DNA of 64,000 bases from Patescibacteria group bacterium (GTDB lineage: Bacteria; Patescibacteriota; Minisyncoccia; Phycocordibacterales; CAIZLB01), in the NCBI GenBank assembly GCA_040384865.1, contig JAZKIM010000004.1, forward strand, positions 75,974 through 139,973, read 5' to 3'. Of this stretch, positions 1 through 64,000 are shown in pieces. Positions within the stretch are counted from its first letter, which is position 1. Each line of letters starts with the position of its first letter. The notes below the pieces were generated by a model. It did not search any database, was not told where the DNA came from, and saw only the letters and a program-made list of their open reading frames with translations. A program made the position numbers and the translations under genes.

Positions 1-1
1 T

Positions 2-229
2 CGCATCTGGATTCGCGTCTTCCCAGATCGACCATGGACACAGAAAGCTGCTGAAGTAGGTATGGGTAAAGGAAAGGGTGATCCTCAGGGTTATTGTGTC
101 GAGGTAAAGCCGGGACGTGTCATCTTCGAAGTTGACGGTATCGACGAGGTCATCGCTCGAGAAGCGCTTCGAAAGGCAGGTAGTAAGCTTCCTATTAAGA
201 CCCGAATCATTACCCGTCACGACGCTTAA
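2..229 (+). CDS. rplP: 50S ribosomal protein L16, C-terminal part (gene starts upstream of window)
   Basis: Frame 2 translates to ...[46 protein letters not shown]...[18 protein letters not shown], the typical L16 C-terminus; stop TAA at 227-229; followed by L29/S17 as in the S10 operon. Confidence 0.8.
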
Positions 230-239
230 ATTATCATAT

Positions 240-497
240 ATGTCTGAATACAAAGGAAAATCTAAAAAGGACCTCGTAAAGACTCTCGTTGAAAAGAGAG
301 ACGCTCTTCAGAATTTCCGATTCGGCATCTCTGGAGGGAAGGCAAAAAATGTTAAGGAAGGACGAACTATCCGAAAGGAAATTGCTCGAATTCAGACAGA
401 ACTGAGTGCGCAGATGATTGCCGAAAAGGTGGAAGCTCCAAAGGCTGAAGTTAAGAAATCTTCTGCTCCAAAGAAGGCTAAAGCAGCAAAGAAATAA
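240..497 (+). CDS. rpmC: 50S ribosomal protein L29
   Basis: Internal Met of ORF 117..497; MSEYKGKSKKDLVKTLVEKRDALQNFRF... matches the L29 pattern; lies between L16 and S17. Confidence 0.8.
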   Translation: MSEYKGKSKKDLVKTLVEKRDALQNFRFGISGGKAKNVKEGRTIRKEIARIQTELSAQMIAEKVEAPKAEVKKSSAPKKAKAAKK

Positions 498-517
498 ATT
501 TAATAATAAAAACTGAC

Positions 518-775
518 ATGATTACCTCAACTACAACAAACACAGCATCAAAGAAACGAGTTCTTTCGGGTGTTGTTGTCTCTGATAAAATGAAAGACAC
601 TATCGTCGTGTCAGTGGAAAGATATGTAAAGGTCCCTAAGTATAATAAGTATGTAACTCGAACAAAGAAGTTCAAGGCTCATGATGCGGGGAATACAAAG
701 AAAATCGGTGACAAGGTCGAAATTCAGGAATGTGCTCCAATTTCGAAGGATAAGCACTTCACTCTCGTCAAATAA
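518..775 (+). CDS. rpsQ: 30S ribosomal protein S17
   Basis: 85 aa, KRVLSGVVVSDKMKDTIVVSVERYVKVPKYNKYV... S17 signature; operon position. Confidence 0.9.
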   Translation: MITSTTTNTASKKRVLSGVVVSDKMKDTIVVSVERYVKVPKYNKYVTRTKKFKAHDAGNTKKIGDKVEIQECAPISKDKHFTLVK

Positions 776-785
776 TTAAACCACC

Positions 786-1157
786 ATGTTACAACCACGC
801 TCAATCATTAACGTAGCAGATAACACAGGCGCAAAGATCGTCCGTGTCTTCAAGGTACTTGGTTCTGCCAAAAAGCGATATGCTGAAATTGGCGATATTG
901 TTGTTGTATCAGTACAAAAAGCTGAGCCTCGAAAGGCGGTGAAGAAAAAAGATGTTCTTCAGGCGGTTGTTGTTCGACAGAAGAAAGCCTTTCGACGAAA
1001 GGATGGATCATATGTCCGATTTGATGAAAATGCAGTGGTTATTCTTGATAAGGGAAAGAAAGAACCTCTCGCGGGTCGTATCTTCGGTCCAATTCCTCGA
1101 GAAATTGCTGAAAAAGGTTTTCAGACTATCGCTTCACGTGCGCCTGAAATCGTATAA
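786..1157 (+). CDS. rplN: 50S ribosomal protein L14
   Basis: 123 aa, MLQPRSIINVADNTGAKIVRVFKVLGS... canonical L14. Confidence 0.95.
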   Translation: MLQPRSIINVADNTGAKIVRVFKVLGSAKKRYAEIGDIVVVSVQKAEPRKAVKKKDVLQAVVVRQKKAFRRKDGSYVRFDENAVVILDKGKKEPLAGRIFGPIPREIAEKGFQTIASRAPEIV

Positions 1158-1180
1158 CACCTCCATTTAAATATACATAT

Positions 1181-1480
1181 ATGAAAATAAAATCAGGAGA
1201 TAATATAATAGTGATCGCAGGAAAGGACAAGGGTACAACAGCCAAGGTTCTTAAGGCAATGCCTAAGGAGAACATGGTACTTGTTGAAGGTACTAATATG
1301 CGGAAGCGACACAAGCGATCAAATAAGCAGAATAGTAAGGGTCAGATTGTAGACTTCGCTACTCCGATGCATGTTTCAAATGTTATGGTAGTCGACGGTG
1401 GCAAGCGAACTCGAGTTGGGAAGAAGCTTGTGGGTGAAAGATATGTTCGAATCAGTCGAAAGTCAGGAAAGACTCTATAA
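1181..1480 (+). CDS. rplX: 50S ribosomal protein L24
   Basis: 99 aa with KOW-type N-terminus MKIKSGDNIIVIAGKDKGTTAKVL; operon position. Confidence 0.9.
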   Translation: MKIKSGDNIIVIAGKDKGTTAKVLKAMPKENMVLVEGTNMRKRHKRSNKQNSKGQIVDFATPMHVSNVMVVDGGKRTRVGKKLVGERYVRISRKSGKTL

Positions 1481-1497
1481 AAAAGAAATAAACGACC

Positions 1498-2049
1498 ATG
1501 AAAAATCATCTTACTGTAAAAGAAAAAGGAGCAAAGGCATTCGACGCGTTGAAGGATCGGTTTGGCTATAAGAACAAGCTTCAGGCACCTCGGATCGTCA
1601 AGATCACTCTTTCTGCTACAACTGGTTCTGTTAAGGACCCAAAGAAGAAGGAGCTTATTGGTGATCGAATGAATAAGATTGCGGGTCAGAAGGCTACTCC
1701 CACCGCAGCCAAGAAGTCCGTCGCTTCATTTAAAGTGCGACAGGGCGACAAGATCGGTTACCAGGTAACACTTCGCGGAGAGCGAATGTGGAGCTTCCTT
1801 GAGAAGCTGGTGAATATTGCACTCCCTCGAACTCGAGACTTTCGTGGTATTGAAGCTAAGTCGGTGGATGCTATGGGAAACTATACTCTTGGAATCAAGG
1901 AGCATACGGTATTTCCTGAGACAGCCGATGAAGAAATCAAAGATGTCTTCGGTTTCGCTGTCACTTTGGTAACTTCTGCTAAGAAGAAGGAGGAGACTAA
2001 GGCGTTGCTTGAACATTTGGGCTTTTTGTTCAAAAAGAGCGATAAATAA
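1498..2049 (+). CDS. rplE: 50S ribosomal protein L5
   Basis: 183 aa; APRIVKITLSATTGS...YTLGIKEHTVFPE typical of L5. Confidence 0.95.
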   Translation: MKNHLTVKEKGAKAFDALKDRFGYKNKLQAPRIVKITLSATTGSVKDPKKKELIGDRMNKIAGQKATPTAAKKSVASFKVRQGDKIGYQVTLRGERMWSFLEKLVNIALPRTRDFRGIEAKSVDAMGNYTLGIKEHTVFPETADEEIKDVFGFAVTLVTSAKKKEETKALLEHLGFLFKKSDK

Positions 2050-2098
2050 CATTGACTTTGAGCCTTTAAATTGATACCATCACAAAACATTACGTAAT

Positions 2099-2284
2099 AT
2101 GGCAAAAACATCCACAGTCGCACGATCCCTTAAAGCACCGAAGTTCCAGAGTCGGGTAGTTCGACGATGTTTCCGATGTGGAAGAAAGCGAGGCTATATG
2201 CGAGACTTCGATATGTGTCGAATTTGCTTCCGAGAGGCTGCAAACGAAGGACGTATTCCTGGTATAAAGAAATCATCATGGTAG
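2099..2284 (+). CDS. rpsN: 30S ribosomal protein S14, zinc-binding type Z
   Basis: 61 aa with CRRCGRK...CRICFRE zinc ribbon; between L5 and S8. Confidence 0.9.
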   Translation: MAKTSTVARSLKAPKFQSRVVRRCFRCGRKRGYMRDFDMCRICFREAANEGRIPGIKKSSW

Positions 2285-2667
2285 ACACTATTTCATCACT
2301 TATCATAAAGCTTAAAAACGCAAACATTGCAGGTAAGACAATGGTTTCTTTTCCTTACTCAAAGCTTCGAGAGGCAATTCTTATAACTCTTGAAAAAGAA
2401 GGTTTTGTGAAAGCTGTTTCAAAGAAGGGTAAGAAAGTTACAAAGACGGTTGAAGCTGAACTTGTCTATGTTGAAGGAAAGCCTCGAATCACTGATATTG
2501 AACAGATTTCAAAACAGTCTCGACGGGTGTATCAGGGAGCAAAGGAGATTCGTCTTGTGAATAGCGGCTTCGGAGCGCTCATTCTTACCACCCCAAAGGG
2601 AGTTTTGACAGGGCGAGAGGCTCGAAAGGAAAAGGTCGGCGGTGAAGTTCTCTTTAGAATTTGGTAA
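2278..2667 (+). CDS. rpsH: 30S ribosomal protein S8
   Basis: Internal Met of ORF 2167..2667 (MVDTISSLIIKLKNANIAG...), ATG at 2278 overlapping the S14 stop; S8 sequence pattern. Confidence 0.9.
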   Translation: MVDTISSLIIKLKNANIAGKTMVSFPYSKLREAILITLEKEGFVKAVSKKGKKVTKTVEAELVYVEGKPRITDIEQISKQSRRVYQGAKEIRLVNSGFGALILTTPKGVLTGREARKEKVGGEVLFRIW

Positions 2668-2697
2668 TCATTTTCATATTTAATTAATCGCATCATC

Positions 2698-3231
2698 ATG
2701 TCACGAACAGGTAAACAAAAACTCGAAATTCCAGCAAAGACAGAAGTCACTTTCGTTGACGGTTTGTTTACTGTGAAAGGACCAAAAGGTGAACTCAAGC
2801 GAGAGTTTAAAAATTCTATTGCTATCAAGATCGATGGTTCAATCATTACTCTTGAGCCAGTAAAGAAGACTCTCGAAACTAATGCACTTTGGGGTACATA
2901 TGCATCTCATATAAAGAACATGATTGCTGGCGTTAATACTCCATATATCAAGAAACTTATTCTTGAAGGTATTGGATACAAAGCTGATGTTGTTGGTACT
3001 ACGCTCAAGATGGCATTAGGTTTTTCTCATCCAGTAAATGTGGAGATCCCTGCGGGCATTACTGTCACTTCAGAAAAAGGTATTCTCACGATTACTGGCG
3101 CTGATAAGGAAGCTGTTGGACAGTTTGCTGCAGAAACACGTTCTCTAAAGAAGCCTGAGCCGTATAAGGGTAAGGGATTCCGATATGAAGGTGAGATAAT
3201 TAAGCGAAAGCAGGGTAAGAAAACTGCATAA
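2698..3231 (+). CDS. rplF: 50S ribosomal protein L6
   Basis: 177 aa, [33 protein letters not shown]... canonical L6. Confidence 0.95.
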
Positions 3232-3241
3232 TAAAACCGCC

Positions 3242-3586
3242 ATGAAACAACACATTATTTCATCAACACGAGATCGACGACGAAAGCGCATTCGAGCGAA
3301 GATTTCTGGTACCGCAGAACGACCTCGACTTTCTATCTACAAGTCAAATACAACCATCTACGCACAGCTCATCAATGACGAAAGTGGAGTGACTTTGGCA
3401 GCTGCCTCAACTAAGGGTCAGAAGGGAAACAAGACGGAGGCAGCAAAAGCGGCAGGTGTTGCACTTGCAAAAGCAGCGACAACGAATAATATTACTACTG
3501 TTGTATTCGACCGAGGTGGATTCATTTACACTGGACGAGTAAAAGCCCTTGCGGAAGGTGCTCGAGAAGGCGGACTCAAATTCTAA
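3242..3586 (+). CDS. rplR: 50S ribosomal protein L18
   Basis: 114 aa; C-terminal [27 protein letters not shown] is diagnostic for L18. Confidence 0.9.
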
Positions 3587-3591
3587 ATACT

Positions 3592-4299
3592 ATGAACGAC
3601 GAAATAAAAACACAGACAAATACAGAGCCGGCCCCAGTAGCACCAGCTGCTATTGAATCAGTTCTTGCGGCAGCAACTGGAGCACAGGCTGTTCCATCGG
3701 CACCTGCACGAAGTGCAGATCGACGAGGCGCTTTTGCTGGCGGTGGACTGGGCGGAGATCGACGAGGTGGTCAAGGTGGTGGTGGACGAGGAGGCGAACG
3801 ACGTGGCGGACCACGACGCGAACCTCGTGCTAAACCTGAATTTGATCAGAAGATCATCTCCATCAGACGTGTAACTCGAGTGGCATCGGGAGGACGACGA
3901 TTTAGCTTCGCTGTTTCTCTCGTTGCTGGTGATCGAAAAGGTAAGGTGGGTGTAGGTACAGGAAAAGGAGGAGATACAGCGCTCGCTGTAGATAAGGCAG
4001 CTCGAAACGCTAAGAAGAACATGATCACTGTTAATACAACAAAGACGGGAAGCATTGCTCATGAAGTGAAGGCTAAATACTCAAGCGCGCGTGTTGAAAT
4101 GATGCCTGCTCCTGGAAAAGGAATTGTAGCAGGAAGCTCAGTTCGAGATGTTATCGACCTTGCTGGAATCAAAGATATTACAGCAAAGCTTCGATCTGGA
4201 ACAAAAAATAAGCTTAACAACGCTCGAGCCGCGGTCTTGGCACTTAGCATGATCAAGAAGCCTCGAGCTCAGCACACTCCATCAACTCCTGCAAAATAA
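3592..4299 (+). CDS. rpsE: 30S ribosomal protein S5 with ~70-aa Ala/Pro- then RGG-rich N-terminal extension
   Basis: S5 core begins at EFDQKIISIRRVTRVASGGRRFSF...; preceded by DRRGAFAGGGLGGDRRGGQGGGGRGGERRGGPRREPR; 235 aa against a typical ~165. Confidence 0.9.
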   Translation: MNDEIKTQTNTEPAPVAPAAIESVLAAATGAQAVPSAPARSADRRGAFAGGGLGGDRRGGQGGGGRGGERRGGPRREPRAKPEFDQKIISIRRVTRVASGGRRFSFAVSLVAGDRKGKVGVGTGKGGDTALAVDKAARNAKKNMITVNTTKTGSIAHEVKAKYSSARVEMMPAPGKGIVAGSSVRDVIDLAGIKDITAKLRSGTKNKLNNARAAVLALSMIKKPRAQHTPSTPAK

Positions 4300-4316
4300 T
4301 TTTTAATAAAACTGCC

Positions 4317-4754
4317 ATGCAAAACCATAATCTTAAGCGAAAGACTCCAAACAAGAAAAGCGCCCTCATCGGACGTGGTGGTAAGCGCGGCAAGACTTCA
4401 GGAAAGGGAGGAAAGGGGCAGACAGCTCGAGCGGGTGCGAAGGTTCGTCCAGAGATCCGAGACACTATTAAGCGACTTCCAAAGCTTCGAGGTCGAGGAA
4501 AGAATTCGTTCCTTTCTATACAGACAAAGCCTATCGCTGTATACCTCGATCAACTTTCAGTTTTTAAGGCAGGTGAAAAAGTTACTCCAAAGACACTTGT
4601 AGACAAGGGTGTTACAGAGATATATAAAGGGCGATACCCAGCTATAAAAATTCTTTCAAACGGAGATATCGAAACTAAGCTAGTTATTTCAGGATGTACA
4701 GTATCAGCGGGTGCTAAGGTAAAGATCGAAGCCGCGGGAGGTTCTGTAAAGTAA
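4317..4754 (+). CDS. rplO: 50S ribosomal protein L15
   Basis: 145 aa, Gly/Lys/Arg-rich N-terminus GRGGKRGKTSGKGGKGQ typical of L15; follows S5 directly, with no L30 gene between. Confidence 0.9.
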   Translation: MQNHNLKRKTPNKKSALIGRGGKRGKTSGKGGKGQTARAGAKVRPEIRDTIKRLPKLRGRGKNSFLSIQTKPIAVYLDQLSVFKAGEKVTPKTLVDKGVTEIYKGRYPAIKILSNGDIETKLVISGCTVSAGAKVKIEAAGGSVK

Positions 4755-4755
4755 C

Positions 4756-6027
4756 ATGACAAACTTTTTTCAAAAACTTAAGACGCTTTTCACTGACAAG
4801 ACACTCCGAAATCGAATACTATTCGTTATCGGAGCTCTTGTTGTTTTCCGATTACTTGCGGTAGTTCCAATTCCGGGTGTTGATGCGGGGGCTCTTGCAA
4901 ATTTCCTTGCTGGCAATCAGTTCTTCGGACTTTTGAATATTTTCTCTGGAGGAGGTCTTTCAACTCTCTCTATTGTAATGCTCGGTGTTGGTCCATATAT
5001 CACCGCATCTATCATTATGCAGTTGTTTACGATGATGTCTGAAAGTATGAAGGCAATGTACCAGGAAGAAGGGGAGGCTGGACGACGAAAATTCAATCAG
5101 TACACTCGACTTATCACAGTTCCCCTCGCATTCATTCAGGCATTTGCGTTCATTGTCATCCTTCAGCGACAGGGAATCGTGGCAAGTCTTGGTACCTTTG
5201 ACCTTGTAAGAAACGTTATGGTTATAGTTACCGGATCAATGCTTCTTATGTGGATAGGTGAATTAATGACAGAGTTTGGTATAGGTAACGGTCTTTCTAT
5301 GATTATCTTTGCTGGTATCGTTTCTTCTATTCCTACAACCATCGGTCAGTTCCGTGTCATCTACGATCCAGCGCAGTTTCCGCTCTATGTCGGTCTTGTA
5401 GTGGCGGCGCTCGCCATCATCTACGCTGTTGTTTACGTTACTGAAGCGGAACGACCGATTCCAGTCACTTATGCAAAGCAGGTACGTGGCGGTAAGATGT
5501 ATGGAGGCGCTTCAACTTACCTTCCACTTCGTCTTAACCAGGCTGGTGTTATTCCAATCATCTTCGCCCTTTCAATCCTTCTCTTACCTCAAATGATATT
5601 CAATCTTTTGTCGTATGCTAATAACGTAACAATTGCTCGGATTTCTGTTTCTATATCAGATTTCATGGCTAACCCATGGCTCTATGCTTTGGCATATTTC
5701 ATCCTTGTATTTCTCTTTACCTTCTTCTATACAGCTGTTACCTTCGATCCACAGACGATTTCTACGAATCTTCAGAAGAATGGAGCATTCATCCCCGGGG
5801 TACGTCCTGGCGACCCTACAGCGGTTCATTTGAGCCGTGTGGTAACACGAATCACTCTTGTCGGCGCCCTTTTCCTTGGTGTTATCGCAGTCCTTCCGCC
5901 TGTTGTTCACGCTGTTACTGGTATTCAACAAATCACTATTGGTGGTACGGCACTTCTCATCGTGGTATCTGTGGTGCTTGATTTGGTAAAGAAAGTAGAT
6001 GCTCAGTTAGCAATGCGGGAATATTAA
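4756..6027 (+). CDS. secY: Preprotein translocase subunit SecY
   Basis: 423 aa polytopic membrane protein; conserved position after L15. Confidence 0.95.
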   Translation: MTNFFQKLKTLFTDKTLRNRILFVIGALVVFRLLAVVPIPGVDAGALANFLAGNQFFGLLNIFSGGGLSTLSIVMLGVGPYITASIIMQLFTMMSESMKAMYQEEGEAGRRKFNQYTRLITVPLAFIQAFAFIVILQRQGIVASLGTFDLVRNVMVIVTGSMLLMWIGELMTEFGIGNGLSMIIFAGIVSSIPTTIGQFRVIYDPAQFPLYVGLVVAALAIIYAVVYVTEAERPIPVTYAKQVRGGKMYGGASTYLPLRLNQAGVIPIIFALSILLLPQMIFNLLSYANNVTIARISVSISDFMANPWLYALAYFILVFLFTFFYTAVTFDPQTISTNLQKNGAFIPGVRPGDPTAVHLSRVVTRITLVGALFLGVIAVLPPVVHAVTGIQQITIGGTALLIVVSVVLDLVKKVDAQLAMREY

Positions 6028-6046
6028 TATTGACTCTTAGAAAAAA

Positions 6047-6076
6047 GCCTCGTGTTTAAGACGCGAGGCTTTTTTC
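6047..6076 (+). terminator. Rho-independent terminator after secY
   Basis: GCCTCGTG-tttaaga-CGCGAGGC hairpin followed by TTTTTTCT. Confidence 0.6.
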
Positions 6077-6178
6077 TAAATGTAAGGGATTTTGGTCAAA
6101 ATATATGGTTTGAAAAAGGTTCAAGTGTTTCAATCTGTTAAGATGGCTCATTAGTAAACAATATCTTATAATAAACAC

Positions 6179-6793
6179 ATGACACCTCGCACATTCATTC
6201 TCATGGGTCGTTCCGGTTGTGGTAAGGGGACGCAAGGAAAGATGCTCCGTGATTTCATCACCGCTCACGATGATGAACAGCGTAAGGTTTTCTATCTCGA
6301 AACAGGTGAACGTTTTCGTGAATTCATAAAGGGTAAAAGTTTTTCAAGTAAATTAGCAGGGGAGATAAACAATATGGGAGCGTCACAACCCGCATTCCTT
6401 GCGGTGTGGAACTGGGCACACTTGATGGTCGAAGAATTGACAGGGGAAGAGCATGTTTTTGTTGATGGTACTCCACGTTCGTTCCAAGAAGCACTGGTCT
6501 TTGATTCAGCTGTTACTTTTTATGGACGGAACAAGCCGGTAGTTATTTATATTGACGTTAGCAAAGAATGGTCGAAAGAACGCCTTGTTGCAAGAGCGGG
6601 AACGGAAGGACGTGTAGACGACCAGAAGACTGAGCAGATAGATAATAGGCTTTCGTGGTTTGATACCGATGTTGTCCCTGCTATCGATTATTTTCGAGTG
6701 AATGGTCGTTATCGATATCTACATATAAACGGAGAGCAACCTATTGAAAAGGTACACGCTGATATTATTGCAGAATTAGGGCGAAGCGAGTAG
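6179..6793 (+). CDS. adk: Adenylate kinase (short form)
   Basis: P-loop GRSGCGKGTQ; position between secY and map; 204 aa. Confidence 0.75.
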   Translation: MTPRTFILMGRSGCGKGTQGKMLRDFITAHDDEQRKVFYLETGERFREFIKGKSFSSKLAGEINNMGASQPAFLAVWNWAHLMVEELTGEEHVFVDGTPRSFQEALVFDSAVTFYGRNKPVVIYIDVSKEWSKERLVARAGTEGRVDDQKTEQIDNRLSWFDTDVVPAIDYFRVNGRYRYLHINGEQPIEKVHADIIAELGRSE

Positions 6794-6805
6794 TATGATT
6801 TTTAC

Positions 6806-7609
6806 ATGTCTGGCGTAACCATTAAAACAGCGGTGGATATAGAAATTCTCCGAAGGGCAGGAAAGATCCTGGCTGATATTTTGAGTGAACTAGAAGCTGT
6901 TGCAAAGGTTGGAATCACTTCATTTGAGCTTGAAAAGACGGCTCTCAAACTGACTAAAAAAGCTGGGGCAAAACCAGCTTTTTTGGGGTATACCCCTCAA
7001 GGAGCTTCTCGGCCATATCCCGCAGCACTTTGTCTTTCAATAAACGACGTTGTGGTGCATGGTATTCCAAATGCAGTTTCGTATACACTTAAAGATGGTG
7101 ACCTTGTCACTCTGGATATGGGTATCTCGTATAAAGGAATGATCGTAGACAGTGCAACCACCATAGGTGTAGGAGATGTGGATAGTAAGGGTAAGCAGCT
7201 TTTAAAGGCTGGTAAAGAAGCTCTTGATGCTGCGGTTGAAATTTGCAAACATTGGACTGAAAAGAAGGTTAGTATAAAGACGGGGGATATTGGCATGGCT
7301 ATTGAAAAAGCTGGTGAATACTATCGCAAAACCTATGGCTTCAATTTTGCAGAAGGTCTTGGCGGTCATGGAGTAGGATATTATGTTCACGAGGATCCAT
7401 TTATACCAAATTTCGGTAAGCCGGGACAGGGTGTTGTCTTAAAACCAGGTATGGTCATTGCAATTGAGCCAATCTTGAACGAGGGCGACGAACGAATCAC
7501 TCTCGATGACGACGACTACACCTATCGTACCTTTGATGGGAAACGAAGCGTGCACTTTGAACATACCGTTTTGATAACAGAGAAGGGGGCAGAAGTTTTG
7601 ACCGCATAA
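6806..7609 (+). CDS. map: Methionine aminopeptidase type I
   Basis: 267 aa, M24 pita-bread fold motifs (HGIP, LDMG, GHGVG, IEP). Confidence 0.95.
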   Translation: MSGVTIKTAVDIEILRRAGKILADILSELEAVAKVGITSFELEKTALKLTKKAGAKPAFLGYTPQGASRPYPAALCLSINDVVVHGIPNAVSYTLKDGDLVTLDMGISYKGMIVDSATTIGVGDVDSKGKQLLKAGKEALDAAVEICKHWTEKKVSIKTGDIGMAIEKAGEYYRKTYGFNFAEGLGGHGVGYYVHEDPFIPNFGKPGQGVVLKPGMVIAIEPILNEGDERITLDDDDYTYRTFDGKRSVHFEHTVLITEKGAEVLTA

Positions 7610-7705
7610 TAGCTTTGATATATTCAGTTTATGGAAGCAGGACGGGCAAAATAAAAAATGACTAAATCTACGCCATTGTTCCGTCTTGATATATAATAGT
7701 AATCA

Positions 7706-10513
7706 ATGGAACAAAGTGGTTTAACATATGAAGGCAAGCAGTTCAGCTCGGCAGAAGAAGAGCTTCAATATTTGCGCGATGTTGTGTCAAAAAGAGAGCG
7801 AGCTGCCTCTTCAATAGGAGAGAGTAAGGAACGAGAAGCTATCATTGCTGAAGAACTTTCTACTTACAGTCAACAACAGGCGGACCGCGTACTTCACGAG
7901 CATTACAAGATTCCTGAGCAAGAGAAGCGGGAGATTGTACTTGAGCTTTCTCCAGAAGCTCATGATAAGAAGATAGAGGAGCTATTAGCAATCCTCTATG
8001 AACGAGGAGTGCTCAATGCCATTAGTGTCGCTCGTGCTTTGAATAATCCTCATATTGACGATGATTTTCATCGTTTTCTCATTGAATATATAAAGAAAGG
8101 ATTGCCGACGCCTGGTTTAAAGGAAACACTTCCTATAGCAAAAGCTTTGAAACATACTCTTTACGAGGTTTCTTTGCCTGAGGCTAAAAAAGATGATCAG
8201 AAGAAAGTACTCAAAGAAATGCTTTCATCGATGGAACAATTTTATTCTGGCATGCTTTCAGTTTCCGGAGGTAACAAGACGCCCGAAGAAAATCAGTTCG
8301 CAATAGAATTGGCCGTAGCCGACGGGAGTGAAGAATTCGTTTTTTATGTCTCAGTGCCACACAGTAAGTCCGGTCTCTTCGAAAAACAATTTCTTTCGAT
8401 CTTTCCAAACGCGAAGATTGTTGAAAAGAAAGACAGTTACAATGTATTCAATGTAGACGGTGTTGCCGTGGGTGCAATTGCACAGCAAACAAAGAATTCA
8501 ATTTTCCCAATCAAGCAATACGATCAATTTGACTATGATCCATTGAACGTTATCCTCAATACACTGTCGAAAATAGATAAGGAAGGGGAGGGTGCGTCAA
8601 TTCAAATTATTTTCAATCCTGTCGGAGATTATTATACCAAGCTCTTCAAAACAGCTCTTGATGATATTAATAAAGGCACAAGTGTAAAGAAGGCTATTGA
8701 TATCCGTCATAGTTTTTGGGGTGAATTCAGTAAGGTTGCCGGAGAAGTAGCGAAAGAGCTTGCTAAGGAAGCTGTAAAGGGCCCCAAGGAAGAAAAGAAA
8801 GACAAACCAATCGATCAGATCACAGTTGAACAGATCACCGTGAAGATATCGAGCCCTATTGTTGAAACAAATATTCGTATTGTTACTTCCGCTGCAAATC
8901 GTCCTCGTGCCGAGCATATTCTCTCTGACATCGAGTCTGCATTTAATCAGTTCGAAAACTCTCTTGGCTCCGGTTTGAAGTTTGATCGAAAGGAAAAAGG
9001 CGAACTCGCCAATCTTTTGCATAATTTTAGTTACAGGCTTTTCGACAAGAACGGAGCAATGCCTGTTTCTCTTCGAGAGCTCACAACCATCATGCATTTT
9101 CCGGTGGAAAGCGTTATTAATTCTTCACAGCTCAAGCAGTCAAAAGCAGGGACCGCTTCGGCCCCAATCGGTTTGCCAAAAAATGGCATTTATCTCGGCA
9201 CAAATAAACACCGTAATACCGAGACAAAGATATTTATGAGTAAAGAAGACCGTCTCCGACACTTCTATGCGATTGGTCAGACCGGTACTGGTAAGTCGAC
9301 TATGCTTAAGAATATGATAATTCAGGATATAAAAAATGGAGATGGAATTTGTTTCATTGATCCTCATGGGTCTGATGTGCAGGATATCCTTGCCCATATA
9401 CCGCCTGAGCGATTTGATGATGTCATTTACTTCGATCCGTCCCACGTAGAACGTCCCATGGCCCTTAATATGCTGGAATATAATAGAAGCTATCCAGAAC
9501 AGAAGACATTCATTGTCAATGAACTGTTCAGTATTTTCCAAAAGTTGTACGGCGCTAATCCTGAATCGATGGGGCCTATGTTCGAGCAGTATTTCCGAAA
9601 TGCAACAATGCTTGTGATAGAAGATCCTGACAGCGGGTGTACATTACTTGATGTGTCGCGAGTGATGGCGGTAAAGAGCTTTCGAGATTTGAAGATATCG
9701 AAATGTAAGAACCCTGTTGTAGTTCAGTTTTGGAAAGAGATTGCTGAGAAGGCGGGGGGAGAAGGGTCGCTTCAGAATATGGTGCCATACATCACCAGTA
9801 AGTTCGATGTATTCTTGGCGAACGATATTATGCGTCCGATTATTGCTCAGGAAAAATCCAGCTTTAATTTCCGAGATATCATGGACAACAAAAAGATCCT
9901 TCTTGTAAACTTGGCCAAGGGTCGTCTTGGTGATATCAACTCATCTCTTATCGGCCTCATTCTTGTGGGAAAGATCCTGATGGCTGCGCTTTCCCGTGTT
10001 GATTCATTTGGCAAGGAAATGCATCCTTTCTATTTATACATAGATGAATTTCAAAACATCACTACGCCATCCATCGCCACTATTCTTTCTGAAGCTCGAA
10101 AGTACAAGCTCTCTCTTAATATTGCTCACCAGTTCATTGCACAACTTGATGAGAATATAAAGGATGCTGTGTTTGGAAACGTTGGATCGCTGGCTGTATT
10201 TCGTGTTGGCGCTGAAGACGCAGAATATTTGCAGAAACAATTTGAACCAGTGTTCACTTCAAATGACATTATGAATATCGATAACATGAATTGTTATTTA
10301 AAGATGCTTTCAGAAGGAAAGCCTACTAGACCATTCAATATTGAATTTAAATGGCCAGAACCTGGAAACAAGAAGATTGTGGAGAAAATAAAGGAATTGT
10401 CATATTTGAAGTTCGGACAGGATAGGGAGGAGGTGGAGGCCGCTATTTTGGAGAGATATAAGAAAGAGCCTGTTCCTGCTCGTGTTGCGGGGTCAAATCC
10501 TTTTGGGATATAA
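7706..10513 (+). CDS. Large P-loop ATPase, VirD4/TraD/HerA-like (type IV secretion DNA-binding-domain-type) protein
   Basis: 935 aa; Walker A GQTGTGKST at ~aa 520, Walker B YLYIDEF followed by IAHQ; soluble N-terminal half of unknown function. Family assignment is by motif only. Confidence 0.5.
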   Translation: MEQSGLTYEGKQFSSAEEELQYLRDVVSKRERAASSIGESKEREAIIAEELSTYSQQQADRVLHEHYKIPEQEKREIVLELSPEAHDKKIEELLAILYERGVLNAISVARALNNPHIDDDFHRFLIEYIKKGLPTPGLKETLPIAKALKHTLYEVSLPEAKKDDQKKVLKEMLSSMEQFYSGMLSVSGGNKTPEENQFAIELAVADGSEEFVFYVSVPHSKSGLFEKQFLSIFPNAKIVEKKDSYNVFNVDGVAVGAIAQQTKNSIFPIKQYDQFDYDPLNVILNTLSKIDKEGEGASIQIIFNPVGDYYTKLFKTALDDINKGTSVKKAIDIRHSFWGEFSKVAGEVAKELAKEAVKGPKEEKKDKPIDQITVEQITVKISSPIVETNIRIVTSAANRPRAEHILSDIESAFNQFENSLGSGLKFDRKEKGELANLLHNFSYRLFDKNGAMPVSLRELTTIMHFPVESVINSSQLKQSKAGTASAPIGLPKNGIYLGTNKHRNTETKIFMSKEDRLRHFYAIGQTGTGKSTMLKNMIIQDIKNGDGICFIDPHGSDVQDILAHIPPERFDDVIYFDPSHVERPMALNMLEYNRSYPEQKTFIVNELFSIFQKLYGANPESMGPMFEQYFRNATMLVIEDPDSGCTLLDVSRVMAVKSFRDLKISKCKNPVVVQFWKEIAEKAGGEGSLQNMVPYITSKFDVFLANDIMRPIIAQEKSSFNFRDIMDNKKILLVNLAKGRLGDINSSLIGLILVGKILMAALSRVDSFGKEMHPFYLYIDEFQNITTPSIATILSEARKYKLSLNIAHQFIAQLDENIKDAVFGNVGSLAVFRVGAEDAEYLQKQFEPVFTSNDIMNIDNMNCYLKMLSEGKPTRPFNIEFKWPEPGNKKIVEKIKELSYLKFGQDREEVEAAILERYKKEPVPARVAGSNPFGI

Positions 10514-10543
10514 AAAAGTTTTTAGATATGCTTAAATAGGGGC

Positions 10544-11176
10544 ATGCATACTACCAAAAAAACATCTTTAGATCACCATAGATTCGAGCGAACGCTTGTT
10601 ATTATCAAACCCGACGGCATCCAGCGAAGTCTTATAGGGGAAATTATCGGACGATATGAGCGGATTGGTCTTAAATTGATTGGTCTTAAATTGATGGTGC
10701 CAACTGAAGAAATGGTGGAGCAACACTACACACTCGATCCTGAGTGGCGTCGGGTTACAGGAGAGAAGACTATAAAAGGCTACTTGGATAAGGGATTAAC
10801 TCCTCCAGTTACTGATCCATACGAAGTAACCTCAACACTTTTAATGAGGCTGAAGAAATACTTAACAGCAGGTCCTGTGATCGCAATGGTTTGGCAGGGT
10901 GCACATGCGGTTGAGATTGTGAGAAAGATAACTGGAAGCACTGAACCTCTTAAATCTCCAGTTGGAACTATTCGCGGTGATTACGTCCTCGATTCATATC
11001 AAATGACAGACAGTGATGGTCGTGCCATTCGCAATCTCATTCACGCTTCTGGTTCTCCTAAGGAAGCTGAAGACGAGATTACTCATTGGTTTAAGCCTGA
11101 GGAGTTACTTGACTATAAGCTCGTACAGGAGCAGATCACGTATTCGGCTAATATAATTGGAATATTTGGCGAATAA
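10544..11176 (+). CDS. ndk: Nucleoside diphosphate kinase (long variant, 210 aa)
   Basis: LVIIKPDGIQRSLIGEIIGRYE...; NDK fold motifs; contains an in-frame IGLKLIGLKL duplication. Confidence 0.85.
   Translation: MHTTKKTSLDHHRFERTLVIIKPDGIQRSLIGEIIGRYERIGLKLIGLKLMVPTEEMVEQHYTLDPEWRRVTGEKTIKGYLDKGLTPPVTDPYEVTSTLLMRLKKYLTAGPVIAMVWQGAHAVEIVRKITGSTEPLKSPVGTIRGDYVLDSYQMTDSDGRAIRNLIHASGSPKEAEDEITHWFKPEELLDYKLVQEQITYSANIIGIFGE
10664..10693 (+). repeat. Perfect 15-bp tandem duplication (attggtcttaaattg x2) inside ndk
   Basis: Read directly in the sequence; encodes IGLKL-IGLKL in frame. Confidence 0.9.
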
Positions 11177-11491
11177 CCTGGTTGTTTTGTGATTTATGAA
11201 GAAAAGTTCATAAACAGCGCATTGCAATAACAATTTCCCTTCATGTAAAGATTGCGAGAAGTTTTAAAAGTATAATAATGAACTTAGGGTTACTGGATAT
11301 GTTGGCTTAGATTATTTTCAAAACAGGGAGGTCACGTAGACTTGTGCCTTGGCACAGGCTCAGGCCACCCACCTAGATTACACTAGGTCCAACATTTCAC
11401 GGTAATCCTCGCAAAAACACTCGATGCCCTTACCGGCTTCGGGTGTTTGTGCTTTTATATATAGCCCCTATTTCGTCGTCGGTAGAGCCTC

Positions 11492-11923
11492 ATGTATAAT
11501 CATAAATATATGTCATTACGAGTGCGATTTGCGGTAATAATGGTTTTAATCCTCGTGCTCTTTTGTCTAGATCTGGTTGCTACTAAATTCTACTTATACT
11601 GGTCTTTCGAATGGTTAGACAATTTGATGCATGTGTTTGGAGGATTCCTTGCCGGGAATATGGTACTCATTGGCAGGCAAGTGGTTGCAAGAAAAAAAGG
11701 AGAGGATGAAATATCAAAGAAAAGTTTATTTTTCGTAGCAATTCTCGGCGGACTACTGGTCGGCACGTTATGGGAGTTGATTGAATATTTGTTCGGTGTC
11801 TCTCATTTAGGACCTCGTTTTGTTTGGGATACGTTCGTTGATTTGATCATGGATATGGTCGGCGCAGCTTCCGCATATATTACTTGGATAAAGATACCTC
11901 ATAAACCTTATACAACAGCATAA
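11492..11923 (+). CDS. Hypothetical small membrane protein
   Basis: 143 aa, 3-4 predicted TM helices; stop overlaps the next start (TAATG). Confidence 0.45.
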   Translation: MYNHKYMSLRVRFAVIMVLILVLFCLDLVATKFYLYWSFEWLDNLMHVFGGFLAGNMVLIGRQVVARKKGEDEISKKSLFFVAILGGLLVGTLWELIEYLFGVSHLGPRFVWDTFVDLIMDMVGAASAYITWIKIPHKPYTTA

Positions 11924-13392
11924 TGCATTACATAGAACATTTGTCGGATATTCAGAAGGACGGAAAATTGAGACTGACATTTTGTGGGGGCGTTGGTTCA
12001 GTTACCGGTGCCAATTTTTTATTAGAAGGTCCGTTGCAAGTAGGTGAGGCAAGCAAGACAAATAATGTTTTAAAGATATTGGTTGATTGCGGAATGGAGC
12101 AGGGAGGGCCACTTGCCGACGCTTCGAATCGAAAGCCTTTTATCTATGACCCAAAAACCGCAGATATATTGCTTGTGACACATGCCCACATGGATCATGT
12201 TGGGAGGATAGCAAAGCTTGTCCATGATGGTTTTGATGGTGTTATATATTCAACACCAGAAACAATGGAGTTAGCCACTCTTATGCTCGAGGATGCGCTT
12301 AAGTTAACCACCATGGAAGCAATGGAGAAAAAACTGCCGGCCCTTTTTGGAGAGGCCGATGTAAAAAAATCTTTTGCAATATGGAAAGCTATTCCGTACC
12401 ATATTCCAACCGTGTTGTCGCCGGGGTATGAGGTATATTTAAAAGACGCGGGACATGTATTGGGTTCAACCATGTATGAATTGACATACACAGCACCGGC
12501 CGGGGTACTCGACAAAAAAGGTCAACCATACAAGCGAAAGGTGGTATTTACCGGAGACCTAGGGAATAGTCCAACTCCTCTTTTAAAGGACACAGAAAAA
12601 ATAGATGATGCCGACTATTTGCTTATGGAAAGTGTGTATGGCGACAGAAATCATGAAGATAGGGAATTGCGCCTTGAGAAACTGGAGCAGGCCATTGAGA
12701 GCAACACAGCTCGTGGAGGCACCCTCCTTATCCCGTCTTTTTCTCTTGAAAAGACCCAGGAGCTATTATTTGAAATTCACCGAATGATGGATGAAAAGAA
12801 GCTGCCCCGAACTCAGGTATATCTAGATTCTCCCTTAGCTATTAAACTTACAGAAATGTATCGAAGGTTGAATGGTCAATTCAATACAGGTGCTGAAGCG
12901 GATATAGCTCGCGGCCACGACCTATTTACCTTTCCAGGATTGCAGGTGGTCGAAGATGCCGACGCATCAAAGGCAATCAAGTATGCGCCTGCTCCAAAAA
13001 TCATTATTGCTGGATCGGGAATGTCTAATGGTGGGAGGATTCAACATCACGAATTGAATTATTTGAGTGATTCAAGAACCACTTTGTTATTGATCGGTTA
13101 CCAGGCGGTTGGGACACTTGGTCGGCAAATTCAAGAAGGAGCGAAGCGTATCACTATTTACAACAAAGAAGTTGTAGTCAATGCAACCATCGAACACATA
13201 GATGGATATTCATCGCATAAAGATTCGGATCATTTGGTTGAATTTGTGGAGCCAACAGCGGAAAAAGTTCGACAGGTATTTGTTGTTATGGGTGAAACGA
13301 AGTCGTCGTTGTTTTTGGTTCAGAGGTTAAGAGATTATTTAGGTGTGAATGCGGTTCACCCAAATGAGGGGGATACTGTGGTTCTTGAATAA
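11923..13392 (+). CDS. MBL-fold metallo-hydrolase of the beta-CASP family (RNase J/CPSF-like ribonuclease)
   Basis: 489 aa; HAHMDHVG motif, later D/H motifs, C-terminal beta-CASP-like region. Confidence 0.75.
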   Translation: MHYIEHLSDIQKDGKLRLTFCGGVGSVTGANFLLEGPLQVGEASKTNNVLKILVDCGMEQGGPLADASNRKPFIYDPKTADILLVTHAHMDHVGRIAKLVHDGFDGVIYSTPETMELATLMLEDALKLTTMEAMEKKLPALFGEADVKKSFAIWKAIPYHIPTVLSPGYEVYLKDAGHVLGSTMYELTYTAPAGVLDKKGQPYKRKVVFTGDLGNSPTPLLKDTEKIDDADYLLMESVYGDRNHEDRELRLEKLEQAIESNTARGGTLLIPSFSLEKTQELLFEIHRMMDEKKLPRTQVYLDSPLAIKLTEMYRRLNGQFNTGAEADIARGHDLFTFPGLQVVEDADASKAIKYAPAPKIIIAGSGMSNGGRIQHHELNYLSDSRTTLLLIGYQAVGTLGRQIQEGAKRITIYNKEVVVNATIEHIDGYSSHKDSDHLVEFVEPTAEKVRQVFVVMGETKSSLFLVQRLRDYLGVNAVHPNEGDTVVLE

Positions 13393-13522
13393 ATAATTGA
13401 CTTTTAATTTTAGGATTTTTTGAGTGAAATCTTATTGTTCAACAGTATTATTGAAAGTGACATGATCCGGTAACTTCATGTCCATATTTTTTAAAATTAT
13501 GATTAGATGATATGGTAAACAT

Positions 13523-14206
13523 ATGAATTCAGTGCATAAATTTATTTCAATAACCAAGGATCTTGCCTCGTATATAAATAAGCTTCTTGATCGTGGCGAA
13601 AGTAAGAACATGAAAATGATTCGGGAAGATACGGAAGCTTTTGAACATGGAGAAATGCAGGCCCCGATTAGTCAGCTTCGGGTAATTGTCTCTATCATGC
13701 AGATGATCGGTGCGCGGCGGATATTGGAAGTAGGGACATTTCGTGGAATGACTGCTGCACGCCTGGCACAAGCTTTTCCTGCGGATATAATAGGAGCAAA
13801 AGTAGTGACCATTGAAAGAGATATCAGGTTTGTGGAAGAACTGAAGAAGCGCTGGGCTGATTTGGGAGTGATGGAAAAGATCGATTTACGGAGCGGCCAG
13901 GCTGCCGATATCCTCGATAGGCTTGCGGATGAAATTTCTTTGGAGGGTTACTTCGATCTTGCTTTTATTGACGCCGATAAGGAACAGTATAAAAACTATA
14001 CTGAAAAAGTATTGCAACTAATTCGACCAGGAGGGGTTATTCTTGTCGACAATACCTTGTGGAGAGGGGAGGTGGCGGGCACGGATACACAATCAAATTT
14101 GACGAAATATGTTCAGGATTTTAACGAATGGGTGTTTGAAAAGTTTGGGGAAAATGCCAGTATTATTCCCGCATGGGATGGAATGACAATTATTGTAAAG
14201 GAATAA
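13523..14206 (+). CDS. Class I SAM-dependent O-methyltransferase (caffeoyl-CoA OMT-like family 3)
   Basis: ILEVGTFRGMTAARLAQAF ... FDLAFIDADKEQY ... GGVILVDNTLWRG typical of the O-MTase family 3. Confidence 0.7.
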   Translation: MNSVHKFISITKDLASYINKLLDRGESKNMKMIREDTEAFEHGEMQAPISQLRVIVSIMQMIGARRILEVGTFRGMTAARLAQAFPADIIGAKVVTIERDIRFVEELKKRWADLGVMEKIDLRSGQAADILDRLADEISLEGYFDLAFIDADKEQYKNYTEKVLQLIRPGGVILVDNTLWRGEVAGTDTQSNLTKYVQDFNEWVFEKFGENASIIPAWDGMTIIVKE

Positions 14207-14257
14207 ACAAGGTTTATTCCACAAGGGAGAATTCTCTCTGCATGTTATAATCCTCAT

Positions 14258-15235
14258 ATGAATATTTACGTTACACGCCAAATTCCGCAGATCGGAATCG
14301 ATATGTTAAAAAATAAAGGCTATACAGTCGATGTTGGCACCGACAGAGAGCCTCCTTCAAAGCGTCGTTTGATGAAAATGATTTCGAAGAAGCCGTACGA
14401 TGCCATTCTTACACTTCTTACTGATCCTGTAGATAATGAATTTTTACAGGCAGCAGGTCCTCAACTCAAAGTTGTCTCAAATTATGCTGTTGGTTTTAAT
14501 AATTTTAATGTAAAGGATGCGGCCGATCGTAATGTGGTGTTGACTAACACTGTTGGTGTTTCCAGTGACTGTGTTGCCGAACACTCTCTTGCTTTGATGC
14601 TCGCATTGACTACTCGGATTACTGAAGCTGATCAGTTTATGAAAAAGGGAAAGTACAAAGGATGGGACCCTATGCTTCTTATAGGTACTGACCTTTGCGG
14701 TAAGACTATCGGGCTTGTCGGGGCCGGGCATATTGGATCACGAGTTGCCATGCACTTAGTTAAAGGTTTTGAGTGTAAGGTTCTTTATTACGATGTAAAG
14801 CGAAACGAAGATGTTGAAAAGCAAGGTGCTATTTTTGTCGAAAAACTTGAAGATGTTTTGGCACAGGCAGATATTGTAAGTCTCCATGTCCCGCTTTTAC
14901 CAAGCACTCAGCATCTAATGAATGAGGCGCGATTAAAAATGATGAAGCCGACAGCTTTTCTCATCAACACATCAAGAGGTCCTGTAGTAGATGAAAAAGC
15001 TCTTGTTGCAGCACTTCAAAAGGGCACCATTAAAGGCGCTGGCCTCGATGTTTATGAAGATGAGCCGAATCTTGCCCGAGGCTTGATTAAATTGTCAAAC
15101 GTTGTACTCACACCACATATTGCTTCAGCCCGCGAAAGCGCACGAAATGATATGGCAATAGCTGCCGCGCAGAATATTATAGATGTTCTTGAGGGAAGAG
15201 AACCAAAAGGTAAAATTCAAACACCAACAGCTTAG
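14258..15235 (+). CDS. D-isomer-specific 2-hydroxyacid dehydrogenase (glyoxylate/hydroxypyruvate reductase-like)
   Basis: GLVGAGHIGSRVA NAD-binding Rossmann motif; catalytic R/E/H arrangement; 325 aa. Confidence 0.85.
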   Translation: MNIYVTRQIPQIGIDMLKNKGYTVDVGTDREPPSKRRLMKMISKKPYDAILTLLTDPVDNEFLQAAGPQLKVVSNYAVGFNNFNVKDAADRNVVLTNTVGVSSDCVAEHSLALMLALTTRITEADQFMKKGKYKGWDPMLLIGTDLCGKTIGLVGAGHIGSRVAMHLVKGFECKVLYYDVKRNEDVEKQGAIFVEKLEDVLAQADIVSLHVPLLPSTQHLMNEARLKMMKPTAFLINTSRGPVVDEKALVAALQKGTIKGAGLDVYEDEPNLARGLIKLSNVVLTPHIASARESARNDMAIAAAQNIIDVLEGREPKGKIQTPTA

Positions 15236-15256
15236 CGTCATGTTATCATTATCTCA

Positions 15257-15922
15257 ATGCCAAAATTTAATCTGCATAATAACAATAAGCATAATCATTT
15301 GATACATAAGATCGGCGTATCCGGAGCGGCTGATATTGCCTTTTTGGGGCCTGAAGCTCTGGAAATAGCTAAAGAGCTTGGAAGGGAAATAGCTCGCCAA
15401 GATGTTGTCATGCTTTCAGGAGCAACTACCGGATTTCCTTTTTGGGCTGCTGTAGGTTGCAAAGAAGAAAATGGCGTTTCTATCGGCTTTTCTCCAGCTG
15501 AAGGTCCTCGCGAACATCAGGAGGTCTACCGCCTTCCTGTCGACTACATGGATCTCATCATCTATACCGGCTTTGGGTATAACGGGCGAGATCTTTTGTT
15601 TACACGATCAACCGATGCTGTCGTCATTGGTCCAGGACGTATTGGTACCATCCATGAATTCACCATTGCATATGAAGACGGTAAGCCGATCGGCATTTTA
15701 GAAGGGGAGGGTAAATGGCAGACAGACGAAGTGATCAGGACAATTCTTGAAAAGAGTCATCGGATAAATAAAAAGATTGTGTTTGATAAGGACCCAAAGA
15801 ATCTCATTGCAAAGCTGAAGAAGATGATAGATGAAGACAAAAAACTTTTACGTACATATGAAAATGTAGAGCAAGGCACTGCGATAGACGCTCCTGTAAA
15901 GAGCCGTGATCGTATTCTATAA
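15257..15922 (+). CDS. TIGR00725/LOG-like Rossmann-fold protein
   Basis: SGATTGFPFWAAVGC ... AVVIGPGRIGTIHE motifs resembling the LOG/SLOG-type fold. Confidence 0.45.
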   Translation: MPKFNLHNNNKHNHLIHKIGVSGAADIAFLGPEALEIAKELGREIARQDVVMLSGATTGFPFWAAVGCKEENGVSIGFSPAEGPREHQEVYRLPVDYMDLIIYTGFGYNGRDLLFTRSTDAVVIGPGRIGTIHEFTIAYEDGKPIGILEGEGKWQTDEVIRTILEKSHRINKKIVFDKDPKNLIAKLKKMIDEDKKLLRTYENVEQGTAIDAPVKSRDRIL

Positions 15923-15923
15923 A

Positions 15924-15958
15924 ACAAAAATACCACCGTTGGGTGGTATTTTTGTTTT
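15924..15958. terminator. Bidirectional rho-independent terminator
   Basis: AAATACCACC-gttg-GGTGGTATTT flanked by A- and T-tracts, between convergent genes. Confidence 0.65.
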
Positions 15959-15960
15959 GG

Positions 15961-16305
15961 TTACATTACTGACTTAACGATTCTTTCGAATGAAGCCGGA
16001 ACATTCATCGCGAGATCTGCGAGGATCTTTCGGTCTACCTCGATATTCTTCTTTTTGAGAGCGCCGATGAAGGTGCTGTAAGAGTGACCGAGAGGGCGGA
16101 GCGCTGCGTTGATGCGGACGTTCCATAATCGTCGGAAGTCACCTTTCTTGTCTCGTCGGTGGCTGAATGCTGCCGCATATGAATGAACAAGTTGTTCATA
16201 AGCTAATCGCTCCTTGTTCTTTCGGCCGTTTCGAAAACCTTTAGCTGCCTTTAATATGTTTCGTCGTGTCTTTGCGGCGTGAACGCCTTTTTTTACTCGT
16301 ACCAT
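15961..16305 (-). CDS. rplT: 50S ribosomal protein L20
   Basis: MVRVKKGVHAAKTRRNILKAAKGFRN... canonical L20. Confidence 0.95.
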   Translation of the reverse strand: MVRVKKGVHAAKTRRNILKAAKGFRNGRKNKERLAYEQLVHSYAAAFSHRRDKKGDFRRLWNVRINAALRPLGHSYSTFIGALKKKNIEVDRKILADLAMNVPASFERIVKSVM

Positions 16306-16334
16306 GGGAGTTGGAAATTAAAAGTTATAAAGAA

Positions 16335-16526
16335 TTATTTAGAAACGCCAGACAAGAATCGTGACTTATCCTTGTTTGTCATTTTAAATGGCATGCTTCG
16401 ACTTTTTGCGATCTGCTTTCGTCCGCTTTCCTTTGCATTAAAGTGGTTCTGACCAGCTTTTCTTGAAGTGACCTTTCCATTCTTGCTCACTTTCAAGCGC
16501 TTTGCGAATGATTTGTTTGTTTTCAT
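16335..16526 (-). CDS. rpmI: 50S ribosomal protein L35
   Basis: 63 aa basic protein MKTNKSFAKRLKVSKNGKV...; infC-rpmI-rplT order. Confidence 0.9.
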   Translation of the reverse strand: MKTNKSFAKRLKVSKNGKVTSRKAGQNHFNAKESGRKQIAKSRSMPFKMTNKDKSRFLSGVSK

Positions 16527-16610
16527 GTGTTTTACGCGAGGCGCCGTCTCTTTAGGACGGTCTTACGCATCTGCCTTGTTGTTTAACTTATAAATTTTGA
16601 GCTTCCTGTC

Positions 16611-17123
16611 TTATGCTTTCTCAATAAGAATTGTCATACCTTTTGGGCTCTTAACAGCAGGACCGGCGACATTGTAGTCGACAGTTAGCAACTTAAGGAG
16701 ACGGTCCATTCGCTCTCTGAGAAACTTCTCATCGAGGTATTTGGTTCGGCCGGGGAGGAAAAGGTCCATCTTGATTCGATGGCCTTCCGTGAGCCATTCT
16801 GAAGCTTTTTTAGCCTTCAAAGTGAGATCATGCTCGCCGGTACCGATTTTAACCTGGAGACTCTTGACTTCGACAACCTTCGCCTTAGATTTTGAGGCCT
16901 TTAGCTTCTTGTTCTCGTCGTACTGGAATTTACCATAATCCATGATTTTTGCAACCGGTGGATTGGCTTTTGGCGATATTTCTATGAGGTCTAGTCCGGC
17001 TTCTCGGGCACGAGAAAGGGCCTCCGAGATGGAGATGACGCCTATGTTTTCACCCTCGGCACCGATGACTCGGACCTCAGGGACTCTAATTTGATGGTTG
17101 ATGCGGACTGAAGGGATCGACAA
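16611..17123 (-). CDS. infC: Translation initiation factor IF-3 (non-AUG, apparently TTG start)
   Basis: RINHQIRVPEVRVIGAEGENIGVIS aligns to the IF3 N-domain; the first codon of the ORF is TTG (plus strand caa at 17121-17123); no in-frame ATG near the N-terminus. Confidence 0.9.
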   Translation of the reverse strand: MSIPSVRINHQIRVPEVRVIGAEGENIGVISISEALSRAREAGLDLIEISPKANPPVAKIMDYGKFQYDENKKLKASKSKAKVVEVKSLQVKIGTGEHDLTLKAKKASEWLTEGHRIKMDLFLPGRTKYLDEKFLRERMDRLLKLLTVDYNVAGPAVKSPKGMTILIEKA

Positions 17124-17177
17124 TGTGGTGTAATTTAGTGAGGTTAATATAGCATAAAAACAACTTTTTTCAAGTTT

Positions 17178-18287
17178 TTACAAAAACTTCCTTATCGGCC
17201 AAACCAAAAGTTCTAAAAATTGTGAAAGGTACGAACGCTTTTGCCATTGAGCGAAGGTGAGCTCGTCGGCGTTTTGAATATCATTCATGAAATGTCCGGC
17301 TACTTCACTAGCGAAGTGGTGATTGGATGCAACGATCCCTGATTCAAAATTGTACCGAAGACTGATATTGTCGAGATTGAGGGATCCAACCATTGCCCAA
17401 TTACCATCAATGACGGCTGTTTTCGAGTGAATCATCCCGCGATAGCGGTAAAGACGGATGCCCGCAGTGAGTACTCTGTGAAAATATGTGTGTGAGCCGC
17501 GATCTACCACAGGGTGATCAGAGTTTGTTGGTATGATGATGCGCACATCGACGCCTCGTCTTCGCGCAGCTACCAATGTTCGAAGCAGCCGTCTGTCAGG
17601 AAGAAAATATGGAGTAGTCAGGAATACATATGTCTGTGCATGACGAATTGTTTCGATCAGTCGACGATAGAGATGTCGTTGGCGGGGAAGAGGAGATTGA
17701 GTCAGGAAGGTAAATCCTTCAAGGTTCGTTTTTGCACCATCGCCCATGCCTAAGCTTTTCTTATGGGCTTTTTTCCAAATGAGTTCAAATGGAGATTGCA
17801 TTTGAACGATAATATTACCAGTTATTTCCAGTGTTGTTTCGCGCCAATACCTTACCCAGTCAACGATACAAACTCCGCCAGTGAAGGCTGTTTTCATGTC
17901 GACGATCAGTGTGCGGCGATGATCTCGGAAATACCAGATGCGTTTGTTTCCTTTTGAAAAGGGAAATATCCAGTTGAAAAAACGAACTTCGATGCCTGCT
18001 TGTTCCATTGCTTCGATGTACATTGATTGCCCGAGAGCAACACTACCCATAGCGTCTACTAACAATCGGACCCTTACACCGGCCTCTGCGCGTTCGATCA
18101 GGGCTTCAATGAATCGTTTTCCAATGTTGTCAGGGGCGAGATTGAATTGCTCTAAATCGATACTTGTTTGTGCATTGCGAATTGCCGAGATCATTGCTTC
18201 CCATGCGTGATGGGTGGTTGTATAGAATTTCCATGTGGTTTCTGGAGTGTTTGGCAACATACTGTAAGTGTACAAGAAATTTGCCAA
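17178..18287 (-). CDS. cls: Phospholipase D-family cardiolipin synthase
   Basis: Two HKD-type motifs (e.g. HSKTAVIDGNWAMVGSLNLD); 369 aa. Confidence 0.8.
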   Translation of the reverse strand: MANFLYTYSMLPNTPETTWKFYTTTHHAWEAMISAIRNAQTSIDLEQFNLAPDNIGKRFIEALIERAEAGVRVRLLVDAMGSVALGQSMYIEAMEQAGIEVRFFNWIFPFSKGNKRIWYFRDHRRTLIVDMKTAFTGGVCIVDWVRYWRETTLEITGNIIVQMQSPFELIWKKAHKKSLGMGDGAKTNLEGFTFLTQSPLPRQRHLYRRLIETIRHAQTYVFLTTPYFLPDRRLLRTLVAARRRGVDVRIIIPTNSDHPVVDRGSHTYFHRVLTAGIRLYRYRGMIHSKTAVIDGNWAMVGSLNLDNISLRYNFESGIVASNHHFASEVAGHFMNDIQNADELTFAQWQKRSYLSQFLELLVWPIRKFL

Positions 18288-18305
18288 ATGTCGTATAATG
18301 CTCTA

Positions 18306-19028
18306 ATGGCAGCTATATTTATACTTCTTACTTTTGTAGCTACATTCGTTGGTGGACTTGTCGGTCTACGATTTAAAGATCGAATGCATTTACTTCTCGG
18401 TTTTACTGCAGGGGTGCTTTTGGCGGTGGTTGCCTTCGATCTCCTTCCCGAGATATTTGAATTATCTCAGGACTCCGGATTAGGTCTTGAGATGCCTATG
18501 ATAACGTTAGTGTTGGGATTCTTGATATTTCATATTGCTGAGAAAATGCTACTCATTCATCATTCGCACGAGCAGCATTATGGGGAACATAAGCATCCAA
18601 CTGTTGGAGTACTTTCAGCTCTTGCCCTTGCAGCACATTCATTCCTTGATGGAGTGGCGATTGGTATAGGCTTTCAAGTTTCAACAGAAGTGGGAATCGC
18701 AGTTGCGTTTGCAGTGCTTGCCCATGACTTTTCAGATGGTCTTAATACGGTGTCCCTTATGGTTGCTCATAAAAATTCTGATAAAAAAGCACTTGGTTTC
18801 CTCGCTATTAGCGCCTTGGCGCCTGTCTTGGGCGGTTTGTCGACACTTTTTTTCACTCTTTCTGACACGGTCCTTCTTGGCTATCTTGGTTTCTTTGCCG
18901 GATTCCTTCTTTACATAGGCTCATCTGATATCTTGCCAGAAGCGCACAGTAAAGATTCATCGCTTCGCACAGTTTTTGCTACCGTGCTGGGTGTTGTGTT
19001 TATTTTTCTCGTTACTCGTATGCTGTAG
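18306..19028 (+). CDS. ZIP-family divalent metal (zinc) transporter
   Basis: Multi-TM protein with His-rich loop HHSHEQHYGEHKHP and HDFSDG motif; start taken at the internal ATG 18306 (the ORF-track start 18168 overlaps divergent cls). Confidence 0.75.
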   Translation: MAAIFILLTFVATFVGGLVGLRFKDRMHLLLGFTAGVLLAVVAFDLLPEIFELSQDSGLGLEMPMITLVLGFLIFHIAEKMLLIHHSHEQHYGEHKHPTVGVLSALALAAHSFLDGVAIGIGFQVSTEVGIAVAFAVLAHDFSDGLNTVSLMVAHKNSDKKALGFLAISALAPVLGGLSTLFFTLSDTVLLGYLGFFAGFLLYIGSSDILPEAHSKDSSLRTVFATVLGVVFIFLVTRML

Positions 19029-19086
19029 TGTTACTAAAAAGATATTTATTTTTTGATAAATCAGAGAATACCCTTATAATAGGAGC

Positions 19087-19485
19087 ATGAAAGGATCTAG
19101 CTATCTTGAAGGTTTTAGTAAATTGAATCAAGAATCTCCTCGCGTCGGACACAAGGAGGTTCTTGATGCGCTCATACAGTTAAAAAAAGAGGGAATTAAT
19201 GATCTTCAGGATATGGAAAATAAGGATGTGCTGCGAGCATTCGAACTTTTTAAATTATGGGCAGCAGAAACTGAAGCTGAAGAAAATCTCCAGAAAAAAC
19301 TGATCGGATATTTGGATCAGTATGCTATCGGCCTAGAAGCTGATTGGGTAAATAACCCTAGCGAACTTAGAGAAATGGATAAAAATATTTCTCAGCAATT
19401 AGATCAAGTGGGAGACGATAATGTTCCTGATTTTAGAGAGAGGGTAAAATATTATAGAGACAAAATAAAAGAGAAATTGGGTTAA
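19087..19485 (+). CDS. Hypothetical protein
   Basis: 132 aa ORF, acidic and helical; no recognisable motif. Confidence 0.4.
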   Translation: MKGSSYLEGFSKLNQESPRVGHKEVLDALIQLKKEGINDLQDMENKDVLRAFELFKLWAAETEAEENLQKKLIGYLDQYAIGLEADWVNNPSELREMDKNISQQLDQVGDDNVPDFRERVKYYRDKIKEKLG

Positions 19486-19555
19486 TGTCGTACATTCCTT
19501 GTTATAAGGAAGTTTTTGTGTTTAGATATATTAGTACACTATTTATATAATTTTA

Positions 19556-20938
19556 ATGAAAAAACAATTTTTGTCAGGTGTGATTGCGACGGTGTTACTG
19601 TTTGGTTTGTTGTGTTCCCGTGCAGAGGCCTCTGATGATTTAGTTTTTCGTATATCAAATCTTCAGTCTCAAATCGCTTCACTGACAGTTGGGCTTAATG
19701 CCCTCTTGGCTCAGCAAGCAAGCACAACTCCTAGCTTAATTGTTGTAAGTCCGAACGGCGGAGAAAGTTATAGAATAGGGGATGTCGTCAATATTAAGTG
19801 GACAGCCTCAAATCTTTCTACCAGTTCAAGTGTTTATATTGAGCTTAGGTCAAGTGCTGGCGTAAGCCCAGTAGCTACCAAAATTGCTGTTGTTCCAGCC
19901 ATAGGCCTTTACTATTCTTGGAAAATTCCAAGTACGGTAACTGCGGGATCGTACATAATAGAAATTTACAAGGCCAATAAGTATGGAAACATTGACTCTA
20001 ATAGCTCGGTTAAAGATATAAGCGACGCATCGTTTACTATCACGTCTAGCACCGGTACTCTTCAGGGGTATTATTTTACTAAAAATTTAGGCCTTGGTTC
20101 AGAGGGTGCGGATGTAAGGATGCTTCAAAAGTTTTTAGTATCAAAAGGATTTCTATCTTCATCTGATGTGAGCGGTTATTTCGGCAATCGCACCAAAACT
20201 GCTCTTGCAGGCTATCAGGCATCAGTTGGAATTGCCCCTGCTGACGGATACTTCGGACCAATTACCAGAGCAAGGGTGAATGCTGAGCTTGCTACGAGTC
20301 CGATAGTCGCATCTCTTGTTATTACTAGTCCAATCGGGGATATGTGGATGGCAAGTTCCTCCAACAAAATCACTTGGACAGCAAGTCAAAACATAGCAAC
20401 GGTCCGGTTAGCTAGTTATTTGTTAGGAACTTCTAAAAATGGATATTTTGCCCAGGGGATTCCGGCTTCGCAAGGCTACTACAATTTTACGACAGGGCCG
20501 AGTCCTCTTTTAGGGAGTTTTATCCTAGAAATAGAAGGGCTTGATGTTAATAACAATGTTATTGCAACAGCGAAAACAACTTTTTCGATTATTGCAAGCA
20601 ATAGTCCGATTATTAAATCTATAAGTTCCACCTCTGGTATTTCAGGGCAGGCAATCACTATTACAGGAAGCGGATTTATTAACGGTAATAATAACGGATA
20701 TGGTTCGAGCGAGGTTGATTTTTTGAAAGGTGGAGTTTGGGTTGGAACGATTGCTCCAGTAGCCACTGACCCTTTAGCAATATCTTTGGATGGAACCGTT
20801 CTGAAATTCACCCTCGATCCAGTCTTTGTTGCCAATATCGGTTCAGGTACATATCAGCTACAAGTATCAAACCCGATTACTGGTGGAAAAAGTAACACTG
20901 TGCAGTTTACGGTTCTTCCTTTCTACGGCACTTACTAG
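19556..20938 (+). CDS. Secreted protein with peptidoglycan-binding (PG_binding_1-like) domain and Ig-like repeats
   Basis: Signal peptide MKKQFLSGVIATVLLFGLLCSRAEA; LQKFLVSKGFL...GYFGNRTKTALAGYQ...GYFGPITRARV resembles a PG-binding domain. Confidence 0.55.
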   Translation: MKKQFLSGVIATVLLFGLLCSRAEASDDLVFRISNLQSQIASLTVGLNALLAQQASTTPSLIVVSPNGGESYRIGDVVNIKWTASNLSTSSSVYIELRSSAGVSPVATKIAVVPAIGLYYSWKIPSTVTAGSYIIEIYKANKYGNIDSNSSVKDISDASFTITSSTGTLQGYYFTKNLGLGSEGADVRMLQKFLVSKGFLSSSDVSGYFGNRTKTALAGYQASVGIAPADGYFGPITRARVNAELATSPIVASLVITSPIGDMWMASSSNKITWTASQNIATVRLASYLLGTSKNGYFAQGIPASQGYYNFTTGPSPLLGSFILEIEGLDVNNNVIATAKTTFSIIASNSPIIKSISSTSGISGQAITITGSGFINGNNNGYGSSEVDFLKGGVWVGTIAPVATDPLAISLDGTVLKFTLDPVFVANIGSGTYQLQVSNPITGGKSNTVQFTVLPFYGTY

Positions 20939-21110
20939 TTTTAAGAAACAAATTTAGTTCGTTGTTGGATCCTTTATATCACGCAGGTGATCATCCCACG
21001 CAAGCACTTTCCAGAGTCTACTTTTTCGTAGACCGAATAGTCTTTAACATCCTTTCAAATACAATAGGGCAGTACAGAAAGAGTGTCGCTGAGAAACTAA
21101 AGCGGACTCC

Positions 21111-21788
21111 TTAAATCCCTCCAGTCTTTTTTGTGTCTCTCGTGTAATCATCCCACGCTAGTATCTCCCAGCGCTTGTCTTTTGATGGTCCAAATATTCC
21201 TCGCTTGTATTGGCAAATAGTGATGGCTGCATTATTCGATGCATTAAAAAAGCTGAGAGTGTTGTACGTTGCAGAATTTAATTGTTCCCCAAACTCGATA
21301 TAAGCAACAACCATGCGTAGAAAAATGCCATGAGTAACGACAAGAATGTTTTTTTCTCTTCGCGAAGCAAGATACTCAAGTAGTGTTCTAGCCCGATTCT
21401 TTAAATCGTCAAAATTTTCCTCGTCCGAATAGCGGTAAGCATCATCGTGGAAGCTTTTGTCTATCGTATCAACGATACGTTTAACCTCAGGGTCGGTCAT
21501 TGATTTTCCAATGATTTCAGATGGATTGCGTCGTTCATGCAAAAGATCGAGATACTCAACTTTTTTAGGAGTGGGGAATTGCTCATTGATAATGGCGGCG
21601 GTCTCTTTTGTTCGTACGTAAGGGCTGACCAGAATGACATCTAGTTTGTGATGCGCGAGGCGTTTCCCTGTGTCTGCCGCTTGAGCTTGGCCCTTGTCAC
21701 TGAGACTACCCTCAGAACCTTGGCGAATACTAGCAGCGTTCAGTAGGCTTTCCCCGTGTCGGACAAAATAGAAAACTTTTCTTGTCAT
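21111..21788 (-). CDS. Histidine phosphatase family protein (phosphoglycerate mutase-like)
   Basis: N-terminal FYFVRHGES catalytic RHG motif and later VVTHG. Confidence 0.8.
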   Translation of the reverse strand: MTRKVFYFVRHGESLLNAASIRQGSEGSLSDKGQAQAADTGKRLAHHKLDVILVSPYVRTKETAAIINEQFPTPKKVEYLDLLHERRNPSEIIGKSMTDPEVKRIVDTIDKSFHDDAYRYSDEENFDDLKNRARTLLEYLASRREKNILVVTHGIFLRMVVAYIEFGEQLNSATYNTLSFFNASNNAAITICQYKRGIFGPSKDKRWEILAWDDYTRDTKKTGGI

Positions 21789-21848
21789 GTTGGATTTAGT
21801 ATAGCAGGAATATGATACAATTTTATTATTATAACTTTAACGAATATT

Positions 21849-24800
21849 GTGAATATCCTTACCTCACGATTCTCTTCTAAGCGACTGATCACCTCCGGAG
21901 TTTTATGTGCCCTTTTCGTCCTGTTGTCTCTCATACCGTCTCTGTCCAGGGCGGATATAATAAAGTTAAGTACGCCGAAATTTACTAGTGCAGAAAATAT
22001 ATATTGCGGTGCGGTGAAGCTTACATGGACGAAGTCTCTTGTGGGCGGAATCGTCGTGGTGCCGACGAGGTACAGTTTATACCGTCTTAATCCGTCGACA
22101 ATGAATTTGGATCGGATAGTTTCAACTACCAGTACTTCATATATTGATAGCACTGGGCCACTAGGTACATATTCGTACATCATTCAGTCAGAAAACATCT
22201 ACGGTATTTCATTAAAGTCAGCCCCGCTGGTGGGTAATAATAATACAAATTGCACGCCGAAACTAACCGTGACTTGCTCTCTCAGTAAGGTGACCACCCC
22301 GAACAGTACTGCCAAAGACTATCTCTGGACAGCTTCAACAACAGGAGGTACTAGCAATCGCAGTTTTAAATGGAATGATTCTTCTACAAATTTCTCCAGT
22401 TCAACAGGTATGTCTCCTTATTTGTATAAAAGATATTCTATGCCAGGACTTGTTTTTATGCAGGTAACTGTTACTTCAGGAGTTCAAAAAGTAACAGCAA
22501 GTTGTTTGGGTACAATTGCACAGGCGCCTCTCAATGGACCTGCAGTAGTAACCCGAACAGCTACGACGACAACGTGTGGCAGTGATATTTCCTTCTCTTG
22601 GGCGCCTGTAACAAAAGCCACAGGATATTCAGTTTACCGATCTACTGGTCCGGCGAGCGACATGGCCACGTGGACAAAAATTGCTACTAATATAGGGCAG
22701 ACGCAGTTTACCGACCCTTTTTCTAGCGTAAAAGCATCCACTACCTATTTTTACCGAGTGACATCTCTTATTGGTGACATTGAACCAACGGGACTTTCTT
22801 CGAATGTTATCCCTTTTGTTTCTCCATATTATCAGCTCAAGGTTAAAACGGATGATGCCTGTGGCACTTTACCACCAGGCCCAGTAGCTTCTACCACTCT
22901 TCCTGCAGCACCCTTAACCTTCACCGCTAAAGAAGGGGCTACTTGCCAAGATCCGGCTATTTTAAAGTGGTCACCGGTCATAGGTTCAAAAGGATACAAA
23001 GTGAAGGCTGCAACCTCGCTAGTTGGACCATTCATACAGATCGATAGTTTTGCAACGACATCGTCGAGTACAACCATCACCTATATGGATAAGACGGCCT
23101 CTCCAGGGTCAATAATATATAAGGTTTCCGCATACAATGATTTTGGCACTTCTCTTGAAACGGTCTCGAACATTATAATCCAGCCAGACTGTTATGATCC
23201 AGACGGTAAGTTGGACTATCACGATCCAGATGCTGATGATACAGAAGTAACCCCAAACTATTCTCTTTTCACTGTTAAGTCTTTTGGATCTCCGGAATTT
23301 GCTGCTGAACACGGTGATGATATTTATGTCATACCTCAGCCGACGTTTCTTGTATATTCAATCAATCCTTCAGATCCAGAGAACTGGATCAGAGTTCAGA
23401 CTTGCGCAAACTTTTTCTGCGACACAGATTCGTTGTATGGAGGAGTTGTATATTTCCCTAAAATAGCACCGGGTAGTTCTGATCTGTTCGACACTATTGT
23501 TATGGAAGTTCGAACAGATCAAGGGGTAAAAAAGATTCTTGGTTATGTACCCAAGAATATTCCAGACGAGGAGTTTATATTTCCAGGTGGAATAAGAAAC
23601 GTCTCTCTTGATCTACCGTTGAGGTATAAAACCCAGATCCCTTCTTATTACGAACAATCTTTAACTATGGGTGTTGATGACGCATATAGATTCCTTAGAA
23701 TCTCAGGGGCAACTTTGAATGGACATTTGGACATATATGCTCAGGCATACCATACTTTTACCACAGAAGAACTTAAATCTATTCCTCCAAATACCCCGTA
23801 TCCTTCGAAAGAGATAAAGACTGCAACCGTCGATTTCACTGACGCTACTTCTCCTAATTGGTGGAGTGGTACGACATTCTCGAACTATTCTTCAGGAACT
23901 GGTTATGGCGAATCTAACGGTGTGCGTGTCACGAGGTATCTTTGTGATGGCCAGTCCACTCTTCAGAATTATTTCCAGCTTGGTTTCAACTGGTTTGGCG
24001 ACACCATTGATAACGGCGACGACACTATTTCCACCGGAGTTCAAGCCTCAACTTATGGAAGTAATCTCAATAGGGGAAATTGTGATCAAACTAAAGAATA
24101 CTATAACAGCAATAGCAGCACAGGCTTCTATGGAAGCCCTGGAAAGACTCAGTTTAAAAACCCAATTAAATTTTATACCGTTGAAGTGGTTGACTATGAT
24201 GGCGCACTAATCAAATCTGTTGATATGTGGGGTGAGTCTGACCCAAATACTATAGGCGGGAATTACAGAGTGTCTGGTGCCGTTACAATAAGATTGAGCA
24301 AGTTTGATAGCTATGACGGGATGTTCAACGAAGAGGGTCTCTTGTCTGCTAATCCTGACTATACAGAAAGTGTCGACGAGAATAGATATCCATTACTCGC
24401 CTCCTTAAGTCTAAAAGAAAAGATATTTGCTCGATTAGACATGTTGATTCGGTACAATCCTCTTAGTGCTTCTGTAACAGCTGCATTCAGTAAGGTGCAG
24501 CAGGTTTTTAGTGGAATAAATAAAAACAATCAGACAGCAACGGTATATAGAAAACTAAAAAAGAAAAGTGATTCTTCAAGAATTGCACGCAATGGCAAGG
24601 GTAATACTCCTAAAAAAGCTTCAGGCACAGCACCTGTCAAGGAAATCGATCTTACGAAAGAGTATGCAACAAGAGACCGTATCGCTTACTGGTTTGCACA
24701 TGCTGGACAGGTAGGCCCCGCAATTAATAGAGCGGATGCAGCAAATTTGGGTGTGTGTACGACAAATGTAAGTAAAAACTGTACGGCGGTTCTGGGTTTA

Positions 24801-25178
24801 AGTGATGAGTTTATTCTTCAACTTGCCCAAATAAGACAGATTAGAAAAAATGCTGAACCAGGAGCACCTGAAACCTCTATCGATTTAATAATTTCTGGAG
24901 GAACGGAATTCTGGCTGCATGGTAATAGAAGTAATGATCGAGCTAGTAACGGCACAAGTCACGGTTATTCTATGACTGTCGACATATCAAAACGAAACGG
25001 TTACGGGACATGGATCCTGAAGACTTTTAATCCTTTCCCTGGCTGTTCGAAATGGCTTGATCTCGGTAATAATCTCAGATTCCTAAATGAAGATTCTGTG
25101 CATTTTCATGTCGAAGGATATCCGGTAAAAGACACTTGTGGTTTTAACAGGGCAAACTTCGAATATTCAAACTATTAG
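21849..25178 (+). CDS. Giant secreted protein (1109 aa) with Fn3/Ig-like repeats and C-terminal LAS/M15-type zinc-peptidase-like motifs
   Basis: Signal peptide; repeated W/Y-containing beta-rich modules; last ~120 aa contain SHGYSMTVD (H-x6-D) and VHFHVE (H-x-H). Confidence 0.65.
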   Translation: MNILTSRFSSKRLITSGVLCALFVLLSLIPSLSRADIIKLSTPKFTSAENIYCGAVKLTWTKSLVGGIVVVPTRYSLYRLNPSTMNLDRIVSTTSTSYIDSTGPLGTYSYIIQSENIYGISLKSAPLVGNNNTNCTPKLTVTCSLSKVTTPNSTAKDYLWTASTTGGTSNRSFKWNDSSTNFSSSTGMSPYLYKRYSMPGLVFMQVTVTSGVQKVTASCLGTIAQAPLNGPAVVTRTATTTTCGSDISFSWAPVTKATGYSVYRSTGPASDMATWTKIATNIGQTQFTDPFSSVKASTTYFYRVTSLIGDIEPTGLSSNVIPFVSPYYQLKVKTDDACGTLPPGPVASTTLPAAPLTFTAKEGATCQDPAILKWSPVIGSKGYKVKAATSLVGPFIQIDSFATTSSSTTITYMDKTASPGSIIYKVSAYNDFGTSLETVSNIIIQPDCYDPDGKLDYHDPDADDTEVTPNYSLFTVKSFGSPEFAAEHGDDIYVIPQPTFLVYSINPSDPENWIRVQTCANFFCDTDSLYGGVVYFPKIAPGSSDLFDTIVMEVRTDQGVKKILGYVPKNIPDEEFIFPGGIRNVSLDLPLRYKTQIPSYYEQSLTMGVDDAYRFLRISGATLNGHLDIYAQAYHTFTTEELKSIPPNTPYPSKEIKTATVDFTDATSPNWWSGTTFSNYSSGTGYGESNGVRVTRYLCDGQSTLQNYFQLGFNWFGDTIDNGDDTISTGVQASTYGSNLNRGNCDQTKEYYNSNSSTGFYGSPGKTQFKNPIKFYTVEVVDYDGALIKSVDMWGESDPNTIGGNYRVSGAVTIRLSKFDSYDGMFNEEGLLSANPDYTESVDENRYPLLASLSLKEKIFARLDMLIRYNPLSASVTAAFSKVQQVFSGINKNNQTATVYRKLKKKSDSSRIARNGKGNTPKKASGTAPVKEIDLTKEYATRDRIAYWFAHAGQVGPAINRADAANLGVCTTNVSKNCTAVLGLSDEFILQLAQIRQIRKNAEPGAPETSIDLIISGGTEFWLHGNRSNDRASNGTSHGYSMTVDISKRNGYGTWILKTFNPFPGCSKWLDLGNNLRFLNEDSVHFHVEGYPVKDTCGFNRANFEYSNY

Positions 25179-25187
25179 TATAGAGAA

Positions 25188-25222
25188 ATCGCCTGTGTGC
25201 AGAGCACGCAGGCGATTGTTTC
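25188..25222. terminator. Bidirectional hairpin terminator
   Basis: ATCGCCTGTGTGC-agag-CACGCAGGCGAT (13-bp stem, 1 mismatch) then TGTTTCT. Confidence 0.55.
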
Positions 25223-25241
25223 TGGGGGCGGGGCGCCCCTG

Positions 25242-25466
25242 TTATTTGTCGGTCGGGTCACCACTGCCGTACTTCTCGCGAAACTCCTGGTAGCTGCTGC
25301 TACCGGTTTGTTCGACGAGTTGTTCGACAGAGCTGCCGAAGATGCAGGGCTGCGACTCTGGGATAGTCGCAGTGACTTTTTTGATGTGCGCGGGGCTTGA
25401 AGAACAGCCGGTCGCGCAGAAGAGGAACAAGCCTCCAAGGAGGAAGCGGGGAAGGGTCTTTTTCAT
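25242..25466 (-). CDS. Small putative lipoprotein (GC-rich)
   Basis: 74 aa; MKKTLPRFLLGGLFLFCATGC lipobox-like signal; local GC clearly above the contig average. Confidence 0.35.
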   Translation of the reverse strand: MKKTLPRFLLGGLFLFCATGCSSSPAHIKKVTATIPESQPCIFGSSVEQLVEQTGSSSYQEFREKYGSGDPTDK

Positions 25467-25577
25467 TCAGGCCATATTATATCACAACTGAGTATGTTTG
25501 TCTATAGGTCCATAAAAGCACGCTTTTAAGTCATTTTTCTAGCAAAGAGGGTGCTATAAGGGCATCGTAATGTTAGA

Positions 25578-26930
25578 ATGTGGAGCATCATGTCTACCTA
25601 TCATTTCTGGCACAATTGTGTTTCCTGCGGCAAAGATTTCTCTCCTGATAAGTTCCTCTACACTTGTCCTTCGTGTGGCGGCCTCCTGCTGGTTGCTCGA
25701 GATGAGCAATATATAAAAGATACCATCGGTACAGGAGAAAAAATCAGAAACTATTTTGACGACCTTCGTTTTGGAAAACGTCGGAAAGAATATCCGAATG
25801 ATTCAGGTGTATGGCTTTGGCGAGATTTCATTTTGCCTGGCTTCCCAGAATCAGCGATCATTTCTCTTAAGGAAGGTCAGACTGACCTCTTTGAAATCCC
25901 AGACTGGCTTAAAAAAGAAGTTGGACTCAAGAACCTTTTCATTAAACTCGAGGGCCAGGCACCATCAGAGAGTTTTAAGGATCGCGGCATGCCTGTTGCT
26001 GTCTCTGATGCTCTACGCCTCCAGCAAGAGTTTCCTGAACTCGGCATTACCGGTATATCGTGCGCCTCAACAGGCGACACTTCGGCCGCTGCTGCGATAT
26101 ATTCTGCATACCGACGAGACAAGCTCTCTTGTTTGGTGCTTCTTCCATTTGAAAAGATATCTGATCCTCAATTGTTTCAGGCGATGGCTCACGGGGCGGA
26201 TGTACGCGCGATCAAACACCCCAACGGTTTCGATGGTTGTATGAAATTGATTCAAGAATTTACCTTGCATCATCCTGAATTGGCTTTAGTGAATAGTAAG
26301 AATGACATGAGGGTTGTCGGGCAGGAAACGATCGGCCTTGAAATCATTCAGGATCTTTCCTGGAAAGCACCTGAGTGGATCGCCCTTCCGGTAGGAAATG
26401 GCGGAAACCTTACAGCACTTCTTAGTGGACTCCTTCGCGCAAAAGAATTTGGAATGATAGATAGTTTGCCAAAGATTATCGTTGGACAAACTACGGCAGC
26501 TGATACCTTGGTGCGATGGCAGGAGAGTGGCTATGAAAAATATGAGCCAGGGGAATATACAGATACGATTGCCAGTGCTATGAATATTAATAACCCGGTT
26601 AGTTTTCCTCGAATTCAAAAGTTGTATAAAAACTTTGACTTACATTTCTATCGCGTTTCAGAATCTGAGATTCAAAGGACATGGGCGCAGTTTACTCGAG
26701 CGGGGGCAAATATTTGTCCACAATCTGCCGTTGCTTTGAATGCTGTGCTTCAGGCGAAGGCGAAGGGACTTGTGAAAGAAACCGACACTGTTGTTTCGGT
26801 TTCCACTGCTTCATCAATCAAATTTGCGGAAACGGGAATTGTACATCATAAGACTGGAAAGAAAGAGGATTTCGCTAATCCATATGAAATCATAGATGGA
26901 ACAGTGGGGGCTTTGGAGAAGAGTTTGTAA
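25578..26930 (+). CDS. thrC: Threonine synthase
   Basis: N-terminal zinc ribbon CVSCGKD...CPSCGG, PLP-lysine motif SFKDRGM; 450 aa. Confidence 0.85.
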   Translation: MWSIMSTYHFWHNCVSCGKDFSPDKFLYTCPSCGGLLLVARDEQYIKDTIGTGEKIRNYFDDLRFGKRRKEYPNDSGVWLWRDFILPGFPESAIISLKEGQTDLFEIPDWLKKEVGLKNLFIKLEGQAPSESFKDRGMPVAVSDALRLQQEFPELGITGISCASTGDTSAAAAIYSAYRRDKLSCLVLLPFEKISDPQLFQAMAHGADVRAIKHPNGFDGCMKLIQEFTLHHPELALVNSKNDMRVVGQETIGLEIIQDLSWKAPEWIALPVGNGGNLTALLSGLLRAKEFGMIDSLPKIIVGQTTAADTLVRWQESGYEKYEPGEYTDTIASAMNINNPVSFPRIQKLYKNFDLHFYRVSESEIQRTWAQFTRAGANICPQSAVALNAVLQAKAKGLVKETDTVVSVSTASSIKFAETGIVHHKTGKKEDFANPYEIIDGTVGALEKSL

Positions 26931-26946
26931 GATACAAGAATGCAAA

Positions 26947-26977
26947 ACAAAAAACCGCCCATAGGGGCGGTTTTTTG
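26947..26977. terminator. Bidirectional rho-independent terminator
   Basis: AAAAAACCGCCC-atag-GGGCGGTTTTTT between convergent thrC and csp. Confidence 0.75.
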
Positions 26978-26985
26978 TTGGTAGG

Positions 26986-27183
26986 TTATGCTCGCTTGAC
27001 GTTCACGGCATTCTTTCCTTTGTCAGTTTCCTCTGTTTCAAAAGAAACAGCGTCGCCTTCGCGAAGTTCATCGAACTTAACATCTACGAGAGAGTTAGTG
27101 TGAAAGAAAATATCCTTTCCTCCATCTTCTGGAGCGATAAAACCAAAACCTTTTTCCATAATCTTCTTGATTACTCCTTTCAT
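26986..27183 (-). CDS. Cold-shock protein (CspA family)
   Basis: 65 aa; KGFGFI RNP1 and FFH RNP2-like motifs. Confidence 0.9.
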   Translation of the reverse strand: MKGVIKKIMEKGFGFIAPEDGGKDIFFHTNSLVDVKFDELREGDAVSFETEETDKGKNAVNVKRA

Positions 27184-27366
27184 GGGGTTAGTTTGTTAGT
27201 TAATAATATACAAATGTAATTTCTTCGAAACTCGACGTGTTCTAAATAGGCTCTTTGTTGCTGACAATGGTATCATGGCGAGGTTGGTTTGTCAAATCAA
27301 AAGAAAAACGCTCTCACCCAGTATTACTACTTTGGTGAGAGCGTTTGCATCGGCATGTTGCGGACG

Positions 27367-28203
27367 CTACTTTTTTGCCTCGTTGAGGCCGACGATGAAC
27401 TTGGTCATCTCCTCGAGTTGTTTGGAGGTTGTTCGACAACCGGCGAAGGCTTGGCTTTCTGGATTGCCAAATCCTTTGCCACCACCCCATCCGTCGAACT
27501 TTTCCTTCACAGCCTTGCAGATGTCGCCAGGCCCGAAGTAATTGAGTTCGTAGGGAACGTCGTCGTAGGCATCGCTTTCCAGGTACATGTCGAGTTCGCC
27601 TTCGTGGGCAAGCGTCAGACAACGCACCAGAAGGTTTTCTTTACCGTTCGGCCAGGTCTGAAAAAGACGATCGGTAACCGGTGAGCACTTGTTGCTGTAA
27701 CGCAGGTTGACGATGACGACACCACCGCGTTCCACGCGATTGGAGATGCTGTGTTCAGCTTCCTCCTCCATTTGATTCGTCACACCCTGCGCTTGGCGGT
27801 CGGCGAGACGGATTCCGTAAATTTCGTCGTCGGTTGCCCCCATTTCAAGCATTGCAGGAATGTAGCCAGAATCATTCGCGGCGACGAGTTCATCGTGCCG
27901 AAAAGGTTTCACTCCGATCCATTTTAGGACCTGCAGGATCGAGGCGGGTTCGCCAGAGCGATTGCCGTGGTGATTAATGTCGCCGACGGGTTCACAGAGC
28001 TGAGTGTCAAACTCGAGTTCGACGCAGACTGGCGTGATCCCTTGCTGCAATGCCTCGTCGATCTCAGAGGCATAATCCGAAGTCTTGGCGCCCCAGTCGA
28101 GGCCTTTGTCTGCGAAGGGAATGCTGTGTTCCTGCAGTCGCTGACGGATGGTCAGCATTTCGAGGTCATGGCCTCCCAAGAAGAACATGTATTTCATTTT
28201 CAA
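27367..28203 (-). CDS. Hypothetical protein, GC-rich (possibly a metal-dependent hydrolase; unassigned)
   Basis: 278 aa, longest ORF in a ~55% GC segment; N-terminal YMFFLGGHDLEM and later INHHGN motifs. Antisense ORFs at 27289-27684 and 27967-28350 are considered by-products of the high GC. Confidence 0.5.
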   Translation of the reverse strand: MKMKYMFFLGGHDLEMLTIRQRLQEHSIPFADKGLDWGAKTSDYASEIDEALQQGITPVCVELEFDTQLCEPVGDINHHGNRSGEPASILQVLKWIGVKPFRHDELVAANDSGYIPAMLEMGATDDEIYGIRLADRQAQGVTNQMEEEAEHSISNRVERGGVVIVNLRYSNKCSPVTDRLFQTWPNGKENLLVRCLTLAHEGELDMYLESDAYDDVPYELNYFGPGDICKAVKEKFDGWGGGKGFGNPESQAFAGCRTTSKQLEEMTKFIVGLNEAKK

Positions 28204-28368
28204 AGGTCCAGCTTAGAAGTACGAGTGATTGATAATATTCACTCATCCAGTTTGTGGTTTAGGATGCCTAAGGGCAGCTTCAGGGCTAGTTCGGGTCTTA
28301 CAGTACCACTTAATCCGTATTACGTCAAATACAAAAAAATGCGGAATTAACGTATACTAAAAACACTC

Positions 28369-29370
28369 ATGGATATTAAATTTAAGGGAAAAATTGAGAG
28401 TTTAATAGCGGAAATAAAGAGTAGATACGATTTACGTTTTATTGATATTGGTTTAGAAAAAGGTGCAAAGTTCTATATTTTTGGAGGAGTACTTCGAGAT
28501 ATGATTTTGGATAAACCATGGAAAGAGATTGACGTTCGAGTTTTTATAAACGAACCATATCCAAAGAGAGATGATGTGATGGAACAGATATTAAGCGAGG
28601 CAGGTATTAATATTTCTTCAAAAATCCCTTTTGGTGAATCATTTACTGTATATAGATTTGTTCCACCTAATAGTAAGTCTAAGGTAGATATTGATCTTAG
28701 TGTTATAAGTAAAGACTTTTCTGTCGGCCCTGATTTTACGATTAATGGATTATATTTGGATTTTGTAACTCATGAATTAATTGATCCACATAATGCTATT
28801 CAAGCTATAGAAGAAAAAGTTATCAAGACGGCGCTGGAGCCAATACAACAATTTAAGAATGAACCCTGGATGATATTCAGAGCTGTTAAAGCGGCGTGTC
28901 AATTTGATTTTAATATAGAGCAAAAAACATTGCAGGGGATGAAAGTCAATGCATCACTTGCAGAAGGAATGATGCAATCAATCGTTGATAAGAGTATGGG
29001 AGGAATGACAGAATGGCTCCTTGGAAACATGCTTCGAGGTCTTAAATATAACGCAAAGAAATTTGTTGATATTTGGAATGAGACCGGGATTACCCTTATT
29101 TTTGTAAAGTTTATTGCGAAGAATTATGGGAGTACCTCGAATGACATTAAAATTACGAATCCTTTTGTGTTGGGGAGACATGACGGTTTTGAAGATAACT
29201 TAAATATATTTTTCAGTGAGGTATCAGTTGCTGTAGATAAAGAAAATCCTGAAAAAGTATTCCGCAAGATATTAGATTTGTTCGAAATAGATAAGCCGAA
29301 ACAGTTTGAGGATTTTATAATCGATCCTTCGAAGCTGAGGTTTATTAAAAATATAGATATTTTGGTTTGA
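28369..29370 (+). CDS. Pol-beta superfamily nucleotidyltransferase with PolyA_pol/CCA-type head domain
   Basis: IFGGVLRDMILDKPWKEIDVRVF = GG-x-[VL]RD ... [DE]h[DE] motif of class II CCA-adding/poly(A) polymerase heads; 333 aa, AT-rich. Confidence 0.55.
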   Translation: MDIKFKGKIESLIAEIKSRYDLRFIDIGLEKGAKFYIFGGVLRDMILDKPWKEIDVRVFINEPYPKRDDVMEQILSEAGINISSKIPFGESFTVYRFVPPNSKSKVDIDLSVISKDFSVGPDFTINGLYLDFVTHELIDPHNAIQAIEEKVIKTALEPIQQFKNEPWMIFRAVKAACQFDFNIEQKTLQGMKVNASLAEGMMQSIVDKSMGGMTEWLLGNMLRGLKYNAKKFVDIWNETGITLIFVKFIAKNYGSTSNDIKITNPFVLGRHDGFEDNLNIFFSEVSVAVDKENPEKVFRKILDLFEIDKPKQFEDFIIDPSKLRFIKNIDILV

Positions 29371-29441
29371 TATACTTTCCATATGAAAAGCCCACCAGTT
29401 TGAGGTCCTTGTGGGAGCTTTCACTTGTGAGGCGTAAACCG

Positions 29442-29987
29442 TTAAACTTTGAGTGCGGCCTGATCGAGTAGATTGATGAGCGCACTTCTCGCAAAGCCCC
29501 ATGTAGAGGCTAGTTCGTCGAAGTGGTACACGATTCTGTTTCCACGAGGATCAAAGTGTCCATCGGGGCAGCTTCGCAGGTCATCCATTGATTGCTCTGC
29601 GCGGAGTCCAAAGTAATCCCAACCTTTGAATGTTTGCAGCAGGGCAACCTTGAATTTACCGCTCAACATCTTGTACATGAGACAGACTGCTTGATAATTT
29701 TTTGCTCGTGGAGAGGGGCAGTCCGTTGTGATATCGAACGCAGCGACGGGAGTGAGATTGACCCACGCCTCATCGTCAAAGAGTTCAATGCGTGCCAATT
29801 TACCGACTCTAATCTTTCTCATTTGGAATAAATTGTTGTGCTGGATTTCCAGCGGGGTTTGTGTGCTTTGTTTGGCGGTATGATACCGAAAAAGGCTCTG
29901 TTTGACAACTCTTAAAAGTCCTTGTACTTTAAGGTCAGATTTCCGAATCGATAATTCAAAACCAAACCTCAACCGGAACCTTACCAA
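29442..29987 (-). CDS. Hypothetical protein (GC-rich, uncertain ORF; TTG start as drawn)
   Basis: 181 aa ORF in the GC-rich block, diverging from the radical-SAM gene; no motif recognised. Confidence 0.3.
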   Translation of the reverse strand: MVRFRLRFGFELSIRKSDLKVQGLLRVVKQSLFRYHTAKQSTQTPLEIQHNNLFQMRKIRVGKLARIELFDDEAWVNLTPVAAFDITTDCPSPRAKNYQAVCLMYKMLSGKFKVALLQTFKGWDYFGLRAEQSMDDLRSCPDGHFDPRGNRIVYHFDELASTWGFARSALINLLDQAALKV

Positions 29988-31831
29988 TGAAATATTCCCT
30001 CATCGCGCCACTTATGGTGGCGCTCCTCATTAAGCTGGAAGTCTTGGAAACACTTCCTGACTTTTCGTCCTGGTCTGACCCGACAAAGGTCCGCTGGAGC
30101 GAAGAACAGAACACCTACCTCGACCATTCTTTGGAAGGGGAACACTGGGCGCTTTGCGCAATCTTGTCCAGCGGCAAGCGGATGTCGGAACCGACAAAGG
30201 TTCCGATGAAAAAGTCACTTGCACTGACAATCCGCACCGACCTCTTTTATCGCAAGACCACTTATATTGCGGTAACCATGCTCGGTATGGTGCGTTCGAT
30301 CGAACGCAAACAGTCGCGGCGACTCGTACTCGTGAATGTTGAGCAGATGCTTAACGAACAGGCCGGTGATCTACAGCAATATCGCGTATGGCCACACCTC
30401 GGCCTCATCTTCGTCGGCACAGTTGCCGACGAAGAAGGGTACGAAGTCGTCATCTGGGACGAATACGCTAAAGGCAATGTGCCTTTGGAAAAACTCGTTC
30501 AGGAAGGCGACATCGTCGGCCTCAGTCTCGTTGTCACCGGAATGGATCGCGGTATGATGCTCGCACGCCGGGCCAAAGAACTTGGCGCAGCCTGTGTCAT
30601 CGCCGGGAATGACTCGGCGATCTTCCGTGCTAACCAGGTGATGGCTCAAAATGATCGACCGATCGACGCGGTCTTCACGACAAACAGTCTGACCGCGGTC
30701 AGGCAGTTTCTGCGAGAAATTGGCAGAACGCCGATCGAAGAGCTCGACATCCCAGGTGTTCAGATGACAGCGCGTGGCGAAGTGCGTTCAAACGAACGTG
30801 ATCAACTGCTCATCGAACAAGAAGCTCGAAAGAGCAGCGAGTTCAATAGTGACGACGTGTTCGTTGTGCCGAAGTTGGAGCTCTACCCGCACTGGGAAGA
30901 GCTATGGACTAACTACCGCGCGACCTTCGGTCACAAGCACTCGAACCCGAAGACGGTGAAGAATGCAATTTCTCTCTTTGCCCAAGGGTGTACTCGCACC
31001 CGCGGTAGTGATGTGTGTCTTTACTGCACCATCGCCGGCGTCGCAGATTTGCGTACGCCGTCGGAAGAAATTGTTCGACGCACCATTGAAGCGTACGATA
31101 AGTTCGGTATCGACATGCTCTACAACGCGACAGATAGCGTTTATGAAATGGCGAAAGTCGTGAGTCAGCTCCAGAGGCTCGGTGCTTCGTGGAAGTCGAT
31201 GACGATCTACGGCCGAGCACAAGGTATCGCTCGTGCCCCACACCTCATTGAAGAATGGCAAAAAGTTGCGACGGAGCGACTACTCGTTAACGTCGGAATG
31301 GATTCCGGCAGTGACGAGATTCTTCATAAGGGGATCGTTAAATCTTCGACTGATGTGCTGGGCAGCCGTCTTGCTGAAAACCGAAACGCGGTGAAGTACA
31401 TTCGACAGTCTGGTGCGCATCTGCACTACTCACTCATCTTCGGTTCACCTGGAGAGACACTCGAAACGTGCGAAAGTAGCATCGAGTTTCTCGAATGGAC
31501 GATCGAGGTTCTTGGTAGTCAGCTCGACATCTGCGAGACCGACGTCTTCTGGCTGAACTTCGGTTCGCCGGCAAGCCGGATATTCCGTGAGTATGCGTTC
31601 GCCGTGTACCTTGCGAGTCTCGCGGGGAAGACAATCGAGCGCGATGAGTGGCAGCGGGATTTTGCGCAGTATGCTAACGAACTTGTTGTGCCACAGTCAG
31701 TGGAGGAGTCGTGGTATCGCCACTTCACCAACATCGAGTACGAGACGGCGCAGTTGTTCAATCAGCGTGCGGCCGAGATCATGTCGCGACACACGGGGAG
31801 TATTAGGGGGCGAGCCTTTAGGCCTGCCTAA
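29987..31831 (+). CDS. Cobalamin-binding-domain radical-SAM-like enzyme (class B rSAM-like, non-canonical Cys spacing)
   Basis: 614 aa. The N-terminal half resembles a B12-binding Rossmann domain (GLIFVGTVADEEGYEVVIWDE ... VGLSLVVTG ... CVIAGNDSAI). The central AQGCTRTRGSDVCLYCT motif gives C-x8-C-x2-C spacing, followed by a NVGMDSGSDEIL (GxESGS-like) motif. Confidence 0.5.
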   Translation: MKYSLIAPLMVALLIKLEVLETLPDFSSWSDPTKVRWSEEQNTYLDHSLEGEHWALCAILSSGKRMSEPTKVPMKKSLALTIRTDLFYRKTTYIAVTMLGMVRSIERKQSRRLVLVNVEQMLNEQAGDLQQYRVWPHLGLIFVGTVADEEGYEVVIWDEYAKGNVPLEKLVQEGDIVGLSLVVTGMDRGMMLARRAKELGAACVIAGNDSAIFRANQVMAQNDRPIDAVFTTNSLTAVRQFLREIGRTPIEELDIPGVQMTARGEVRSNERDQLLIEQEARKSSEFNSDDVFVVPKLELYPHWEELWTNYRATFGHKHSNPKTVKNAISLFAQGCTRTRGSDVCLYCTIAGVADLRTPSEEIVRRTIEAYDKFGIDMLYNATDSVYEMAKVVSQLQRLGASWKSMTIYGRAQGIARAPHLIEEWQKVATERLLVNVGMDSGSDEILHKGIVKSSTDVLGSRLAENRNAVKYIRQSGAHLHYSLIFGSPGETLETCESSIEFLEWTIEVLGSQLDICETDVFWLNFGSPASRIFREYAFAVYLASLAGKTIERDEWQRDFAQYANELVVPQSVEESWYRHFTNIEYETAQLFNQRAAEIMSRHTGSIRGRAFRPA

Positions 31832-31925
31832 GAGGACAAGCTCCTTAGAAAACAGCGGGGCCTTCAACGAAAGTTGGAGGTCCTGTTTTTATATAAAAAC
31901 GCAGCCACCCCTTTCAGGATGGCCG

Positions 31926-32780
31926 CTATGTTTTTTGCCCCTCAGACTTCACAACCCAACGGCTGAGGTAGCCGGTCGCAATGAGTGCGACTATGACCCC
32001 ACCCCACTGAAGTGGTGATAGTTTCTCACCGAGCAGTATTCCCGCGACGATGATCACCGCAAGGGTTTCACCTTGAGCAAGGACGCTTGCCACTTCGACG
32101 GGCAAATTGTCGAAGGCGACGAGATTTGCCAGCCAGTAGAGGAAACCACCGACGAAGGCAAAGGCGATGATCGCCAACCGCAGTTCAGCGTTTTCGTTGA
32201 CTGCCGACCAGGAAGCGTCGAGACTTCCGATGACTCCGATTGTGCCAATGCCGACTGATCCCCAAAAGCATCGATGCATCGAGGATGACTTTGCCCGTAC
32301 GATCAGCTCGTACAGGATACCGTTCGTGGCGGTAGCGAGGAGACTCCAGAGCAATCCGGTCATATTGAAGTTTCCGTTCCAGCGGGCGGCGATGATACCG
32401 CTCAGCATAAGACAGAAACAAATGATCGGCGCAGTGGAAACCTTTTTGCCAAAGATCCAGGCAATGAAGAAGTTCACTGCCGGAGTCGTTGCGATGATGA
32501 TAATCGTTGGTCCCGCGCCCCACTCGCGAATGCCTTTGAATAGGCCGAGTGATGCGAAGGGGACGCAGAGCGCGATCAAGTACGTGTACTTGTCGGTGGT
32601 TGCGACCCGTCCGCGCAGGAGTAGGAACGCGAGAATGGCGGTGAGCCAGCCGCGCATTGCGAGCAACTGTTCGGGTGTTTGTGACTTCAGTACATTGACG
32701 AAAGGAAGGGCAAGCCCCGCTGTTAGCCAAATACCGATGACTCCGAGGAGCCCGAGAGAGACATGGTGTTTGGGGCGCAC
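31926..32780 (-). CDS. EamA/DMT-superfamily transporter
   Basis: 284 aa with ~10 TM helices in two repeated halves; GC-rich. Confidence 0.65.
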   Translation of the reverse strand: MRPKHHVSLGLLGVIGIWLTAGLALPFVNVLKSQTPEQLLAMRGWLTAILAFLLLRGRVATTDKYTYLIALCVPFASLGLFKGIREWGAGPTIIIIATTPAVNFFIAWIFGKKVSTAPIICFCLMLSGIIAARWNGNFNMTGLLWSLLATATNGILYELIVRAKSSSMHRCFWGSVGIGTIGVIGSLDASWSAVNENAELRLAIIAFAFVGGFLYWLANLVAFDNLPVEVASVLAQGETLAVIIVAGILLGEKLSPLQWGGVIVALIATGYLSRWVVKSEGQKT

Positions 32781-32965
32781 GAGAGCACCTCCTTTCTTGT
32801 TAAAATTGTTTTGAGCAAGGTTACGCGAATGCGTGCCTGGGGCTATAGTGCAATAAAATTAAGATTTTGTACAGATGCAAAATATGGAGGTTATTAGACC
32901 AGGTTAGAGCCTCTTTTGATAAGGATTGATTTAATTATATAAATAGTTGATGATATAAAATACTT

Positions 32966-33826
32966 ATGACAAGTCACGAATCTATAAATCGTTTTGATGT
33001 GGGTGATAACGGAGAGATAAGAGAAAGACTCTCTATAATTCAAGAGTCAGTGAGAGAAATTCAAGAAACTTATCCAGAGGTTGTCGGTTTCCTCATGTTT
33101 GGTTCAATGGTAAAAGGTTATGCAACTGAAGAAAGTGATATCGATGGAAGAATCATAATTGATGTAGAGCAGATTCATGATAAAAATTCTAATACAGTGA
33201 CTGTTATAGGGTGGAGGTCATTAAAAAATGATGCCGGTGCCTTATCAGTAAAAGAAAGAGGATTGAGCCCTTCTAGTATTCACGCCCGCTTTGAAGACGC
33301 CACAAAGAAAAGATATGAAGATTTGATAAAAGATAAATTTAAGTTGGGTATATCAAAATTAAGTGATGAACAGGTTAGACACATAGAAGCTTTACCTATA
33401 TCTTTCGAAGCTCTCGATAAAATATTAAAGATTTGGAGAGATAATGTTGCGGAGTTCAAGGCGATAGAGGATGCGGATAAAAAGATCAGGAAAAAGCATA
33501 AAAAAGAAGAACTGTCTGATGAGGATATGGCTTTTTTGATGCGAGAGAAGAGTTTTAAACTTCCAGAAAAAAACATACAGGCTTCAGAATATCTTTCGCA
33601 ACTATTCTTTTTAAGTGTCGGTTCGAGTAATATTCGTCCTTACCGTGCCTATATTATTAAGAAGCTTTTTTCTTACGGAGAAATTGGGAAAGAAATGTGG
33701 ACACATATTATTAGCTATACAGAAATTATGGAAAGAAGGCTGGTGGATGAAGAGAAAAAAGAAGGTGAGGCTCTCAGCGTAAAATATCCCAGAACACTGG
33801 AAGATGCGAAGTATATTTATGGTTAA
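32966..33826 (+). CDS. Pol-beta superfamily nucleotidyltransferase (minimal NTase / CD-NTase-like fold)
   Basis: FGSMVKGYATEESDIDGRI = G[GS]-x10-DxD nucleotidyltransferase signature; 286 aa; AT-rich; immediately upstream of the 1219-aa ORF on the same strand. Confidence 0.55.
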   Translation: MTSHESINRFDVGDNGEIRERLSIIQESVREIQETYPEVVGFLMFGSMVKGYATEESDIDGRIIIDVEQIHDKNSNTVTVIGWRSLKNDAGALSVKERGLSPSSIHARFEDATKKRYEDLIKDKFKLGISKLSDEQVRHIEALPISFEALDKILKIWRDNVAEFKAIEDADKKIRKKHKKEELSDEDMAFLMREKSFKLPEKNIQASEYLSQLFFLSVGSSNIRPYRAYIIKKLFSYGEIGKEMWTHIISYTEIMERRLVDEEKKEGEALSVKYPRTLEDAKYIYG

Positions 33827-34038
33827 TTTTGGACAGGGTGGAAAATTTATCAAACCGATTAATAGAGATATGGGAGTTTATTTAAAGGTGAAATAATACT
33901 TTGGAAGCATCGTCAGTGTCGTAAATGAAAAACCTGTTATATGGATACCTTTAGCGAAAAAGAAGGTATTAAAGGAGGAAAATGGGTGGTAGAGAGGTTA
34001 AAATAACCCTAACTAGTCGGTTTAGAAGTTGAAAGATA

Positions 34039-37000
34039 ATGCGGTATCATATAACCTATAATATGCCTGAAAGAGTTAAATTGCATAAAGAGAATGTTGA
34101 ACCTGTCGAAGGTCAGCCTATCGGAAAAAATGAGGATGTTATTGTCGATTCTGTAGAAGTAGAATCCTTACGTGAAGCGAAAGTGTTGAAGGAAAAAATT
34201 CACAAGCTCCATATTGAGGCAGAGATGATCAAATTAAATATTGCGAACCTAACTTCTGGATACGAAGGTAAGGGTGATTCAGAAGGAGGAAATGATCAAG
34301 ATCCTGAGATGCCCCAGCAAAAGGCCGAGGATCTTTTGAAAAAGGTAGATGGGCTTTTTGATACAAAAGGTAAAAAGCCAAATACTGATTTAAGTCCAGA
34401 GGATTTTATAAAACAAGCCACAAGTATTCTTCCGCAGTTGGATGTAGCGTATAGCTACTATCTGTTTAAAAAAGAACAACTAGACAAAAGAGAGCAGGTT
34501 TTAGTTTTAGAAATAAAAGAAGCCGAGAAACATATTGTAAATAGAGCCTCGTTTAAAGATAAGGCATTAAACTTTCTTTCTGATAAAAAAGCTAAAAATA
34601 AGTTGGATCAGCTAAGAAAAGAAAAAAATGACGTTGGTCTTGATAGTTTTCATACTTATAACCACAGGAACGCTGTGTATGCAAAAAGAAGATCTTTGAT
34701 AGAGAATACAAGTGAGGTTCTTTCAGGGCAAGTTGCAACGAGCATTCAAAAATTAGCTGTGGAGTATTTTGATTTATTTAATTCCTCTCCAGAAATAACA
34801 GCATTGCAAAAGACAGCAATAATTGAATATGTGCGTTCACAGCTTCAGGAGGATGATCCACACGATGTAATGGATGAAGTTACCAATTCCGCTTCTGATT
34901 TGATTGAAAGCAGGAGATCTTCAAGAGAGGACTTTGTATCTCATAAATTATATAAGACAGGTGATAGAAAAGATTTATCTGGCCCTTTATACTACGCCCT
35001 CATGCGCATTGAAAGCTCTGGCGCTGATAAGTATGTTATTCAAAGGATCGTTGGATTTGATTTTGGAAAAAAAGTTGAGGAAATTTGTGAACCATTAAGA
35101 TGGGCTCGCGTAAGTTCTAGAGAAATAATTAATCAGTGTCGTGATATAAAGCAACTGGATCAAAAAGTAAGGGATTTCCTTTTTTCAATTAGTGGTGATT
35201 TATCCCATCACGATATCCTTAGAATATGGGAGACTGCGAGAGACAATAAAGCTTTTCAAGTAGCTTTTGGCAAAAGTATTCAGGAAATTAATACCGTAAC
35301 TCAAACCTGCCAAATAAATGACAAATTTTCACCTGATCACTTACCAAGAGATCTTTATCATAAATTAGTTTTAAACCTCCCACTCCATCAGTTTAATGCA
35401 GAGCTTGTTAAGGCCGTAAATGAAGGAAGGGTTACTGCAGAGGCTGTAATGAATATGCCAGATGAAATCCCTGATCTTTTGGATAACAGCGAAGGGCTAC
35501 TTGCACAAATGATGAAAGCTCCAGAGATTTTTCTTGCTTCTAAAGAAGCAGCATCATATTCAAGAGATCTGAAATCAAAATATGGAAAAAATACAGGAGC
35601 ATTAAGGGTCGCCATGTCATATCTTAAACCAAACAATACGCTGGAATCTAAAGATGCAATCTTGAAGCTGCCCAAAAAGTATCCTGGACTCATAAACACT
35701 GAAGAGAAAGAAAGTTCGAAGCTTTTGAGTCTTGTTTTTGAAAACCATGAAATATTCTTCCCACCAAGTGAACCCATCGCCCTTGCTAATAGAATAGGAG
35801 GGACGTATGGGATACAGGCGGAGAGAATTCTTAATGGATACATTGAGTGTGCTAAAGCCGGGGTTGTTTCAGGAGAACAAACAGCTATTGTTATAGAATT
35901 TTTAGAAAACTTCAGAGTAATTTCTCCGGCGATATTGAAAGGTTACATTGAAGCTAAAAAGCTTAATCAAGAAGAACTGTATATTGCGGAACTTAAGTCC
36001 GCTGCTGAAAAAATGGTTAGCTCTGAAATAATTTCTGAAGAACAAAGATCCAAAGAATACTACGATGATTTAATTAAGCACGTATATCCTAAAAACTCTG
36101 CAAACTTTGGTGGTTATGAGCAATCCAAGCTTTGTTCTGATAGATCAGCGGATTTAGAAAAATACAAAGTAAAAAAAAGATATGAAATAGACCTTTTTGC
36201 TTCGGGGCGAATCGATATGAAAGAGGGTGAAACTTTAAATGAAGAAAAAGTTGGAAAGGTTAAGAACGACATCCTTGCGATCCAAAGAATTTTTGAATCG
36301 GTTGAATATGACCCTGCGAAAATGATTGAACTAGTTGAGGCGAGAATAAATGAATTGTACGTCGGAGAAAATGCTGAGCTAGGAAGAGAAGAAAAACTCT
36401 TCATAATATTGGCAGAAACACTTTATGGGAATTCATCTTTAGATAGAGATATGGTAAAGCAACTGGTTGTAACTTATGAATTTGCTTTAAATGAGGACGT
36501 AAGAGATTACATAAAGGGAACTAGTGATCGAGTTGCTTCAGCATCAAATAAGGATTATGCCCTGTTGTGTGAATTAAATGAATTTTATAACGACCGAATT
36601 AAGGAGGTTTACAGAAGAATCACGGAAAAAGCGTATGTTTCAGAGCATATACAGCAGGCAATGCCTCGATACTTTGAAATGTTGGTGCAACAAAAAGAGC
36701 AGGGTAGAAGTAAGGAATCTATCGATAAACTTCAGCTTGATAAGCTCGGTATGTCTCCGGGATTTATATCACAAATAAAAAAGGCTTTAAAAAAGAGAAA
36801 TGGAAAGGAATATACAGATGAACAAGTAAAGAAAATTATATCCGCATATGAAAGAGTAGCGGGTGGTTTAACAGGAAAGAAATCGGAGTCCAGGAAATCG
36901 GGAACACAAGCGATTTACGGACAGTTAAAATCTCAAAGGGATAAAACTCGCAACGCTGTTAAAGAATTGACAGGCGAAGAGATTAATCCCGAGGAGCTTT

Positions 37001-37698
37001 TCTTGTCTAACGTTAACTTCGAACAATTACTTCAAAGCGAGAGATCTATATCTAGTGGCGTATATAACCAAGATCAATTTGCAGCGTATACAGTAGAGAA
37101 TTTAATAGGACTTTTTGATGATGAGCAAACTATAATTTCTGGAGAATTGGATAAATTCCAATCTGAGTCTGGAAATTCACGGAAGGTTCTCAATGCTTTT
37201 ATAACTAAGAATAAAGAAAGTGCCAACGCTCGAATGACAGGAGGTGTGTGTGTTGCAGCAGATAATCCTAGCAAGGATAGGAAGGTGGATAATATCTGGG
37301 ATATGGAAAACTATTTCCAAATGGTTTTTCAAGATCCAGAAAGCTTAATGTGTACAGGTCTCGTACTTTTGCATGCCGAAGAGCATAATGGTGAAAATAT
37401 ATTGTGTGCGTCACTCAATCCCTCAAGTACATATCTATACACCGTGGATGAAAGAGCCCTGTTTGAAGGAATTATGAAGTCACTTGAAACATTTGCCAAT
37501 GAAAATAACTTCTCAAAGATTGCTGTTGCGCACAATAAGGCAATTCGAACAAATAGAACGGGAGGGGAATTTGAAAAAGCTTTGGATGCACGAATAGCTG
37601 CGCAGAATGTATCAATCAACTTTGATCCACCAAAAACCTTTTCTTTCAATCCTGCGTATGTAATGACAGGGGTAAATGTTGTTTGGCAGAATAATTAG
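34039..37698 (+). CDS. Very large hypothetical protein (1219 aa), helical, K/E-rich, no recognisable catalytic motif
   Basis: Single uninterrupted ORF with native-like AT-rich composition; a strong terminator follows. Confidence 0.6.
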   Translation: MRYHITYNMPERVKLHKENVEPVEGQPIGKNEDVIVDSVEVESLREAKVLKEKIHKLHIEAEMIKLNIANLTSGYEGKGDSEGGNDQDPEMPQQKAEDLLKKVDGLFDTKGKKPNTDLSPEDFIKQATSILPQLDVAYSYYLFKKEQLDKREQVLVLEIKEAEKHIVNRASFKDKALNFLSDKKAKNKLDQLRKEKNDVGLDSFHTYNHRNAVYAKRRSLIENTSEVLSGQVATSIQKLAVEYFDLFNSSPEITALQKTAIIEYVRSQLQEDDPHDVMDEVTNSASDLIESRRSSREDFVSHKLYKTGDRKDLSGPLYYALMRIESSGADKYVIQRIVGFDFGKKVEEICEPLRWARVSSREIINQCRDIKQLDQKVRDFLFSISGDLSHHDILRIWETARDNKAFQVAFGKSIQEINTVTQTCQINDKFSPDHLPRDLYHKLVLNLPLHQFNAELVKAVNEGRVTAEAVMNMPDEIPDLLDNSEGLLAQMMKAPEIFLASKEAASYSRDLKSKYGKNTGALRVAMSYLKPNNTLESKDAILKLPKKYPGLINTEEKESSKLLSLVFENHEIFFPPSEPIALANRIGGTYGIQAERILNGYIECAKAGVVSGEQTAIVIEFLENFRVISPAILKGYIEAKKLNQEELYIAELKSAAEKMVSSEIISEEQRSKEYYDDLIKHVYPKNSANFGGYEQSKLCSDRSADLEKYKVKKRYEIDLFASGRIDMKEGETLNEEKVGKVKNDILAIQRIFESVEYDPAKMIELVEARINELYVGENAELGREEKLFIILAETLYGNSSLDRDMVKQLVVTYEFALNEDVRDYIKGTSDRVASASNKDYALLCELNEFYNDRIKEVYRRITEKAYVSEHIQQAMPRYFEMLVQQKEQGRSKESIDKLQLDKLGMSPGFISQIKKALKKRNGKEYTDEQVKKIISAYERVAGGLTGKKSESRKSGTQAIYGQLKSQRDKTRNAVKELTGEEINPEELFLSNVNFEQLLQSERSISSGVYNQDQFAAYTVENLIGLFDDEQTIISGELDKFQSESGNSRKVLNAFITKNKESANARMTGGVCVAADNPSKDRKVDNIWDMENYFQMVFQDPESLMCTGLVLLHAEEHNGENILCASLNPSSTYLYTVDERALFEGIMKSLETFANENNFSKIAVAHNKAIRTNRTGGEFEKALDARIAAQNVSINFDPPKTFSFNPAYVMTGVNVVWQNN

Positions 37699-37872
37699 AA
37701 CGTAGCTTCACTGGGAGCTTCCTTAAAGAGAAGTAGGTTGGCCTAATTAGTTTAGTCGTGCAGTGAAATACAGTAGACCGGCCACGAATTGGAACTACAC
37801 TCGATAGCTACCTGCAAAGGAGTCCCGTCGAGAGATTATCGGTTGCTTAAGCGGCAACCCATCAGAAATCGA

Positions 37873-37912
37873 GCCTCGGCGACCATGTGTCGTCGGGGCT
37901 CTTTCTTATATT
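37873..37912 (+). terminator. Rho-independent terminator after the 1219-aa ORF
   Basis: GCCTCGGCGAC-catgt-GTCGTCGGGGC (11-bp stem with 2 G-U pairs) followed by TCTTTCTTATATT. Confidence 0.7.
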
Positions 37913-38166
37913 AGTATTTTGAAATAACAACTTTCCATTCTTTTTGTAGGGGTTTGTATTTTTCTTTGTTGTTTTTTGGTTTTGGAATAACCCCATCTGA
38001 GTTTAAGAATACGTTTTTGTGGACATAGTGAGCGAAACTTGGAACCAACTACACCCTTGGATATTTGAAGCGTCTGAGGCGATTGTAGGGAATGGCAGGT
38101 AAAAGAAAAGCCCCACCGTTGAAGGTCTCGATGGAGAGCTCTTCAGGGTGAGGGTTGTTGTGGTAA

Positions 38167-38664
38167 TTACGGCTCGTAGGTTTCGGAGGCGAGCATGATG
38201 AAGTGCTCATCCGTCGCCGATGATGAGGGTACCTCGGTGAGAGTATACTTCGCCATCGAATCCCAGCCTGTCCTTTCGAGGACGAGCATCGTCGCGCTAT
38301 TGGTAGGGTCAATTCCGCAAATCAGACGGGCAGGAAAGTCGTTCGGAAACGCCCGCGCATTGAATGCGATGAACGAAGCGACTTCGCAAGCGTCTGGCAG
38401 GAACCAGTCAGGGTTGCAGATGCTGCTATCAAGTTCGACCTTCAAATTTGGGAAGCTGGGCTTTCCATACAACTCAACAAAAATGGCATGGATGATGCCG
38501 GAGGTTCTGTCGCTGACGGGATACTTGCCGATGACCTCGGTGTTTCCACTGATGCCACCCTGGATTCTTTGAATGACCCCAGCTGGCGATACACCGCGAT
38601 GCGGGTTGCAACCAAAGACGGTGTAGTCTTCGGGACGGAAATCGACAATTTTCATAGTGTTCAA
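38167..38664 (-). CDS. Hypothetical protein, possibly GNAT-type N-acetyltransferase (GC-rich)
   Basis: 165 aa; C-terminal GIDPTNSATMLVLERTGW resembles the RimL/RimJ-type GNAT motif (…N.aS..vLEK.GF). Confidence 0.35.
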   Translation of the reverse strand: MNTMKIVDFRPEDYTVFGCNPHRGVSPAGVIQRIQGGISGNTEVIGKYPVSDRTSGIIHAIFVELYGKPSFPNLKVELDSSICNPDWFLPDACEVASFIAFNARAFPNDFPARLICGIDPTNSATMLVLERTGWDSMAKYTLTEVPSSSATDEHFIMLASETYEP

Positions 38665-38792
38665 GGTGCATATTCCTTAAGCGAGGAATGGTTTGTGTTT
38701 TTTGGTTTTGGTGAGTGCCTTGCTAAAGGGCTACATAACTGGATTTGCTAATAACCCTACAGGTATGAAAATGGTTGTCAATTTTTTTAATT

Positions 38793-39209
38793 GTGGAGAT
38801 GCCGGGAATCGAACCCGGGTGCAAGTGAGTCTCTTAGATGAATCTACGCGGCGTAGAGGGTCTTTAGACCTGCCCGGAGGCAAGGTCATTTAAAGTTCGT
38901 TACTTTAAGACAATCAAAACATAACGAACCCGAGCTACTATGGTTTCGGTAGACGACCGTAGCAGATCGTTAACCTATTTTGGATATATACCACCGGCGC
39001 ACGTTCTCCAAAAATAAACGTGCGTGATGTCGCTAGGCAGGGAGCTTACGCTCGGGCTGTCGCGAAGGCAAAATCGTTCACCGCAAAATACGGTGAAGCG
39101 ACTTTAGCTTGTCGTGCGTTAGCACTTAAGGGTTCCGGCAGATTTACGAGTTACCGGAGCTCGGTCGCGCACATAAAAGAAATTTCACATGTCGAAGCCA
39201 ATCATCCCC
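38793..39209 (-). ncRNA. ssrA: tmRNA (SsrA), ~417 nt
   Basis: Minus-strand 5' end GGGGAUGAUUGGCUUCGACAUG matches the tmRNA 5' consensus (GGGG.UGA...UUCGAC). The 3' end has a T-arm CCGGG-UUCGAUU-CCCGG and an acceptor 3' strand CAUCUCC that pairs with the 5' GGGGAUG, including a G3·U70 wobble and an A73 discriminator (Ala identity). smpB lies immediately upstream. A candidate tag ORF reads ...GCG GUG AAC GAU UUU GCC UUC GCG ACA GCC CGA GCG UAA (AVNDFAFATARA*). Confidence 0.75.
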
Positions 39210-39217
39210 ATGTTGTG

Positions 39218-39664
39218 TTATTGATTTTTCAAAGTCCTCCTGATCTCGCGGTCAGAATCTCGCTTCTTGATCGTCTGACGCTTGTCGAAACGTTTCTTTC
39301 CGCGGGCAATACCTATTTCTATTTTAACCTTGCCCTTATTGTTGTACATGGAAATTGGCACTACTGTCAACCCCTTACCGGTTTCAATGTCTGCCAATTC
39401 CTTAATTTCTGATTTTTTGAGAAGTAATCGTCGGTTTCGTCCAGGTTCATAGCCCTTTGGTGTGTTATTCATCTGGAACGGAGGGATGGTGGCACCGGTG
39501 AGATATGCCTCGCCACCGCGGATTAATACATATGCACCTTCAAGTGAACCTTGGTGTGCTTTGACTGATTTGACCTCAAAACCAAAAAGCTCGATTCCAG
39601 CCTCATAGGCTTTTTTGATATCGTAGTTGAAGTGAGCTTTTTTGTTTTGTACGAATGTTGTCAT
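39218..39664 (-). CDS. smpB: SsrA-binding protein SmpB
   Basis: MTTFVQNKKAHFNYDIKKAYEAGIELFGFEVKS...GKGLTVVPISMYNNKGKVKIEIGIARGKKRFDKRQ, canonical SmpB; start set at the internal Met (ORF-track start 39748 is an upstream extension). Confidence 0.9.
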   Translation of the reverse strand: MTTFVQNKKAHFNYDIKKAYEAGIELFGFEVKSVKAHQGSLEGAYVLIRGGEAYLTGATIPPFQMNNTPKGYEPGRNRRLLLKKSEIKELADIETGKGLTVVPISMYNNKGKVKIEIGIARGKKRFDKRQTIKKRDSDREIRRTLKNQ

Positions 39665-39689
39665 GACGGGTGAAATGTAAAAGTATACA

Positions 39690-39741
39690 AAGTATAACAA
39701 ATGTAAAGCGCGCCGCTCGGAAGAATCCTTTGGCGGCGCGC
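39690..39741 (-). terminator. Rho-independent terminator (minus strand) between the 135-aa ORF and smpB
   Basis: GCGCGCCGC-loop-GCGGCGCGC 9-bp GC stem (39708-39741) followed on the minus strand by UUUACAUUUGUU. Confidence 0.6.
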
Positions 39742-39744
39742 GTT

Positions 39745-40152
39745 TCATTCACCGATGAACCGGAAGGATCTGGGTGAGAAGGCGAAGAGTCTTCGGGGAT
39801 CTCTCCGTAACCCTCCATTAAGCAGTAAGAATTCTGCTGCAATTAGCCTGTCTTCGAGGGCAAGGGTGACGATTACTTCTGCCATGAGCGCAAAGCGCGT
39901 ACCTTTTGGAAATTTGCTGACGTACGGTCGGTAGTGGCCATCACGTCGCATAAAGTCTTCAGGTTCAAAGTATGTTGCGAACCTTACTCCGAGGAAGTCT
40001 CCTGCCACGTGCCAGGGTAGGGGCGCTGAAAAACATTGTTTAGTTTGAGGAATCGCTATGATTTCAATCACCTTCCTTTCACCAAGGATATTGGTTCCTT
40101 CCATCCGAACCAAACCTTTTGTATTGAAAGCTTGGGGAACTATGTATGGCAT
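39745..40152 (-). CDS. Hypothetical protein
   Basis: 135 aa ORF; no recognisable motif; true start uncertain. Confidence 0.35.
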   Translation of the reverse strand: MPYIVPQAFNTKGLVRMEGTNILGERKVIEIIAIPQTKQCFSAPLPWHVAGDFLGVRFATYFEPEDFMRRDGHYRPYVSKFPKGTRFALMAEVIVTLALEDRLIAAEFLLLNGGLRRDPRRLFAFSPRSFRFIGE

Positions 40153-40324
40153 GAAAAAGTTCGGCGTATTAGGCCTTTGGGAAAATTGCTTGAGCCGGTT
40201 CGTCGTTATGAAGAACTGAAGCCTCTGAGTATATAACCATATTAGATAATATTCATCAATGAGTAGTTTAAGGATGTCTTAATGGTAGCCAAGTAATGTG
40301 CATATATTGTATACTCGAACACAT

Positions 40325-42295
40325 ATGAAAACGCCACCACCTGAACAAAAACAACTTAAGAACTTGAAGAAAATGCCGGAACAAGAAGGGAATGGTCGAC
40401 CAATGTCGCGAAAAGGTCCGAAAAATCCTAAGGAACCAAAAAATATATTTTTCAATAACGTGGTTGGAACCATTGTTATCTTTGCCGCGATCATACTTTT
40501 ATATACTTATTCAGTAGTCGGCAGCACAAAAGCGGCAACTATCAGTGTTTCCGAACTGGCTTCAGATATTATTGCGGCAAAGGTTACATCTGTTGTTGTG
40601 TCCGGAGAAGATCTTGCTATTACTTATATCGACAAAACAGAAAAAGTTTCAAAGAAAGAAGCGCAGAGTTCTCTTTCAGAAACTTTAACTAACCTTGGCG
40701 TTCCAAAGGAGCAGTTGGCAACAGTGAAGATTGAAAACAAAACAGACGAAGGATTTGGATATTGGCTTGGAAATCTTTTACCGTTCATTTTCCCAATTCT
40801 TTTGTTCGGTGGAATGCTCTGGTTCCTTACGAGGCAGGCGAGAGGCTCTGGTATGCAAGCATTTAGCTTCGGACAGTCACGGGCACGTTTGACCAAACCT
40901 GAAGATGAGAAGGTTCGTATTACTTTCAAGGACGTAGCAGGCGCTAAGGAGGCAAAACAGGAATTGTCCGAGATAGTGGATTTCCTTAAAAATCCAAAGA
41001 AGTTTTTAGATATAGGTGCTCGCATTCCAAAAGGGATTCTTCTCATGGGTCAACCAGGTACTGGTAAGACATTGCTTGCTCGTGCTGTTGCTGGTGAGGC
41101 GAATGTTTCATTCTTCTCAATCTCTGGTTCTGAATTCGTCGAAATGTTTGTTGGTGTGGGCGCGTCTCGTGTGAGAGATCTCTTTGCTGTAGCAAAGGCA
41201 GCTGCTCCGGCAATCATGTTTATTGATGAAATCGATGCTGTCGGACGAGTACGAGGCGGGGGAACAGGCGGTGGTAATGATGAACGTGAGCAAACACTCA
41301 ACCAAATTTTGGTTGAAATGGACGGCTTCGAACCAAATGAAAAAGTAATTGTCATGGCAGCGACAAATCGTCCTGATGTACTCGACCCGGCGCTTCTACG
41401 GCCTGGCCGATTTGATCGACGGGTCACCATCGATCTCCCTGATCGAAGTGATCGTCTAGCTATTCTTGAAGTTCACGCAAAGGGCAAGCCTTTTGCTGAA
41501 GACGTGTACCTTCCACTCATTGCTGAGCGAACTCCTGGTTTTTCAGGTGCTGACCTGTATTCATTGGCCAACGAAGCTGCAATTTTAGCTGCTCGAGAAA
41601 ATCGCACCAAGATTTCTCAGTTTGATTTGATTCGATCGATTGAAAAAGTAATGCTTGGTCCTGAGCGACAAAGCCATATCCTTTCAATTCGAGAAAAAGA
41701 AGTAACTGCGTATCATGAAGCTGGTCATGCCCTTATTGCTTCACTTCTTCCGTTTGCGGATCCTGTACATAAAGTGTCTATCATCTCACGAGGGCGTGCT
41801 GCTGGATATACACTCAAACTTCCTCTTGAAGAAAGAAAACTACAATCTAAAAATGAGTTTCTTGATGATATCGCGGTCTCACTCGGTGGTTATGTTGTTG
41901 AAAAAAATATATTTAACGATCTTACTACAGGTTCATCAAATGATCTTCAGGTTTCAAGCGCTTTGGCTCGTGATATGGTCACTAAGTATGGAATGTCAGA
42001 CAAGATTGGCCCTATTGCCCTTGAATCAAGTGGAGGAAGAACCCTGATGGGAAGTATGGGTGTTGGTGACAGGGAATATTCAGAGTCAGTTAGTGCTTTG
42101 ATAGATGCTGAGGTATCAAAAATCATGAATGAAGCGTATGAACGGGCACTTAAGATCATTACGGACCATCGAGGGGCGCTTGACGGTATCTCAAAGGCTT
42201 TGATAGATGCTGAGACGTTGGAGCGAGATGAATTTGAGAAGTTATTGGTAGCGAACGGGATTGTCCCTAAAAAGAAAAGAGAAAAGGAAATTTAA
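40325..42295 (+). CDS. ftsH: ATP-dependent zinc metalloprotease FtsH
   Basis: N-terminal TM segments, AAA module GPPGTGKT-equivalent ([17 protein letters not shown]), second region of homology, HEAGHAL zinc motif. Confidence 0.95.
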
Positions 42296-42303
42296 ATTAC
42301 TAA

Positions 42304-42331
42304 AATACCGCCTCTTGTGGCGGTATTTTAG
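42304..42331 (+). terminator. Rho-independent terminator after ftsH
   Basis: ACCGCC-tcttgt-GGCGGT followed by ATTTTA. Confidence 0.65.
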
Positions 42332-42479
42332 TCTGTGTTTTCTTGATCAAGATTCCATCATTAAGAACTCAACCCTAGTAGGTTTGACTTACAAAAATGG
42401 TTTTGGACATGGGATATGTCGGAAAGGAGTAAGAAGACAAGATCTTTTAGATTATGCACTACAAAGCCTCACCTTCTTG

Positions 42480-42600
42480 AGAAATGATTTATAGTGCCCT
42501 TGCGCGGTCTCGGAAAATGCAAGGTGAAACCCTAAAAGGATATTTAGAGGAAAATTTCTAAACTACTCTGACCCCTCTCGGCCTGACTTTATTTCAAAGT
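42480..42600. repeat. Repeated element, copy A (composite of modules seen in B and C)
   Basis: gtgcccttgcgcggtctcggaaaatgcaaggtgaaacc is ~80% identical to the B module; it also carries the 'ggatatttagaggaaaatttc' and 'cccctctcggcctgac' modules. Confidence 0.6.
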
Positions 42601-43590
42601 AAAGTATCCGGATTGCGTATAAATAGCAGGACCTTGCTTAATAGGAGAGCTATCGACTTCTATTTTGTATTTGCCGGCCGCTAGAGTTGTCGGGATTGAC
42701 CAGCTATAACTTCCTGTATTGCTTATATTAGTAGCAATCTTCTGAACTGATATGCCGCTCTCATTCAACAAATGAATATCTATTGGAAAATCAGTCTTAT
42801 TGACAGTATTCCATTGAATATTGATAGTCGTACCTCTTTTAAAATCGTCTGTGTTGTCTTCGGTATCAGGATAGATAAGGACAAGTTTAGGAGATGATAC
42901 GTCTGATGAGACTGTGGTCGAAGTGGTTACAATAGGAATTGATTTGAAAGTGGAAATAATTACTTTTATATCACTTAGGGCTTTAACATATTCGGCGTTA
43001 GAAGTTAATGAGTTCATACCAAAATAGATACTTGTATTCTGTGCTACATCAAAACTGAAGAAGTAGTCTGTCGTATTTGTCTTGGACGTAAAGCCTGTCG
43101 AGGTGTATTTCTTATCTCCCACTTGAACTTCTTCCTGTATTCTTATAGCTCCGATCCCCACGCCAGTAGATCCACAAGGATCATTGGCTCCGGAATTGAT
43201 GAGGATAAAACCAAGACCTTTTTTAATGGAGACACAAGATGAAGCATCAGTACCACTATCAACAGAAGTAACGACTGCATCTGATGGATACTGTATTGAG
43301 TAACCGTGTTTTGAATTGGTATAGGTTTTAAGAGTAGCTGAAACTGAAACAGAAGTATTTACCGTGTTTTGTTGAGTAACCGCAGATGGATTCTGAGTGG
43401 CGGTTTGTTGGGTTTCAACTGTTGCTTGTGTATTCGTATCTACTACTGGAACTGGCACTTCTACTTTTTTGTTTTCCTGATATACATATACTCCTCCACC
43501 AACTGCAAGTATTGCTATAATCGATAAGATCAAAGGAATAATAAAGCCGCTCTGTTTGTTTTTCATATGGCTTAATATTAGCTTAATCAA
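42589..43590 (-). CDS. Membrane-anchored secreted protein, paralog A (beta-rich, Thr/Ser-rich)
   Basis: 333 aa; N-terminal anchor MKNKQSGFIIPLILSIIAILAVGGGVYVYQENK nearly identical (also at DNA level, ~90% over ~100 bp) to that of 44859-45848. Confidence 0.6.
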   Translation of the reverse strand: MIKLILSHMKNKQSGFIIPLILSIIAILAVGGGVYVYQENKKVEVPVPVVDTNTQATVETQQTATQNPSAVTQQNTVNTSVSVSATLKTYTNSKHGYSIQYPSDAVVTSVDSGTDASSCVSIKKGLGFILINSGANDPCGSTGVGIGAIRIQEEVQVGDKKYTSTGFTSKTNTTDYFFSFDVAQNTSIYFGMNSLTSNAEYVKALSDIKVIISTFKSIPIVTTSTTVSSDVSSPKLVLIYPDTEDNTDDFKRGTTINIQWNTVNKTDFPIDIHLLNESGISVQKIATNISNTGSYSWSIPTTLAAGKYKIEVDSSPIKQGPAIYTQSGYFTLK

Positions 43591-43599
43591 AGGGACTTG

Positions 43600-43750
43600 G
43601 GTAGCAACTTACCAGCTTTAATCCACCTCGGTCTATCTCACTAAAGGGTGCCCTTGCTCGGTCTCGGATTATGTAAAGTGAGACCACACAAGGGTTGTTT
43701 GGAAGATCTTAGGATGTCGAATTGAGGCACCTCAGTCGGGATCAAATTTA
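43600..43750. repeat. Repeated upstream element, copy B (modules ctcggtctatctcactaaagggtgccc + ttgctcggtctcggattatgtaaagtgagacc)
   Basis: The 27-nt module at 43637-43663 recurs at 44741-44767 with 1 mismatch; the second module resembles 42494-42532. Further related copies lie at 42480-42600 and 45880-45915. Confidence 0.7.
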
Positions 43751-44695
43751 AACCGCGAAAGAATTGTGCTCTTTTTCAGGGTAATCGTAATAAGGAGCTG
43801 CATTTTTACTCATTTGTAAATTGGGCACATGACCTCTCTTCTTAAGAAAGACAAGTAGGTCTAGTTGCATTGCCAAATCTGGAGAGATACCACTTACATA
43901 TCCATGAACTATTTGTGGATTATTGAATGCCAGTCGCTTGTTAAATTTAAGCTTTCTCTGACCATCAAAGGTATTATGGATTCCTTCTATGCTATTACCA
44001 AACCTTACTTGAGATACTATACCCGGATAGACTTTAAATTCTATATCGATACAATTAGTTTTAGATCTGATTTCTGAAGGCAGTCCATCATCAGTTCTGC
44101 CATATGGTACATAAGGTAAATTTAAATGAGAAAATATTATATCTTTTAATTCTTCGGTAAGATTAGGTATATGATTTTCCTGAAAATCGTCGTTGTGCAA
44201 TACAACGGCTCTTGATCTAAAGTACTCCTCTAAATCTGTTGATAATTTTTCATTATCATCTGTAAGAATATTTAGAGCAACACCATCTTCTGTAAGAAGG
44301 TAATCTGGGCAAACTTTTTCAACAATTTCTTTTTGTCCCTCTTTAAGTCTTTCAACTAACCAAGGATTATCGAGTAATCTACCTCCAGTAAATCGAGTGG
44401 CCCTAATACTATCTGCAATGGTGGAACGTCTATCACCATCTCTTTGTTTGCGTATCTCATCTAACAAAGCTTTTCCATCGTACAAGACAGCAAACCTTTC
44501 AGCGTTTCCATCTAGACCAGGATAGACTTCTGGCAGCATGAATCCTTTAAATTCGACAACCTGCTTTTCGCGCTCAGCGTCTTTATATTCTTTTGAATTC
44601 TGAACTTCTGAAAATTTAGTCTTTCGTTCAACATGGTCAGGAATATTCTTCAATTCTTTCGCTTTTTCATCTCGCCATTGCTGCCAATTTTCCAT
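43748..44695 (-). CDS. Hypothetical cytoplasmic protein (315 aa)
   Basis: Uninterrupted ORF between the two paralogs on the same strand; no signal peptide, no motif recognised. Confidence 0.5.
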   Translation of the reverse strand: MENWQQWRDEKAKELKNIPDHVERKTKFSEVQNSKEYKDAEREKQVVEFKGFMLPEVYPGLDGNAERFAVLYDGKALLDEIRKQRDGDRRSTIADSIRATRFTGGRLLDNPWLVERLKEGQKEIVEKVCPDYLLTEDGVALNILTDDNEKLSTDLEEYFRSRAVVLHNDDFQENHIPNLTEELKDIIFSHLNLPYVPYGRTDDGLPSEIRSKTNCIDIEFKVYPGIVSQVRFGNSIEGIHNTFDGQRKLKFNKRLAFNNPQIVHGYVSGISPDLAMQLDLLVFLKKRGHVPNLQMSKNAAPYYDYPEKEHNSFAV

Positions 44696-44699
44696 GTCA

Positions 44700-44860
44700 G
44701 TATCTTAACTTAAAACCAACATTTTGTGTAATCTAAGCCTCTCGGTCTGTCTCACTAAAGGGTGCCCCCGCTAGGAATCGAACTTTTTATAATGAAGCGT
44801 TGTAAGGGTTATTTAGAGAATTTCAGTTTGGTAAATCTAGCCCGCTCGGTCTAATCAATT
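44700..44860. repeat. Repeated upstream element, copy C
   Basis: Contains ctcggtctgtctcactaaagggtgccc (44741-44767), a 'gggttatttagagaatttc' module also present at 42537-42557, and 'cccgctcggtctaatc' resembling 42572-42587. Confidence 0.7.
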
Positions 44861-45848
44861 ATCCCTGTTTCCATGATGAGGCAACCAATTCAATGGTTGT
44901 TTTATTGCTTATTCCTGAATCTATAACGACATACTTAGTTGAATTATAAACTTTATAGTACTCTATTGTATTTTGAGTGCCGCCATCAGTCATGCCAATA
45001 TTTTTTGTATACCATACCTCACCATTAAGTGTAACTTTCGTAGCGCTAGTCAAATCAATATATTTATTCTCAACAAGCGAAATATTGATTCGATCCGTAG
45101 TAGAAATAGTTTTATTAATTACCTGATCCGCCTTGCTTTTAGGGTAGGCTATCGTGAGTCCGATTACTGAATTAGCTTCCCATATATCCCAGTCAGAAGG
45201 ATAAGAGAATCCGTAGGATGATCCCGAGTAGGATTTTGTGCTAACTTGCTGATTGGTATTCGTATTTAGATCTAAAATAATTGGAACCTCTACTGTTTTA
45301 CTTGGCTCGATAGCCGCTGCATTTTCTGCAGTAAAGAGAATCTTCATTGGAGTACCAGATGGAATCCCTATGCCTCCATTGTTAAAATTAAGAACAAGCT
45401 CAAAAGAAGTTGTTTTGGCTGTCCAATCACTGACTCTTACAGGTACCGAAGTTCCAATAGGCTTCCATCCTTGATTTTCATAGTTGAAGAATAGTTGGGC
45501 TGTACCTGCCTGTCCTTCAAACATCTGCCAAGAACAGCCTGTTGCGCTATTATCAATCGTTCCTTTTACAGTTAGAGGGAAGGAGACTTTTGAATTAGCA
45601 GCAAGAGAGGTAACGACCAAGGCACACTTTTGTATTTGGCCGACGGTATTATTTTTCACAGGAGTTTCTTCTGTTTTTACCTGACTTTCGTTTGAAGTAG
45701 TTGTTACCGTATTATCAATCTCTATATTTTCAGCTACTTTATTTTCCTGATATACATATACCCCTCCACCAACCGCAAGTATTGCCACAATTGCCAAGAT
45801 CAAGGGAATAATAAATCCGCTTTGTTTATTTTTCATATCTTTAATCAT
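44859..45848 (-). CDS. Membrane-anchored secreted protein, paralog B
   Basis: 329 aa; shares the N-terminal anchor with 42589-43590, C-terminal part diverged. Confidence 0.6.
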   Translation of the reverse strand: MIKDMKNKQSGFIIPLILAIVAILAVGGGVYVYQENKVAENIEIDNTVTTTSNESQVKTEETPVKNNTVGQIQKCALVVTSLAANSKVSFPLTVKGTIDNSATGCSWQMFEGQAGTAQLFFNYENQGWKPIGTSVPVRVSDWTAKTTSFELVLNFNNGGIGIPSGTPMKILFTAENAAAIEPSKTVEVPIILDLNTNTNQQVSTKSYSGSSYGFSYPSDWDIWEANSVIGLTIAYPKSKADQVINKTISTTDRINISLVENKYIDLTSATKVTLNGEVWYTKNIGMTDGGTQNTIEYYKVYNSTKYVVIDSGISNKTTIELVASSWKQG

Positions 45849-45915
45849 AGCTTGGTTTTAGGTCTTTAGGTAACAACTTGCCAATTTCTACCCACCTCGG
45901 TAGGTCTCACAATCT

Positions 45916-45991
45916 GGTGCGCGTGCCTGGACTCGAACCAGGGACCGCCAAGGTATAAGCTTGATGCTCTAACCAGCTGAGCTACACGCGC
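45916..45991 (-). tRNA. tRNA with anticodon UAU (Ile, AUA-reading), CCA encoded
   Basis: Minus-strand sequence GCGCGTGTAGCTCAGCTGGTTAGAGCATCAAGCTTATACCTTGGCGGTCCCTGGTTCGAGTCCAGGCACGCGCACCA folds as a cloverleaf: acceptor GCGCGTG/CACGCGC, D-arm GCTC..GAGC, anticodon stem TCAAG/CTTGG with loop CTTATAC, T-arm CCTGG-TTCGAGT-CCAGG. Confidence 0.7.
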
Positions 45992-46050
45992 GTAGGGCCA
46001 ATAGTATAGTAAATATTTGAGTTTATCAATTCAAGGCGTATCATAGGAAA

Positions 46051-47067
46051 ATGAATGTTTTATACACTGTAAAATCAATCAAAAAAGAGCTTCTTAAGAT
46101 AAAACCCTCAAAAGTGGTTGTTGTTGTTTCGAATAATATACAAAATATCCAGTCAGGTATTGTAAAAGAGGTAGCGGTTCTTTCGAAAGCAATTAAAGTG
46201 ATTGCCGTCAACGACGGTGAGGATCTTAAAAGTTGGAAATCTATTGAGAAATTATTAACTAAGTTTTTAAAGCTTGGGTTGGATAGAAAAAGTCTGATTA
46301 TTGCTATCGGCGGGGGAAGTATAGGAGATGCTGTTGGTTTTGCCAGCTCGATATATCTTCGTGGTATACCGTATATAAACATACCAACCACTTTGCTAGC
46401 TCAAGTTGATAGTGCTCATGGTGGAAAGACTGGTATTAATTTTGGTTCATATAAAAATCAAATCGGTACGTTCCACGAATCAGTGGCAACGGTTATTGAT
46501 CCTCGTTTCATTCAGACATTATCTGAAGAAGAGATTGTTAGTGGCTTGGGAGAAATAATTAAAGCTGGTTATCTCGCTGATCCATCTATTTTGTTATCAT
46601 TACAAAAAGAAACTACTGCAACACTGGCACAGAGCAAAAAATTGTTAACCATAATTCGAAAGGCTATTGAAGTAAAACGTTATTGTGTATTGAAGGATTT
46701 TAAGGATAAGGGGGTTAGACAATTGCTAAATTTAGGACATACGGTTAGTCATTCCATAGAGTTAAAGTACAAATTGAGCCATGGGCGAGCAGTTATTATT
46801 GGCATGATGGAAGAGTTTGAAATGAGTGAGCGTGCTGGTTTGAGTAAAATCGGCCTAACCTCTTCTCTTAAGGTGCTTCTAGAAAAACTTGGTATTTCTA
46901 ACGAAAAGAAATATATTCCAGATTGGAACGCTGTCATGAAGGATAAGAAGGTAAGTGGTGAAAATCTTGAATGGCCGATCATTACGGAAATTGGAAAGGC
47001 TAATTTGGTGAAAGTTAGTTTAAATAATTTTAAGGATTTGTTTAAGGGCGGAAAGATTTATAATTAA
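46051..47067 (+). CDS. 3-dehydroquinate synthase family protein (AroB-like, short)
   Basis: GGGSIGDAVGFASSIYLRGIPYINIPTTLLAQVDSAHGGKTGINF: NAD-binding glycine motif and the metal/substrate region of the DHQS-like superfamily; 338 aa. Confidence 0.65.
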   Translation: MNVLYTVKSIKKELLKIKPSKVVVVVSNNIQNIQSGIVKEVAVLSKAIKVIAVNDGEDLKSWKSIEKLLTKFLKLGLDRKSLIIAIGGGSIGDAVGFASSIYLRGIPYINIPTTLLAQVDSAHGGKTGINFGSYKNQIGTFHESVATVIDPRFIQTLSEEEIVSGLGEIIKAGYLADPSILLSLQKETTATLAQSKKLLTIIRKAIEVKRYCVLKDFKDKGVRQLLNLGHTVSHSIELKYKLSHGRAVIIGMMEEFEMSERAGLSKIGLTSSLKVLLEKLGISNEKKYIPDWNAVMKDKKVSGENLEWPIITEIGKANLVKVSLNNFKDLFKGGKIYN

Positions 47068-47129
47068 ATCTTCTGGGCGGAGAGGGAGAGTAGGTTCGGG
47101 CTTTTGGGAAATATAGTTTGTTTGGATTT

Positions 47130-49316
47130 TTACTCAAAATGATTTTCTTCTCGCGTTTTTAGGATGTGAGCCAGGAGGCTATTTTCAGGTTTCAATAGTG
47201 TTGGATCGTTAGCGATAAGTGTTTGTGCCTCTTTGCGCGCAGCTTCTACCATTTTCAGATTCTTTATAGCCTCCATGGCAACATCAGAAATGCCCCACTG
47301 TTTTCCGACATATAGTTCGCCAGCTCCTCGCATCTGGAGATCAAGTTCGGAGAGCTCAAATCCATTTTTTGCTGTAACTAAAGCTTTGAGTCTTTCGACT
47401 GTCTTGTCACTTTTGCTTTCTGTTGCTACGAAACAATATGGTTGATGAGTTCCTCTGATGACGCGGCCCCGTAGCTGATGGAGCTGCGAGAGACCGAATC
47501 GCTCACCCCCTTCAATGAGGATAACGTTTGCGTTTGGAACATTTACCCCCACCTCGACCACGGACGTTGCAACGAGAATATCAATTTCGTGCTTGGCGAA
47601 GCGTTCCATGGTTGCTTCTTTTTCTGCAGGCTTCATTTTGCTGTGCAAAATATCTATTCGAGAATCCTTAAATACATCTTTTTTAAGACGCTTGGCTTCT
47701 TCTTTTACAGATTTAGCCAGTATGCTTTGTTCTTTGTCGGGATCGGGTTCGTCTATACGGGGACATATGACGTAGCATTGGCGGCCAGCTGCAAGCTCAA
47801 GGCGCATGCGGTCATAAGCTTTTTCTCGCTGGCCAATCGTACCAGCTATTTCTGTAAGTACTTTCTTTCGGCCGGCCGGCATCTGGTCGAGGATGGAAAG
47901 ATCGAGGTCTCCATATAAAGTGAGAGCGAGAGTGCGGGGAATTGGTGTGGCTGTCATTGAAAGAAGATGGGGTGTGACATCGTGTTTGCGCGCAAGTTTT
48001 TGACGTTGTGCGGTTCCAAAGCGATGTTGTTCATCGATGATGACGTATGCGAGGTCTTTGAACTTAACTGATTTTTGAATGAGGGCGTGCGTGCCGATGA
48101 CAACAGCAATCTCACCATTCGCTACCCATTTTAGAAATTGAGAACGAGAAATGTCAGTCCATCCGTTTGGGTTTATCTTAGATGGAAACTTTCTGCAACC
48201 ATTTCCAGTAATGAGGCCGATGGAAATGGGCATGTGTCGAAAAAGTTTTATGAACGATTCGAAATGTTGTCGAGCAAGAATTTCGGTTGGAGCCATGTAG
48301 CCTACTTGAAGGGTGCCGGCAACCCGGCCTTTTGGCCGTGTCGTTACGGCAGCATATGAAGTGACCGCTGCAACAGCTGTCTTTCCAGAGCCTACATCAC
48401 CTTCAAGTAGGCGAGACATGGGTTGACCTTTGGCGAAGTCTGCCAAGATATCCTCAACTGATTTTTGTTGTGCTTCGGTCAAGGGAAAGCCGAGACGTTC
48501 AATGAAATTGCTAACACCGACGCTCGCTGCCGGTTTGTCGATGATGAATGATTTCTCTTTTGCCTGAAGCGCGCGCGTTTGCTGATTTTTCAATTGAATG
48601 AAAAATACTTCTTCGAATGCAAAACGCTTTCGCGCCACTTCAGCGTCAGAATCTTTTTGTGGTGCATGCATCCACACGAGCGCAGTAGCAAGATTGGGTA
48701 GTTTATATCGTTCGCGAATGGCGGAGGGGATTGGGTCTGTGTCAGTAGCCTCGTTGCTAACCATGTCTTGAAATTCTTTTGTTTTGAATATGCGCTGGAG
48801 AGCGTGGAAGAACCAGCGTGACGTGATGCCTTTTGTTTCTGAGTAAACAGGAACGCCTACCGTTGGCGCTCCTTCACCAAAAAGTGATTTTCCTATATTT
48901 ACAGGAAGAACACCTATGGATTCGATTTCGGGATTGAGAAATGCAAGAACACCATTTCTGTCGGTAACCTTACCCGACACTTTTACCAAGCTGTCTGGCT
49001 GAATCAGTTTTGCAATATATGGTTGATGAAGCCATATGACTTTGACGCGAGAAGTGTCGTCTTCAATGAAACCTTCGGCCATAGGCATTCGACCACGAAA
49101 AGATTTGCTTGTTTTAAGGGAAGTGACTTTTCCAAATATTGTCGCCTGTTCGCCGCTTGTAAGATCGCGGATAAATTTTCCTGAGGCTGATTCGCCGTAG
49201 CGTAAGGGAAAATGATACAGTAGCTCCCCGACAGTTTGAAGGCCGATCTTTTGCAGTGCAGATCCTTGCTGCGGAGTAAGACGAAAAAGGTCAGAGAGAG
49301 GTGTCGAGAATAACAT
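47130..49316 (-). CDS. recG: ATP-dependent DNA helicase RecG
   Basis: 728 aa; N-terminal wedge domain, helicase motifs GDVGSGKT, DEQHRFG, QLHQLRGRVIRG. Confidence 0.95.
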   Translation of the reverse strand: MLFSTPLSDLFRLTPQQGSALQKIGLQTVGELLYHFPLRYGESASGKFIRDLTSGEQATIFGKVTSLKTSKSFRGRMPMAEGFIEDDTSRVKVIWLHQPYIAKLIQPDSLVKVSGKVTDRNGVLAFLNPEIESIGVLPVNIGKSLFGEGAPTVGVPVYSETKGITSRWFFHALQRIFKTKEFQDMVSNEATDTDPIPSAIRERYKLPNLATALVWMHAPQKDSDAEVARKRFAFEEVFFIQLKNQQTRALQAKEKSFIIDKPAASVGVSNFIERLGFPLTEAQQKSVEDILADFAKGQPMSRLLEGDVGSGKTAVAAVTSYAAVTTRPKGRVAGTLQVGYMAPTEILARQHFESFIKLFRHMPISIGLITGNGCRKFPSKINPNGWTDISRSQFLKWVANGEIAVVIGTHALIQKSVKFKDLAYVIIDEQHRFGTAQRQKLARKHDVTPHLLSMTATPIPRTLALTLYGDLDLSILDQMPAGRKKVLTEIAGTIGQREKAYDRMRLELAAGRQCYVICPRIDEPDPDKEQSILAKSVKEEAKRLKKDVFKDSRIDILHSKMKPAEKEATMERFAKHEIDILVATSVVEVGVNVPNANVILIEGGERFGLSQLHQLRGRVIRGTHQPYCFVATESKSDKTVERLKALVTAKNGFELSELDLQMRGAGELYVGKQWGISDVAMEAIKNLKMVEAARKEAQTLIANDPTLLKPENSLLAHILKTREENHFE

Positions 49317-49708
49317 TATGCAATTGGTGAAATAGGAGGGTTAGGACCAATGACTCGAACTCGAGGGTAATAGCGAATGGTAAGTGAAAGGGCAAGGGCT
49401 AATACAGGGGTAACAGAAAGTATGAAATGAAGTTTAGTGATATTGATCAGTATTGCCAAACTAAGAAGGGCGGTGGCAATGAGATTTGCAAGAAATTTCT
49501 TTCGGTTGGAGATGATCCAAACTGCCATAACGAGACTTAAGAATCCTCCAATTCCGACAAGTGCGGTGATGTCGGTGCTCCAATATGATAGACGAGGGTA
49601 ATATGAAGTAGCTTCAATCGGACGGAAAAAGGCTATCAGGGTCGCGTAGACGAATGAGAGAGAAAGCCCTATCTTCTGTACCAAACTGGCCAAAGATTGT
49701 CTGAGCAT
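49316..49708 (-). CDS. Hypothetical membrane protein
   Basis: 130 aa, 3-4 TM helices; start overlaps the recG stop. Confidence 0.4.
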   Translation of the reverse strand: MLRQSLASLVQKIGLSLSFVYATLIAFFRPIEATSYYPRLSYWSTDITALVGIGGFLSLVMAVWIISNRKKFLANLIATALLSLAILINITKLHFILSVTPVLALALSLTIRYYPRVRVIGPNPPISPIA

Positions 49709-49733
49709 GGGTAATTGTTATTATAACCGTCTT

Positions 49734-50573
49734 TTAGGCAGTTTTCCACCCTTGGGTAACATGCTTAAGTAAACCTTCTTTTCTCATAGATTTAAGATTT
49801 GAAGTTATTGCCTCAGAGTCACCTAAAACTTTTTTAATAATCTGCTCTGTAGATTGGGCTTTTGAAGAGGACAATATATGTTTGATTATGCGTGAACGCA
49901 ATTCTCTGTTTGAACCGATGAATTTTGATTGTTTTTTATAGTGTTTACTTTTGCGATGAACTGATCGAGTATTAGCATCGACAGATTTTTTCAACATGGT
50001 TCCATAATCATAGAGGGCGTAATACCACTCACGTGGATTTGAATAGTCGAATGTTTTTTCGACCAGCTCGCGGATCATAGTATCAGGTACTGATGAAATA
50101 TCTTTGAAGAAAAAATGGAGAAAAACTGAACGGATATTAGTTTCGACGAAGATCGCTGGTAGGTTATATGCAAAAGCTAGCAGTGCCCCAGCTGTCGACT
50201 GTCCAATTCCTGGTAACTTTAACAATTCTTCCTGTGTTTGAGGAAACTTTCCATTGTGATCATTTGCTACTGTTTTTGCTGTCTTTTTTAAATATAACGC
50301 GCGTCGATTGTATCCCAATCCTTGCCACTCAAGGAGTACTTCTTGCAAGGGGGCTGTGGCTAGTATTTTGATTGATGGAAATTTCTTCAAGAAACTTCTA
50401 TATTTCTCTAGTACGCGGCCGACTTGTGTCTGTTGCAACATCATCTCGGAAACAAGAATTTTATATGGGTCACGGGTGCGTCGCCAAGGGAGAGAGCGGC
50501 GATGTTCGGCGTGATATCCCCATATGACTTTTTGAAATTGCTTGATTGAGGGTTTGATTATCATCTTAATCAA
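49734..50573 (-). CDS. HhH-GPD base-excision DNA glycosylase (MutY/Nth family, no Fe-S cysteine cluster)
   Basis: EMMLQQTQV...LPGIGQSTAGALLAFAYN helix-hairpin-helix/GPD region; no C-x6-C-x2-C-x5-C motif in the C-terminus. Confidence 0.65.
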   Translation of the reverse strand: MIKMIIKPSIKQFQKVIWGYHAEHRRSLPWRRTRDPYKILVSEMMLQQTQVGRVLEKYRSFLKKFPSIKILATAPLQEVLLEWQGLGYNRRALYLKKTAKTVANDHNGKFPQTQEELLKLPGIGQSTAGALLAFAYNLPAIFVETNIRSVFLHFFFKDISSVPDTMIRELVEKTFDYSNPREWYYALYDYGTMLKKSVDANTRSVHRKSKHYKKQSKFIGSNRELRSRIIKHILSSSKAQSTEQIIKKVLGDSEAITSNLKSMRKEGLLKHVTQGWKTA

Positions 50574-50596
50574 AAAAACATGAATACTGCTATAAT

Positions 50597-51001
50597 GTGG
50601 CTATGAATCAAAAAACAGCATTGGCGATTATAATAGCATTATTCGTTATTTTCGGTTTGGCATACTATTCTTTTAATTCTATTGGAAATTCTAATCCAAC
50701 CAACTCTCCGGATGTTCCACAACAAGTTAGCCTACAGGGTGAATATGTTTGTCTTCCTCATAAGGATAAGACAGGACCTCAAACTATGGAGTGTACTCTT
50801 GGAATAAAAACAGACAACAATATCTATTACGCAATTGACGCTCAGGGAGAGGCAGCTCGTAATGTCCTACTATCACTTCAGACGGGATTAAAAATTCAGA
50901 TTGATGGAACACTCGCGCCGATTGAAGAGATCAATATAGAGACGTGGCAGAAATATGATATCGGAGGAATTATCAGCACCAGTAATATAAAGAGAATCTA
51001 A
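50597..51001 (+). CDS. Hypothetical secreted/membrane-anchored protein
   Basis: 134 aa with N-terminal hydrophobic segment. Confidence 0.4.
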   Translation: MAMNQKTALAIIIALFVIFGLAYYSFNSIGNSNPTNSPDVPQQVSLQGEYVCLPHKDKTGPQTMECTLGIKTDNNIYYAIDAQGEAARNVLLSLQTGLKIQIDGTLAPIEEINIETWQKYDIGGIISTSNIKRI

Positions 51002-51549
51002 TCTTTTAGAGATTCCGCGAAGGTGAGCAGATGCGTGCCAACGAGTACAGCGTCTGCTTCTTTGTGTATGTCGGCAGTCATCTTTATATTACTTGCCTGA
51101 CATAGCCACCCCTTGAATATTTTACGAGCTTCTGCAAAAGTTTCTTTTTTGATTGAGCCGTCTGATAAGTCTCTACTATTCCAAACAACCTTTAGGTTTT
51201 CTGGAATAGTTTGAAGTTCTTCGAGAGTCATTGGCTCAATTAAACATTTTTCTGGATGAATATTGGGAATGCGTCCAACTACAAGTATATAATCAGCTCC
51301 GGCGTCGAGAGCTTCCTGGATTTCCATATCTGTAGCATGAATACCCTTAGCCAAAATTGGTTTAGTAGTCATTGTTTTTGCCTTTCTAATTAAATCAAAC
51401 GACCCACCCCAGCGAGGGTCGGTATGAATGGAGATGATATCGCCGATTTCATTTGCAACCGCAAAAATCTCATCCCAGCTTTTATTGGATTTGAAACCAA
51501 AAGGAGACTGAGTTTTTACTTCGGCTATTATTTGAGTGGTTTTGTACAT
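50998..51549 (-). CDS. Indole-3-glycerol-phosphate synthase-like (TrpC family) protein, truncated form
   Basis: IAEVKTQSPFGF ... ISIHTDPRWGGSFDLI ... PILAKGIHATDMEIQEALDAGADYILVV ... NSRDLSDGSI aligns with the conserved IGPS motifs (ILEIKKASPSKG / SVLTDEKYFQGS / PILCKDFI / NNRDL); 183 aa. Confidence 0.55.
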   Translation of the reverse strand: MYKTTQIIAEVKTQSPFGFKSNKSWDEIFAVANEIGDIISIHTDPRWGGSFDLIRKAKTMTTKPILAKGIHATDMEIQEALDAGADYILVVGRIPNIHPEKCLIEPMTLEELQTIPENLKVVWNSRDLSDGSIKKETFAEARKIFKGWLCQASNIKMTADIHKEADAVLVGTHLLTFAESLKD

Positions 51550-51584
51550 GATAATGAAGAAGTCTTTGGTCTAGAAGTGTAATT

Positions 51585-52157
51585 CTAGGATAGTAGTGCT
51601 AAGGCAGTATCCCAAGCCTTGTCGGCAGTTTCAAACACTGCATACCCATATTTTTCGGATTCTTCTTTGTAGCGAGGTCTTTCTCCGTTAAAAAACGCAT
51701 CCGCTTCTAATTTTTGTAGCTCTTCGGTTTTGCCCCATCGAGGCTCTTTTTTGTTTCTTTCTAGGGTTTCTTTAAAAGATTTTCCTATAATGGTAATCCC
51801 TTCCATTTTTAAATCTCTATGAGCAAGATGAGGCATGATATTTACTCCCTCAAAGATCACAGGCTTACTCTCATCGTCATACTGGTGAATCTTTTTTAAT
51901 ACTCCTGGCCAAAATTCTTCTGACTGCTTTGTGAGATCCTCCCACCTTTTGTCGTGGCTGGTTGTGGTGTAGTAAGTGTATTCATCTTGGTCTAAGTAAA
52001 AGTTAACCCACTTTCTGTATCTTTCATCCTCGGTCAAGTCTTCTCTAAAGTCATCGATCGAAACACAAATTCCACCTACCGCTTCTGCAAGTTTTTTTGC
52101 GAGATAAGATTTTCCCGCTGTCGGCATTCCGGTTATAAAAATTCGTTTTTTTATCAT
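51585..52157 (-). CDS. P-loop NTPase / kinase-like protein
   Basis: Walker A ITGMPTAGKSYLAKKLAE; 190 aa. Confidence 0.5.
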   Translation of the reverse strand: MIKKRIFITGMPTAGKSYLAKKLAEAVGGICVSIDDFREDLTEDERYRKWVNFYLDQDEYTYYTTTSHDKRWEDLTKQSEEFWPGVLKKIHQYDDESKPVIFEGVNIMPHLAHRDLKMEGITIIGKSFKETLERNKKEPRWGKTEELQKLEADAFFNGERPRYKEESEKYGYAVFETADKAWDTALALLS

Positions 52158-52186
52158 AATCGGAATCCTTTCGGTGTCCGTCTATT

Positions 52187-52843
52187 TTAGCACCATTTCG
52201 GGGATTCAAATGAGATATGTGGGTCAGAGGCAAAAATATCAAAAGTGAGAATATCATCGGTATAATTGACATGTCGGCTTTTCTTACTCCCTTCAGAAAC
52301 CTTTACATTTCTAAACACTTTCTTAAGAAGAGTTTCTATGTACTCAATTGTGTAGGAATAAGTGGGCACATCAATTTCCTCTCTGTTAAAAATTCCTCCT
52401 TTTGTATTGTAACTTAAGAGCAAAAAACCTCTTGGCTTCAAAGCACTTCTGATTTTGTCGATTAGAAAATCTAGCTCTTGAAGATTGAGATACTGGATCA
52501 CTCGCGCCACTATGACGGCTTGATATTGTGACGTTTTGTAAGGGTATTCCAGGAGGTTTGTTTTTCTGAAATGTATTCTTTTCCTTAAATCATCGGGTAG
52601 ATTTTCCTCCCATTGCAAATCGATAACGTCAAAACAATCTACATTTACCCCTCGTTTTGCGAGATATATGGAATTTCGACCATTGCCGCATCCTACGTCG
52701 AGGATATAATCATCGGTGAGCAGTTTATTTTGATATTTTGAAACAAGCACACTGGGTACAAGAGTTTCTATACTGAATTTTTTATCTTCCCATGCTTTTT
52801 CCCATTTATGCTTTTTCATATCAATTCTAGCTACTCGGGCCAT
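52187..52843 (-). CDS. Class I SAM-dependent methyltransferase
   Basis: ILDVGCGNGRNSIYLAKRG motif I; 218 aa. Confidence 0.7.
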   Translation of the reverse strand: MARVARIDMKKHKWEKAWEDKKFSIETLVPSVLVSKYQNKLLTDDYILDVGCGNGRNSIYLAKRGVNVDCFDVIDLQWEENLPDDLRKRIHFRKTNLLEYPYKTSQYQAVIVARVIQYLNLQELDFLIDKIRSALKPRGFLLLSYNTKGGIFNREEIDVPTYSYTIEYIETLLKKVFRNVKVSEGSKKSRHVNYTDDILTFDIFASDPHISFESPKWC

Positions 52844-52864
52844 GTCGATACTGAGTTCTTAATG

Positions 52865-52953
52865 CGGAGAGTGAGGGATTTGAACCCTCGAGAGGTTTTA
52901 ACACCCCTACCTCGTTAGCAGTGAGGCGCTTTCGACCACTCAGCCAACTCTCC
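52865..52953 (-). tRNA. tRNA-Ser (anticodon GCU), long variable arm, CCA not encoded
   Basis: Minus-strand GGAGAGTTGGCTGAGTGGTCGAAAGCGCCTCACTGCTAACGAGGTAGGGGTGTTAAAACCTCTCGAGGGTTCAAATCCCTCACTCTCCG: acceptor GGAGAGT/ACTCTCC, anticodon loop CTGCTAA, long extra arm, T-arm GAGGG-TTCAAAT-CCCTC, discriminator G. Confidence 0.8.
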
Positions 52954-53008
52954 ATTGGGCATTACCTTATCATATTTTCTAGCGGCATGCGAATAGATAA
53001 ATAAAGGG

Positions 53009-53746
53009 TTAATGTGTGAGGGATACACAGTATATGTGTGTTGCACCTGCCGTCTGAAGGGCCCGAGCACAATCTCTCATTGTTGCGCCAGTGGTTACTA
53101 CATCATCAATTAGAATTACTCCCTTTTCATTAATATGTTTTTTTACTTCAAATTTACCGCGGGCATGTATAATCCGCGCGGCTCGGTTTGAAGTTTTACT
53201 TTGTTGAAGTAATGATTGCGCCGCTTCGGGGGAGATGGACAAAAGATCTGGAGAGGAGTTGGGTAGGATAAAATTAATTAATAACGGTTTTAATGCAATT
53301 GCTATTTCTTGCATATGATCAACGGCACGTTCACGAAGGGAGTACGCTGTGGAAGGAACCGCTGTTAACATTAATTTGCCTTCCATTGGACTTATACAAT
53401 CAGTTAGTCTTGCAACCAGCTCATCTGCTAGTAAATGTGCGCAAAGAGAAACTGCTTCACTGTTGTTATCATATTTTACTGCCCAAACAAGTCCTTTTAA
53501 TGGCTCGTATTTATATTGTCCGCAATACCATCCGCTCACTCTGGTAAGAGTAGTTTTTGGTAATTCGGCCGCGGTAGAGCGAACATGTTCGTATATATGA
53601 TGTTGAGCAATGGGAGGGCGCCGTTGATGTTTTCTTTTGCTCGGATAGAGCAGTTCTATCAAAAGTTTCAAATAGTTATTGGCAAAAGATAGAAGGTAGT
53701 AAGATTTCCCGATCTTATCCCTACTTTTCCAGTTTTCCATTTTCAT
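53009..53746 (-). CDS. comF: ComF-family phosphoribosyltransferase (competence protein ComFC-like)
   Basis: C-terminal PRTase motif GVILIDDVVTTGATMRDCARAL; 245 aa; adjacent to the pilus cluster. Confidence 0.75.
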   Translation of the reverse strand: MKMENWKSRDKIGKSYYLLSFANNYLKLLIELLYPSKRKHQRRPPIAQHHIYEHVRSTAAELPKTTLTRVSGWYCGQYKYEPLKGLVWAVKYDNNSEAVSLCAHLLADELVARLTDCISPMEGKLMLTAVPSTAYSLRERAVDHMQEIAIALKPLLINFILPNSSPDLLSISPEAAQSLLQQSKTSNRAARIIHARGKFEVKKHINEKGVILIDDVVTTGATMRDCARALQTAGATHIYCVSLTH

Positions 53747-53797
53747 TAGACAGTGTGATGTTATATACTAAAGATTGAATACAGCCTAAATCAGGTC

Positions 53798-54934
53798 ATG
53801 CCAAATTTTCTTCAAAATTTTCTAAAGAAAACAAGCGACAGTGTCGTTGGTATTGATATTGGGTCTTCTTCTGTTAAGGTGGTGCAGCTCAGAAAGAAAA
53901 AAGGTCGAGCCGTCCTTGAAACTTATGGGGAGCTTTCTTTAGGTCCCTACGGTGGTCTTACAGTAGGTCAGGTAACCAATCTTCCACCTGAAAAAATAGC
54001 TGAAGCTATAAAAGATGTTCTCCGTGAGGCCAATGTTACTAGTTTGGTGAGCGGGGTATCTATCCCGTTTCGATCAAGCCTCATATCTCTCATCCAGCTT
54101 CCAGCTGGAGCTAATGAAAAACAGCTTCAGGAAATGATTCCCATTGAGGCACGAAAATATATTCCCGTACCTATTAATGAAGTAACTCTCGATTGGTGGG
54201 TGGTGCCAAGTGAGACTGACAGCGGTCTTGGATATGTTGAAAGCGAAACAGACGAATTGACGACAACCACTCCTTCAAATGAGATTAAAAAGACTGATGT
54301 ACTGGTTGTTTCTATCCATAACGAAGTACTTAGTAATTACAACGCGATTGTTAAACAAGCCGCTCTTGATGCTGGTTTCTTTGAGATTGAAATGTTTAGC
54401 GCTACACGTTCACTCCTTGCAGGAGAGACAACCCCTATCATGATTTTTGATCTTGGTGCCTCTGCAACGAAGATATATATTCTCGAGCGGGGAGTGGTAA
54501 AATATTCTCATATTATTAACCGCGGTTCACAGGATATAACAGTCAGTATTTCAAAAGGTCTCAATCTAACGTTTGAGCAGGCAGAACATATTAAACGAAC
54601 TTTAGGCACAGGTGTTACCGCTGATGAAAAAGCTGTGTACGATATAATCTCACTTACCCTCGACTTTATTTTCTCAGAAGCAAATAGTGTAATCCTCAAT
54701 TATCAAAAGCGATATAATAAGGCAATTAGTAAGGTCGTGCTCACTGGTGGCGGGGTTGCTATGAAGGGAGTGTTCGAGCTTGCCCGAGCAAACTTTCAGA
54801 CAGAAGTAGCGATTGGTGAGCCTTTTCTTAAGGTGGAGTCTCCGGCTTTTCTTGACGACGTACTCAAAGCTACTGGCTTAGAGTTTGCTGTTGCTATTGG
54901 TATCGCATTGCGAAAACTTCAGGAACTTCCATAA
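53798..54934 (+). CDS. pilM: Type IV pilus assembly protein PilM (actin-like ATPase fold)
   Basis: VVGIDIGSSSVKVVQL N-terminus; 378 aa; heads the pilMNO-pilB cluster. Confidence 0.85.
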   Translation: MPNFLQNFLKKTSDSVVGIDIGSSSVKVVQLRKKKGRAVLETYGELSLGPYGGLTVGQVTNLPPEKIAEAIKDVLREANVTSLVSGVSIPFRSSLISLIQLPAGANEKQLQEMIPIEARKYIPVPINEVTLDWWVVPSETDSGLGYVESETDELTTTTPSNEIKKTDVLVVSIHNEVLSNYNAIVKQAALDAGFFEIEMFSATRSLLAGETTPIMIFDLGASATKIYILERGVVKYSHIINRGSQDITVSISKGLNLTFEQAEHIKRTLGTGVTADEKAVYDIISLTLDFIFSEANSVILNYQKRYNKAISKVVLTGGGVAMKGVFELARANFQTEVAIGEPFLKVESPAFLDDVLKATGLEFAVAIGIALRKLQELP

Positions 54935-55019
54935 TTGAGATATACACAAAAAGTTGAAAACTTTGTTGAAGTTAAGCGACGCAAGGTGATATACTAATCA
55001 TTGAAAACTTCTTACGTAC

Positions 55020-55685
55020 ATGGAGACAAAATTCCAAACATCTTTTATCCCAAAACAACCGGTTACTGAAACCCGTGTTCACAGTTCAGGTGGAAATTTT
55101 TTCTTCCTCGTCTCCTTTATCCTCTTTATGGTAAGTGTTGCTATTGCTGGTGCCGCCTTTCTCTATGATCAATTGGTAGAAAACAATATCTCGAAGGGTA
55201 ACGCTCAGCTTCGGTTGAACGAAAACGCCTTTGATTCAACTACTATTCAGCAGCTTACCCGTCTTAACGATCGCATCAATGCCGCTCAGAACCTTTTGCG
55301 CCAGCATATTGCCTTCTCTAATTTCTTCGGTGCTCTTGAGCGAGCTACTTTGCGAAATGTTGTGTATAAGAACTTCAGCTATGCTTACGGCGGAGGTGAA
55401 AAAATATCTATTTCCATGCTTGGTCTTGCTGGACGGGGTCCTGCCAGTAGCTACGAAACAGTAGCTCTTCAGGCAAAGGCATTTACTGACCCGTCACTTC
55501 GAAATGTTTTTCGTAGTCCTATTCTTACTGACGTAGCTCTTGATGCACAAGGGAACGCCAGTTTCTCATTCTCGGCATCAATCGATCCTATTCTTGTTTC
55601 TTTCTACAGACTCCGAAAGGAAGAAGCTGCAGCAGCCGGTGCTGTTGTAGATACCGACGATGAAGCTAATTCTCCGCAACAATAA
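55020..55685 (+). CDS. PilN-like bitopic membrane protein
   Basis: Single N-terminal TM helix then periplasmic domain; position after pilM. Confidence 0.5.
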   Translation: METKFQTSFIPKQPVTETRVHSSGGNFFFLVSFILFMVSVAIAGAAFLYDQLVENNISKGNAQLRLNENAFDSTTIQQLTRLNDRINAAQNLLRQHIAFSNFFGALERATLRNVVYKNFSYAYGGGEKISISMLGLAGRGPASSYETVALQAKAFTDPSLRNVFRSPILTDVALDAQGNASFSFSASIDPILVSFYRLRKEEAAAAGAVVDTDDEANSPQQ

Positions 55686-56223
55686 TATGAAATTTATATT
55701 TCCCATACTATTCATAATCGTAGCCGTAGGTATCTTTATTGGCTACACCAACCCTTTGTATCAGGAGATTAAGGCGAAGCAGGTAGAGCTCAATACTATC
55801 GCGGAGGCTAACAAAAAAGCGACACAGTTACGTGCAGTCCGAGAGTCATTGACTAATGAGCGTAATCAAATATCTCAGGTTGATATTGACCGCCTCCAGA
55901 AAATGCTTCCAGACGGGGTTGAAAACGTTCGTCTCATTATCGATATTAATAACATTGCTGCTAAATATGGCATGACTATTAAGAGTACTCGAACTAATCA
56001 AGGGTCGGTTGATAAGGGTGGGGCAGTTGGCCCAGATGCCAATCGGTACGGTACGATCTCTCTTTCGTTTATGGTTACCAATTCATATGAAAATTTCCAG
56101 GTGTTCCTTAAGGATCTTGAGAACAGCCTCCGTATTGTTGATGTAACAGCTCTGTCATTCAATTCTTCGAATGAGAACAAGTATGACTTCAACGTTACGA
56201 TTCAAACTTATTGGTTAAAATAA
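55660..56223 (+). CDS. PilO-like bitopic membrane protein
   Basis: N-terminal TM (IFPILFIIVAVGIFIGY) followed by coiled-coil; position. Confidence 0.5.
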   Translation: MKLILRNNNMKFIFPILFIIVAVGIFIGYTNPLYQEIKAKQVELNTIAEANKKATQLRAVRESLTNERNQISQVDIDRLQKMLPDGVENVRLIIDINNIAAKYGMTIKSTRTNQGSVDKGGAVGPDANRYGTISLSFMVTNSYENFQVFLKDLENSLRIVDVTALSFNSSNENKYDFNVTIQTYWLK

Positions 56224-56672
56224 TACCCATGCTTTCAATAATCTCATCGCATAAAAAAACCATCATCGGGATCATAATCATAGTCCTTTTGTTTATTGGC
56301 TACGCTGCTTTTGTTCCAAAGAGTTCTTCGCCGGACGGTACACTTACTCGACAGAATACGACAGGTAATACTGGTACGGCTTCTGATCCAAACAGTCCTG
56401 GTGCACAATTTGTGTCCCAGCTTTTGGCAATACAAAATATTCATTTCAATCTCGATCTGTTCAAGGATCCTGCTTATGCATATTTGCAGGATTTCAGTCG
56501 AGAGCTTACACCACAGGAAGTGGGAAGGGATAATCCTTTTGCGCCACTTGAGGGTGGTTCTGGGTCTGGTAATTTTGTAACTGAGTCAGGTGCTTCCTTC
56601 GTCAATACCTCTGAAGGCACTACTTCTGTGAAAACCCCAGCAAAGACAACAGGCGGTGCAACTCGTCGGTAA
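56211..56672 (+). CDS. Hypothetical pilus-assembly accessory protein (PilP-like position)
   Basis: 153 aa, N-terminal TM; Thr/Ser/Gly-rich; positional inference only. Confidence 0.35.
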   Translation: MVKIIPMLSIISSHKKTIIGIIIIVLLFIGYAAFVPKSSSPDGTLTRQNTTGNTGTASDPNSPGAQFVSQLLAIQNIHFNLDLFKDPAYAYLQDFSRELTPQEVGRDNPFAPLEGGSGSGNFVTESGASFVNTSEGTTSVKTPAKTTGGATRR

Positions 56673-56685
56673 TAACTGATGTAGC

Positions 56686-58407
56686 ATGAGTTTTCTAGAC
56701 ATACTTGCAAAACAAAATACGATTACCCGCGATGATGTCGGTTTCATCATGCAGGAGGCGGAAAGTTCTCATCGCCCGATAGAAGATATACTTCGTGATA
56801 AAGGTATTTCACCGCAAATTATCATCAAGGCTAAGGGTGAGTACTTGCATATCCCGACAAAATCTCTTGGAGACAAGCAGGTACCTTTTGAAATTCTTAA
56901 ATATATTCCTGAAGAATCAGCTACTCATTATAAGATTGTGCCACTGGAAGTAGTCGACGGAGTTCTTGAAGTTGGAGTGGTTGATCCTGACAATATCGAG
57001 GCACGAGATGCTCTTAATTTTATTTCCGAGAAAATGGGAATGCCTTTCAGGGTCTTTATTATTTCGGAAGAGGACTTTCAGAGCGTCCTCAGTACTTATA
57101 AAGGTCTTACTGGGGAAGTAACGAAGGCACTTGGAGTACTTGAGGATGAAATGACTGGTATTGCTGATGTGGAATTGTCGAAAGACGAGGAGTTGGTGCC
57201 TCAGAAAAGTGGTACGGCAAATATCATTGAGGATGCGCCAGTTACCAAGATTGTAGCCACTATTCTTCGCTATGCTATTGAAGGAGGGGCATCTGACGTT
57301 CATATTGAAGCTATGCGTGAAAAGATACGAGTACGATTTCGAATGGACGGTATCCTTTCCACCAGTCTTATTCTTCCGGCAAAAGTGCATGATGCTGTGG
57401 TCGCGCGTATTAAAATCCTTTGTAATATGAAGCTTGATGAAAAGCGAAAGCCTCAAGACGGTCGTTTTTCTGCCCGTATCGATGATCGAAAGATAGACTT
57501 CCGAGTTTCTACTTTCCCTGCCTACTATGGAGAGAAGGTGGTGATGCGAATTCTCGACCAACAAAAGGGTGTGGAAAAGCTTGATTTGATAGGCTTCTCG
57601 CAGAAGAACTTAGCGATGATCAAGAAAGCGATTAATAAACCTTATGGATTGATTCTCATCTCTGGTCCGACAGGGTCTGGTAAAACAACAACCCTCTACT
57701 CCATGCTTAATGAGCTTGATATGGAAGAACTTAACGTTCTCTCTCTTGAGGATCCGGTGGAATACAATATTGATGGTATGAGTCAGTCACAGGTACATCC
57801 TGAAATTGGTTACTCGTTTGCTACTGGTCTCCGTACCACCCTTCGACAAGATCCTGACGTTATCATGGTAGGAGAAATTCGAGACAAGGAAACGGCACAG
57901 CTTGCCATTCAAGCAGCTCTTACTGGTCACCTTGTGCTTTCGACTATTCACACCAATGACTCCGTCGGTATCGTTCCTCGTCTTATCGATATGGGTGTTG
58001 ATCCCTACCTTATTGCACCGACTCTCATTCTCGGTATGGCCCAGCGACTTCTCGGTAAGGCAGCTCCTGAAGCTGTTACTACGATTCCAGTCGAGGGAAG
58101 TATTAAGATAATGATTGATAATCAGTTTGCGGACCTCCCGGAGGAATTCAAGAAGGACATACCTGAGATAAAGGAGATTTATCGAATTAATCCTACAGCA
58201 GAGTTCCCACGTGGTACCAAAGGACGACGTGCGGTTTTGGAGGTGTTTGAAATGGATAAGGAATTGGAGCAGGCGATTCTTACTGATCCAACTACTGTAA
58301 ATCTTGGAAAAGTTCTTAGAAAAAAGGGAATGTTTACAATGAAAGAGGACGCCATTATCCAGGCTTTGAACAAGATTATTCCATTCGAAGAAGTGAATAA
58401 AGTATAG
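56686..58407 (+). CDS. pilB: Type IV pilus assembly ATPase PilB (GspE family)
   Basis: Walker A LISGPTGSGKTTTLYS, Asp box, Walker B, His box; 573 aa. Confidence 0.9.
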   Translation: MSFLDILAKQNTITRDDVGFIMQEAESSHRPIEDILRDKGISPQIIIKAKGEYLHIPTKSLGDKQVPFEILKYIPEESATHYKIVPLEVVDGVLEVGVVDPDNIEARDALNFISEKMGMPFRVFIISEEDFQSVLSTYKGLTGEVTKALGVLEDEMTGIADVELSKDEELVPQKSGTANIIEDAPVTKIVATILRYAIEGGASDVHIEAMREKIRVRFRMDGILSTSLILPAKVHDAVVARIKILCNMKLDEKRKPQDGRFSARIDDRKIDFRVSTFPAYYGEKVVMRILDQQKGVEKLDLIGFSQKNLAMIKKAINKPYGLILISGPTGSGKTTTLYSMLNELDMEELNVLSLEDPVEYNIDGMSQSQVHPEIGYSFATGLRTTLRQDPDVIMVGEIRDKETAQLAIQAALTGHLVLSTIHTNDSVGIVPRLIDMGVDPYLIAPTLILGMAQRLLGKAAPEAVTTIPVEGSIKIMIDNQFADLPEEFKKDIPEIKEIYRINPTAEFPRGTKGRRAVLEVFEMDKELEQAILTDPTTVNLGKVLRKKGMFTMKEDAIIQALNKIIPFEEVNKV

Positions 58408-58441
58408 CGTTTGAAAGAACGCTCTGTGTTACAATAAAATC

Positions 58442-58846
58442 ATGAACGGAGACCATCCTTATAAAATATTAATTGTTGATGATGATAAGTTTCTTCTGAA
58501 TATGTATTCCATCAAATTTCAGAAGGAGAAATTTGATGTGACAACAGCGGGAGATGGGGCGGAAGCTGTAGCAAAGCTTCAAAGCGGATTTTTACCTGAC
58601 GCGATCGTTCTTGATATTGTTATGCCGATCATGGATGGCCTTGAGGTTTTGGAAAAGATGCGTCAGGAGGGCTTGGCTAAAAATGCGGTGGTACTAATCC
58701 TTAGCAACCAAGGTCAATCGAGCGATATTGAAAAAGCAAAGAGGCTTGGTATCAATGGGTATATCGTTAAGGCAACAACTATTCCCTCTGAAGTGGTTAC
58801 GGAAGTCCTCCGTATGCTTAGCAGTAATACAAAATCTAAAGCATAA
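58442..58846 (+). CDS. Stand-alone response-regulator receiver (CheY/PilH-like)
   Basis: 134 aa REC domain (ILIVDDD ... D in LDIVMP ... K in YIVKA). Confidence 0.8.
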   Translation: MNGDHPYKILIVDDDKFLLNMYSIKFQKEKFDVTTAGDGAEAVAKLQSGFLPDAIVLDIVMPIMDGLEVLEKMRQEGLAKNAVVLILSNQGQSSDIEKAKRLGINGYIVKATTIPSEVVTEVLRMLSSNTKSKA

Positions 58847-58858
58847 TTACATTTATAT

Positions 58859-59920
58859 ATGAACTACGATACTGAACTCGAGGATTTACTAAATACAGTG
58901 GTGACACAAGGAGCTTCTGACCTTCATCTTTCTGAAGGCCGACATCCGACACTTCGAAGTAATAGCGAACTGTTGCCGTTGGGGAAGAAACCTGTTCTCA
59001 CTCATGATGATCTTGCTGGTCTTATCTTGACCCTTGCTGGTAAGGAAAATTACGATCGATTCCTCAAGACAAAGGAGCTCGACTTTTCATATCAGTACAA
59101 GGACGTTGCACGTTTCCGAGGAAACGCCTTCTTTCAGAGGGGACATATGGGCGCAGCATTGCGACTCATCCCAAAAAAGATCAAAACATTTTCTGAGCTA
59201 AATTTACCTCCATTTCTTGAAAACTTTACTCGAAAATCTCAGGGATTCTTTTTGGTGGTAGGACCCGTTGGACAGGGAAAAACAACAACACTAGCTTCAA
59301 TGATTGAGCTTATTAATAACGAACGCACTGAACATATCATAACTATTGAAGATCCTATTGAATATGTGTTCGAACAGAAGAAATCGATCATTGACCAAAG
59401 AGAGGTACGTATCGATACTGAAACATTTGAATCCGGACTACTTTCAGTTTTTCGAGAGGACGTAAATGTTATTTTGTTGGGTGAAATGCGAGGGCACGAA
59501 ACAATGGCTGCTGCAGTAACAGCCGCTGAAACTGGTCACTTAGTGCTTTCAACACTGCATACGAATAATGCCGCGCAGACTATTGATCGTATTATTGACT
59601 CATTTCCTGCTGCTCAACAGGACCAGATCCGTATACAGCTTTCATCGTCACTCACTGGTATTTTCTCACAAAGACTCATTCCTCGTATTTCTGGCGGACT
59701 CATCCCTGCGTATGAATTGCTTATTTCAAACAGTGCTGTTGCTAATCTTATTCGAGAAAAAAGAACTCATGAGATAAATACAGTAATTGAGACCGGTCAA
59801 CAAGAGGGGATGATCGACTTCAATCGATGCCTTGCCGATCTTGTACGACGAGGTGAAATCACTATTGAAAATGCCTACCAGCACTCGCTTAACCCAGCTA
59901 TTCTTGAACGTTTGTTATAA
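58859..59920 (+). CDS. pilT: Twitching-motility retraction ATPase PilT
   Basis: 353 aa; Walker A VVGPVGQGKTTTLASM; PilT-type C-terminus. Confidence 0.9.
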   Translation: MNYDTELEDLLNTVVTQGASDLHLSEGRHPTLRSNSELLPLGKKPVLTHDDLAGLILTLAGKENYDRFLKTKELDFSYQYKDVARFRGNAFFQRGHMGAALRLIPKKIKTFSELNLPPFLENFTRKSQGFFLVVGPVGQGKTTTLASMIELINNERTEHIITIEDPIEYVFEQKKSIIDQREVRIDTETFESGLLSVFREDVNVILLGEMRGHETMAAAVTAAETGHLVLSTLHTNNAAQTIDRIIDSFPAAQQDQIRIQLSSSLTGIFSQRLIPRISGGLIPAYELLISNSAVANLIREKRTHEINTVIETGQQEGMIDFNRCLADLVRRGEITIENAYQHSLNPAILERLL

Positions 59921-59930
59921 AAATTGAACT

Positions 59931-61139
59931 ATGTTATTTCTTTACAAAGTAATTAATGAAAAAGGACAGGAGAGTGAGGGGTCGATCGACGCGGTAAATG
60001 TCGATGTAGCTATTAATTCACTCCAACGAAGAGGTTTAGTCATCTCCTCTATCCATGAAGCAGAGTCTAAAGGCGGCATACTTAGTCGAAACATCGCTTT
60101 TTTTGACCGCGTCTCGAACAAAGACGTTGTTATTCTTTCACGGCAGATGTCGACGCTTTTCACTGCGCAGGTGTCAGCGCTCCGTATCTTCAAACTGCTT
60201 GCCTCTGAAACTGAAAATCACACCCTGGGTAAACATTTAACAGAAGTGGCGGATGATATTCAAGGAGGAAATACTATTTCAGGGTCTCTCGCTAAACATC
60301 CAAAGGTATTCAGTTCTTTCTATGTGAACATGGTTAAGGCTGGTGAGGAATCAGGTAAGCTTGATGAAACCTTTACCTTTCTTGCGGACTACCTCGATCG
60401 AAACTACGAAGTAACTTCAAAGGTAAAAAATGCCCTTATCTATCCAGCTTTCGTTATCAGTACTTTTATTGCTGTGATGGCCCTCATGTTAACGGTGGTT
60501 ATTCCAAAAATCAGTACTATTATTACAAGTTCCGGACAAGAGGTTCCTATTTATACCAAGGTCGTTATTGCTACTAGTAACATATTGGTAGATTTCGGCC
60601 CTCTTATTCTCATCTTATTGATCATTGGTATTATTGTATTTATTCGTTTTGCGCAAACGGAGGCGGGTAAGAATTCTTTAGCTCACGCTAAGATAACCAC
60701 CCCTTATTTTGGCAATCTGTACAGGAAATTATATTTATCTCGTATATCCGATAACCTCGATACACAGCTGAGCTCAGGTATTCCAATGATAAAGGCACTG
60801 GAACTTACCGCAGCGGTGGTTGATAATAATATTTATGAAGATGTTCTCAAGGATATTACTGAACAGGTGAAGGGCGGGCTATCTCTTTCAGATGCTTCTT
60901 CTCGACACTCGGAAATTCCGAGTATTATGGTGCAAATGATGAAGATTGGTGAAGAAACAGGAGAGCTCGGTAGTATCTTGAAGACACTTGCTAAGTTCTA
61001 TCAGCGAGAGGTGGTGAATGCGGTGGATACTCTTGTTGATCTTATCGAACCGTTAATGATCGTACTCCTCGGTCTTGGCGTTGGTTTCCTCCTTGCTTCT
61101 GTCCTTATTCCTATCTACAACATCTCCTCAAGTATTTAA
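59931..61139 (+). CDS. pilC: Type IV pilus platform protein PilC (GspF family)
   Basis: 402 aa with two GspF repeats and 3 TM segments. Confidence 0.9.
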   Translation: MLFLYKVINEKGQESEGSIDAVNVDVAINSLQRRGLVISSIHEAESKGGILSRNIAFFDRVSNKDVVILSRQMSTLFTAQVSALRIFKLLASETENHTLGKHLTEVADDIQGGNTISGSLAKHPKVFSSFYVNMVKAGEESGKLDETFTFLADYLDRNYEVTSKVKNALIYPAFVISTFIAVMALMLTVVIPKISTIITSSGQEVPIYTKVVIATSNILVDFGPLILILLIIGIIVFIRFAQTEAGKNSLAHAKITTPYFGNLYRKLYLSRISDNLDTQLSSGIPMIKALELTAAVVDNNIYEDVLKDITEQVKGGLSLSDASSRHSEIPSIMVQMMKIGEETGELGSILKTLAKFYQREVVNAVDTLVDLIEPLMIVLLGLGVGFLLASVLIPIYNISSSI

Positions 61140-61282
61140 TCGAATACTAACGATTAATTGTTATCCACAAGCTATACGTGGGTTTTGGATAAATCTAGTA
61201 TAATGAGGCTACGTTTTTGGTCTGTCGAAGACCAAGGATTAGTAAGTTAGAAAGTAATTAATTAATTAGTTTTTATTATTAA

Positions 61283-61741
61283 ATGAAAAAATCTTCACGA
61301 GGTTTCACCCTCATTGAACTCTTGGTGGTTATCGCCATCATCGGTATCCTGTCTTCTGTTGTCTTGGCTTCTCTCACATCAGCCCGATCAAAGGGAACTG
61401 ACGCTGCTATTCAGAGTGAACTCGCAAACATGCGAGCTCAGGCTGAGTTGTATTACAGTTCAAGCGGTGCTAATAGTTACGGTCCTGTAGTTGCTGCTGG
61501 TGCCTGCCCTACATCCTCATCTACTACTGGGAACATGTTCTCTACTACCACAACTGGTGGTCTTTGGAGTCTTGTTAGCGATCTTGAGACAAAGGCTTTC
61601 GGTGGTGCAACAAAGGCACACTGTCAGTCAACAGGTACAGCTTGGGCGGTTACAGCTTCAACAACAAACGGTCAGACATGGTGTGTTGACAGCGCGGGTA
61701 ACTCAAAGCAGGGATCACAGACAGCTGCTGTTTGTAACTAA
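61283..61741 (+). CDS. Type IV (major) pilin
   Basis: Class III signal MKKSSRG|FTLIELLVVIAIIGIL with Glu5; C-terminal Cys pair. Confidence 0.8.
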   Translation: MKKSSRGFTLIELLVVIAIIGILSSVVLASLTSARSKGTDAAIQSELANMRAQAELYYSSSGANSYGPVVAAGACPTSSSTTGNMFSTTTTGGLWSLVSDLETKAFGGATKAHCQSTGTAWAVTASTTNGQTWCVDSAGNSKQGSQTAAVCN

Positions 61742-61771
61742 GTATCAATTTAGTTAGATTTGGTAGATTCC

Positions 61772-61799
61772 AAAAACCGGCCACGTGGCCGGTTTTTGT
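61772..61799 (+). terminator. Rho-independent terminator after the pilin gene
   Basis: AAAAACCGGCCACGTGGCCGGTTTTTG palindrome with T-tract. Confidence 0.75.
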
Positions 61800-61819
61800 T
61801 TTGGTGAGAAAGAAGGTGC

Positions 61820-62692
61820 ATGTATAATAGGGATATGAATGTTTTCTTTGTGGTGGCCATATTTATTCTCGGAACGATCATTGGAAGTTTTCTCAACGTT
61901 GTTCTCTATCGTTATAACACTGGAAAGGGTATTGGTGGACGATCGCAGTGCTTTTCGTGTCGACGAACACTGACATGGATAGACTTGGTACCAGTATTTT
62001 CATATCTATTCCTTGGTGGTAAGTGCAGAAGTTGTCGCAGTAAGATTTCCATGCAATATCCTGCCGTAGAATTGCTTACTGGAATTCTCTTTGTCGCATC
62101 TTATCTTATCGATGCGCATCTCTTTTTGTTGGCACCGACAATGTTTCTGTATGAATTGATATATCACCTAATTGTCATGTCTTTTCTCGTGCTTATTATT
62201 GTATATGACATAAAGCATAAGATTATTCCGGATGCTTTTGCTTACAGCTTTGCCCTTGTTGCAGTACTCCACCTCTTTGTTGGTATCGATAGTGGTGGTG
62301 GAATCATCTTATTACAACCGCAAGCATGGGATATGCTCGCTGGTGCTATCCTTGCTTTTCCGTTCTATATCTTGTGGCTCGTCTCTGGAGGTCGATGGAT
62401 GGGGCTGGGTGATGCAAAGCTTGCGCTGGGAATAGGTTGGTTCTTGGGACTGACCGCGGGAATTACAGCAATTGTGGTGAGTTTCTGGATCGGCGCTGCT
62501 ATTTCAATCTTGTTACTACTTGCTATTAAAATGGTGAAGGGATTGCGAAAGGAGGTTTCAGCATCCTTTCGTTCTAAATTGCCATACCTAACCATAAAGA
62601 GTGAAGTGCCATTCGCACCTTTTCTTATTATAGGCCTCCTCAGTGTGTTCTTTTTTAGGTATACTATATTCAGTACTACTTTATTTTTTTAA
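61820..62692 (+). CDS. pilD: Prepilin peptidase (A24 family) PilD
   Basis: N-terminal CxxC pairs (CFSCRRTL...CRSCRSKIS) and polytopic membrane domain; 290 aa. Confidence 0.85.
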   Translation: MYNRDMNVFFVVAIFILGTIIGSFLNVVLYRYNTGKGIGGRSQCFSCRRTLTWIDLVPVFSYLFLGGKCRSCRSKISMQYPAVELLTGILFVASYLIDAHLFLLAPTMFLYELIYHLIVMSFLVLIIVYDIKHKIIPDAFAYSFALVAVLHLFVGIDSGGGIILLQPQAWDMLAGAILAFPFYILWLVSGGRWMGLGDAKLALGIGWFLGLTAGITAIVVSFWIGAAISILLLLAIKMVKGLRKEVSASFRSKLPYLTIKSEVPFAPFLIIGLLSVFFFRYTIFSTTLFF

Positions 62693-62698
62693 ATATCC

Positions 62699-63340
62699 AT
62701 GAAGAGATTTATCTCACATATGTCACGAGGATTTACACTCATTGAACTCATTGTCGTTATTGCGATATTTTCTGTCGTCACATCTATCTCTTTGTTCAAT
62801 CAAGGAAAACTCAACAGCACTATTCTTGTCACTAACCTTGCTTATGAGATTGCTCTTGCGGTGCGAGAAGCTCAGACCTATGGTGTCGGAGTGCGTGCTG
62901 ATGGAACAGGCGGAAGCTTTGAGGGTGGTTATGGTATATCGTTTGATATAAATCGGCCAAATGAGATAATTTTGTTTACGGATACAATTGATTCAAATCA
63001 TTTGGTTGATGAAGGGGAGGAGGTGTCGACCATGTTGATACAAAATCAGCGAGGAAATAAAATTGTAGCCATTTGTCGGGGTGCGGTATCTAATCCAAAG
63101 TGTATGACTGGCAGTGAGCACAATGTTACTCTTTTGAATATTATTTTCCGAAGACCAAATCCTGAAGCCGTTTTTCTTTCATCTAATGGTAGCGGACAAA
63201 CAAGTGATGATGCCGCAGGACCAGCGTATATTGTCGTGAATACTCCTGCTGGAAACAATTGCCGAGTTATAATCGTAGAAAAGACCGGTCAGATTCGTGT
63301 GGACAACGGCTCGTCCGGTCTTTGCGATAATGGATCTTAA
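62699..63340 (+). CDS. Minor pilin / pseudopilin
   Basis: RGFTLIELIVVIAIFSV prepilin signal; 213 aa. Confidence 0.6.
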   Translation: MKRFISHMSRGFTLIELIVVIAIFSVVTSISLFNQGKLNSTILVTNLAYEIALAVREAQTYGVGVRADGTGGSFEGGYGISFDINRPNEIILFTDTIDSNHLVDEGEEVSTMLIQNQRGNKIVAICRGAVSNPKCMTGSEHNVTLLNIIFRRPNPEAVFLSSNGSGQTSDDAAGPAYIVVNTPAGNNCRVIIVEKTGQIRVDNGSSGLCDNGS

Positions 63341-63382
63341 TATATGCACCATATGTCACATTACCCTCTGGTTTCCAAATAT

Positions 63383-63982
63383 ATGAAAAAAGTATCATCA
63401 CAAAAAGGTTTTACTCTTATTGAGATGCTCGTGTCGGTGGCTCTCTTTACTATTGTCATGACCGTCGGGCTTGGTGTCATCTTAAGTGTGGTTGAAGGGA
63501 ACAAGAAGACACAGTCGATTAACTCGGTGGTAAACAATCTCAATTCAAGTATTGATAGTATGGTGCGAGATATGAAGACAGGTCTTTGGTATAAATGTGA
63601 TGCCAACCTTCCTGTATTGCCTGGTGTGTCTACTTGTACGGATTCATCCGTATCAACTCCTGTGCTTAGCTTTATCTCTACTATTTCTGGAGGAGAGAGG
63701 AGTGTTAGTTATCATTTCGTTCCGTCGAATATAAATGGTACACCTGGTTATATCGAAAAAACGAGCTGTTCTGCCGCTGGTGTTTGTGATGCCGTTCCTA
63801 CTCGCATCACTTCTCCAGAAGTAAATATCACAGATATGCGTATGTACGTGAAATCTGGATTGAGTGGAGTAGATCAGCCGGGTATTCTGCTTATTATCGG
63901 AGGTACAGCTAAGATTAATCCTGCGACTGTTTCAAACTTTTATCTTCAAACCTTTGTTTCTCGTCGCGTTCTCAATATTTAA
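63383..63982 (+). CDS. Minor pilin / pseudopilin
   Basis: MKKVSSQKGFTLIEMLVSVALFTIV prepilin signal (internal Met of ORF 63344..63982). Confidence 0.6.
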   Translation: MKKVSSQKGFTLIEMLVSVALFTIVMTVGLGVILSVVEGNKKTQSINSVVNNLNSSIDSMVRDMKTGLWYKCDANLPVLPGVSTCTDSSVSTPVLSFISTISGGERSVSYHFVPSNINGTPGYIEKTSCSAAGVCDAVPTRITSPEVNITDMRMYVKSGLSGVDQPGILLIIGGTAKINPATVSNFYLQTFVSRRVLNI

Positions 63983-64000
63983 TATATGAAAAACATCTTA

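Follow-up and report, generated by a model that had tools for sequence, protein, structure and literature searches.

A compositional mosaic at the tmRNA 3′ end of a Patescibacteria genome probably reflects a gene-gain hotspot between ssrA and infC

Islands that target ssrA encode a site-specific integrase and have a direct repeat of the ssrA 3′ end at their borders, and flexible islands, or hypervariable regions, are known in free-living bacteria with streamlined genomes, such as Prochlorococcus and SAR11. Here we analyzed a 64-kb stretch of DNA (the window) on contig JAZKIM010000004.1 from a Patescibacteria group bacterium, an uncultured Patescibacteria genome, in which a variable block lies next to the tmRNA gene. 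Like ssrA-targeting islands, such as those of Dehalococcoides (PMC3146451) and those catalogued via the tmRNA database (PMC11915505), the block starts at the 3′ end of a single-copy tmRNA gene. It is also lineage-specific accessory DNA, with composition and codon use unlike the backbone, as these islands are; unlike them, it has neither an integrase nor an ssrA 3′-end repeat, and its content suggests numerous units of one or two genes rather than a single element. With the flexible islands of Prochlorococcus and SAR11 and with Patescibacteria islands (PMC12455944) it shares a fixed position between conserved genes beside a tRNA-like gene, content that varies among relatives, the absence of mobility genes, and an enrichment in surface, transport and unknown functions. 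What is unusual compared with such flexible islands is that strongly GC-rich and AT-rich genes alternate one by one, on a fine scale; comparable GC-spike ORFs make up 2% of those in related loci.

The locus was compared with 80 loci of related genomes anchored on the window smpB, and host composition was estimated from flanks of up to 20 kb with mechanically called ORFs. The block and its surroundings (left backbone genes by Pfam) are as follows:

15961..21788, minus strand: left backbone, collinear with the closest relative (L009), homologues 76-99% identical
15961-16305, minus strand: rplT
16611-17123, minus strand: infC
17178-18287, minus strand: PLD-like gene
21111-21788, minus strand: histidine phosphatase
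21810..38783: lineage-specific variable block, 16,974 bp (~17 kb), from blastn of L009 against the window
38791/38793-39209, minus strand: ssrA (tmRNA), by ARAGORN and Rfam RF00023 (109.9 bits)
39218..39664, minus strand: smpB, the backbone gene directly upstream of ssrA, 82% identical to its L009 homologue
42300..47100: second variable patch, surrounding tRNA-Ile(UAU) at 45915-45991

The tmRNA 3′ end (38791-38793) points toward the block, and the nucleotide matches of L009 and L010, the two closest relatives, break off at window positions 38784 and 38792, 1-9 bp beyond it, in agreement with the original prediction of a block abutting this end. The other limit had been placed at ~27.2 kb; similarity to L009 returns at ~21.8 kb (21809) instead, and the variable block extends that far. 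Both flanks are collinear with L009, where an unrelated sequence of 3,423 bp takes the place of the block, and tblastn found no block gene at any of the 80 loci anchored on smpB. The tmRNA 3′ end and infC lie 0.6-9.4 kb apart in the 29 relatives in which both were located, compared with 21.7 kb in the window; no relative examined has a larger block. The comparison with relatives at the ssrA locus, which had been proposed as a check, did not show the same gene order: the ssrA-infC interval differs among relatives in content and in length, which favors the gain of genes on several occasions at a hotspot. The left backbone contains a smaller variable patch (19.0-21.1 kb), and the four AT-rich genes of the second patch (GC.355-.375) are missing between ftsH and recG of L009 and L010. 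We conclude that the block is probably a flexible genomic island, or gene-gain hotspot, of a Paceibacteria-type Patescibacteria genome, with the conserved genes ssrA and infC on either side.

The block contains the following features:

21849..25178, plus strand: secreted or surface protein, 1109 aa, left-most gene of the block, with an N-terminal signal-like sequence; GC.421, host-like
25242..25466, minus strand: lipoprotein gene, 74 aa, signal peptide ending in a lipobox-like ...FCATG/C; GC.556, GC3.693
25578..26930, plus strand: threonine-synthase-like PLP enzyme (NCBIfam thrC, 1.8e-58); GC.448, codon-fit z 0.0
27367..28203, minus strand: putative NrN-family DHH phosphodiesterase, 278 aa (PADLOC DHH_CorA, 2.5e-49); GC.538, GC3.634
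28369..29370, plus strand: PolyA_pol-head nucleotidyltransferase (class II, CCA-adding-like), 333 aa (Pfam PF01743, 4e-08); GC.331
29371..29986: 616-bp spacer, GC about.48, with a doubtful antisense ORF of 181 aa (29442-29987)
29987..31831, plus strand: B12-binding/radical-SAM-like enzyme, 614 aa (weak Pfam Radical_SAM and B12-binding matches); GC.539, GC3.624
31926..32780, minus strand: EamA/DMT-family transporter (Pfam EamA, 1.9e-13); GC.556, GC3.653
32966..33826, plus strand: minimal Pol-beta-type nucleotidyltransferase, 286 aa (Pfam Polbeta, 4.3e-07; NTP_transf_2, 1e-04); GC.357
34039..37698, plus strand: gene of 1219 aa from a family of large uncharacterized proteins; GC.367
37871..37901, plus strand: strong terminator-like hairpin after the 1219-aa gene (13-bp stem with 9 GC pairs, then a T run)
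38167..38664, minus strand: near-orphan 165-aa ORF; GC.530, GC3.645

The overall GC of the block (.433) is the same as that of the genome, so that the mosaic shows only at the gene level. There, the predicted alternation of GC-rich and AT-rich genes is borne out by the sliding GC profile of the window, by per-gene GC and GC3 and by codon fit. Relative to a backbone reference set of 46 window genes (GC.428±.028, GC3.380±.049), five genes are strong GC outliers (GC3 0.62-0.69, z +5 to +6), the four larger GC-rich genes having GC3 z-scores of +5.0 to +5.5 and codon-fit z-scores of -2.2 to -3.3. Three genes are mildly AT-rich (GC 0.33-0.37, GC z -2.1 to -3.4); they had been described as host-like at ~35-38% GC, which holds for their codon choice (codon-fit z about 0) but not for their GC level, that of the backbone in the window being ~42-43%. 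Deviations of this size occur in 18 of 897 ORFs (2%) in the 80 unbiased loci of related genomes, and at that rate the probability of finding at least 4 among 9 is 1.9e-5; the comparable GC-spike ORFs of relatives are varied accessory genes, e.g. DHODH, dihydroorotase and SAICAR synthase. At fourfold sites the GC-rich set has a GC of.61, as against.34 for the backbone and.26 for translation genes, so that the GC bias is not translational selection. Codon usage correlates among the GC-rich genes (r.41-.66) and anticorrelates with the AT-rich set, and by its RSCU the 1109-aa gene clusters with the accessory genes of the AT-rich class (r.62-.78). A small GC peak at 37.7-37.9 kb is due to the hairpin listed above.

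The sharpest GC switch, at 28.2-28.4 kb, separates two divergent genes with a 165-bp spacer between them. The product of the first, GC-rich gene is predicted to be an NrN-family DHH phosphodiesterase: its profile matches the PDB entry for NrN (9lq9) with an E value of 6e-59, and the best Foldseek matches of its AlphaFold model (pLDDT 93.5) are NrN structures (TM.78/.88). It is 31% identical to the crystallized NrN, with E15 and D111 aligned to E21 and D119 of that enzyme, but the Asp of the DHH motif is an Asn (NHH), as it is in L090. In contrast to the known NrN system, the 64-kb window contains no cas10, CorA or CRISPR array, and the neighbor is instead the PolyA_pol-like nucleotidyltransferase, whose predicted identity was supported by the Pfam match and by NCBIfam CCA/PcnB models (about 1e-14), along with a PHROG tRNA nucleotidyltransferase (4e-17). 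This protein shares the head-domain GGxLRD and DFTING motifs with class II nucleotidyltransferases (CCA-adding enzyme, poly(A) polymerase PcnB); however, it is shorter, has no HD domain, scores 53 bits, far below the family cut-offs of 290-305, and in 9/9 aligned members of its family Arg replaces the second Asp of the catalytic DxD.

Orthologues of the nucleotidyltransferase adjoin NrN homologues in six other contig types (L090, L091, L093, L096, L097 and L100), and the two proteins diverge in parallel (43-58% identity for the nucleotidyltransferase, 48-55% for NrN). The genes form a conserved two-gene divergent module and not two separate acquisitions. Since the pair is conserved in this way, the boundary inside it marks neither a chimeric join nor the edge between two acquisitions, which contradicts the earlier reading of the GC/AT switches as separate acquisitions or mis-joins. 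The internal GC contrast travels with the pair: in four to five of the six, NrN again has a clearly higher GC than its partner, namely in the mid-GC hosts L090, L093, L096 and L100 and less so in L097. The GC3 of the nucleotidyltransferase follows that of the host (slope 1.39, r.91) across about 50% protein divergence, while that of NrN remains high (slope.36 on host GC3, mean +.205 over host), and acquisition followed by amelioration, in its simple form, therefore fails to account for the pair.

This pattern raises the possibility, which we consider unlikely, that gene-specific forces hold certain genes, above all the NrN-like one, GC-rich in any host, the mosaic being partly an equilibrium and not a foreign trace. 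Candidate forces would be synonymous-site selection (for mRNA stability, or to throttle the translation of an enzyme sensitive to dosage) or GC-biased gene conversion at loci that recombine frequently. In keeping with this, NrN GC3 is.59-.74 in all seven pairs despite host values of.36-.64, and NrN tops its neighborhood in GC3 at 13 of 15 loci from the two non-CRISPR NrN clades (z +1.1 to +8.5), compared with 2 of 8 loci of the CRISPR-type clade. Yet NrN GC3 varies (.49-.86), and in a related clade (L116, L124, L125) NrN and the nucleotidyltransferase are both AT-rich in GC-rich hosts, as expected of a mobile gene lagging behind host composition. Moreover, mRNA folding gives a z-score of only -2.35 (20 shuffles), and the radical-SAM family lacks such a trait, its homologues being only mildly GC-richer than their own flanks (z +0.2 to +1.7), compared with z +5.0 for the window copy.

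The radical-SAM gene, whose two Pfam matches are both under the curated cut-offs, is solitary, with neighbors that differ from genome to genome, and its named full-length homologues (47-71% identical) are all Patescibacteria. In the proposed search for the taxonomic origin of the GC-rich ORFs, the named homologues of the NrN-like and radical-SAM genes came from Patescibacteria, like the backbone. The EamA gene converges on the radical-SAM gene and is followed by a terminator of its own (31926-31901); separate terminators lie behind the radical-SAM, EamA and 1219-aa genes, and a promoter-like site for the lipoprotein gene (25504-25476) matches at 11/12 positions. The 286-aa protein resembles MntA over only 25 residues and has weak PADLOC PDC-S09 matches. 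The 1219-aa family comprises 241 cluster representatives at E<=1e-3 with a common conserved C-terminal region of about 750 aa; no Pfam domain was found in the protein and five relatives, and no viral match. The 165-aa ORF had been called GNAT-like, which is unsupported: no family matched, Pfam and NCBIfam included, the AlphaFold model is unusable (pLDDT 41), and its one homologue among 5.8 billion proteins (54% identity) does not adjoin tmRNA. Nor is the 181-aa ORF supported as a GC-rich gene, given its GC of.463, the lack of a family match in the libraries searched and a TTG start overlapping the radical-SAM start codon.

A variable gene-gain hotspot fits better than an integrative island of the classical tmRNA-targeting kind, single or in tandem, whose integrase and attachment repeats were lost by decay, a reading that we regard as very unlikely. 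The size of the block, a boundary 1-9 bp from the tmRNA 3′ end and the standing of tmRNA genes as well-known integration sites (PMC11915505, PMC3146451) speak for such an island. However, as predicted, no integrase, and also no recombinase, transposase or phage gene, was found in the block in any profile library searched; the last 15-60 nt of the tmRNA gene were matched only by chance hits of <=10 nt; and searches for repeats bounding the block, for weak RNA or tRNA fragments within it and for matches in a viral collection were negative. In addition, relatives examined in detail carry small, differing inserts at the same site. Still less likely is a chimeric assembly interleaving fragments of a GC-richer organism with the host: the switches are abrupt and fall at gene boundaries, and the only independent assembly found (Logan contig L089, run SRR26324625, matching window 27294-28254 at 100%) covers essentially the GC-rich NrN segment and ends in AT-rich spacers, but it extends 73 and 51 bp into these spacers without a mismatch, the sharpest junction recurs in six other contig types, all switches lie in intergenic spacers with plausible promoters or terminators, the Patescibacteria homologues and the collinearity of L009 with both flanks speak against it, and mis-assembly would require five separate GC-rich pieces inserted in order.

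The original proposal of old or multiple horizontal acquisitions is thus retained for several gains at a hotspot, and not for a separate acquisition at each switch. The acquisition mechanism, like the route, donors and biochemical roles, is inferred, in its case from the absence of integrase and att sites. Homologue searches identified no donor, and with best homologues ~70% identical (radical SAM) and 55% or less (NrN), no gain is demonstrably recent. Frequent transfer between Patescibacteria and genomic islands in them have been reported (PMC12455944). At the ssrA-infC hotspot, the block would have grown as cassettes of one or two genes were gained several times without an integrase, each cassette presumably with its own promoter or terminator, likely through uptake of other Patescibacteria DNA followed by recombination. 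The GC-rich class (lipoprotein, NrN-like, B12/radical-SAM, EamA and 165-aa genes) would retain the codon signature of a ~55-60% GC background, and an AT-rich accessory class (the two nucleotidyltransferases and the 1219-aa protein) has host-like codons. The NrN-nucleotidyltransferase pair is the one exception to one switch meaning one acquisition; in it, the nucleotidyltransferase would make or modify a nucleotide-containing product, which the NrN-like enzyme would hydrolyze.

The ssrA gene, encoding tmRNA, lies on the minus strand (38791/38793-39209) with smpB just upstream, followed by ftsH and recG; because of this strand, the tmRNA 3′ end faces lower coordinates, as the original prediction had assumed. 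In a set of 80 SmpB-anchored loci from species-representative genomes, we found that the order ftsH-smpB-ssrA...infC-rpmI-rplT is widespread in the clade, with ftsH-smpB-ssrA-gap-infC-rplT in the 29 loci that have a measurable gap. Between the tmRNA 3′ end and infC lie 0.6-9.4 kb in these 29 relatives, the ones in which both genes were located, against 21.7 kb in the window, the longest such interval observed; the six inserts examined in relatives differ in content. The closest relative, L009, shares only 82% identity in SmpB and 99% in IF3; the comparison is one between relatives. Nucleotide similarity to L009 stops at 38784 and picks up again at 21809, such that window positions 21810-38783 (16,974 bp; hereafter the block) correspond to 3,423 unrelated bp in L009; similarity to L010, another near relative, stops at 38792. 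The variable region thus does adjoin the tmRNA 3′ end, similarity to the two relatives ceasing 1-9 bp from it, but its left limit, previously placed at 27.2 kb, is at 21.8 kb in the L009 comparison, and the part added on the left carries genes for a 1109-aa surface protein and a lipoprotein as well as a thrC-like gene. The comparison of the ssrA locus with related genomes, which the original prediction had proposed as a check, showed that the genes of the block are absent from all 80 loci. As in flexible islands, the flanks are conserved, and length and content vary across relatives.

Two features of tmRNA-associated islands are present, namely a boundary at the ssrA 3′ end (38791-38793) and, in relatives, the same site without the block. 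The ORFs of the 21.8-38.8 kb region gave no match to integrases or other recombinases, transposases or phage proteins in Pfam, NCBIfam, PADLOC and PHROGs, in agreement with the predicted absence of an integrase gene, the single exception in the phage library being a weak Ig-like PHROG match in the 1109-aa protein. The 3′ end of the tmRNA is not repeated, even in degenerate form, as had likewise been anticipated: 23-mer and 15-mer queries from this end, with mismatches allowed, matched the tmRNA itself only, blastn-short with the last 30 and 60 nt of the tmRNA returned only chance matches of at most 10 nt, and no att remnants or repeats bounding the block were found. Scans of viral collections for the 1219-aa and NrN (278-aa) families of the block yielded no relatives. 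A separate strong hairpin terminator follows each of the radical-SAM, EamA and 1219-aa genes, which fits independent small units. On this evidence, a classical integrative island is unlikely. Rfam, searched permissively over 17-39.3 kb, detected only the tmRNA, plus sub-threshold noise at 26.9-27.2 kb; these matches (26944-27235; cspA thermoregulator, 28 bits, and Leu leader) fall in the 436-bp spacer between the thrC-like and NrN-like genes and are probably due to chance.

The source MAG ("Patescibacteria group bacterium" at NCBI, locus tags V4664_023xx, contig of 148 kb) has a GC content of 0.423 over the window. A sliding GC profile and per-gene values confirmed that GC-rich and AT-rich genes alternate in the block, five of the former and three of the latter.

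GC-rich and AT-rich genes of the block
25242-25466, 74-aa lipoprotein gene, GC.556, GC3.693
27367-28203, 278-aa gene (NrN-like), GC.538, GC3.634
28369-29370, 333-aa PolyA_pol-like nucleotidyltransferase gene, GC.331
29987-31831, 614-aa radical-SAM-like gene, GC.539, GC3.624
31926-32780, EamA transporter gene, GC.556, GC3.653
32966-33826, 286-aa Pol-beta-type nucleotidyltransferase gene, GC.357
34039-37698, 1219-aa ORF, GC.367
38167-38664, 165-aa ORF, GC.530, GC3.645

Relative to the backbone (46 genes; GC.428±.028, GC3.380±.049), z-scores of the four larger GC-rich genes are +5.0 to +5.5 for GC3 and -2.2 to -3.3 for codon fit; the AT-rich genes fall below it in GC (z -2.1 to -3.4), yet their codon preference is host-like (codon-fit z about 0). 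Codon usage separates three classes, composed of the GC-rich genes (correlations among them r.41-.66), the AT-rich genes together with the 1109-aa ORF (r.59-.78), and the backbone. GC at fourfold-degenerate sites reaches 61% in the GC-rich set; the backbone has 34% and translation genes have 26%. Since this last value is low, the bias is not a signature of high expression, and translational selection was ruled out as the cause of the GC3 excess. Comparable GC spikes were found in 18 of 897 ORFs across the 80 unbiased related-genome loci, where ORFs were called mechanically and host composition was taken from at most 20 kb of flanking sequence, which makes at least four such genes among nine improbable (P = 1.9e-5). 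The block as a whole (GC.433) is indistinguishable from its genome (.423 in the window), as GC-rich and AT-rich genes cancel, so that a whole-island GC scan would miss such regions. The spike genes of the relatives (L086 5720-7864, L060 13113-14141, L015 12905-13618 and L055 1792-2415) include dihydroorotate dehydrogenase, a dihydroorotase-like amidohydrolase, SAICAR synthase and secreted proteins with PEP-CTERM-like tails, and look like transferred metabolic and surface genes.

A second variable, AT-rich patch surrounds tRNA-Ile(UAU) at 42.3-47.1 kb (42300-47100). Of its four AT-rich genes, three lie between ftsH and the tRNA and one, 3-dehydroquinate-synthase-like, between the tRNA and recG. 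L009 and L010 lack all four; in both, ftsH, the tRNA and recG are close neighbors, and in L010 the tRNA is inverted.

The 614-aa protein is a member of a large, well-conserved family (the matches listed share 47-71% identity), and every taxon-named match among those listed is from Patescibacteria. Its Pfam scores are below the cut-offs (Radical_SAM 19.8 vs 29.5, B12-binding 19.3 vs 32.1), many of its homologues carry precomputed PF04055 or PF02310 assignments, and the sole Cys cluster read in its sequence is C-x8-C-x2-C, compared with the canonical CxxxCxxC. The gene is solitary, with neighbors that differ in each of the four other genomes examined, and its GC3 exceeds that of flanking genes by z +0.2 to +1.7 in other genomes and +5.0 in the window, which fits a gain from a GC-richer Patescibacteria lineage. 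An intrinsically GC-rich family (gene.51 vs flanks.42-.48) was dropped as an explanation on the same small z-scores against flanking genes. Near the radical-SAM gene of the related-genome locus L001 lie an EamA gene and a gene for 276 aa, neither of which proved homologous to the window's EamA and 278-aa genes. No exact-protein match is on record for the radical-SAM and SmpB ORFs, probably because of differing start codons. The 165-aa ORF, earlier labeled GNAT-like, is a near-orphan with a single homologue (54% identity, on a 1.3-kb contig without tmRNA); the label found no support, as neither Pfam nor NCBIfam gave a match and the predicted structure is unusable (pLDDT 41). The 1219-aa protein represents an uncharacterized family of large proteins with 241 cluster representatives, in which no Pfam domain was found, including in the five relatives checked.

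By sequence and modeled fold, the 278-aa protein is an NrN-family DHH phosphodiesterase, with a PADLOC DHH_CorA match (2.5e-49), a profile match to NrN in the PDB (E 6e-59) and an AlphaFold model (pLDDT 93.5) whose best structural matches are NrN crystal structures, including the SAM-AMP complex (Foldseek TM.78/.88 against 9lq9). In CorA-type type III CRISPR systems, NrN is the enzyme that breaks down the SAM-AMP signal (PMC10600005). No CorA effector or type III CRISPR locus is present among the annotated genes of the window, where the NrN-like gene adjoins a nucleotidyltransferase gene instead; a separate clade of NrN homologues adjoins very large upstream genes. H78 and H79 are invariant. 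At residue 77, where at least 90% of 39 homologues have Asp, the window protein has Asn, as does its closest homologue (contig L090); this NHH in place of DHH may alter activity or metal binding.

Homologues led us to three independent Patescibacteria contexts in which the NrN-like gene adjoins, divergently, an orthologue of the 333-aa nucleotidyltransferase gene; all other neighbors of the pair differ among these contexts, and a metagenome scan added three more pairs. Across the pairs the two proteins diverge in parallel (43-58% identity for the nucleotidyltransferase, 48-55% for NrN), and an independent Logan contig, from run SRR26324625 with its identical NrN gene, matches 27294-28254 exactly. 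The two genes thus form a conserved module that spans a compositional boundary, and because the pair is conserved in other contigs, the switch at 28.2-28.4 kb is neither an assembly join nor an acquisition seam. The 333-aa protein has a GGVLRD motif and a PF01743 match of 34 bits (cut-off 23) over only 31 residues. The class II DxD is replaced by DxR (WKDxDxRV) in all nine aligned members (the window; L090, L091, L093, L096, L097 and L100, contigs with the divergent pair; L124 and L125), suggesting from sequence that the family may be catalytically non-canonical or no polymerase. The tmRNA gene ends (38791-38800) in ...GGCATCTCCACAA; as its terminal CCA is not encoded, a CCA-adding activity is needed, and the atypical 333-aa gene is the only PolyA_pol-type gene in the window. 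GC-rich ORFs occur just past the nucleotidyltransferase in L090 (7791-8672, 293 aa, GC.536, no Pfam match) and L100 (4175-4393, 72 aa, GC.539), and might make up a variable third part of the module.

The composition of the NrN gene shows a regularity of its own. In seven divergent pairs, NrN GC3 is.59-.74 in hosts of GC3.36-.64 (slope.36, mean excess +.205), whereas the GC3 of the partner nucleotidyltransferase follows that of the host (slope 1.39, r.91). In a quick neighbor-joining tree, NrN has the highest GC3 of its locus in 13 of 15 loci of two non-CRISPR clades (z +1.1 to +8.5), in two of eight loci of the CRISPR-type clade with very large upstream genes, and in none of the three contigs of a clade of co-oriented pairs, in which both genes are AT-rich and the hosts GC-rich. 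In the latter contigs (L116, L124, L125), NrN and then the nucleotidyltransferase have GC3.29-.50 beside flanks of.58-.75, which would fit transfer of the pair out of an AT-rich donor and into GC-rich hosts. Stand-alone NrN homologues (L104 7607-8557, L105, L108 7986-9044, L118 7989-8783) are extreme single-gene spikes, with examples at GC.64-.67 and GC3 reaching.86 where the contig has.43, and at GC.58 where it has.34; the genes flanking such spikes have host composition. A mobile NrN family whose composition lags behind that of its hosts would explain much of this pattern, but fails to explain the contrast within a co-inherited pair. The NrN gene may be subject to selection at its synonymous sites or to biased conversion; folding of its mRNA gave z -2.35 with 20 shuffles only, which is not decisive. 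A bolder reading, which we consider improbable, is that the pair makes and destroys a SAM-AMP-like nucleotide conjugate independently of CRISPR, for signaling or as an anti-defense "sponge" against CorA-type immunity, the GC richness of NrN being selected, for example to decouple its expression from that of its partner. The EamA family includes SAM carriers, and under such a reading the adjacent radical-SAM enzyme and EamA transporter might share a SAM-centered function.

The original prediction had offered old or multiple acquisitions or, alternatively, a chimeric assembly. Chimerism is excluded at the one junction tested, 28.2-28.4 kb, which lies inside the conserved pair. It is unlikely elsewhere, as all switches are located in spacers that carry regulatory signals, the NrN-like and radical-SAM homologues that bear a taxon name are from Patescibacteria, and both flanks are collinear with a relative. 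Old or multiple acquisitions agree with a lineage-specific block that lacks an integrase and with the variable ssrA-infC interval of relatives, but not every switch marks a separate event, the one at 28.2-28.4 kb being internal to the module. Taken together, these results partly support the original interpretation, and the block is most likely a lineage-specific, integrase-less hotspot of gene gain at the tmRNA 3′ end, built of small cassettes that differ in composition.

Little is understood of gene gain in Patescibacteria, whose genomes are tiny; the present locus appears to be a tmRNA-adjacent hotspot collecting small cassettes without recognizable integration machinery. A compositional switch alone is not proof of separate origin or of mis-assembly, since one runs through a conserved two-gene module. 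Up to now, to our knowledge, the NrN-type enzyme has been familiar as the type III CRISPR "off switch" for SAM-AMP; in the module it stands outside CRISPR, beside a nucleotidyltransferase, which offers a testable lead on new nucleotide-conjugate chemistry. The recurrent GC maximum of NrN lends itself to a clean test among selection, biased conversion and transfer as sources of bacterial GC content.

Follow-up and report, generated by a model that had tools for sequence, protein, structure and literature searches.

We found that the DNA between positions 29,987 and 31,831 of the window (the whole stretch of 64,000 nucleotides analysed here) probably encodes a stand-alone, class-B-type radical-SAM enzyme, whose family is restricted to CPR and mobile within it, and that the EamA transporter gene beside it is probably a coincidental neighbour. 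We give this reading as a whole a probability of about 0.6. Its firmest part, of which we are highly confident, is that the protein belongs to the Rossmann-plus-barrel radical-SAM superfamily and carries a functional cluster site. From end to end, the 614-aa protein is the same as NCBI MAG protein V4664_02355, a 'hypothetical protein' of Patescibacteria group bacterium, and its AF2 model reached a pLDDT of 92.3. The gene and the parts of its product are laid out as follows.

29987..31831, + strand: enzyme gene, whole ORF including the stop codon, encoding the 614-aa CPR-specific radical-SAM-like protein
29987..30262, + strand: family-specific N-terminal module, residues 1-92, with a hydrophobic helix (3-14) and then a small domain rich in beta structure
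30251..30307, + strand: linker between N-terminal module and catalytic core, residues about 89-107, of low confidence in AF2
30314..30721, + strand: Rossmann-type (cobalamin-binding-like) domain, residues about 110-245, from Pfam B12-binding, hhalign and fold matches
30959..31561, + strand: radical-SAM partial TIM-barrel core, residues about 325-525, from Pfam Radical_SAM (332-502) and fold matches
30989..31027, + strand: cluster-binding loop C335-x8-C344-x2-C347 (CTRTRGSDVCLYC), the predicted cluster site, from translation
31289..31324, + strand: NVGMDSGSDEIL, counterpart of the GxESGS SAM-binding strand motif, from translation
31442..31471, + strand: GSPGETLETC, the GxPGET motif and a fourth Cys, C495, from translation
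31568..31828, + strand: C-terminal helical domain, residues 528-614, with AF2 helices at 528-601

The family is tight, uncharacterised and confined to Patescibacteria/CPR genomes, one of many uncharacterised radical-SAM families. Homologues of the enzyme form more than 200 clusters of proteins of about 615 aa, 47-74% identical, in CPR MAGs, and all homologue hosts checked were Patescibacteria/CPR. The sole non-CPR label checked, that of locus L039, was a mislabel.

Membership of the superfamily was visible only partly in single-sequence searches. The search that had been proposed with the Pfam models Radical_SAM (PF04055) and B12-binding (PF02310) matched both, at residues 332-502 and 134-230, but each score fell below the curated cut-off (19.8 bits against a gathering cut-off of 29.5, and 19.3 against 32.1), so that this test alone would have looked negative. 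When 24 family members were scanned at E <= 1e-3, Radical_SAM was matched by 19 and B12-binding by 8, with a best Radical_SAM E-value of 1.7e-8, and a short-form relative (P0127) passed the Radical_SAM cut-off with 37.6 bits. The 614-aa protein reached no model cut-off in NCBIfam, where none of the methylase models was reached and the best score was that of HpnJ (23 bits against a cut-off of 578), and a PDB sequence search gave no match with either the single sequence or the family profile. As no curated model names the family, threshold-based annotation misses this radical-SAM-like CPR enzyme.

The connection was provided by the nearest profile relatives, a tier of unnamed, metagenome-only proteins of about 500 aa (P0143, P0146, P0152, P0165, P0170, P0172 and others) that are as uncharacterised as the CPR family. 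In hhalign the family aligned with this outgroup at a probability of 100% and E 1e-49 over 477 columns, with 24% identity. The outgroup proteins match both the B12-binding and Radical_SAM models: among six scanned, all passed the Radical_SAM cut-off (33-55 bits) and five that of B12-binding (32-42 bits overall), P0172 scoring 31.9 against 32.1. Their profile matched OxsB across both domains (E 5e-15), MgmA (9e-7) and TokK (1e-5), including the TokK Cbl domain. At the level of sequence, this bridge supports homology of the candidate B12-binding domain. A Foldseek search with the AF2 model retrieved TsrM (4e-15), AprD4 (1.5e-14), MgmA (1e-12), CysS (2e-10) and MiaB (6e-8); 30 PDB chains were found at E <= 1e-3, mostly radical-SAM enzymes, which included the 21 best. 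We place the protein in the Rossmann-plus-barrel (class-B-type) superfamily because of the profile bridge and the matches of the confident AlphaFold model, and the kinship with class B radical-SAM enzymes claimed in the original prediction was thereby borne out. Compared with class I B12-dependent enzymes (OxsB, TsrM, TokK, QCMT/MgmA, CysS), the domain order Rossmann-barrel-C-terminal is identical, fold matches range from E 4e-15 to 2e-10, and the GxESGS-like and GxPGET motifs are also kept, although identity is only about 15%. The CPR protein differs from them in its replaced Rossmann motifs (GNDS, TSNS), its added orphan N-terminal module of about 90 aa, its lack of a biosynthetic gene cluster and its restriction to CPR.

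The cobalamin-binding-like region had been described as N-terminal. It is Rossmann-type, but it begins behind the family-specific module, at about residue 110. This domain, in which about 14 residues are invariant, ranks among the best-conserved regions of the protein; the invariant positions include G144, T145, D158, E159, G178, K197, G207-N208-D209 and D227. In the AF2 model the barrel core comprises six beta/alpha units, and a partial (beta/alpha)6 TIM-barrel with GxESGS-like and GxPGET-like motifs was thus found. The C-terminal domain carries a conserved W576-Y-x2-F-T motif common to the outgroup tier. The N-terminal module is kept in 104 full-length homologues and is always fused, never being seen as a stand-alone ORF; a short-form subfamily (about 505-545 aa) does without it. 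Modelled alone in AF2 it gave a pLDDT of 87.6, and a PDB fold search with it returned no match (best E 0.48). The linker behind it has a pLDDT below 50 at residues 89-99 and 101-107 and is weakly hydrophobic (mean 0.82), which makes a membrane span unlikely. The hydrophobic N-terminus itself resembles a signal or anchor, a feature that fits poorly with an Fe-S enzyme of the cytoplasm.

The protein has seven cysteines and a single CXnCX2C cluster, with n = 8 (GCTRTRGSDVCLYC is the translation of 30986-31027). After barrel beta-1 there is no canonical CX3CX2C motif; CX8CX2C stands in its place. The original prediction had pointed out this sole clustered triad and proposed checking its conservation: all three Cys are invariant, with a spacing of exactly 8, in 117/117 homologues. 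The loop occupies the homologous position, lining up with the cluster motifs of OxsB and the outgroup. The GxESGS-like motif that had likewise been noted was found at 31289-31324, where G437 is invariant and N435, D439, S440 and G441 are conserved in at least 90%; through the outgroup, NVGMDSGSDEIL aligns with OxsB IGVESGS. Further along, there is no variation at G486, E490 or C495, and G489 is kept in at least 90% of sequences. Since the outgroup carries Leu at the position aligned with C495, which is Cys across all 117 homologues, this fourth cysteine is specific to the CPR enzyme family.

The expanded loop has parallels elsewhere. The outgroup proteins carry CX6CX2C or CX8CX2C and have the expanded loop and the C-terminal W-x3-FTH in common with the CPR family, whereas they retain Rossmann GNDH and D-x-GE and lack the N-terminal module and C495. 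Class I enzymes have CX3CX2C, with OxsB aligning as CX4CX2C. Other radical-SAM clusters, too, have CXnCX2C loops of expanded length (n = 4-11), and those at RadicalSAM.org include Megacluster-4-6 (CX8CX2C), 2-5 (CX7CX2C) and 2-4-1 (CX11CX2C), with the insertion placed, as in the CPR family, between the first cluster Cys and the second; the CX8CX2C clusters in that list, however, belong to Megacluster 4 and not to the B12-binding Megacluster 2-1 (PMC9477430). The invariant CX8CX2C offers a clear natural case for the limits of radical-SAM cluster-loop expansion in the B12-domain branch.

Judging from these motifs and the model, the enzyme would be a stand-alone, monocistronic protein of class-B type, in which a Rossmann domain of cobalamin type precedes a (beta/alpha)6 radical-SAM barrel and, after it, a C-terminal domain of helices. 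C335, C344 and C347 are the predicted ligands of a [4Fe-4S] cluster, whose geometry would be left intact by the loop insertion that the five extra residues would form. The reduced cluster would cleave S-adenosylmethionine to a 5'-deoxyadenosyl radical, which would then attack a substrate held between barrel and Rossmann domain. The latter probably holds a cofactor, with cobalamin as the default guess, and we see at best an even chance for cobalamin use and for radical as opposed to polar chemistry. CPR genomes are not known to make cobalamin. The suggested methyltransferase activity is unsupported: enzymes of class-B architecture also carry out ring contraction, dehydration and other reactions, in some cases with no cobalamin involved, and the class includes OxsB ring contraction, BchE cyclisation and thioether formation (PMC12931638). 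Of the two best fold matches, TsrM works by non-radical chemistry and AprD4 is free of cobalamin (PMC12931638), so that radical chemistry is itself a candidate reaction class for the CPR enzyme.

It is possible, although we lean against it, that the enzyme is cobalamin-independent and of the AprD4/ArsL type, with a Rossmann-like domain that is structural or substrate-binding and with dehydration, rearrangement or 3-amino-3-carboxypropyl transfer, not methyl transfer, as its reaction. AprD4 (a radical-SAM 1,2-diol dehydratase, PDB 6FD2) was the second-best fold match, shares the two-domain layout and gave the highest target-normalised TM-score (0.67, normalised to AprD4) at about 15% identity, and a Rossmann-like domain that carries no cobalamin is known from both AprD4 and ArsL-type enzymes (PMC12931638). 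The replacement of the outgroup motifs GNDH and D-x-GE by GNDS and T-S-N-S points the same way, as do the few B12-binding matches in the family (8/24 even at E 1e-3) and the lack of a cobalamin riboswitch in the vicinity of the gene, at this locus and at six others. However, the invariant Rossmann residues suggest a bound ligand, and cobalamin is bound by the best fold match and by most others (TsrM, MgmA and CysS, with OxsB reached through the outgroup). Sequence cannot exclude this cofactor, as base-off binding of cobalamin has no signature in the sequences of class-B enzymes (PMC12931638). AprD4 belongs to an aminoglycoside cluster with a partner reductase (PMC12931638), whereas the CPR gene lies in no such cluster.

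The surroundings of the gene bear on its substrate. Its neighbours vary among the 39 loci, in nearly all of which it is set off on either side by intergenic gaps of roughly at least 100 bp, and no biosynthetic neighbours recur among the related loci. The suggested role in an antibiotic or cofactor pathway is therefore unsupported. Since no biosynthetic partner recurs and the gene is always alone, we favour as substrate a metabolite that is scavenged, or a molecule common in the cell or its envelope, over an intermediate from a dedicated pathway. PADLOC defence-system models matched neither the enzyme nor the EamA protein.

A broader reading, which we regard as doubtful, is that of a CPR-only mobile radical enzyme with new chemistry, with its obligatory eight-residue loop, C495 and orphan N-terminal domain, acting alone on a host-derived or envelope molecule. 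If so, the target would be a molecule that ultra-small symbionts cannot make themselves, and the persistent synonymous-site GC excess over dozens of genomes would reflect that an adaptive accessory gene is continually exchanged or converted within the CPR pool. Independently of this reading, the metabolism of CPR/Patescibacteria is minimal, so that an Fe-S/SAM enzyme that costs energy and may depend on cobalamin, yet persists and passes among many lineages, probably serves the symbiotic lifestyle.

By analogy with HpnR, HpnJ and ladderane-type enzymes, the protein might instead be a membrane-proximal enzyme of envelope or lipid metabolism, tethered by its N-terminal helix and acting on a scavenged lipid or cell-wall precursor, but we consider this unlikely. 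The hydrophobic N-terminal segment is kept in the 104 long-form proteins (mean maximum hydropathy of the first segment 2.10), two hopanoid enzymes (HpnJ and HpnR) and a ladderane lipid rSAM are among the best, though weak, NCBIfam similarities, and some loci adjoin FA_desaturase, CMAS or dcw/Mur genes. Such neighbours do not recur, however (Mur ligases make up 3 of 128 neighbours, FA_desaturase and CMAS one each), and the NCBIfam matches lie far under cut-off, with non-lipid enzymes among them. The short-form subfamily entirely lacks the module, the well-modelled helix may pack in the small domain rather than being free, and the second hydrophobic stretch is too weak to return the catalytic domain to the cytoplasm.

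We return to the reading of a mobile, stand-alone enzyme with a coincidental neighbour. The EamA gene and the hairpins between the two genes lie as follows.

31926..32780, - strand: EamA/DMT transporter gene, 284 aa (Pfam EamA 1.9e-13)
31854..31887, + strand: terminator-like hairpin after the radical-SAM gene, 15 pairs and a T-run
31901..31926, - strand: terminator-like hairpin after the EamA gene, 11 pairs and a T-run

The convergent EamA gene named in the original prediction was confirmed, with a spacer of 94 bp, and its orthologue family in CPR comprises more than 190 clusters. The convergent orientation and the two opposed terminator-like hairpins give no support to co-transcription or a shared regulatory unit. 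The GC content is 0.539 for the enzyme gene and 0.556 for the EamA gene against 0.418 for the rest of the window, and the GC-rich block has sharp edges at about 29,400 and 32,800. The enzyme gene exceeded its flanks in GC in 35/38 genomes (GC3 by 13 points), and the EamA orthologues were likewise GC-rich relative to their surroundings in 4/4 cases. Of the description of both genes as GC-rich and foreign-like, the anomaly is thus real, but the excess is a family-wide trait; since all homologues checked are in CPR, nothing points to a donor outside CPR. Seen across the family and also in that of EamA, which is unrelated, the GC3 excess points to accessory genes of distinct composition as a general feature of CPR genomes, which bears on HGT detection and on MAG quality control.

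The enzyme family is mobile within CPR, as seen directly in one MAG, where both enzyme paralogues lie in integrase/recombinase- and tRNA-bounded blocks. Island features (integrase, repeats or tRNA/tmRNA att duplication) are present in L011 and L041. At the present locus, no integrase was found among the ORFs scanned, nor were there flanking repeats or a repeat of the tmRNA 3' end. The family would be accessory and pass from one CPR genome to another, in some cases at least on integrative islands.

It had been proposed that the two genes form an acquired cassette, with the radical-SAM enzyme modifying a small metabolite by methylation for export through the DMT transporter; we now regard this as very unlikely. 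The genes do stand side by side in a single sharp-edged GC-rich block, an EamA orthologue (50% identical) directly adjoins the enzyme gene in the integrase-bounded island of L011, and a Pfam-level EamA is among the four nearest neighbours in 2/38 other loci, by a rough estimate, not computed, somewhat above expectation for a family of few copies per genome. Orthologue adjacency was nevertheless limited to 2/39 loci, the present one and L011, with differing arrangement (EamA lies downstream here, in convergent orientation, but upstream and divergently in L011), and none of the four sampled EamA-orthologue loci had a radical-SAM gene within 6 kb. The genes have separate terminators, and neither flanking repeats nor, among the ORFs scanned around the locus, an integrase were found. 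As the EamA genes are GC-rich outliers by themselves, the shared block requires no co-transfer, and the two genes, each GC-rich in its own right and accessory in CPR, are probably neighbours by coincidence. We are fairly sure that EamA is not an obligate partner of the enzyme, and it is probably not functionally linked to it.

That the protein is a degenerate, non-catalytic pseudoenzyme or regulator whose expanded loop no longer binds a cluster is highly improbable: it lacks the canonical CX3CX2C, its Pfam scores are sub-threshold and no PDB sequence matched, but the Cys and their spacing are invariant and the SAM-motif positions invariant or nearly so, the mark that purifying selection leaves on a functional site; expanded loops occur elsewhere in the superfamily (PMC9477430), and OxsB, which aligns with a CX4CX2C loop, is functional.

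The block contains one further candidate.

29442..29822, - strand: small divergent ORF, 126 aa from ATG (181 aa from TTG), an uncertain gene of GC 0.49

This ORF had no Pfam or PADLOC match and no homologue in 38 related loci; it lies inside the GC-rich block.

The locus holds two convergent genes:

29987-31831, plus strand: enzyme gene, a 614-aa radical-SAM-like ORF
31926-32780, minus strand: EamA gene, a 284-aa transporter ORF, convergent, 94 bp downstream of the enzyme gene

The NCBI MAG entry 'hypothetical protein V4664_02355 [Patescibacteria group bacterium]' matches the enzyme exactly from end to end, and the EamA ORF is identical to an 'EamA family transporter' of the same organism. Translation yielded GCTRTRGSDVCLYC at 30986-31027 and NVGMDSGSDEIL at 31289-31324, both matching the peptides quoted in the original prediction, and GSPGETLETC at 31442-31471. 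GC content was 0.539 in the enzyme gene and 0.556 in EamA, as compared to 0.418 in the remaining window. GC content changes sharply at ~29,400 and ~32,800, the edges of the GC-rich block, and AT-rich nucleotidyltransferase genes (GC 0.30-0.37) lie on both flanks. Translations and GC measurement confirmed the ORF pair, the peptides and the GC-rich block as first described. The Rossmann region is also present, but it is not at the N-terminus as had been proposed: a family-specific module of ~90 aa precedes it.

As a single sequence, the enzyme provides weak evidence for its class. Its Radical_SAM Pfam score of 19.8 bits is under the gathering threshold of 29.5, and its B12-binding score of 19.3 bits is under that of 32.1. 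Among NCBIfam models it matched HpnJ, MJ_0865, PhpK and HpnR only, all far below threshold, and PDB sequences gave nothing significant for the protein or for the 117-sequence family profile. Homology was nevertheless established by three independent lines. Firstly, Pfam at E <= 1e-3 detected Radical_SAM in 19 and B12-binding in 8 of 24 family members. Secondly, an exhaustive profile search covering 1.84 billion representatives revealed a tight family (30 matches at E <= 1e-30, and just 846 at E <= 1e-3), with metagenomic proteins of ~500 aa as the next tier below it. All six members of this outgroup that were scanned passed the Radical_SAM gathering score (33-55 bits), and five of the six passed that of B12-binding (32-42 bits overall), with P0172 at 31.9 versus 32.1. 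The outgroup aligned to the family profile in hhalign with a probability of 100% (E 1e-49, 477 columns), and its own profile reached OxsB at E 5e-15 with both domains spanned, MgmA at 9e-7, and the TokK cobalamin domain at 1e-5. Thirdly, the AlphaFold2 model built from 117 sequences was confident (pLDDT 92.3, pTM 0.81), and its best PDB fold matches, at ~15% identity, were TsrM (4e-15), AprD4 (1.5e-14), MgmA (1e-12), CysS (2e-10) and MiaB (6e-8). The enzyme shares with class-I B12-rSAM enzymes a layout of Rossmann domain, partial TIM barrel and C-terminal domain. Collectively, as judged from profiles and a modelled fold, these lines establish the enzyme as a homologue of radical-SAM/B12-domain proteins.

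The atypical C-x8-C-x2-C spacing noticed in the original prediction is real. A single CXnCX2C motif was found per protein, with n = 8 in all 117 aligned homologues. C335, C344 and C347 are invariant in these, as is a fourth cysteine, C495, and C516 is 62% conserved. In the profile alignment, the CX8CX2C loop sits where the outgroup has its cluster motif (CX6CX2C or CX8CX2C), and the cluster loop of OxsB aligns with it as C-DYSR-C-TF-C. C495 is specific to the enzyme family, because the outgroup aligns a Leu at this position. The deviation is unusual, with precedent: CXnCX2C expansions of n = 4-11, including CX8CX2C, have been catalogued in other radical-SAM clusters (PMC9477430). Neither result that would have refuted the original prediction, a lack of profile matches or cysteines that vary among homologues, was obtained.

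By homology, fold and motif conservation, C335, C344 and C347 would ligate a [4Fe-4S] cluster, and SAM would be bound by the NVGMDSG and GSPGET motifs. The enzyme would then carry out SAM-dependent chemistry, most likely of the radical type, with its substrate sitting between barrel and Rossmann domain. Reactions known from the class include methylation, ring contraction, cyclisation and thioether formation; one member, TsrM, does not use radical chemistry. Base-off cobalamin binding in class-B enzymes has no sequence signature, and the cofactor cobalamin is absent from AprD4 and ArsL-type enzymes (PMC12931638). Rossmann motifs kept by the outgroup are altered in the enzyme family. We consider the locus to hold a genuine, uncharacterised variant of the B12-domain radical-SAM architecture that is restricted to CPR, has a CX8CX2C loop without exception, and carries an orphan domain at its N-terminus. 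Searches of the literature on CPR radical-SAM enzymes and on the Cys motif found no paper on the family. Many radical-SAM families are uncharacterised; this one, which is overlooked by curated models, cleanly defined and confined to CPR, stands out for its enigmatic lineage and for an unexplained family-wide composition anomaly.

The N-terminal module is carried by long-form proteins (~600-635 aa), and consists of a hydrophobic helix (residues 3-14) followed by a small domain, rich in beta structure, to about residue 88. The module is connected to the core by a low-confidence linker (residues 89-107). Modelled alone, it was confident (pLDDT 87.6), and a PDB fold search with the module alone gave no match. 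A Rosetta-stone test did not find it as a separate ORF. Its coding region in the window contains an 18-nt direct repeat, 89% identical (30073-30090 and 30184-30201, spaced 111 nt), which is probably a chance match. A short-form subfamily (~505-545 aa) lacks the module. At six short-form loci in other genomes (L030, L031, L036, L039, L044 and L046), a divergent TrmB-type winged-helix regulator lies 145-203 bp upstream, and L046 has a second TrmB gene downstream. The presence of this regulator beside the short form suggests that a ligand controls expression. In the window and six other loci, the sequence before the enzyme gene contained neither a riboswitch nor any other Rfam element.

Genomic context was compared over 38 species-representative loci and six others, and, for the 38 species-representative loci, neighbours were clustered all-vs-all and the 128 nearest ORFs were entered in a Pfam census. 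At nearly all loci the enzyme gene has gaps of ~100 bp or more on both sides, and its neighbours differ from genome to genome. The census counted TrmB-type regulators (7), ABC ATPases (4), Mur ligases (3) and EamA (2); no recurring biosynthetic partner was found among the 128 ORFs, and the sole recurrent neighbour was the divergent TrmB-type regulator of the short-form subfamily. The suggested role as a methyltransferase in antibiotic pathways was not supported, as no biosynthetic enzyme recurs nearby. Because the gene is monocistronic and without recurrent partners, we infer that the enzyme is self-sufficient and that its substrate would be a common molecule or a scavenged one; it would not be a step of a dedicated natural-product pathway.

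The enzyme and EamA had further been proposed to form an exporter cassette. Besides the window, where EamA lies downstream and convergent, the window-EamA orthologue adjoins the enzyme gene at L011, a locus in MAG MBR_H10.111, where it lies upstream and divergent; a weak association may exist. EamA itself belongs to a separate large CPR family of >190 clusters. Since adjacency is found just in the window and at L011 and in differing arrangements, none of four sampled EamA-family loci has a radical-SAM gene within 6 kb, and the spacer in the window holds a strong terminator-like hairpin for each gene separately, the cassette is not supported. At two loci, a 219-aa NTP_transf_2/Pol-beta nucleotidyltransferase directly adjoins the enzyme gene, downstream in L041 (11922-12581, plus strand) and upstream in L007 (4455-5114, plus strand). 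The two copies are 44% identical, and BLAST found no homology between them and the flanking nucleotidyltransferases of the window.

In 35 of 38 loci, GC content in the enzyme gene exceeded that of the flanks (mean +7.6 points, Wilcoxon p = 3e-7), and in 19 of 30 loci no other ORF of 150 aa or more was as GC-rich. The regression slope was 0.53, which implies a fixed point close to 0.61 GC. This excess belongs to the gene family, not to the genome of the window. Amino-acid composition was rejected as the cause, the excess being concentrated at third codon positions (GC3 +13.0, GC1 +4.9 and GC2 +3.0 points in 33 loci). An effect of conserved or highly expressed genes was also rejected, as DnaK, ribosomal protein and tRNA synthetase genes in the same loci have GC well below the enzyme gene. 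The persistent GC3 excess may instead reflect HGT from GC-rich CPR lineages, GC-biased conversion, or selection. The EamA family is independently GC-rich, exceeding its flanks in all four EamA-orthologue loci (L047-L050, +0.03 to +0.13, GC3 raised), so the contiguous GC block needs no co-transfer. CPR genomes may in general contain gene families of distinct composition.

The GC anomaly stands, and the description of the genes as foreign-like was partly right. Every host whose label was clear or had been checked belongs to CPR; four TPA MAG contigs (L020, L026, L032, L043) are labelled 'uncultured Gammaproteobacteria'. On the hosts with clear or checked labels, 'foreign' should be read as accessory and exchanged within CPR. 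A non-CPR host for L039 (JBILHA010000002.1, 'Candidatus Kapaibacterium') was rejected: its PolA shares 55-79% identity with that of Patescibacteria, and by this comparison the label is a mis-assignment. Several TPA MAGs carrying the gene bear the public labels 'uncultured Gammaproteobacteria' or 'Saccharibacteria', and on several contigs the public taxonomy appears to disagree with what is encoded.

Direct evidence for mobility comes from a single MAG, MBR_H10.111 (genome GC ~0.28), which has two enzyme paralogues, L011 and L041, 59% identical and located in intermediate-GC blocks. The L011 block (4500-17972) has a tRNA at its edge and two tyrosine integrases, and carries a SMODS (CBASS-like) gene, an SNase nuclease, an HTH/ImmA-like pair and a LOOT RNA (12273-12390, Rfam 76 bits). 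At the start of the L041 block (1948-15400) lie a tRNA gene and a large serine recombinase; this block also contains ThyX. Gene-versus-marker identities show some incongruence: the L008 locus is nearest to L023 by DnaK, S11 and S13, but its enzyme is more similar to those of L012 and L018. Extraordinary sequence conservation of the enzyme was rejected, its median pairwise identity (~50%) being like that of MraW and MurF and below DnaK. Island hallmarks sought in the window (integrase, flanking repeats, duplicated tmRNA 3' end) were not found.

The 27-38 kb region of the window is a GC mosaic of accessory-looking genes. PADLOC defence-system models gave no match for the enzyme or EamA. A separate 278-aa ORF at 27367-28203 (minus strand, GC 0.54), without a Pfam match, strongly matches two PADLOC models: 'DHH_CorA' (E 2.5e-49), which stands for a hydrolase of the DHH family linked to type III CRISPR/CorA systems, and 'C3a116' (E 6.7e-54). 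Either side of the GC-rich block lie AT-rich genes (GC 0.33-0.37) at 28369-29370, 32966-33826 and 34039-37698, all on the plus strand. They include a PolyA_pol/CCA-like nucleotidyltransferase and a Pol-beta/MntA-like minimal nucleotidyltransferase (weak PADLOC PDC-S09 matches), and the third encodes a 1219-aa protein without a family match. Beyond these genes lie:

38791-39209, minus strand: tmRNA gene (Rfam 109.9 bits)
39218-39748, minus strand: adjoining smpB

The 3' end of the tmRNA, whose tag peptide is ANARQAKVASPYFAVNDFAFATARA, points toward the mosaic region, and neither a duplicated att-like repeat nor an integrase was found nearby. The window also encodes a tRNA-Ile with a UAU (tat) anticodon at 45915-45991 (minus strand), which is uncommon in bacteria, where AUA is usually read by a lysidine-modified CAU tRNA.

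Follow-up and report, generated by a model that had tools for sequence, protein, structure and literature searches.

The 64,000-nt stretch analysed here (the window) comes from a Patescibacteria group bacterium (GCA_040384865.1 JAZKIM010000004.1:75974-139973), and positions are counted from its first letter. It holds a tRNA-Ile(UAU) gene followed by three units of about 1.1 kb (1.11-1.15 kb), with one gene in each and no recombinase. All three minus-strand reading frames described in an earlier note, which had been made from the sequence alone, were present when the conserved MKNKQSGF starts were used (Table). By inspection of translations and by similarity to annotated genes in related contigs, the reading frames examined beside the array correspond to ftsH, a DHQS-like gene and recG. 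The only promoter that passed a consensus scan lies upstream of the tRNA gene, ending 10 nt before its start.

Table. Features of the tRNA-Ile(UAU) array, with positions in the window.
Feature	Position	Strand	Basis or remark
Sigma-70-like promoter, TTGATA-17-TACTAT	46001-46029	-	consensus scan only
tRNA-Ile(UAU), anchor of the array (putative attB-side partner)	45915-45991	-	ARAGORN; Rfam tRNA model, 69 bits
Junction A, putative P'-type element end right behind the tRNA: CCAGATT + GTGAGACCTACCGAGGTGG	45892-45914	-	
TATGAT, -10-like box	45844-45849	-	7 nt before the cassette 1 ATG
Cassette 1 cargo, 325-aa membrane-anchored protein	44859-45836	-	329-aa gene; 325 aa from MKNKQ
X_B, internal attP-like module	44738-44858	-	nhmmer E = 1.9e-20
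TAAGAT, -10-like box	44702-44707	-	6 nt before the 315-aa gene ATG
Cassette 2 cargo, 315-aa protein	43748-44695	-	
X_C, internal attP-like module	43623-43747	-	nhmmer E = 2.7e-21
TAATAT, -10-like box	43575-43580	-	8 nt before the cassette 3 ATG
Cassette 3 cargo, 325-aa membrane-anchored protein	42589-43566	-	333-aa gene; 325 aa from MKNKQ
X_D, terminal module: arm + remnant GCGCAAGGGCAC (42494-42505)	42494-42588	-	nhmmer E = 2.9e-18
Bidirectional intrinsic-terminator-like hairpin, between the array and the convergent ftsH	42299-42332	.	14-bp stem, T runs flanking on both strands

The first and third genes had been taken to encode paralogous secreted proteins. This held for their first ~35 residues, i.e., the membrane anchor, but the ectodomains shared no detectable similarity. 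At their 5' ends the two genes share a 174-nt block with 79% identity, which runs from the upstream motif described below through approximately codon 36 and includes a 110-nt core at 85% identity. The cassette 1 ectodomain matched no Pfam family, and the cassette 3 product carries a C-terminal Kre9/KNH Ig-like domain (PF10342, E = 1.4e-11). The middle gene is unrelated to both. Its 315-aa product has no predicted membrane anchor, so that a variable surface-protein locus, as suggested earlier, describes only the first and third genes. Searches of Pfam, PHROG and PADLOC gave no family for the 315-aa protein, which belongs to a very small family (only three relatives among 5.8 billion proteins; 11 matches at E <= 0.001 in a library of 1.84 billion representatives), and its AlphaFold model was unusable (pLDDT 38).

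Each of the three genes is preceded by the motif GTGAGA-N3-ACCGAG, and the 64 kb contain only three exact copies of the sequence GTGAGANNNACCGAG, all at the array (45896-45910, 44741-44755 and 43627-43641). Eleven matches to the motif were observed at no more than two mismatches, a count reached by none of 100 shuffled sequences. The shared element that had been noticed beside the tRNA and before each gene is real. Its first copy begins 7 nt past the discriminator base of the tRNA. It is not a general tRNA trailer, being absent from the tRNA-Ser and tmRNA of the window and from other tRNAs in three related loci (L010, L024 and L051). Two of the shared modules reported earlier are present but lie 10 nt away, at 43627-43653 (rather than 43637-43663) and 43648-43685 (rather than 43658-43695). 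The octamer CTCGGTCT, said to recur at least seven times, has four exact copies and two one-mismatch copies in the region. A 27-nt module common to X_B and X_C is 96% identical (26/27 nt), and a 21-nt module common to X_C and X_D is 95% identical.

The intergenic modules, denoted X, are about 120 nt long and consist of a conserved arm, a remnant resembling a tRNA 3' end and finishing in GGGCAC, and C-N6-GTGAGA-N3-ACCGAG. Each X contains three direct ACCGAG-type cores, and the module ends are direct rather than inverted repeats. In X_B, the first core (within 44836-44854) precedes the arm. The remnant AGTTCGATTCCTAGCGGGGGCAC (44762-44784) resembles tRNA-Arg(UCU) from the T-loop to the end, matching the tRNA-Arg(UCU) 3' ends of L069 and L036 at 22 of 23 nt, and is followed by CCTTTA and GTGAGACAGACCGAGAGG (44738-44755). 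X_C has a core variant (within 43722-43740), the inverted repeat GGTCTCAC (43678-43685) / CCGAGACC (43660-43667), and the remnant GAGCAAGGGCAC (43648-43659) followed by CCTTTA and GTGAGATAGACCGAGGTGG (43623-43641). X_D lacks the GTGAGA motif, its likeness to the other modules stops at GCAC, and no gene lies behind it. Terminal modules also end at GCAC in L021, L036, L037 and L069, and at GTAC in L019. Directly repeated fragments of a tRNA 3' end thus delimit the units, those in X_C and X_D being shorter and of the GGGCAC type. These remnants mimic tRNA-Arg(UCU), whereas the resident tRNA is tRNA-Ile.

The position of the boundary was mapped by comparison among loci. One right arm starts at GCAC behind three left contexts, i.e., a tRNA (L051), an X arm (L028) and a degenerate remnant (L060). 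Sequence inspection revealed a dyad, AAGGG-CA-CCCTT (5+5), at this boundary in X_C, where it forms a near-palindrome, and in L036a and L020; X_B has a weaker form (3/5). TCTCAC and GTGAGA make up an outer pair whose centre is about 12 nt to the left of the dyad, and the direct ACCGAG cores are also present. A dyad at the GCAC boundary would fit the expectation for a serine-recombinase core.

The modules had previously been proposed to contain a conserved regulatory or RNA element. However, no Rfam family matched them in the window or 16 related loci, whether at the gathering threshold or with a cutoff of E <= 10, RNAalifold returned no consensus structure (0 pairs) for 7 or for 16 homologous copies, and several loci have a convergent recombinase gene behind the motif instead of a co-oriented gene. 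A structured RNA within a polycistronic transcript from the tRNA promoter, serving as an RNase P/Z 'punctuation' processing signal, a stabiliser or a small RNA, would agree with the T-loop-like GTTCGATTCC of X_B, its acceptor-like end followed by A-C-C, and the placement of the sole scanned promoter before the tRNA. The only partly conserved pairing is a 6-bp internal inverted repeat, GGTCTC/GAGACC, kept in 77% of cells compared with 69% in shuffles and with two pairs showing double changes. We consider such an RNA very unlikely, however, since the Rfam tRNA model matched only the true tRNA and X_B lacks the 5' strands of both the T-stem and the acceptor, so that neither a cloverleaf nor a mini-helix is possible. 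The element keeps its sequence order, not pairing. The -10-like boxes conform to T-A-x-x-A-T, which is invariant across six aligned homologous upstream regions, and homologues of the 315-aa gene in L002 and L003 have TATAAT 6-7 nt before the ATG. This conservation suggests that the TANNAT boxes act as promoters; given their position 6-8 nt before each ATG, the transcripts would be leaderless or nearly so.

We scanned metagenomes with the pattern GCAC-N6-GTRAGA-N3-ACCGAGRNGG and obtained 46 loci, approximately 33 of which were low-GC and CPR-like. In 20 of these ~33, ARAGORN placed a tRNA that ends exactly at the motif; these were Arg-UCU in 10, Lys-UUU in three, Leu-UAA in two (near-identical contigs), and one each of Arg-GCG, Arg-CCU, Arg-UCG, Tyr and Ile-GAU. 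In several other loci the tRNA was cut off by the contig end. The motif lies behind tRNAs of at least 10 anticodons, on unrelated contigs and before unrelated genes. The possibility, raised in the earlier note, that the similarity is confined to these copies was not borne out, as the element is kept in many metagenomic contigs.

Relatives carry different cargo at equivalent sites, in agreement with the earlier description of a duplicated cassette system in which modules bound single-gene units. In L008, the same motif stands behind tRNA-Ile(UAU), as in the window, and a single cassette lies between FtsH and RecG, inverted relative to the window; one gene thus stands against three cassettes and the DHQS-like gene. 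Homologues of cassette 1 lie behind this tRNA-Ile (83% identity) and behind tRNA-Gly(GCC) in L010 (74%). In L002 and L003, X modules also enclose the near-orphan 315-aa gene, with the same unit boundaries and among quite different neighbours, so that this gene occurs in three unrelated contexts. Five X copies follow tRNA-Arg(UCU) in L036, L021 has one cassette and a terminal X, and in L059 the motif is fused to an arm with no cargo. Units measure 1.04-1.08 kb in L002, L003, L019 and L021, and 0.47-1.05 kb in L036. Degenerate remnants lacking a tRNA were found in L019, L030, L057 and L060.

An open reading frame for a large serine recombinase (LSR) of 440-450 aa, with the catalytic motif YARKSTxxE..Q, was present in 6 of 18 real motif loci having at least 2.9 kb of downstream DNA, at 0.1-2.3 kb from the motif and always reading towards the tRNA. 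The L027 enzyme comprises Resolvase (PF00239), Recombinase (PF07508) and Zn_ribbon_recom (PF13408) domains and has at least 7998 relatives at E <= 1e-60. Associated recombinases are encoded in L025, L027, L030, L037, L043, L047, L064, L065 and L069. When loci were picked by the recombinase protein instead of the motif, three of four (L064, L065 and L069) had a tRNA-Arg 1.6-4.4 kb away, in the expected orientation and with the motif or a close variant directly behind it; the L063 recombinase locus had no tRNA or motif within 10 kb. A phmmer search of the 64-kb window and of L002, L003, L008 and L010 found no homologue of this recombinase.

Both ends could be placed for only two recombinase elements. 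That of L037, ~4.0 kb, begins with tRNA-Arg(GCG) and the motif and closes with an X-type arm (nhmmer E = 1.5e-12) that finishes in GGGCAC before the flank; that of L069, ~4.85 kb, begins with tRNA-Arg(UCU) and the motif and closes with an X-type arm (E = 6.4e-15) and GGGCAC. For four other recombinase loci (L025, L027, L043 and L047), the available DNA showed no far end that could be recognised. In a 16-sequence alignment the X modules of the window, X_C among them, were colinear with these two far-end arms. Because they match the ends of recombinase elements, the X modules resemble attP-type joints at which tandemly integrated elements meet.

These comparisons also bear on whether the tRNA-proximal promoter/operator was simply duplicated locally in tandem, with GTGAGA-N3-ACCGAG as a transcription-factor site whose proximity to the tRNA is incidental. 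The motif does lie at a fixed ~45-55 nt upstream of the TANNAT box in six aligned regions, and the 174-nt block shared by the two anchor-protein genes is a duplication that includes ~36 codons. This explanation nevertheless appears unlikely, given the range of anticodons, contigs and downstream genes at which the motif occurs, the tRNA-Arg-like remnants and recombinase-type arm inside the module, and the lack of any gene behind the terminal X_D. Moreover, the next gene behind the motif in L037 and L047 is a convergent recombinase rather than a co-oriented gene, leaving nothing there for the motif to regulate.

From the architecture of the modules, their homology to recombinase-element ends, their association with tRNAs and the variable cargo of relatives, we propose, with a probability of about 0.6, that the shared modules are recombination-site joints of a family of small integrative elements that an LSR inserts at the extreme 3' ends of tRNAs in Patescibacteria (CPR). 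A complete element would start as tRNA ...GGGCA|C-N6-GTGAGA-N3-ACCGAG... (the right arm, P'), followed by cargo, an LSR gene reading back to the tRNA, and a ~95-nt left arm (P) ending in the tRNA-3'-end mimic ...CCGAGACCGAGCAAGGGCAC|. In tandem elements the left arm of one would abut the right arm of the next, which would give the internal layout of P arm, GGGCAC and C-N6-GTGAGA-N3-ACCGAG, and X_D would be a left arm alone before unrelated flank. The units of the window are each recombinase-less, with one gene and its own TANNAT -10-like box. We infer that an LSR acts on these sites, probably with strand exchange at or near the CA of GCAC, that the units came by serial integration and not by local duplication, and that recombinase-less units may be mobilised in trans.

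Several observations were counted against this proposal: the window has no recombinase homologue, its remnants mimic tRNA-Arg beside a tRNA-Ile, only two elements were delimited, and L063 has neither tRNA nor motif. Serine integrases also normally need a defined attB right half. In addition, several homology breakpoints lie at ACCGAG instead of GCAC, on both sides of the 329-aa gene between L008 and the window, and in L059; simple attP x attB recombination at GCAC leaves them unexplained.

The same origin would be compatible with units that are fossils, i.e., full recombinase elements serially integrated at tRNA-Ile that then lost the recombinase and most cargo by deletion, leaving modules as inert scars kept only as promoters and without present-day cassette mobility. 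Consistent with decay, the window lacks a recombinase, X_D and ~200 nt beyond it look degenerate, and tRNA-less remnants occur in four other loci. We regard fossil status as possible but doubtful, since uniform sizes and exactly one gene per unit are unexpected from independent decay, the boundaries of the 315-aa unit are identical in its three contexts, and X_B and X_C still agree at all but one of 27 nt.

The locus can be compared with several known systems. Classical tDNA islands and Prochlorococcus tycheposon islands (bioRxiv 10.1101/2020.12.28.424599), which grow by successive site-specific integration, likewise occupy the 3' side of a tRNA gene, have partial-tRNA repeats between units, with newer elements pushing older ones outwards, and show cargo that varies among relatives and recombinase-less remnants. 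In the window, an intact tRNA lies directly 5' of the array and the cargo differs from that of relatives, but no homologue of the associated recombinase was found. Those islands almost entirely use tyrosine integrases with crossover inside the tRNA (anticodon loop or T-loop). A minority of tycheposons use an LSR (bioRxiv 10.1101/2020.12.28.424599). Here, by contrast, the associated enzyme is an LSR, homology boundaries fall at the last tRNA bases (GCAC), ~1-kb single-gene units are separated by a well-conserved composite site of ~120 nt, and the remnants resemble tRNA-Arg even where the neighbouring tRNA is tRNA-Ile.

Integron arrays resemble the locus in their one-gene units of the same orientation, each followed by a ~100-nt recombination-site-like module, in the presence of one cargo in different arrays, and in cargo-less units (as in L059). 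However, an IntI tyrosine recombinase was not among the neighbouring reading frames examined (ftsH, DHQS-like, recG), and a tRNA gene, rather than attI/Pc, anchors the array. Integron attC sites are imperfect inverted repeats (R''-L''...L'-R') that fold as a hairpin; no attC-type hairpin was found here (0 pairs in 7 and 16 modules). The cassettes are also not promoterless, each having its own -10 box with inferred promoter function.

LSR prophages and islands (e.g., phiC31, Bxb1, A118, SCCmec Ccr) share with the family, not with the window itself, an enzyme of Resolvase, Recombinase and zinc-ribbon domains, as well as a recombinase gene adjoining one element end. The short dyad AAGGG-CA-CCCTT, which surrounds a non-palindromic dinucleotide where the boundary was mapped, would be a further likeness. 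Known serine-integrase sites are ~40-50 bp imperfect dyads around a central dinucleotide, without repeated direct cores. To our knowledge, characterised serine integrases (e.g., phiC31, Bxb1, A118) insert into protein-coding genes or at intergenic sites and not at tRNA 3' ends, and we know of no recombinase-less arrays of single-gene units described for them, except SCC-type composite islands. Together, the evidence points to att sites of LSR elements that also carry a short promoter, and the locus looks like a swappable gene-cassette site rather than a regulatory RNA.

The three minus-strand genes behind tRNA-Ile(UAU) form an array that is real and conserved (see table). The earlier note described a motif before each gene, and exact copies of GTGAGANNNACCGAG occur three times in the 64 kb, one before each of the three genes; the first lies 7 nt past the discriminator base of tRNA-Ile. 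The shared modules also exist, although the positions first assigned to two of them were off by 10 nt, and the octamer CTCGGTCT, thought to recur at least seven times, has four exact copies. The two membrane-anchored proteins are paralogous over their first ~35 residues, the only part that they share; at the nucleotide level the common block is 79% identical over 174 nt, from the motif to about codon 36. The middle gene encodes a 315-aa protein (NCBI V4664_02405, Patescibacteria group bacterium) and comes from a Patescibacteria MAG.

Features of the array and its surroundings, in positions of the window.
Feature	Position	Strand	Remark
recG	47130-49316		
Flank of the DHQS-like gene	47068-47129		
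3-Dehydroquinate-synthase-like (DHQS-like) gene, 338 aa	46051-47067	+	between tRNA-Ile promoter and recG
Flank of the DHQS-like gene	45992-46050		
Sigma-70-like promoter	46001-46029	-	predicted
tRNA-Ile(UAU)	45915-45991	-	
Membrane-anchored 325-aa protein	44859-45836	-	first gene (329-aa gene)
315-aa protein	43748-44695	-	middle gene; membrane anchor not predicted
N-terminal extension of the 315-aa protein	44615-44695		27 residues
Second membrane-anchored 325-aa protein	42589-43566	-	C-terminal Kre9/KNH Ig-like domain
Non-coding stretch, ~200 nt	42296-42493		between X_D and ftsH terminator
Bidirectional terminator-like hairpin	42299-42332		faces convergent ftsH

Along the coding strand, every intergenic region opens directly after the stop codon with a module of ~120 nt, here called X. 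It runs from a first ACCGAG-type core through a conserved arm (…AACCCTTAC/GGGTCTCAC…TCCGAGACCGAG) into a remnant that resembles a tRNA 3' end and terminates in GGGCAC, and continues as C-N6-GTGAGA-N3-ACCGAG, the right arm or P'. The two internal modules, X_B and X_C, are complete; X_D, past the last gene, halts at GCAC and gives way to unrelated sequence. Before the first gene, the true tRNA-Ile stands where the arm would be. We rejected the idea that X is a complete degenerate tRNA: only the part from the T loop to the 3' end is tRNA-like, the 5' acceptor strand and the T-stem partner are absent, and a tRNA covariance model gave no partial match on X. The arm was also considered as a remnant of a recombinase 5' coding region, but the 12-nt resemblance (AACCCTTAC...) was unsupported by profile search. 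The ~200 nt beyond X_D contain a sequence faintly similar to the ACCGAG-GTGG core (TCTCAAGAAGGTGAGG) and might be what is left of one more unit after decay; an Rfam Phe_leader match in this stretch is not significant (E = 0.51).

It had also been proposed that the module is a conserved RNA element. A structured RNA is poorly supported: a 6-bp inverted repeat, GGTCTC/GAGACC, would fit one, with weak covariation, but Rfam returned no match for the module in the window or the related loci, with only tRNA and tmRNA reported at the gathering threshold (window) and at E <= 10 (region), and RNAalifold found no consensus fold, with 0 pairs on 7 and on 16 modules. The upstream regions of the genes may hold a promoter. 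In six aligned regions T-A-x-x-A-T is invariant 6-8 nt before the ATG and ~45 nt past the P' motif, a TANNAT box lies likewise 6-8 nt before the ATG in three related loci (L019, L021 and L036), and no Shine-Dalgarno sequence is visible in these regions. From this arrangement we infer that each unit would have its own promoter and a leaderless or near-leaderless mRNA.

We scanned JGI and other metagenome contigs with the pattern GCAC-N6-GTRAGA-N3-ACCGAGRNGG, which returned 46 loci. Ten of them have 60-71% GC and no tRNA context and appear chance-like, as do three more (L033 and L034, without tRNA-like context, and L038, which is weak); ~33, at 31-51% GC, are apparently real. A tRNA detected by ARAGORN ends exactly at the motif in 20 of these ~33, namely tRNA-Arg(UCU) in 10, Lys-UUU in three, Leu-UAA in two (near-identical contigs), and Arg-GCG, Arg-CCU, Arg-UCG, Tyr and Ile-GAU in one each. 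Several further loci contain tRNAs cut by contig ends, and others have X-like remnants instead of a tRNA. Viral contigs gave no match to the motif. One locus, L036, has the same architecture as the window, with five X copies after tRNA-Arg(UCU) and unrelated single genes between them. Within this locus (oriented, -2290 to +1750 relative to the motif), the 22 nt after the true tRNA-Arg(UCU) (AATCAAGGTAGATGCGGAGG…) recur after the third X arm at ~85% identity, which suggests a diverged GTGAGA-ACCGAG arm and two right-arm subtypes in one array.

Of the 18 real loci with 2.9 kb or more of DNA downstream, six encode a protein of 440-450 aa, 0.1-2.3 kb from the motif. Its ORF points towards the tRNA in every case, and the protein contains the motif …VKYCLYARKSTESEE.Q. 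Its Pfam domains (Resolvase, Recombinase and Zn_ribbon_recom) identify it as a large serine recombinase, and the family comprises at least 7998 clusters at E <= 1e-60, with the top 120 at 73-100% identity. When four loci were picked by the recombinase protein alone, three (L064, L065 and L069) had a tRNA-Arg in the predicted orientation, 1.6-4.4 kb past the stop codon of the recombinase, and this tRNA was followed immediately by the motif or a close variant; the fourth (L063) had neither tRNA nor motif within 10 kb. Two elements are complete. The one in L037 (~4.0 kb) passes from tRNA-Arg(GCG), ending …CGAGGGCAC, to AGGCAT-GTGAGACCTACCGAG…, the recombinase, a peptidase-like cargo, an X-type arm ending …AACCGAGCAAGGGCAC, and the flank; the one in L069 (~4.85 kb) passes from tRNA-Arg(UCU), ending …CTAGCGGGGGCAC, to ATGCTA-GTGAGACCTACTGAG…, the recombinase and an X-type arm ending …CCGAGACTGGGCAAGGGCAC. 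A far arm joined to the near end of such an element reproduces the internal X modules of the window. For the recombinase elements of L025, L027, L043 and L047, no far end was recognisable in the sequence examined. Our confidence is about 0.6 that the X modules are att-site joints of serine-recombinase elements with tRNA targets and additionally provide promoters.

The remnant in X_B is 24/26 identical to the tRNA-Ile of a related locus, L008, and might have been the displaced 3' end of the resident tRNA-Ile; tRNA-Arg(UCU) matches better (22/23 nt), and other remnants are Arg-type. By these sequence matches, the X modules mimic the commonest target of the recombinase family rather than the resident tRNA-Ile. 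A tandem hexamer, TGT(A/C)AC-N4-TGT(A/C)AC-(A)TTT, lies directly upstream of the arm in L002 (9615-9640), L003 (770-795), L037 and L069; it is present in both complete recombinase elements and absent in the window, where the ORF stops abut the arm, and could be an accessory binding site or part of a promoter.

Several observations bear on where strand exchange may occur. In the terminal arms, similarity is lost right after GCAC in five loci (window X_D, L021, L036, L037 and L069), and the L019 arm ends GTAC. A single right arm (GCACCCAATAGTGAGACC…) starts at GCAC after a tRNA in L051, after an X arm in L028 and after a degenerate remnant in L060. Around this point X_C, L036a and L020 read AAGGG-CA-CCCTT, a 5+5 dyad with a non-palindromic dinucleotide; serine-recombinase cores usually consist of a dyad around such a dinucleotide. 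By these boundaries, insertion probably falls on the final bases of the tRNA gene, and the body of the tRNA would not be disrupted. Each X also has three ACCGAG-type cores in direct orientation, all of them similar to the tRNA-Arg end CCTACCGAGGGCA. Several breaks in homology coincide with ACCGAG: L008 and the window diverge there on either side of the 329-aa gene, and a further break is in L059, which has the motif fused to an arm and no cargo. These observations are at odds with a single simple exchange; they might stem from secondary recombination at pseudo-sites, or else from deletions between the direct repeats.

The cargo genes were followed into relatives. The 315-aa gene is a near-orphan, with three relatives in 5.8 billion proteins and 11 matches by exhaustive profile search of 1.84 billion representatives; Logan run SRR26324625 also contains it. 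Both other homologues, in L002 (ENA) and L003 (JGI), are flanked by X modules on both sides (nhmmer E = 1e-15 to 1e-19) among wholly different neighbours, including a SEC-C protein, a Shedu-type SduA_C protein and a methyltransferase. The protein drew no match from Pfam, PHROGs or PADLOC, its AlphaFold model is unusable (pLDDT 38), and it is not recognisable as a recombinase. Its N-terminal extension (MENWQQWRDEKAKELKNIPDHVERKTKF) is absent from the two homologues, which start MSEPGTP; this means that the cassette was remodelled at its 5' end, beside the ACCGAG core. Directly behind the downstream X module of the L002 homologue lie two copies of a ~190-nt MITE-like repeat with terminal inverted repeats (GGTCAGGCACC…GGTGCCTGACC; ~10878-11075 and 11233-11425).

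The 329-aa gene has two close homologues. That in L008 (83% identity) is preceded by tRNA-Ile(UAU) and the same motif, and is the sole gene between ftsH and recG, in inverted orientation relative to the window. That in L010 (74%) lies behind tRNA-Gly(GCC) and GTAAGATAGACCGAG, with an X-like module downstream. The L010 protein (286 aa, 10001-10965) has a different C-terminal part, and a leftover fragment encoding the old C-terminus (…SNKATIEIIASSWKQG, then a stop) follows ~45 nt past its stop codon, before the X-like module, which indicates apparent replacement of the ectodomain behind a constant promoter and anchor block. Distant ectodomain homologues in L012 and L015 lack the motif, X and an adjacent tRNA, so the modules do not merely travel with this protein family. 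A tRNA-side region in L045 (reverse orientation) holds an expanded gene family: five paralogous ORFs (174-357 aa) in tandem, located between 0.1 and 4.8 kb downstream of tRNA-Lys(UUU) and the motif, on the strand opposite the tRNA, all beginning M..QEQ..N.SNLQ.LE.EV.L.K.EMEEF.KLP.EE.E.

Two other readings are, even taken jointly, quite improbable. A transcription-factor operator leaves unaccounted for the position of the motif behind tRNAs with 10 or more different anticodons, where the genes that come next are unrelated and, in L037 and L047, include a convergent recombinase directly after the motif. Simple local duplication of the modules leaves unaccounted for both their homology to the far ends of recombinase elements and the presence of the same cassette in three unrelated contexts.

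A tentative and more doubtful extension of the att-joint reading is that CPR/Patescibacteria possess an integron-like cassette system in which a serine recombinase replaces the tyrosine recombinase. In such a system, single-gene units of ~0.5-1.2 kb, each with a ~120-nt attP-type site (tRNA-3'-end mimic plus GTGAGA-N3-ACCGAG) and a leaderless promoter, would be excised and inserted in trans by a large serine recombinase encoded elsewhere, on a full-length sibling element, and would stack behind tRNA genes into exchangeable arrays of surface-protein and other accessory genes. The units may be inert fossils, a reading to which we give a low probability, or may still be mobilisable. The 64-kb window encodes no recombinase of this family, as fossils would allow, but the units are strikingly uniform: each has one gene, and most loci have units of ~1.0-1.15 kb (L036, 0.47-1.05 kb). 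In addition, 26/27 nt are still common to X_B and X_C.

The UAU anticodon of tRNA-Ile is genomically encoded in the window and in L008 (975-1048), in place of the CAU plus lysidine that is usual in bacteria. The two genes differ in the acceptor, anticodon and T stems, and CCA is encoded in tRNA-Ile of the window and not in its tRNA-Ser. The DHQS-like gene has low GC (35-37% versus 45-47% in recG), has no X module on either flank, and is missing from L008, where tRNA-Ile and one cassette occupy the ftsH-recG gap in the opposite orientation. Among 185,579 species genomes its protein has no close relative, the best matches (31-35% identity) being from Bacteroidota and Selenomonadales. A second acquisition, together with an inversion, appears to have taken place at the same hot spot. 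recG adjoins the tRNA/cassette region in both the window and L008 (2123-4264), and in L019 (oriented) an ORF with a RecG-like N-terminus lies 2105-4387 bases past the motif; in this lineage, the tRNA beside recG may be favoured as a hot spot.

The nearest known concept is the tRNA-side island formed by serial integration, which the array resembles. In Prochlorococcus, for example, the older elements of tycheposon islands are displaced outwards by newly arrived ones, and what stays behind includes partial tRNAs as well as degenerate remnants (10.1101/2020.12.28.424599). The window array differs from tRNA-side islands in its serine-recombinase family, its boundary at the extreme tRNA 3' end, its long composite site and its one-gene units without a recombinase. 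It is not an integron, since it has no attC-type hairpin and its cassettes have their own predicted promoters, but is alike in function. We found no description of such elements in Patescibacteria in the full-text literature searched, which is absence of evidence and not proof of novelty.

CPR/Patescibacteria are host-dependent bacteria with tiny genomes, and most of them cannot be cultured; to our knowledge, how they acquire and shuffle accessory genes, surface proteins above all, is poorly understood. The window locus and ~33 related loci point to a very widespread, highly conserved family of large serine recombinases whose target appears to be the outermost end of tRNA genes, and which appears to leave arrays of one-gene units with their own promoters. 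Even if the units are only fossils, this would still be a clear and easily testable case of tRNA-island accretion by a serine recombinase in CPR. If they are mobilised in trans, they would show a second way, by a different mechanism, in which integron-like cassette arrays can arise, with natural serine integrases of defined tRNA-end targets as possible tools for organisms without genetics, and the X/P' modules would be a ready marker for the flexible gene pool of CPR genomes.
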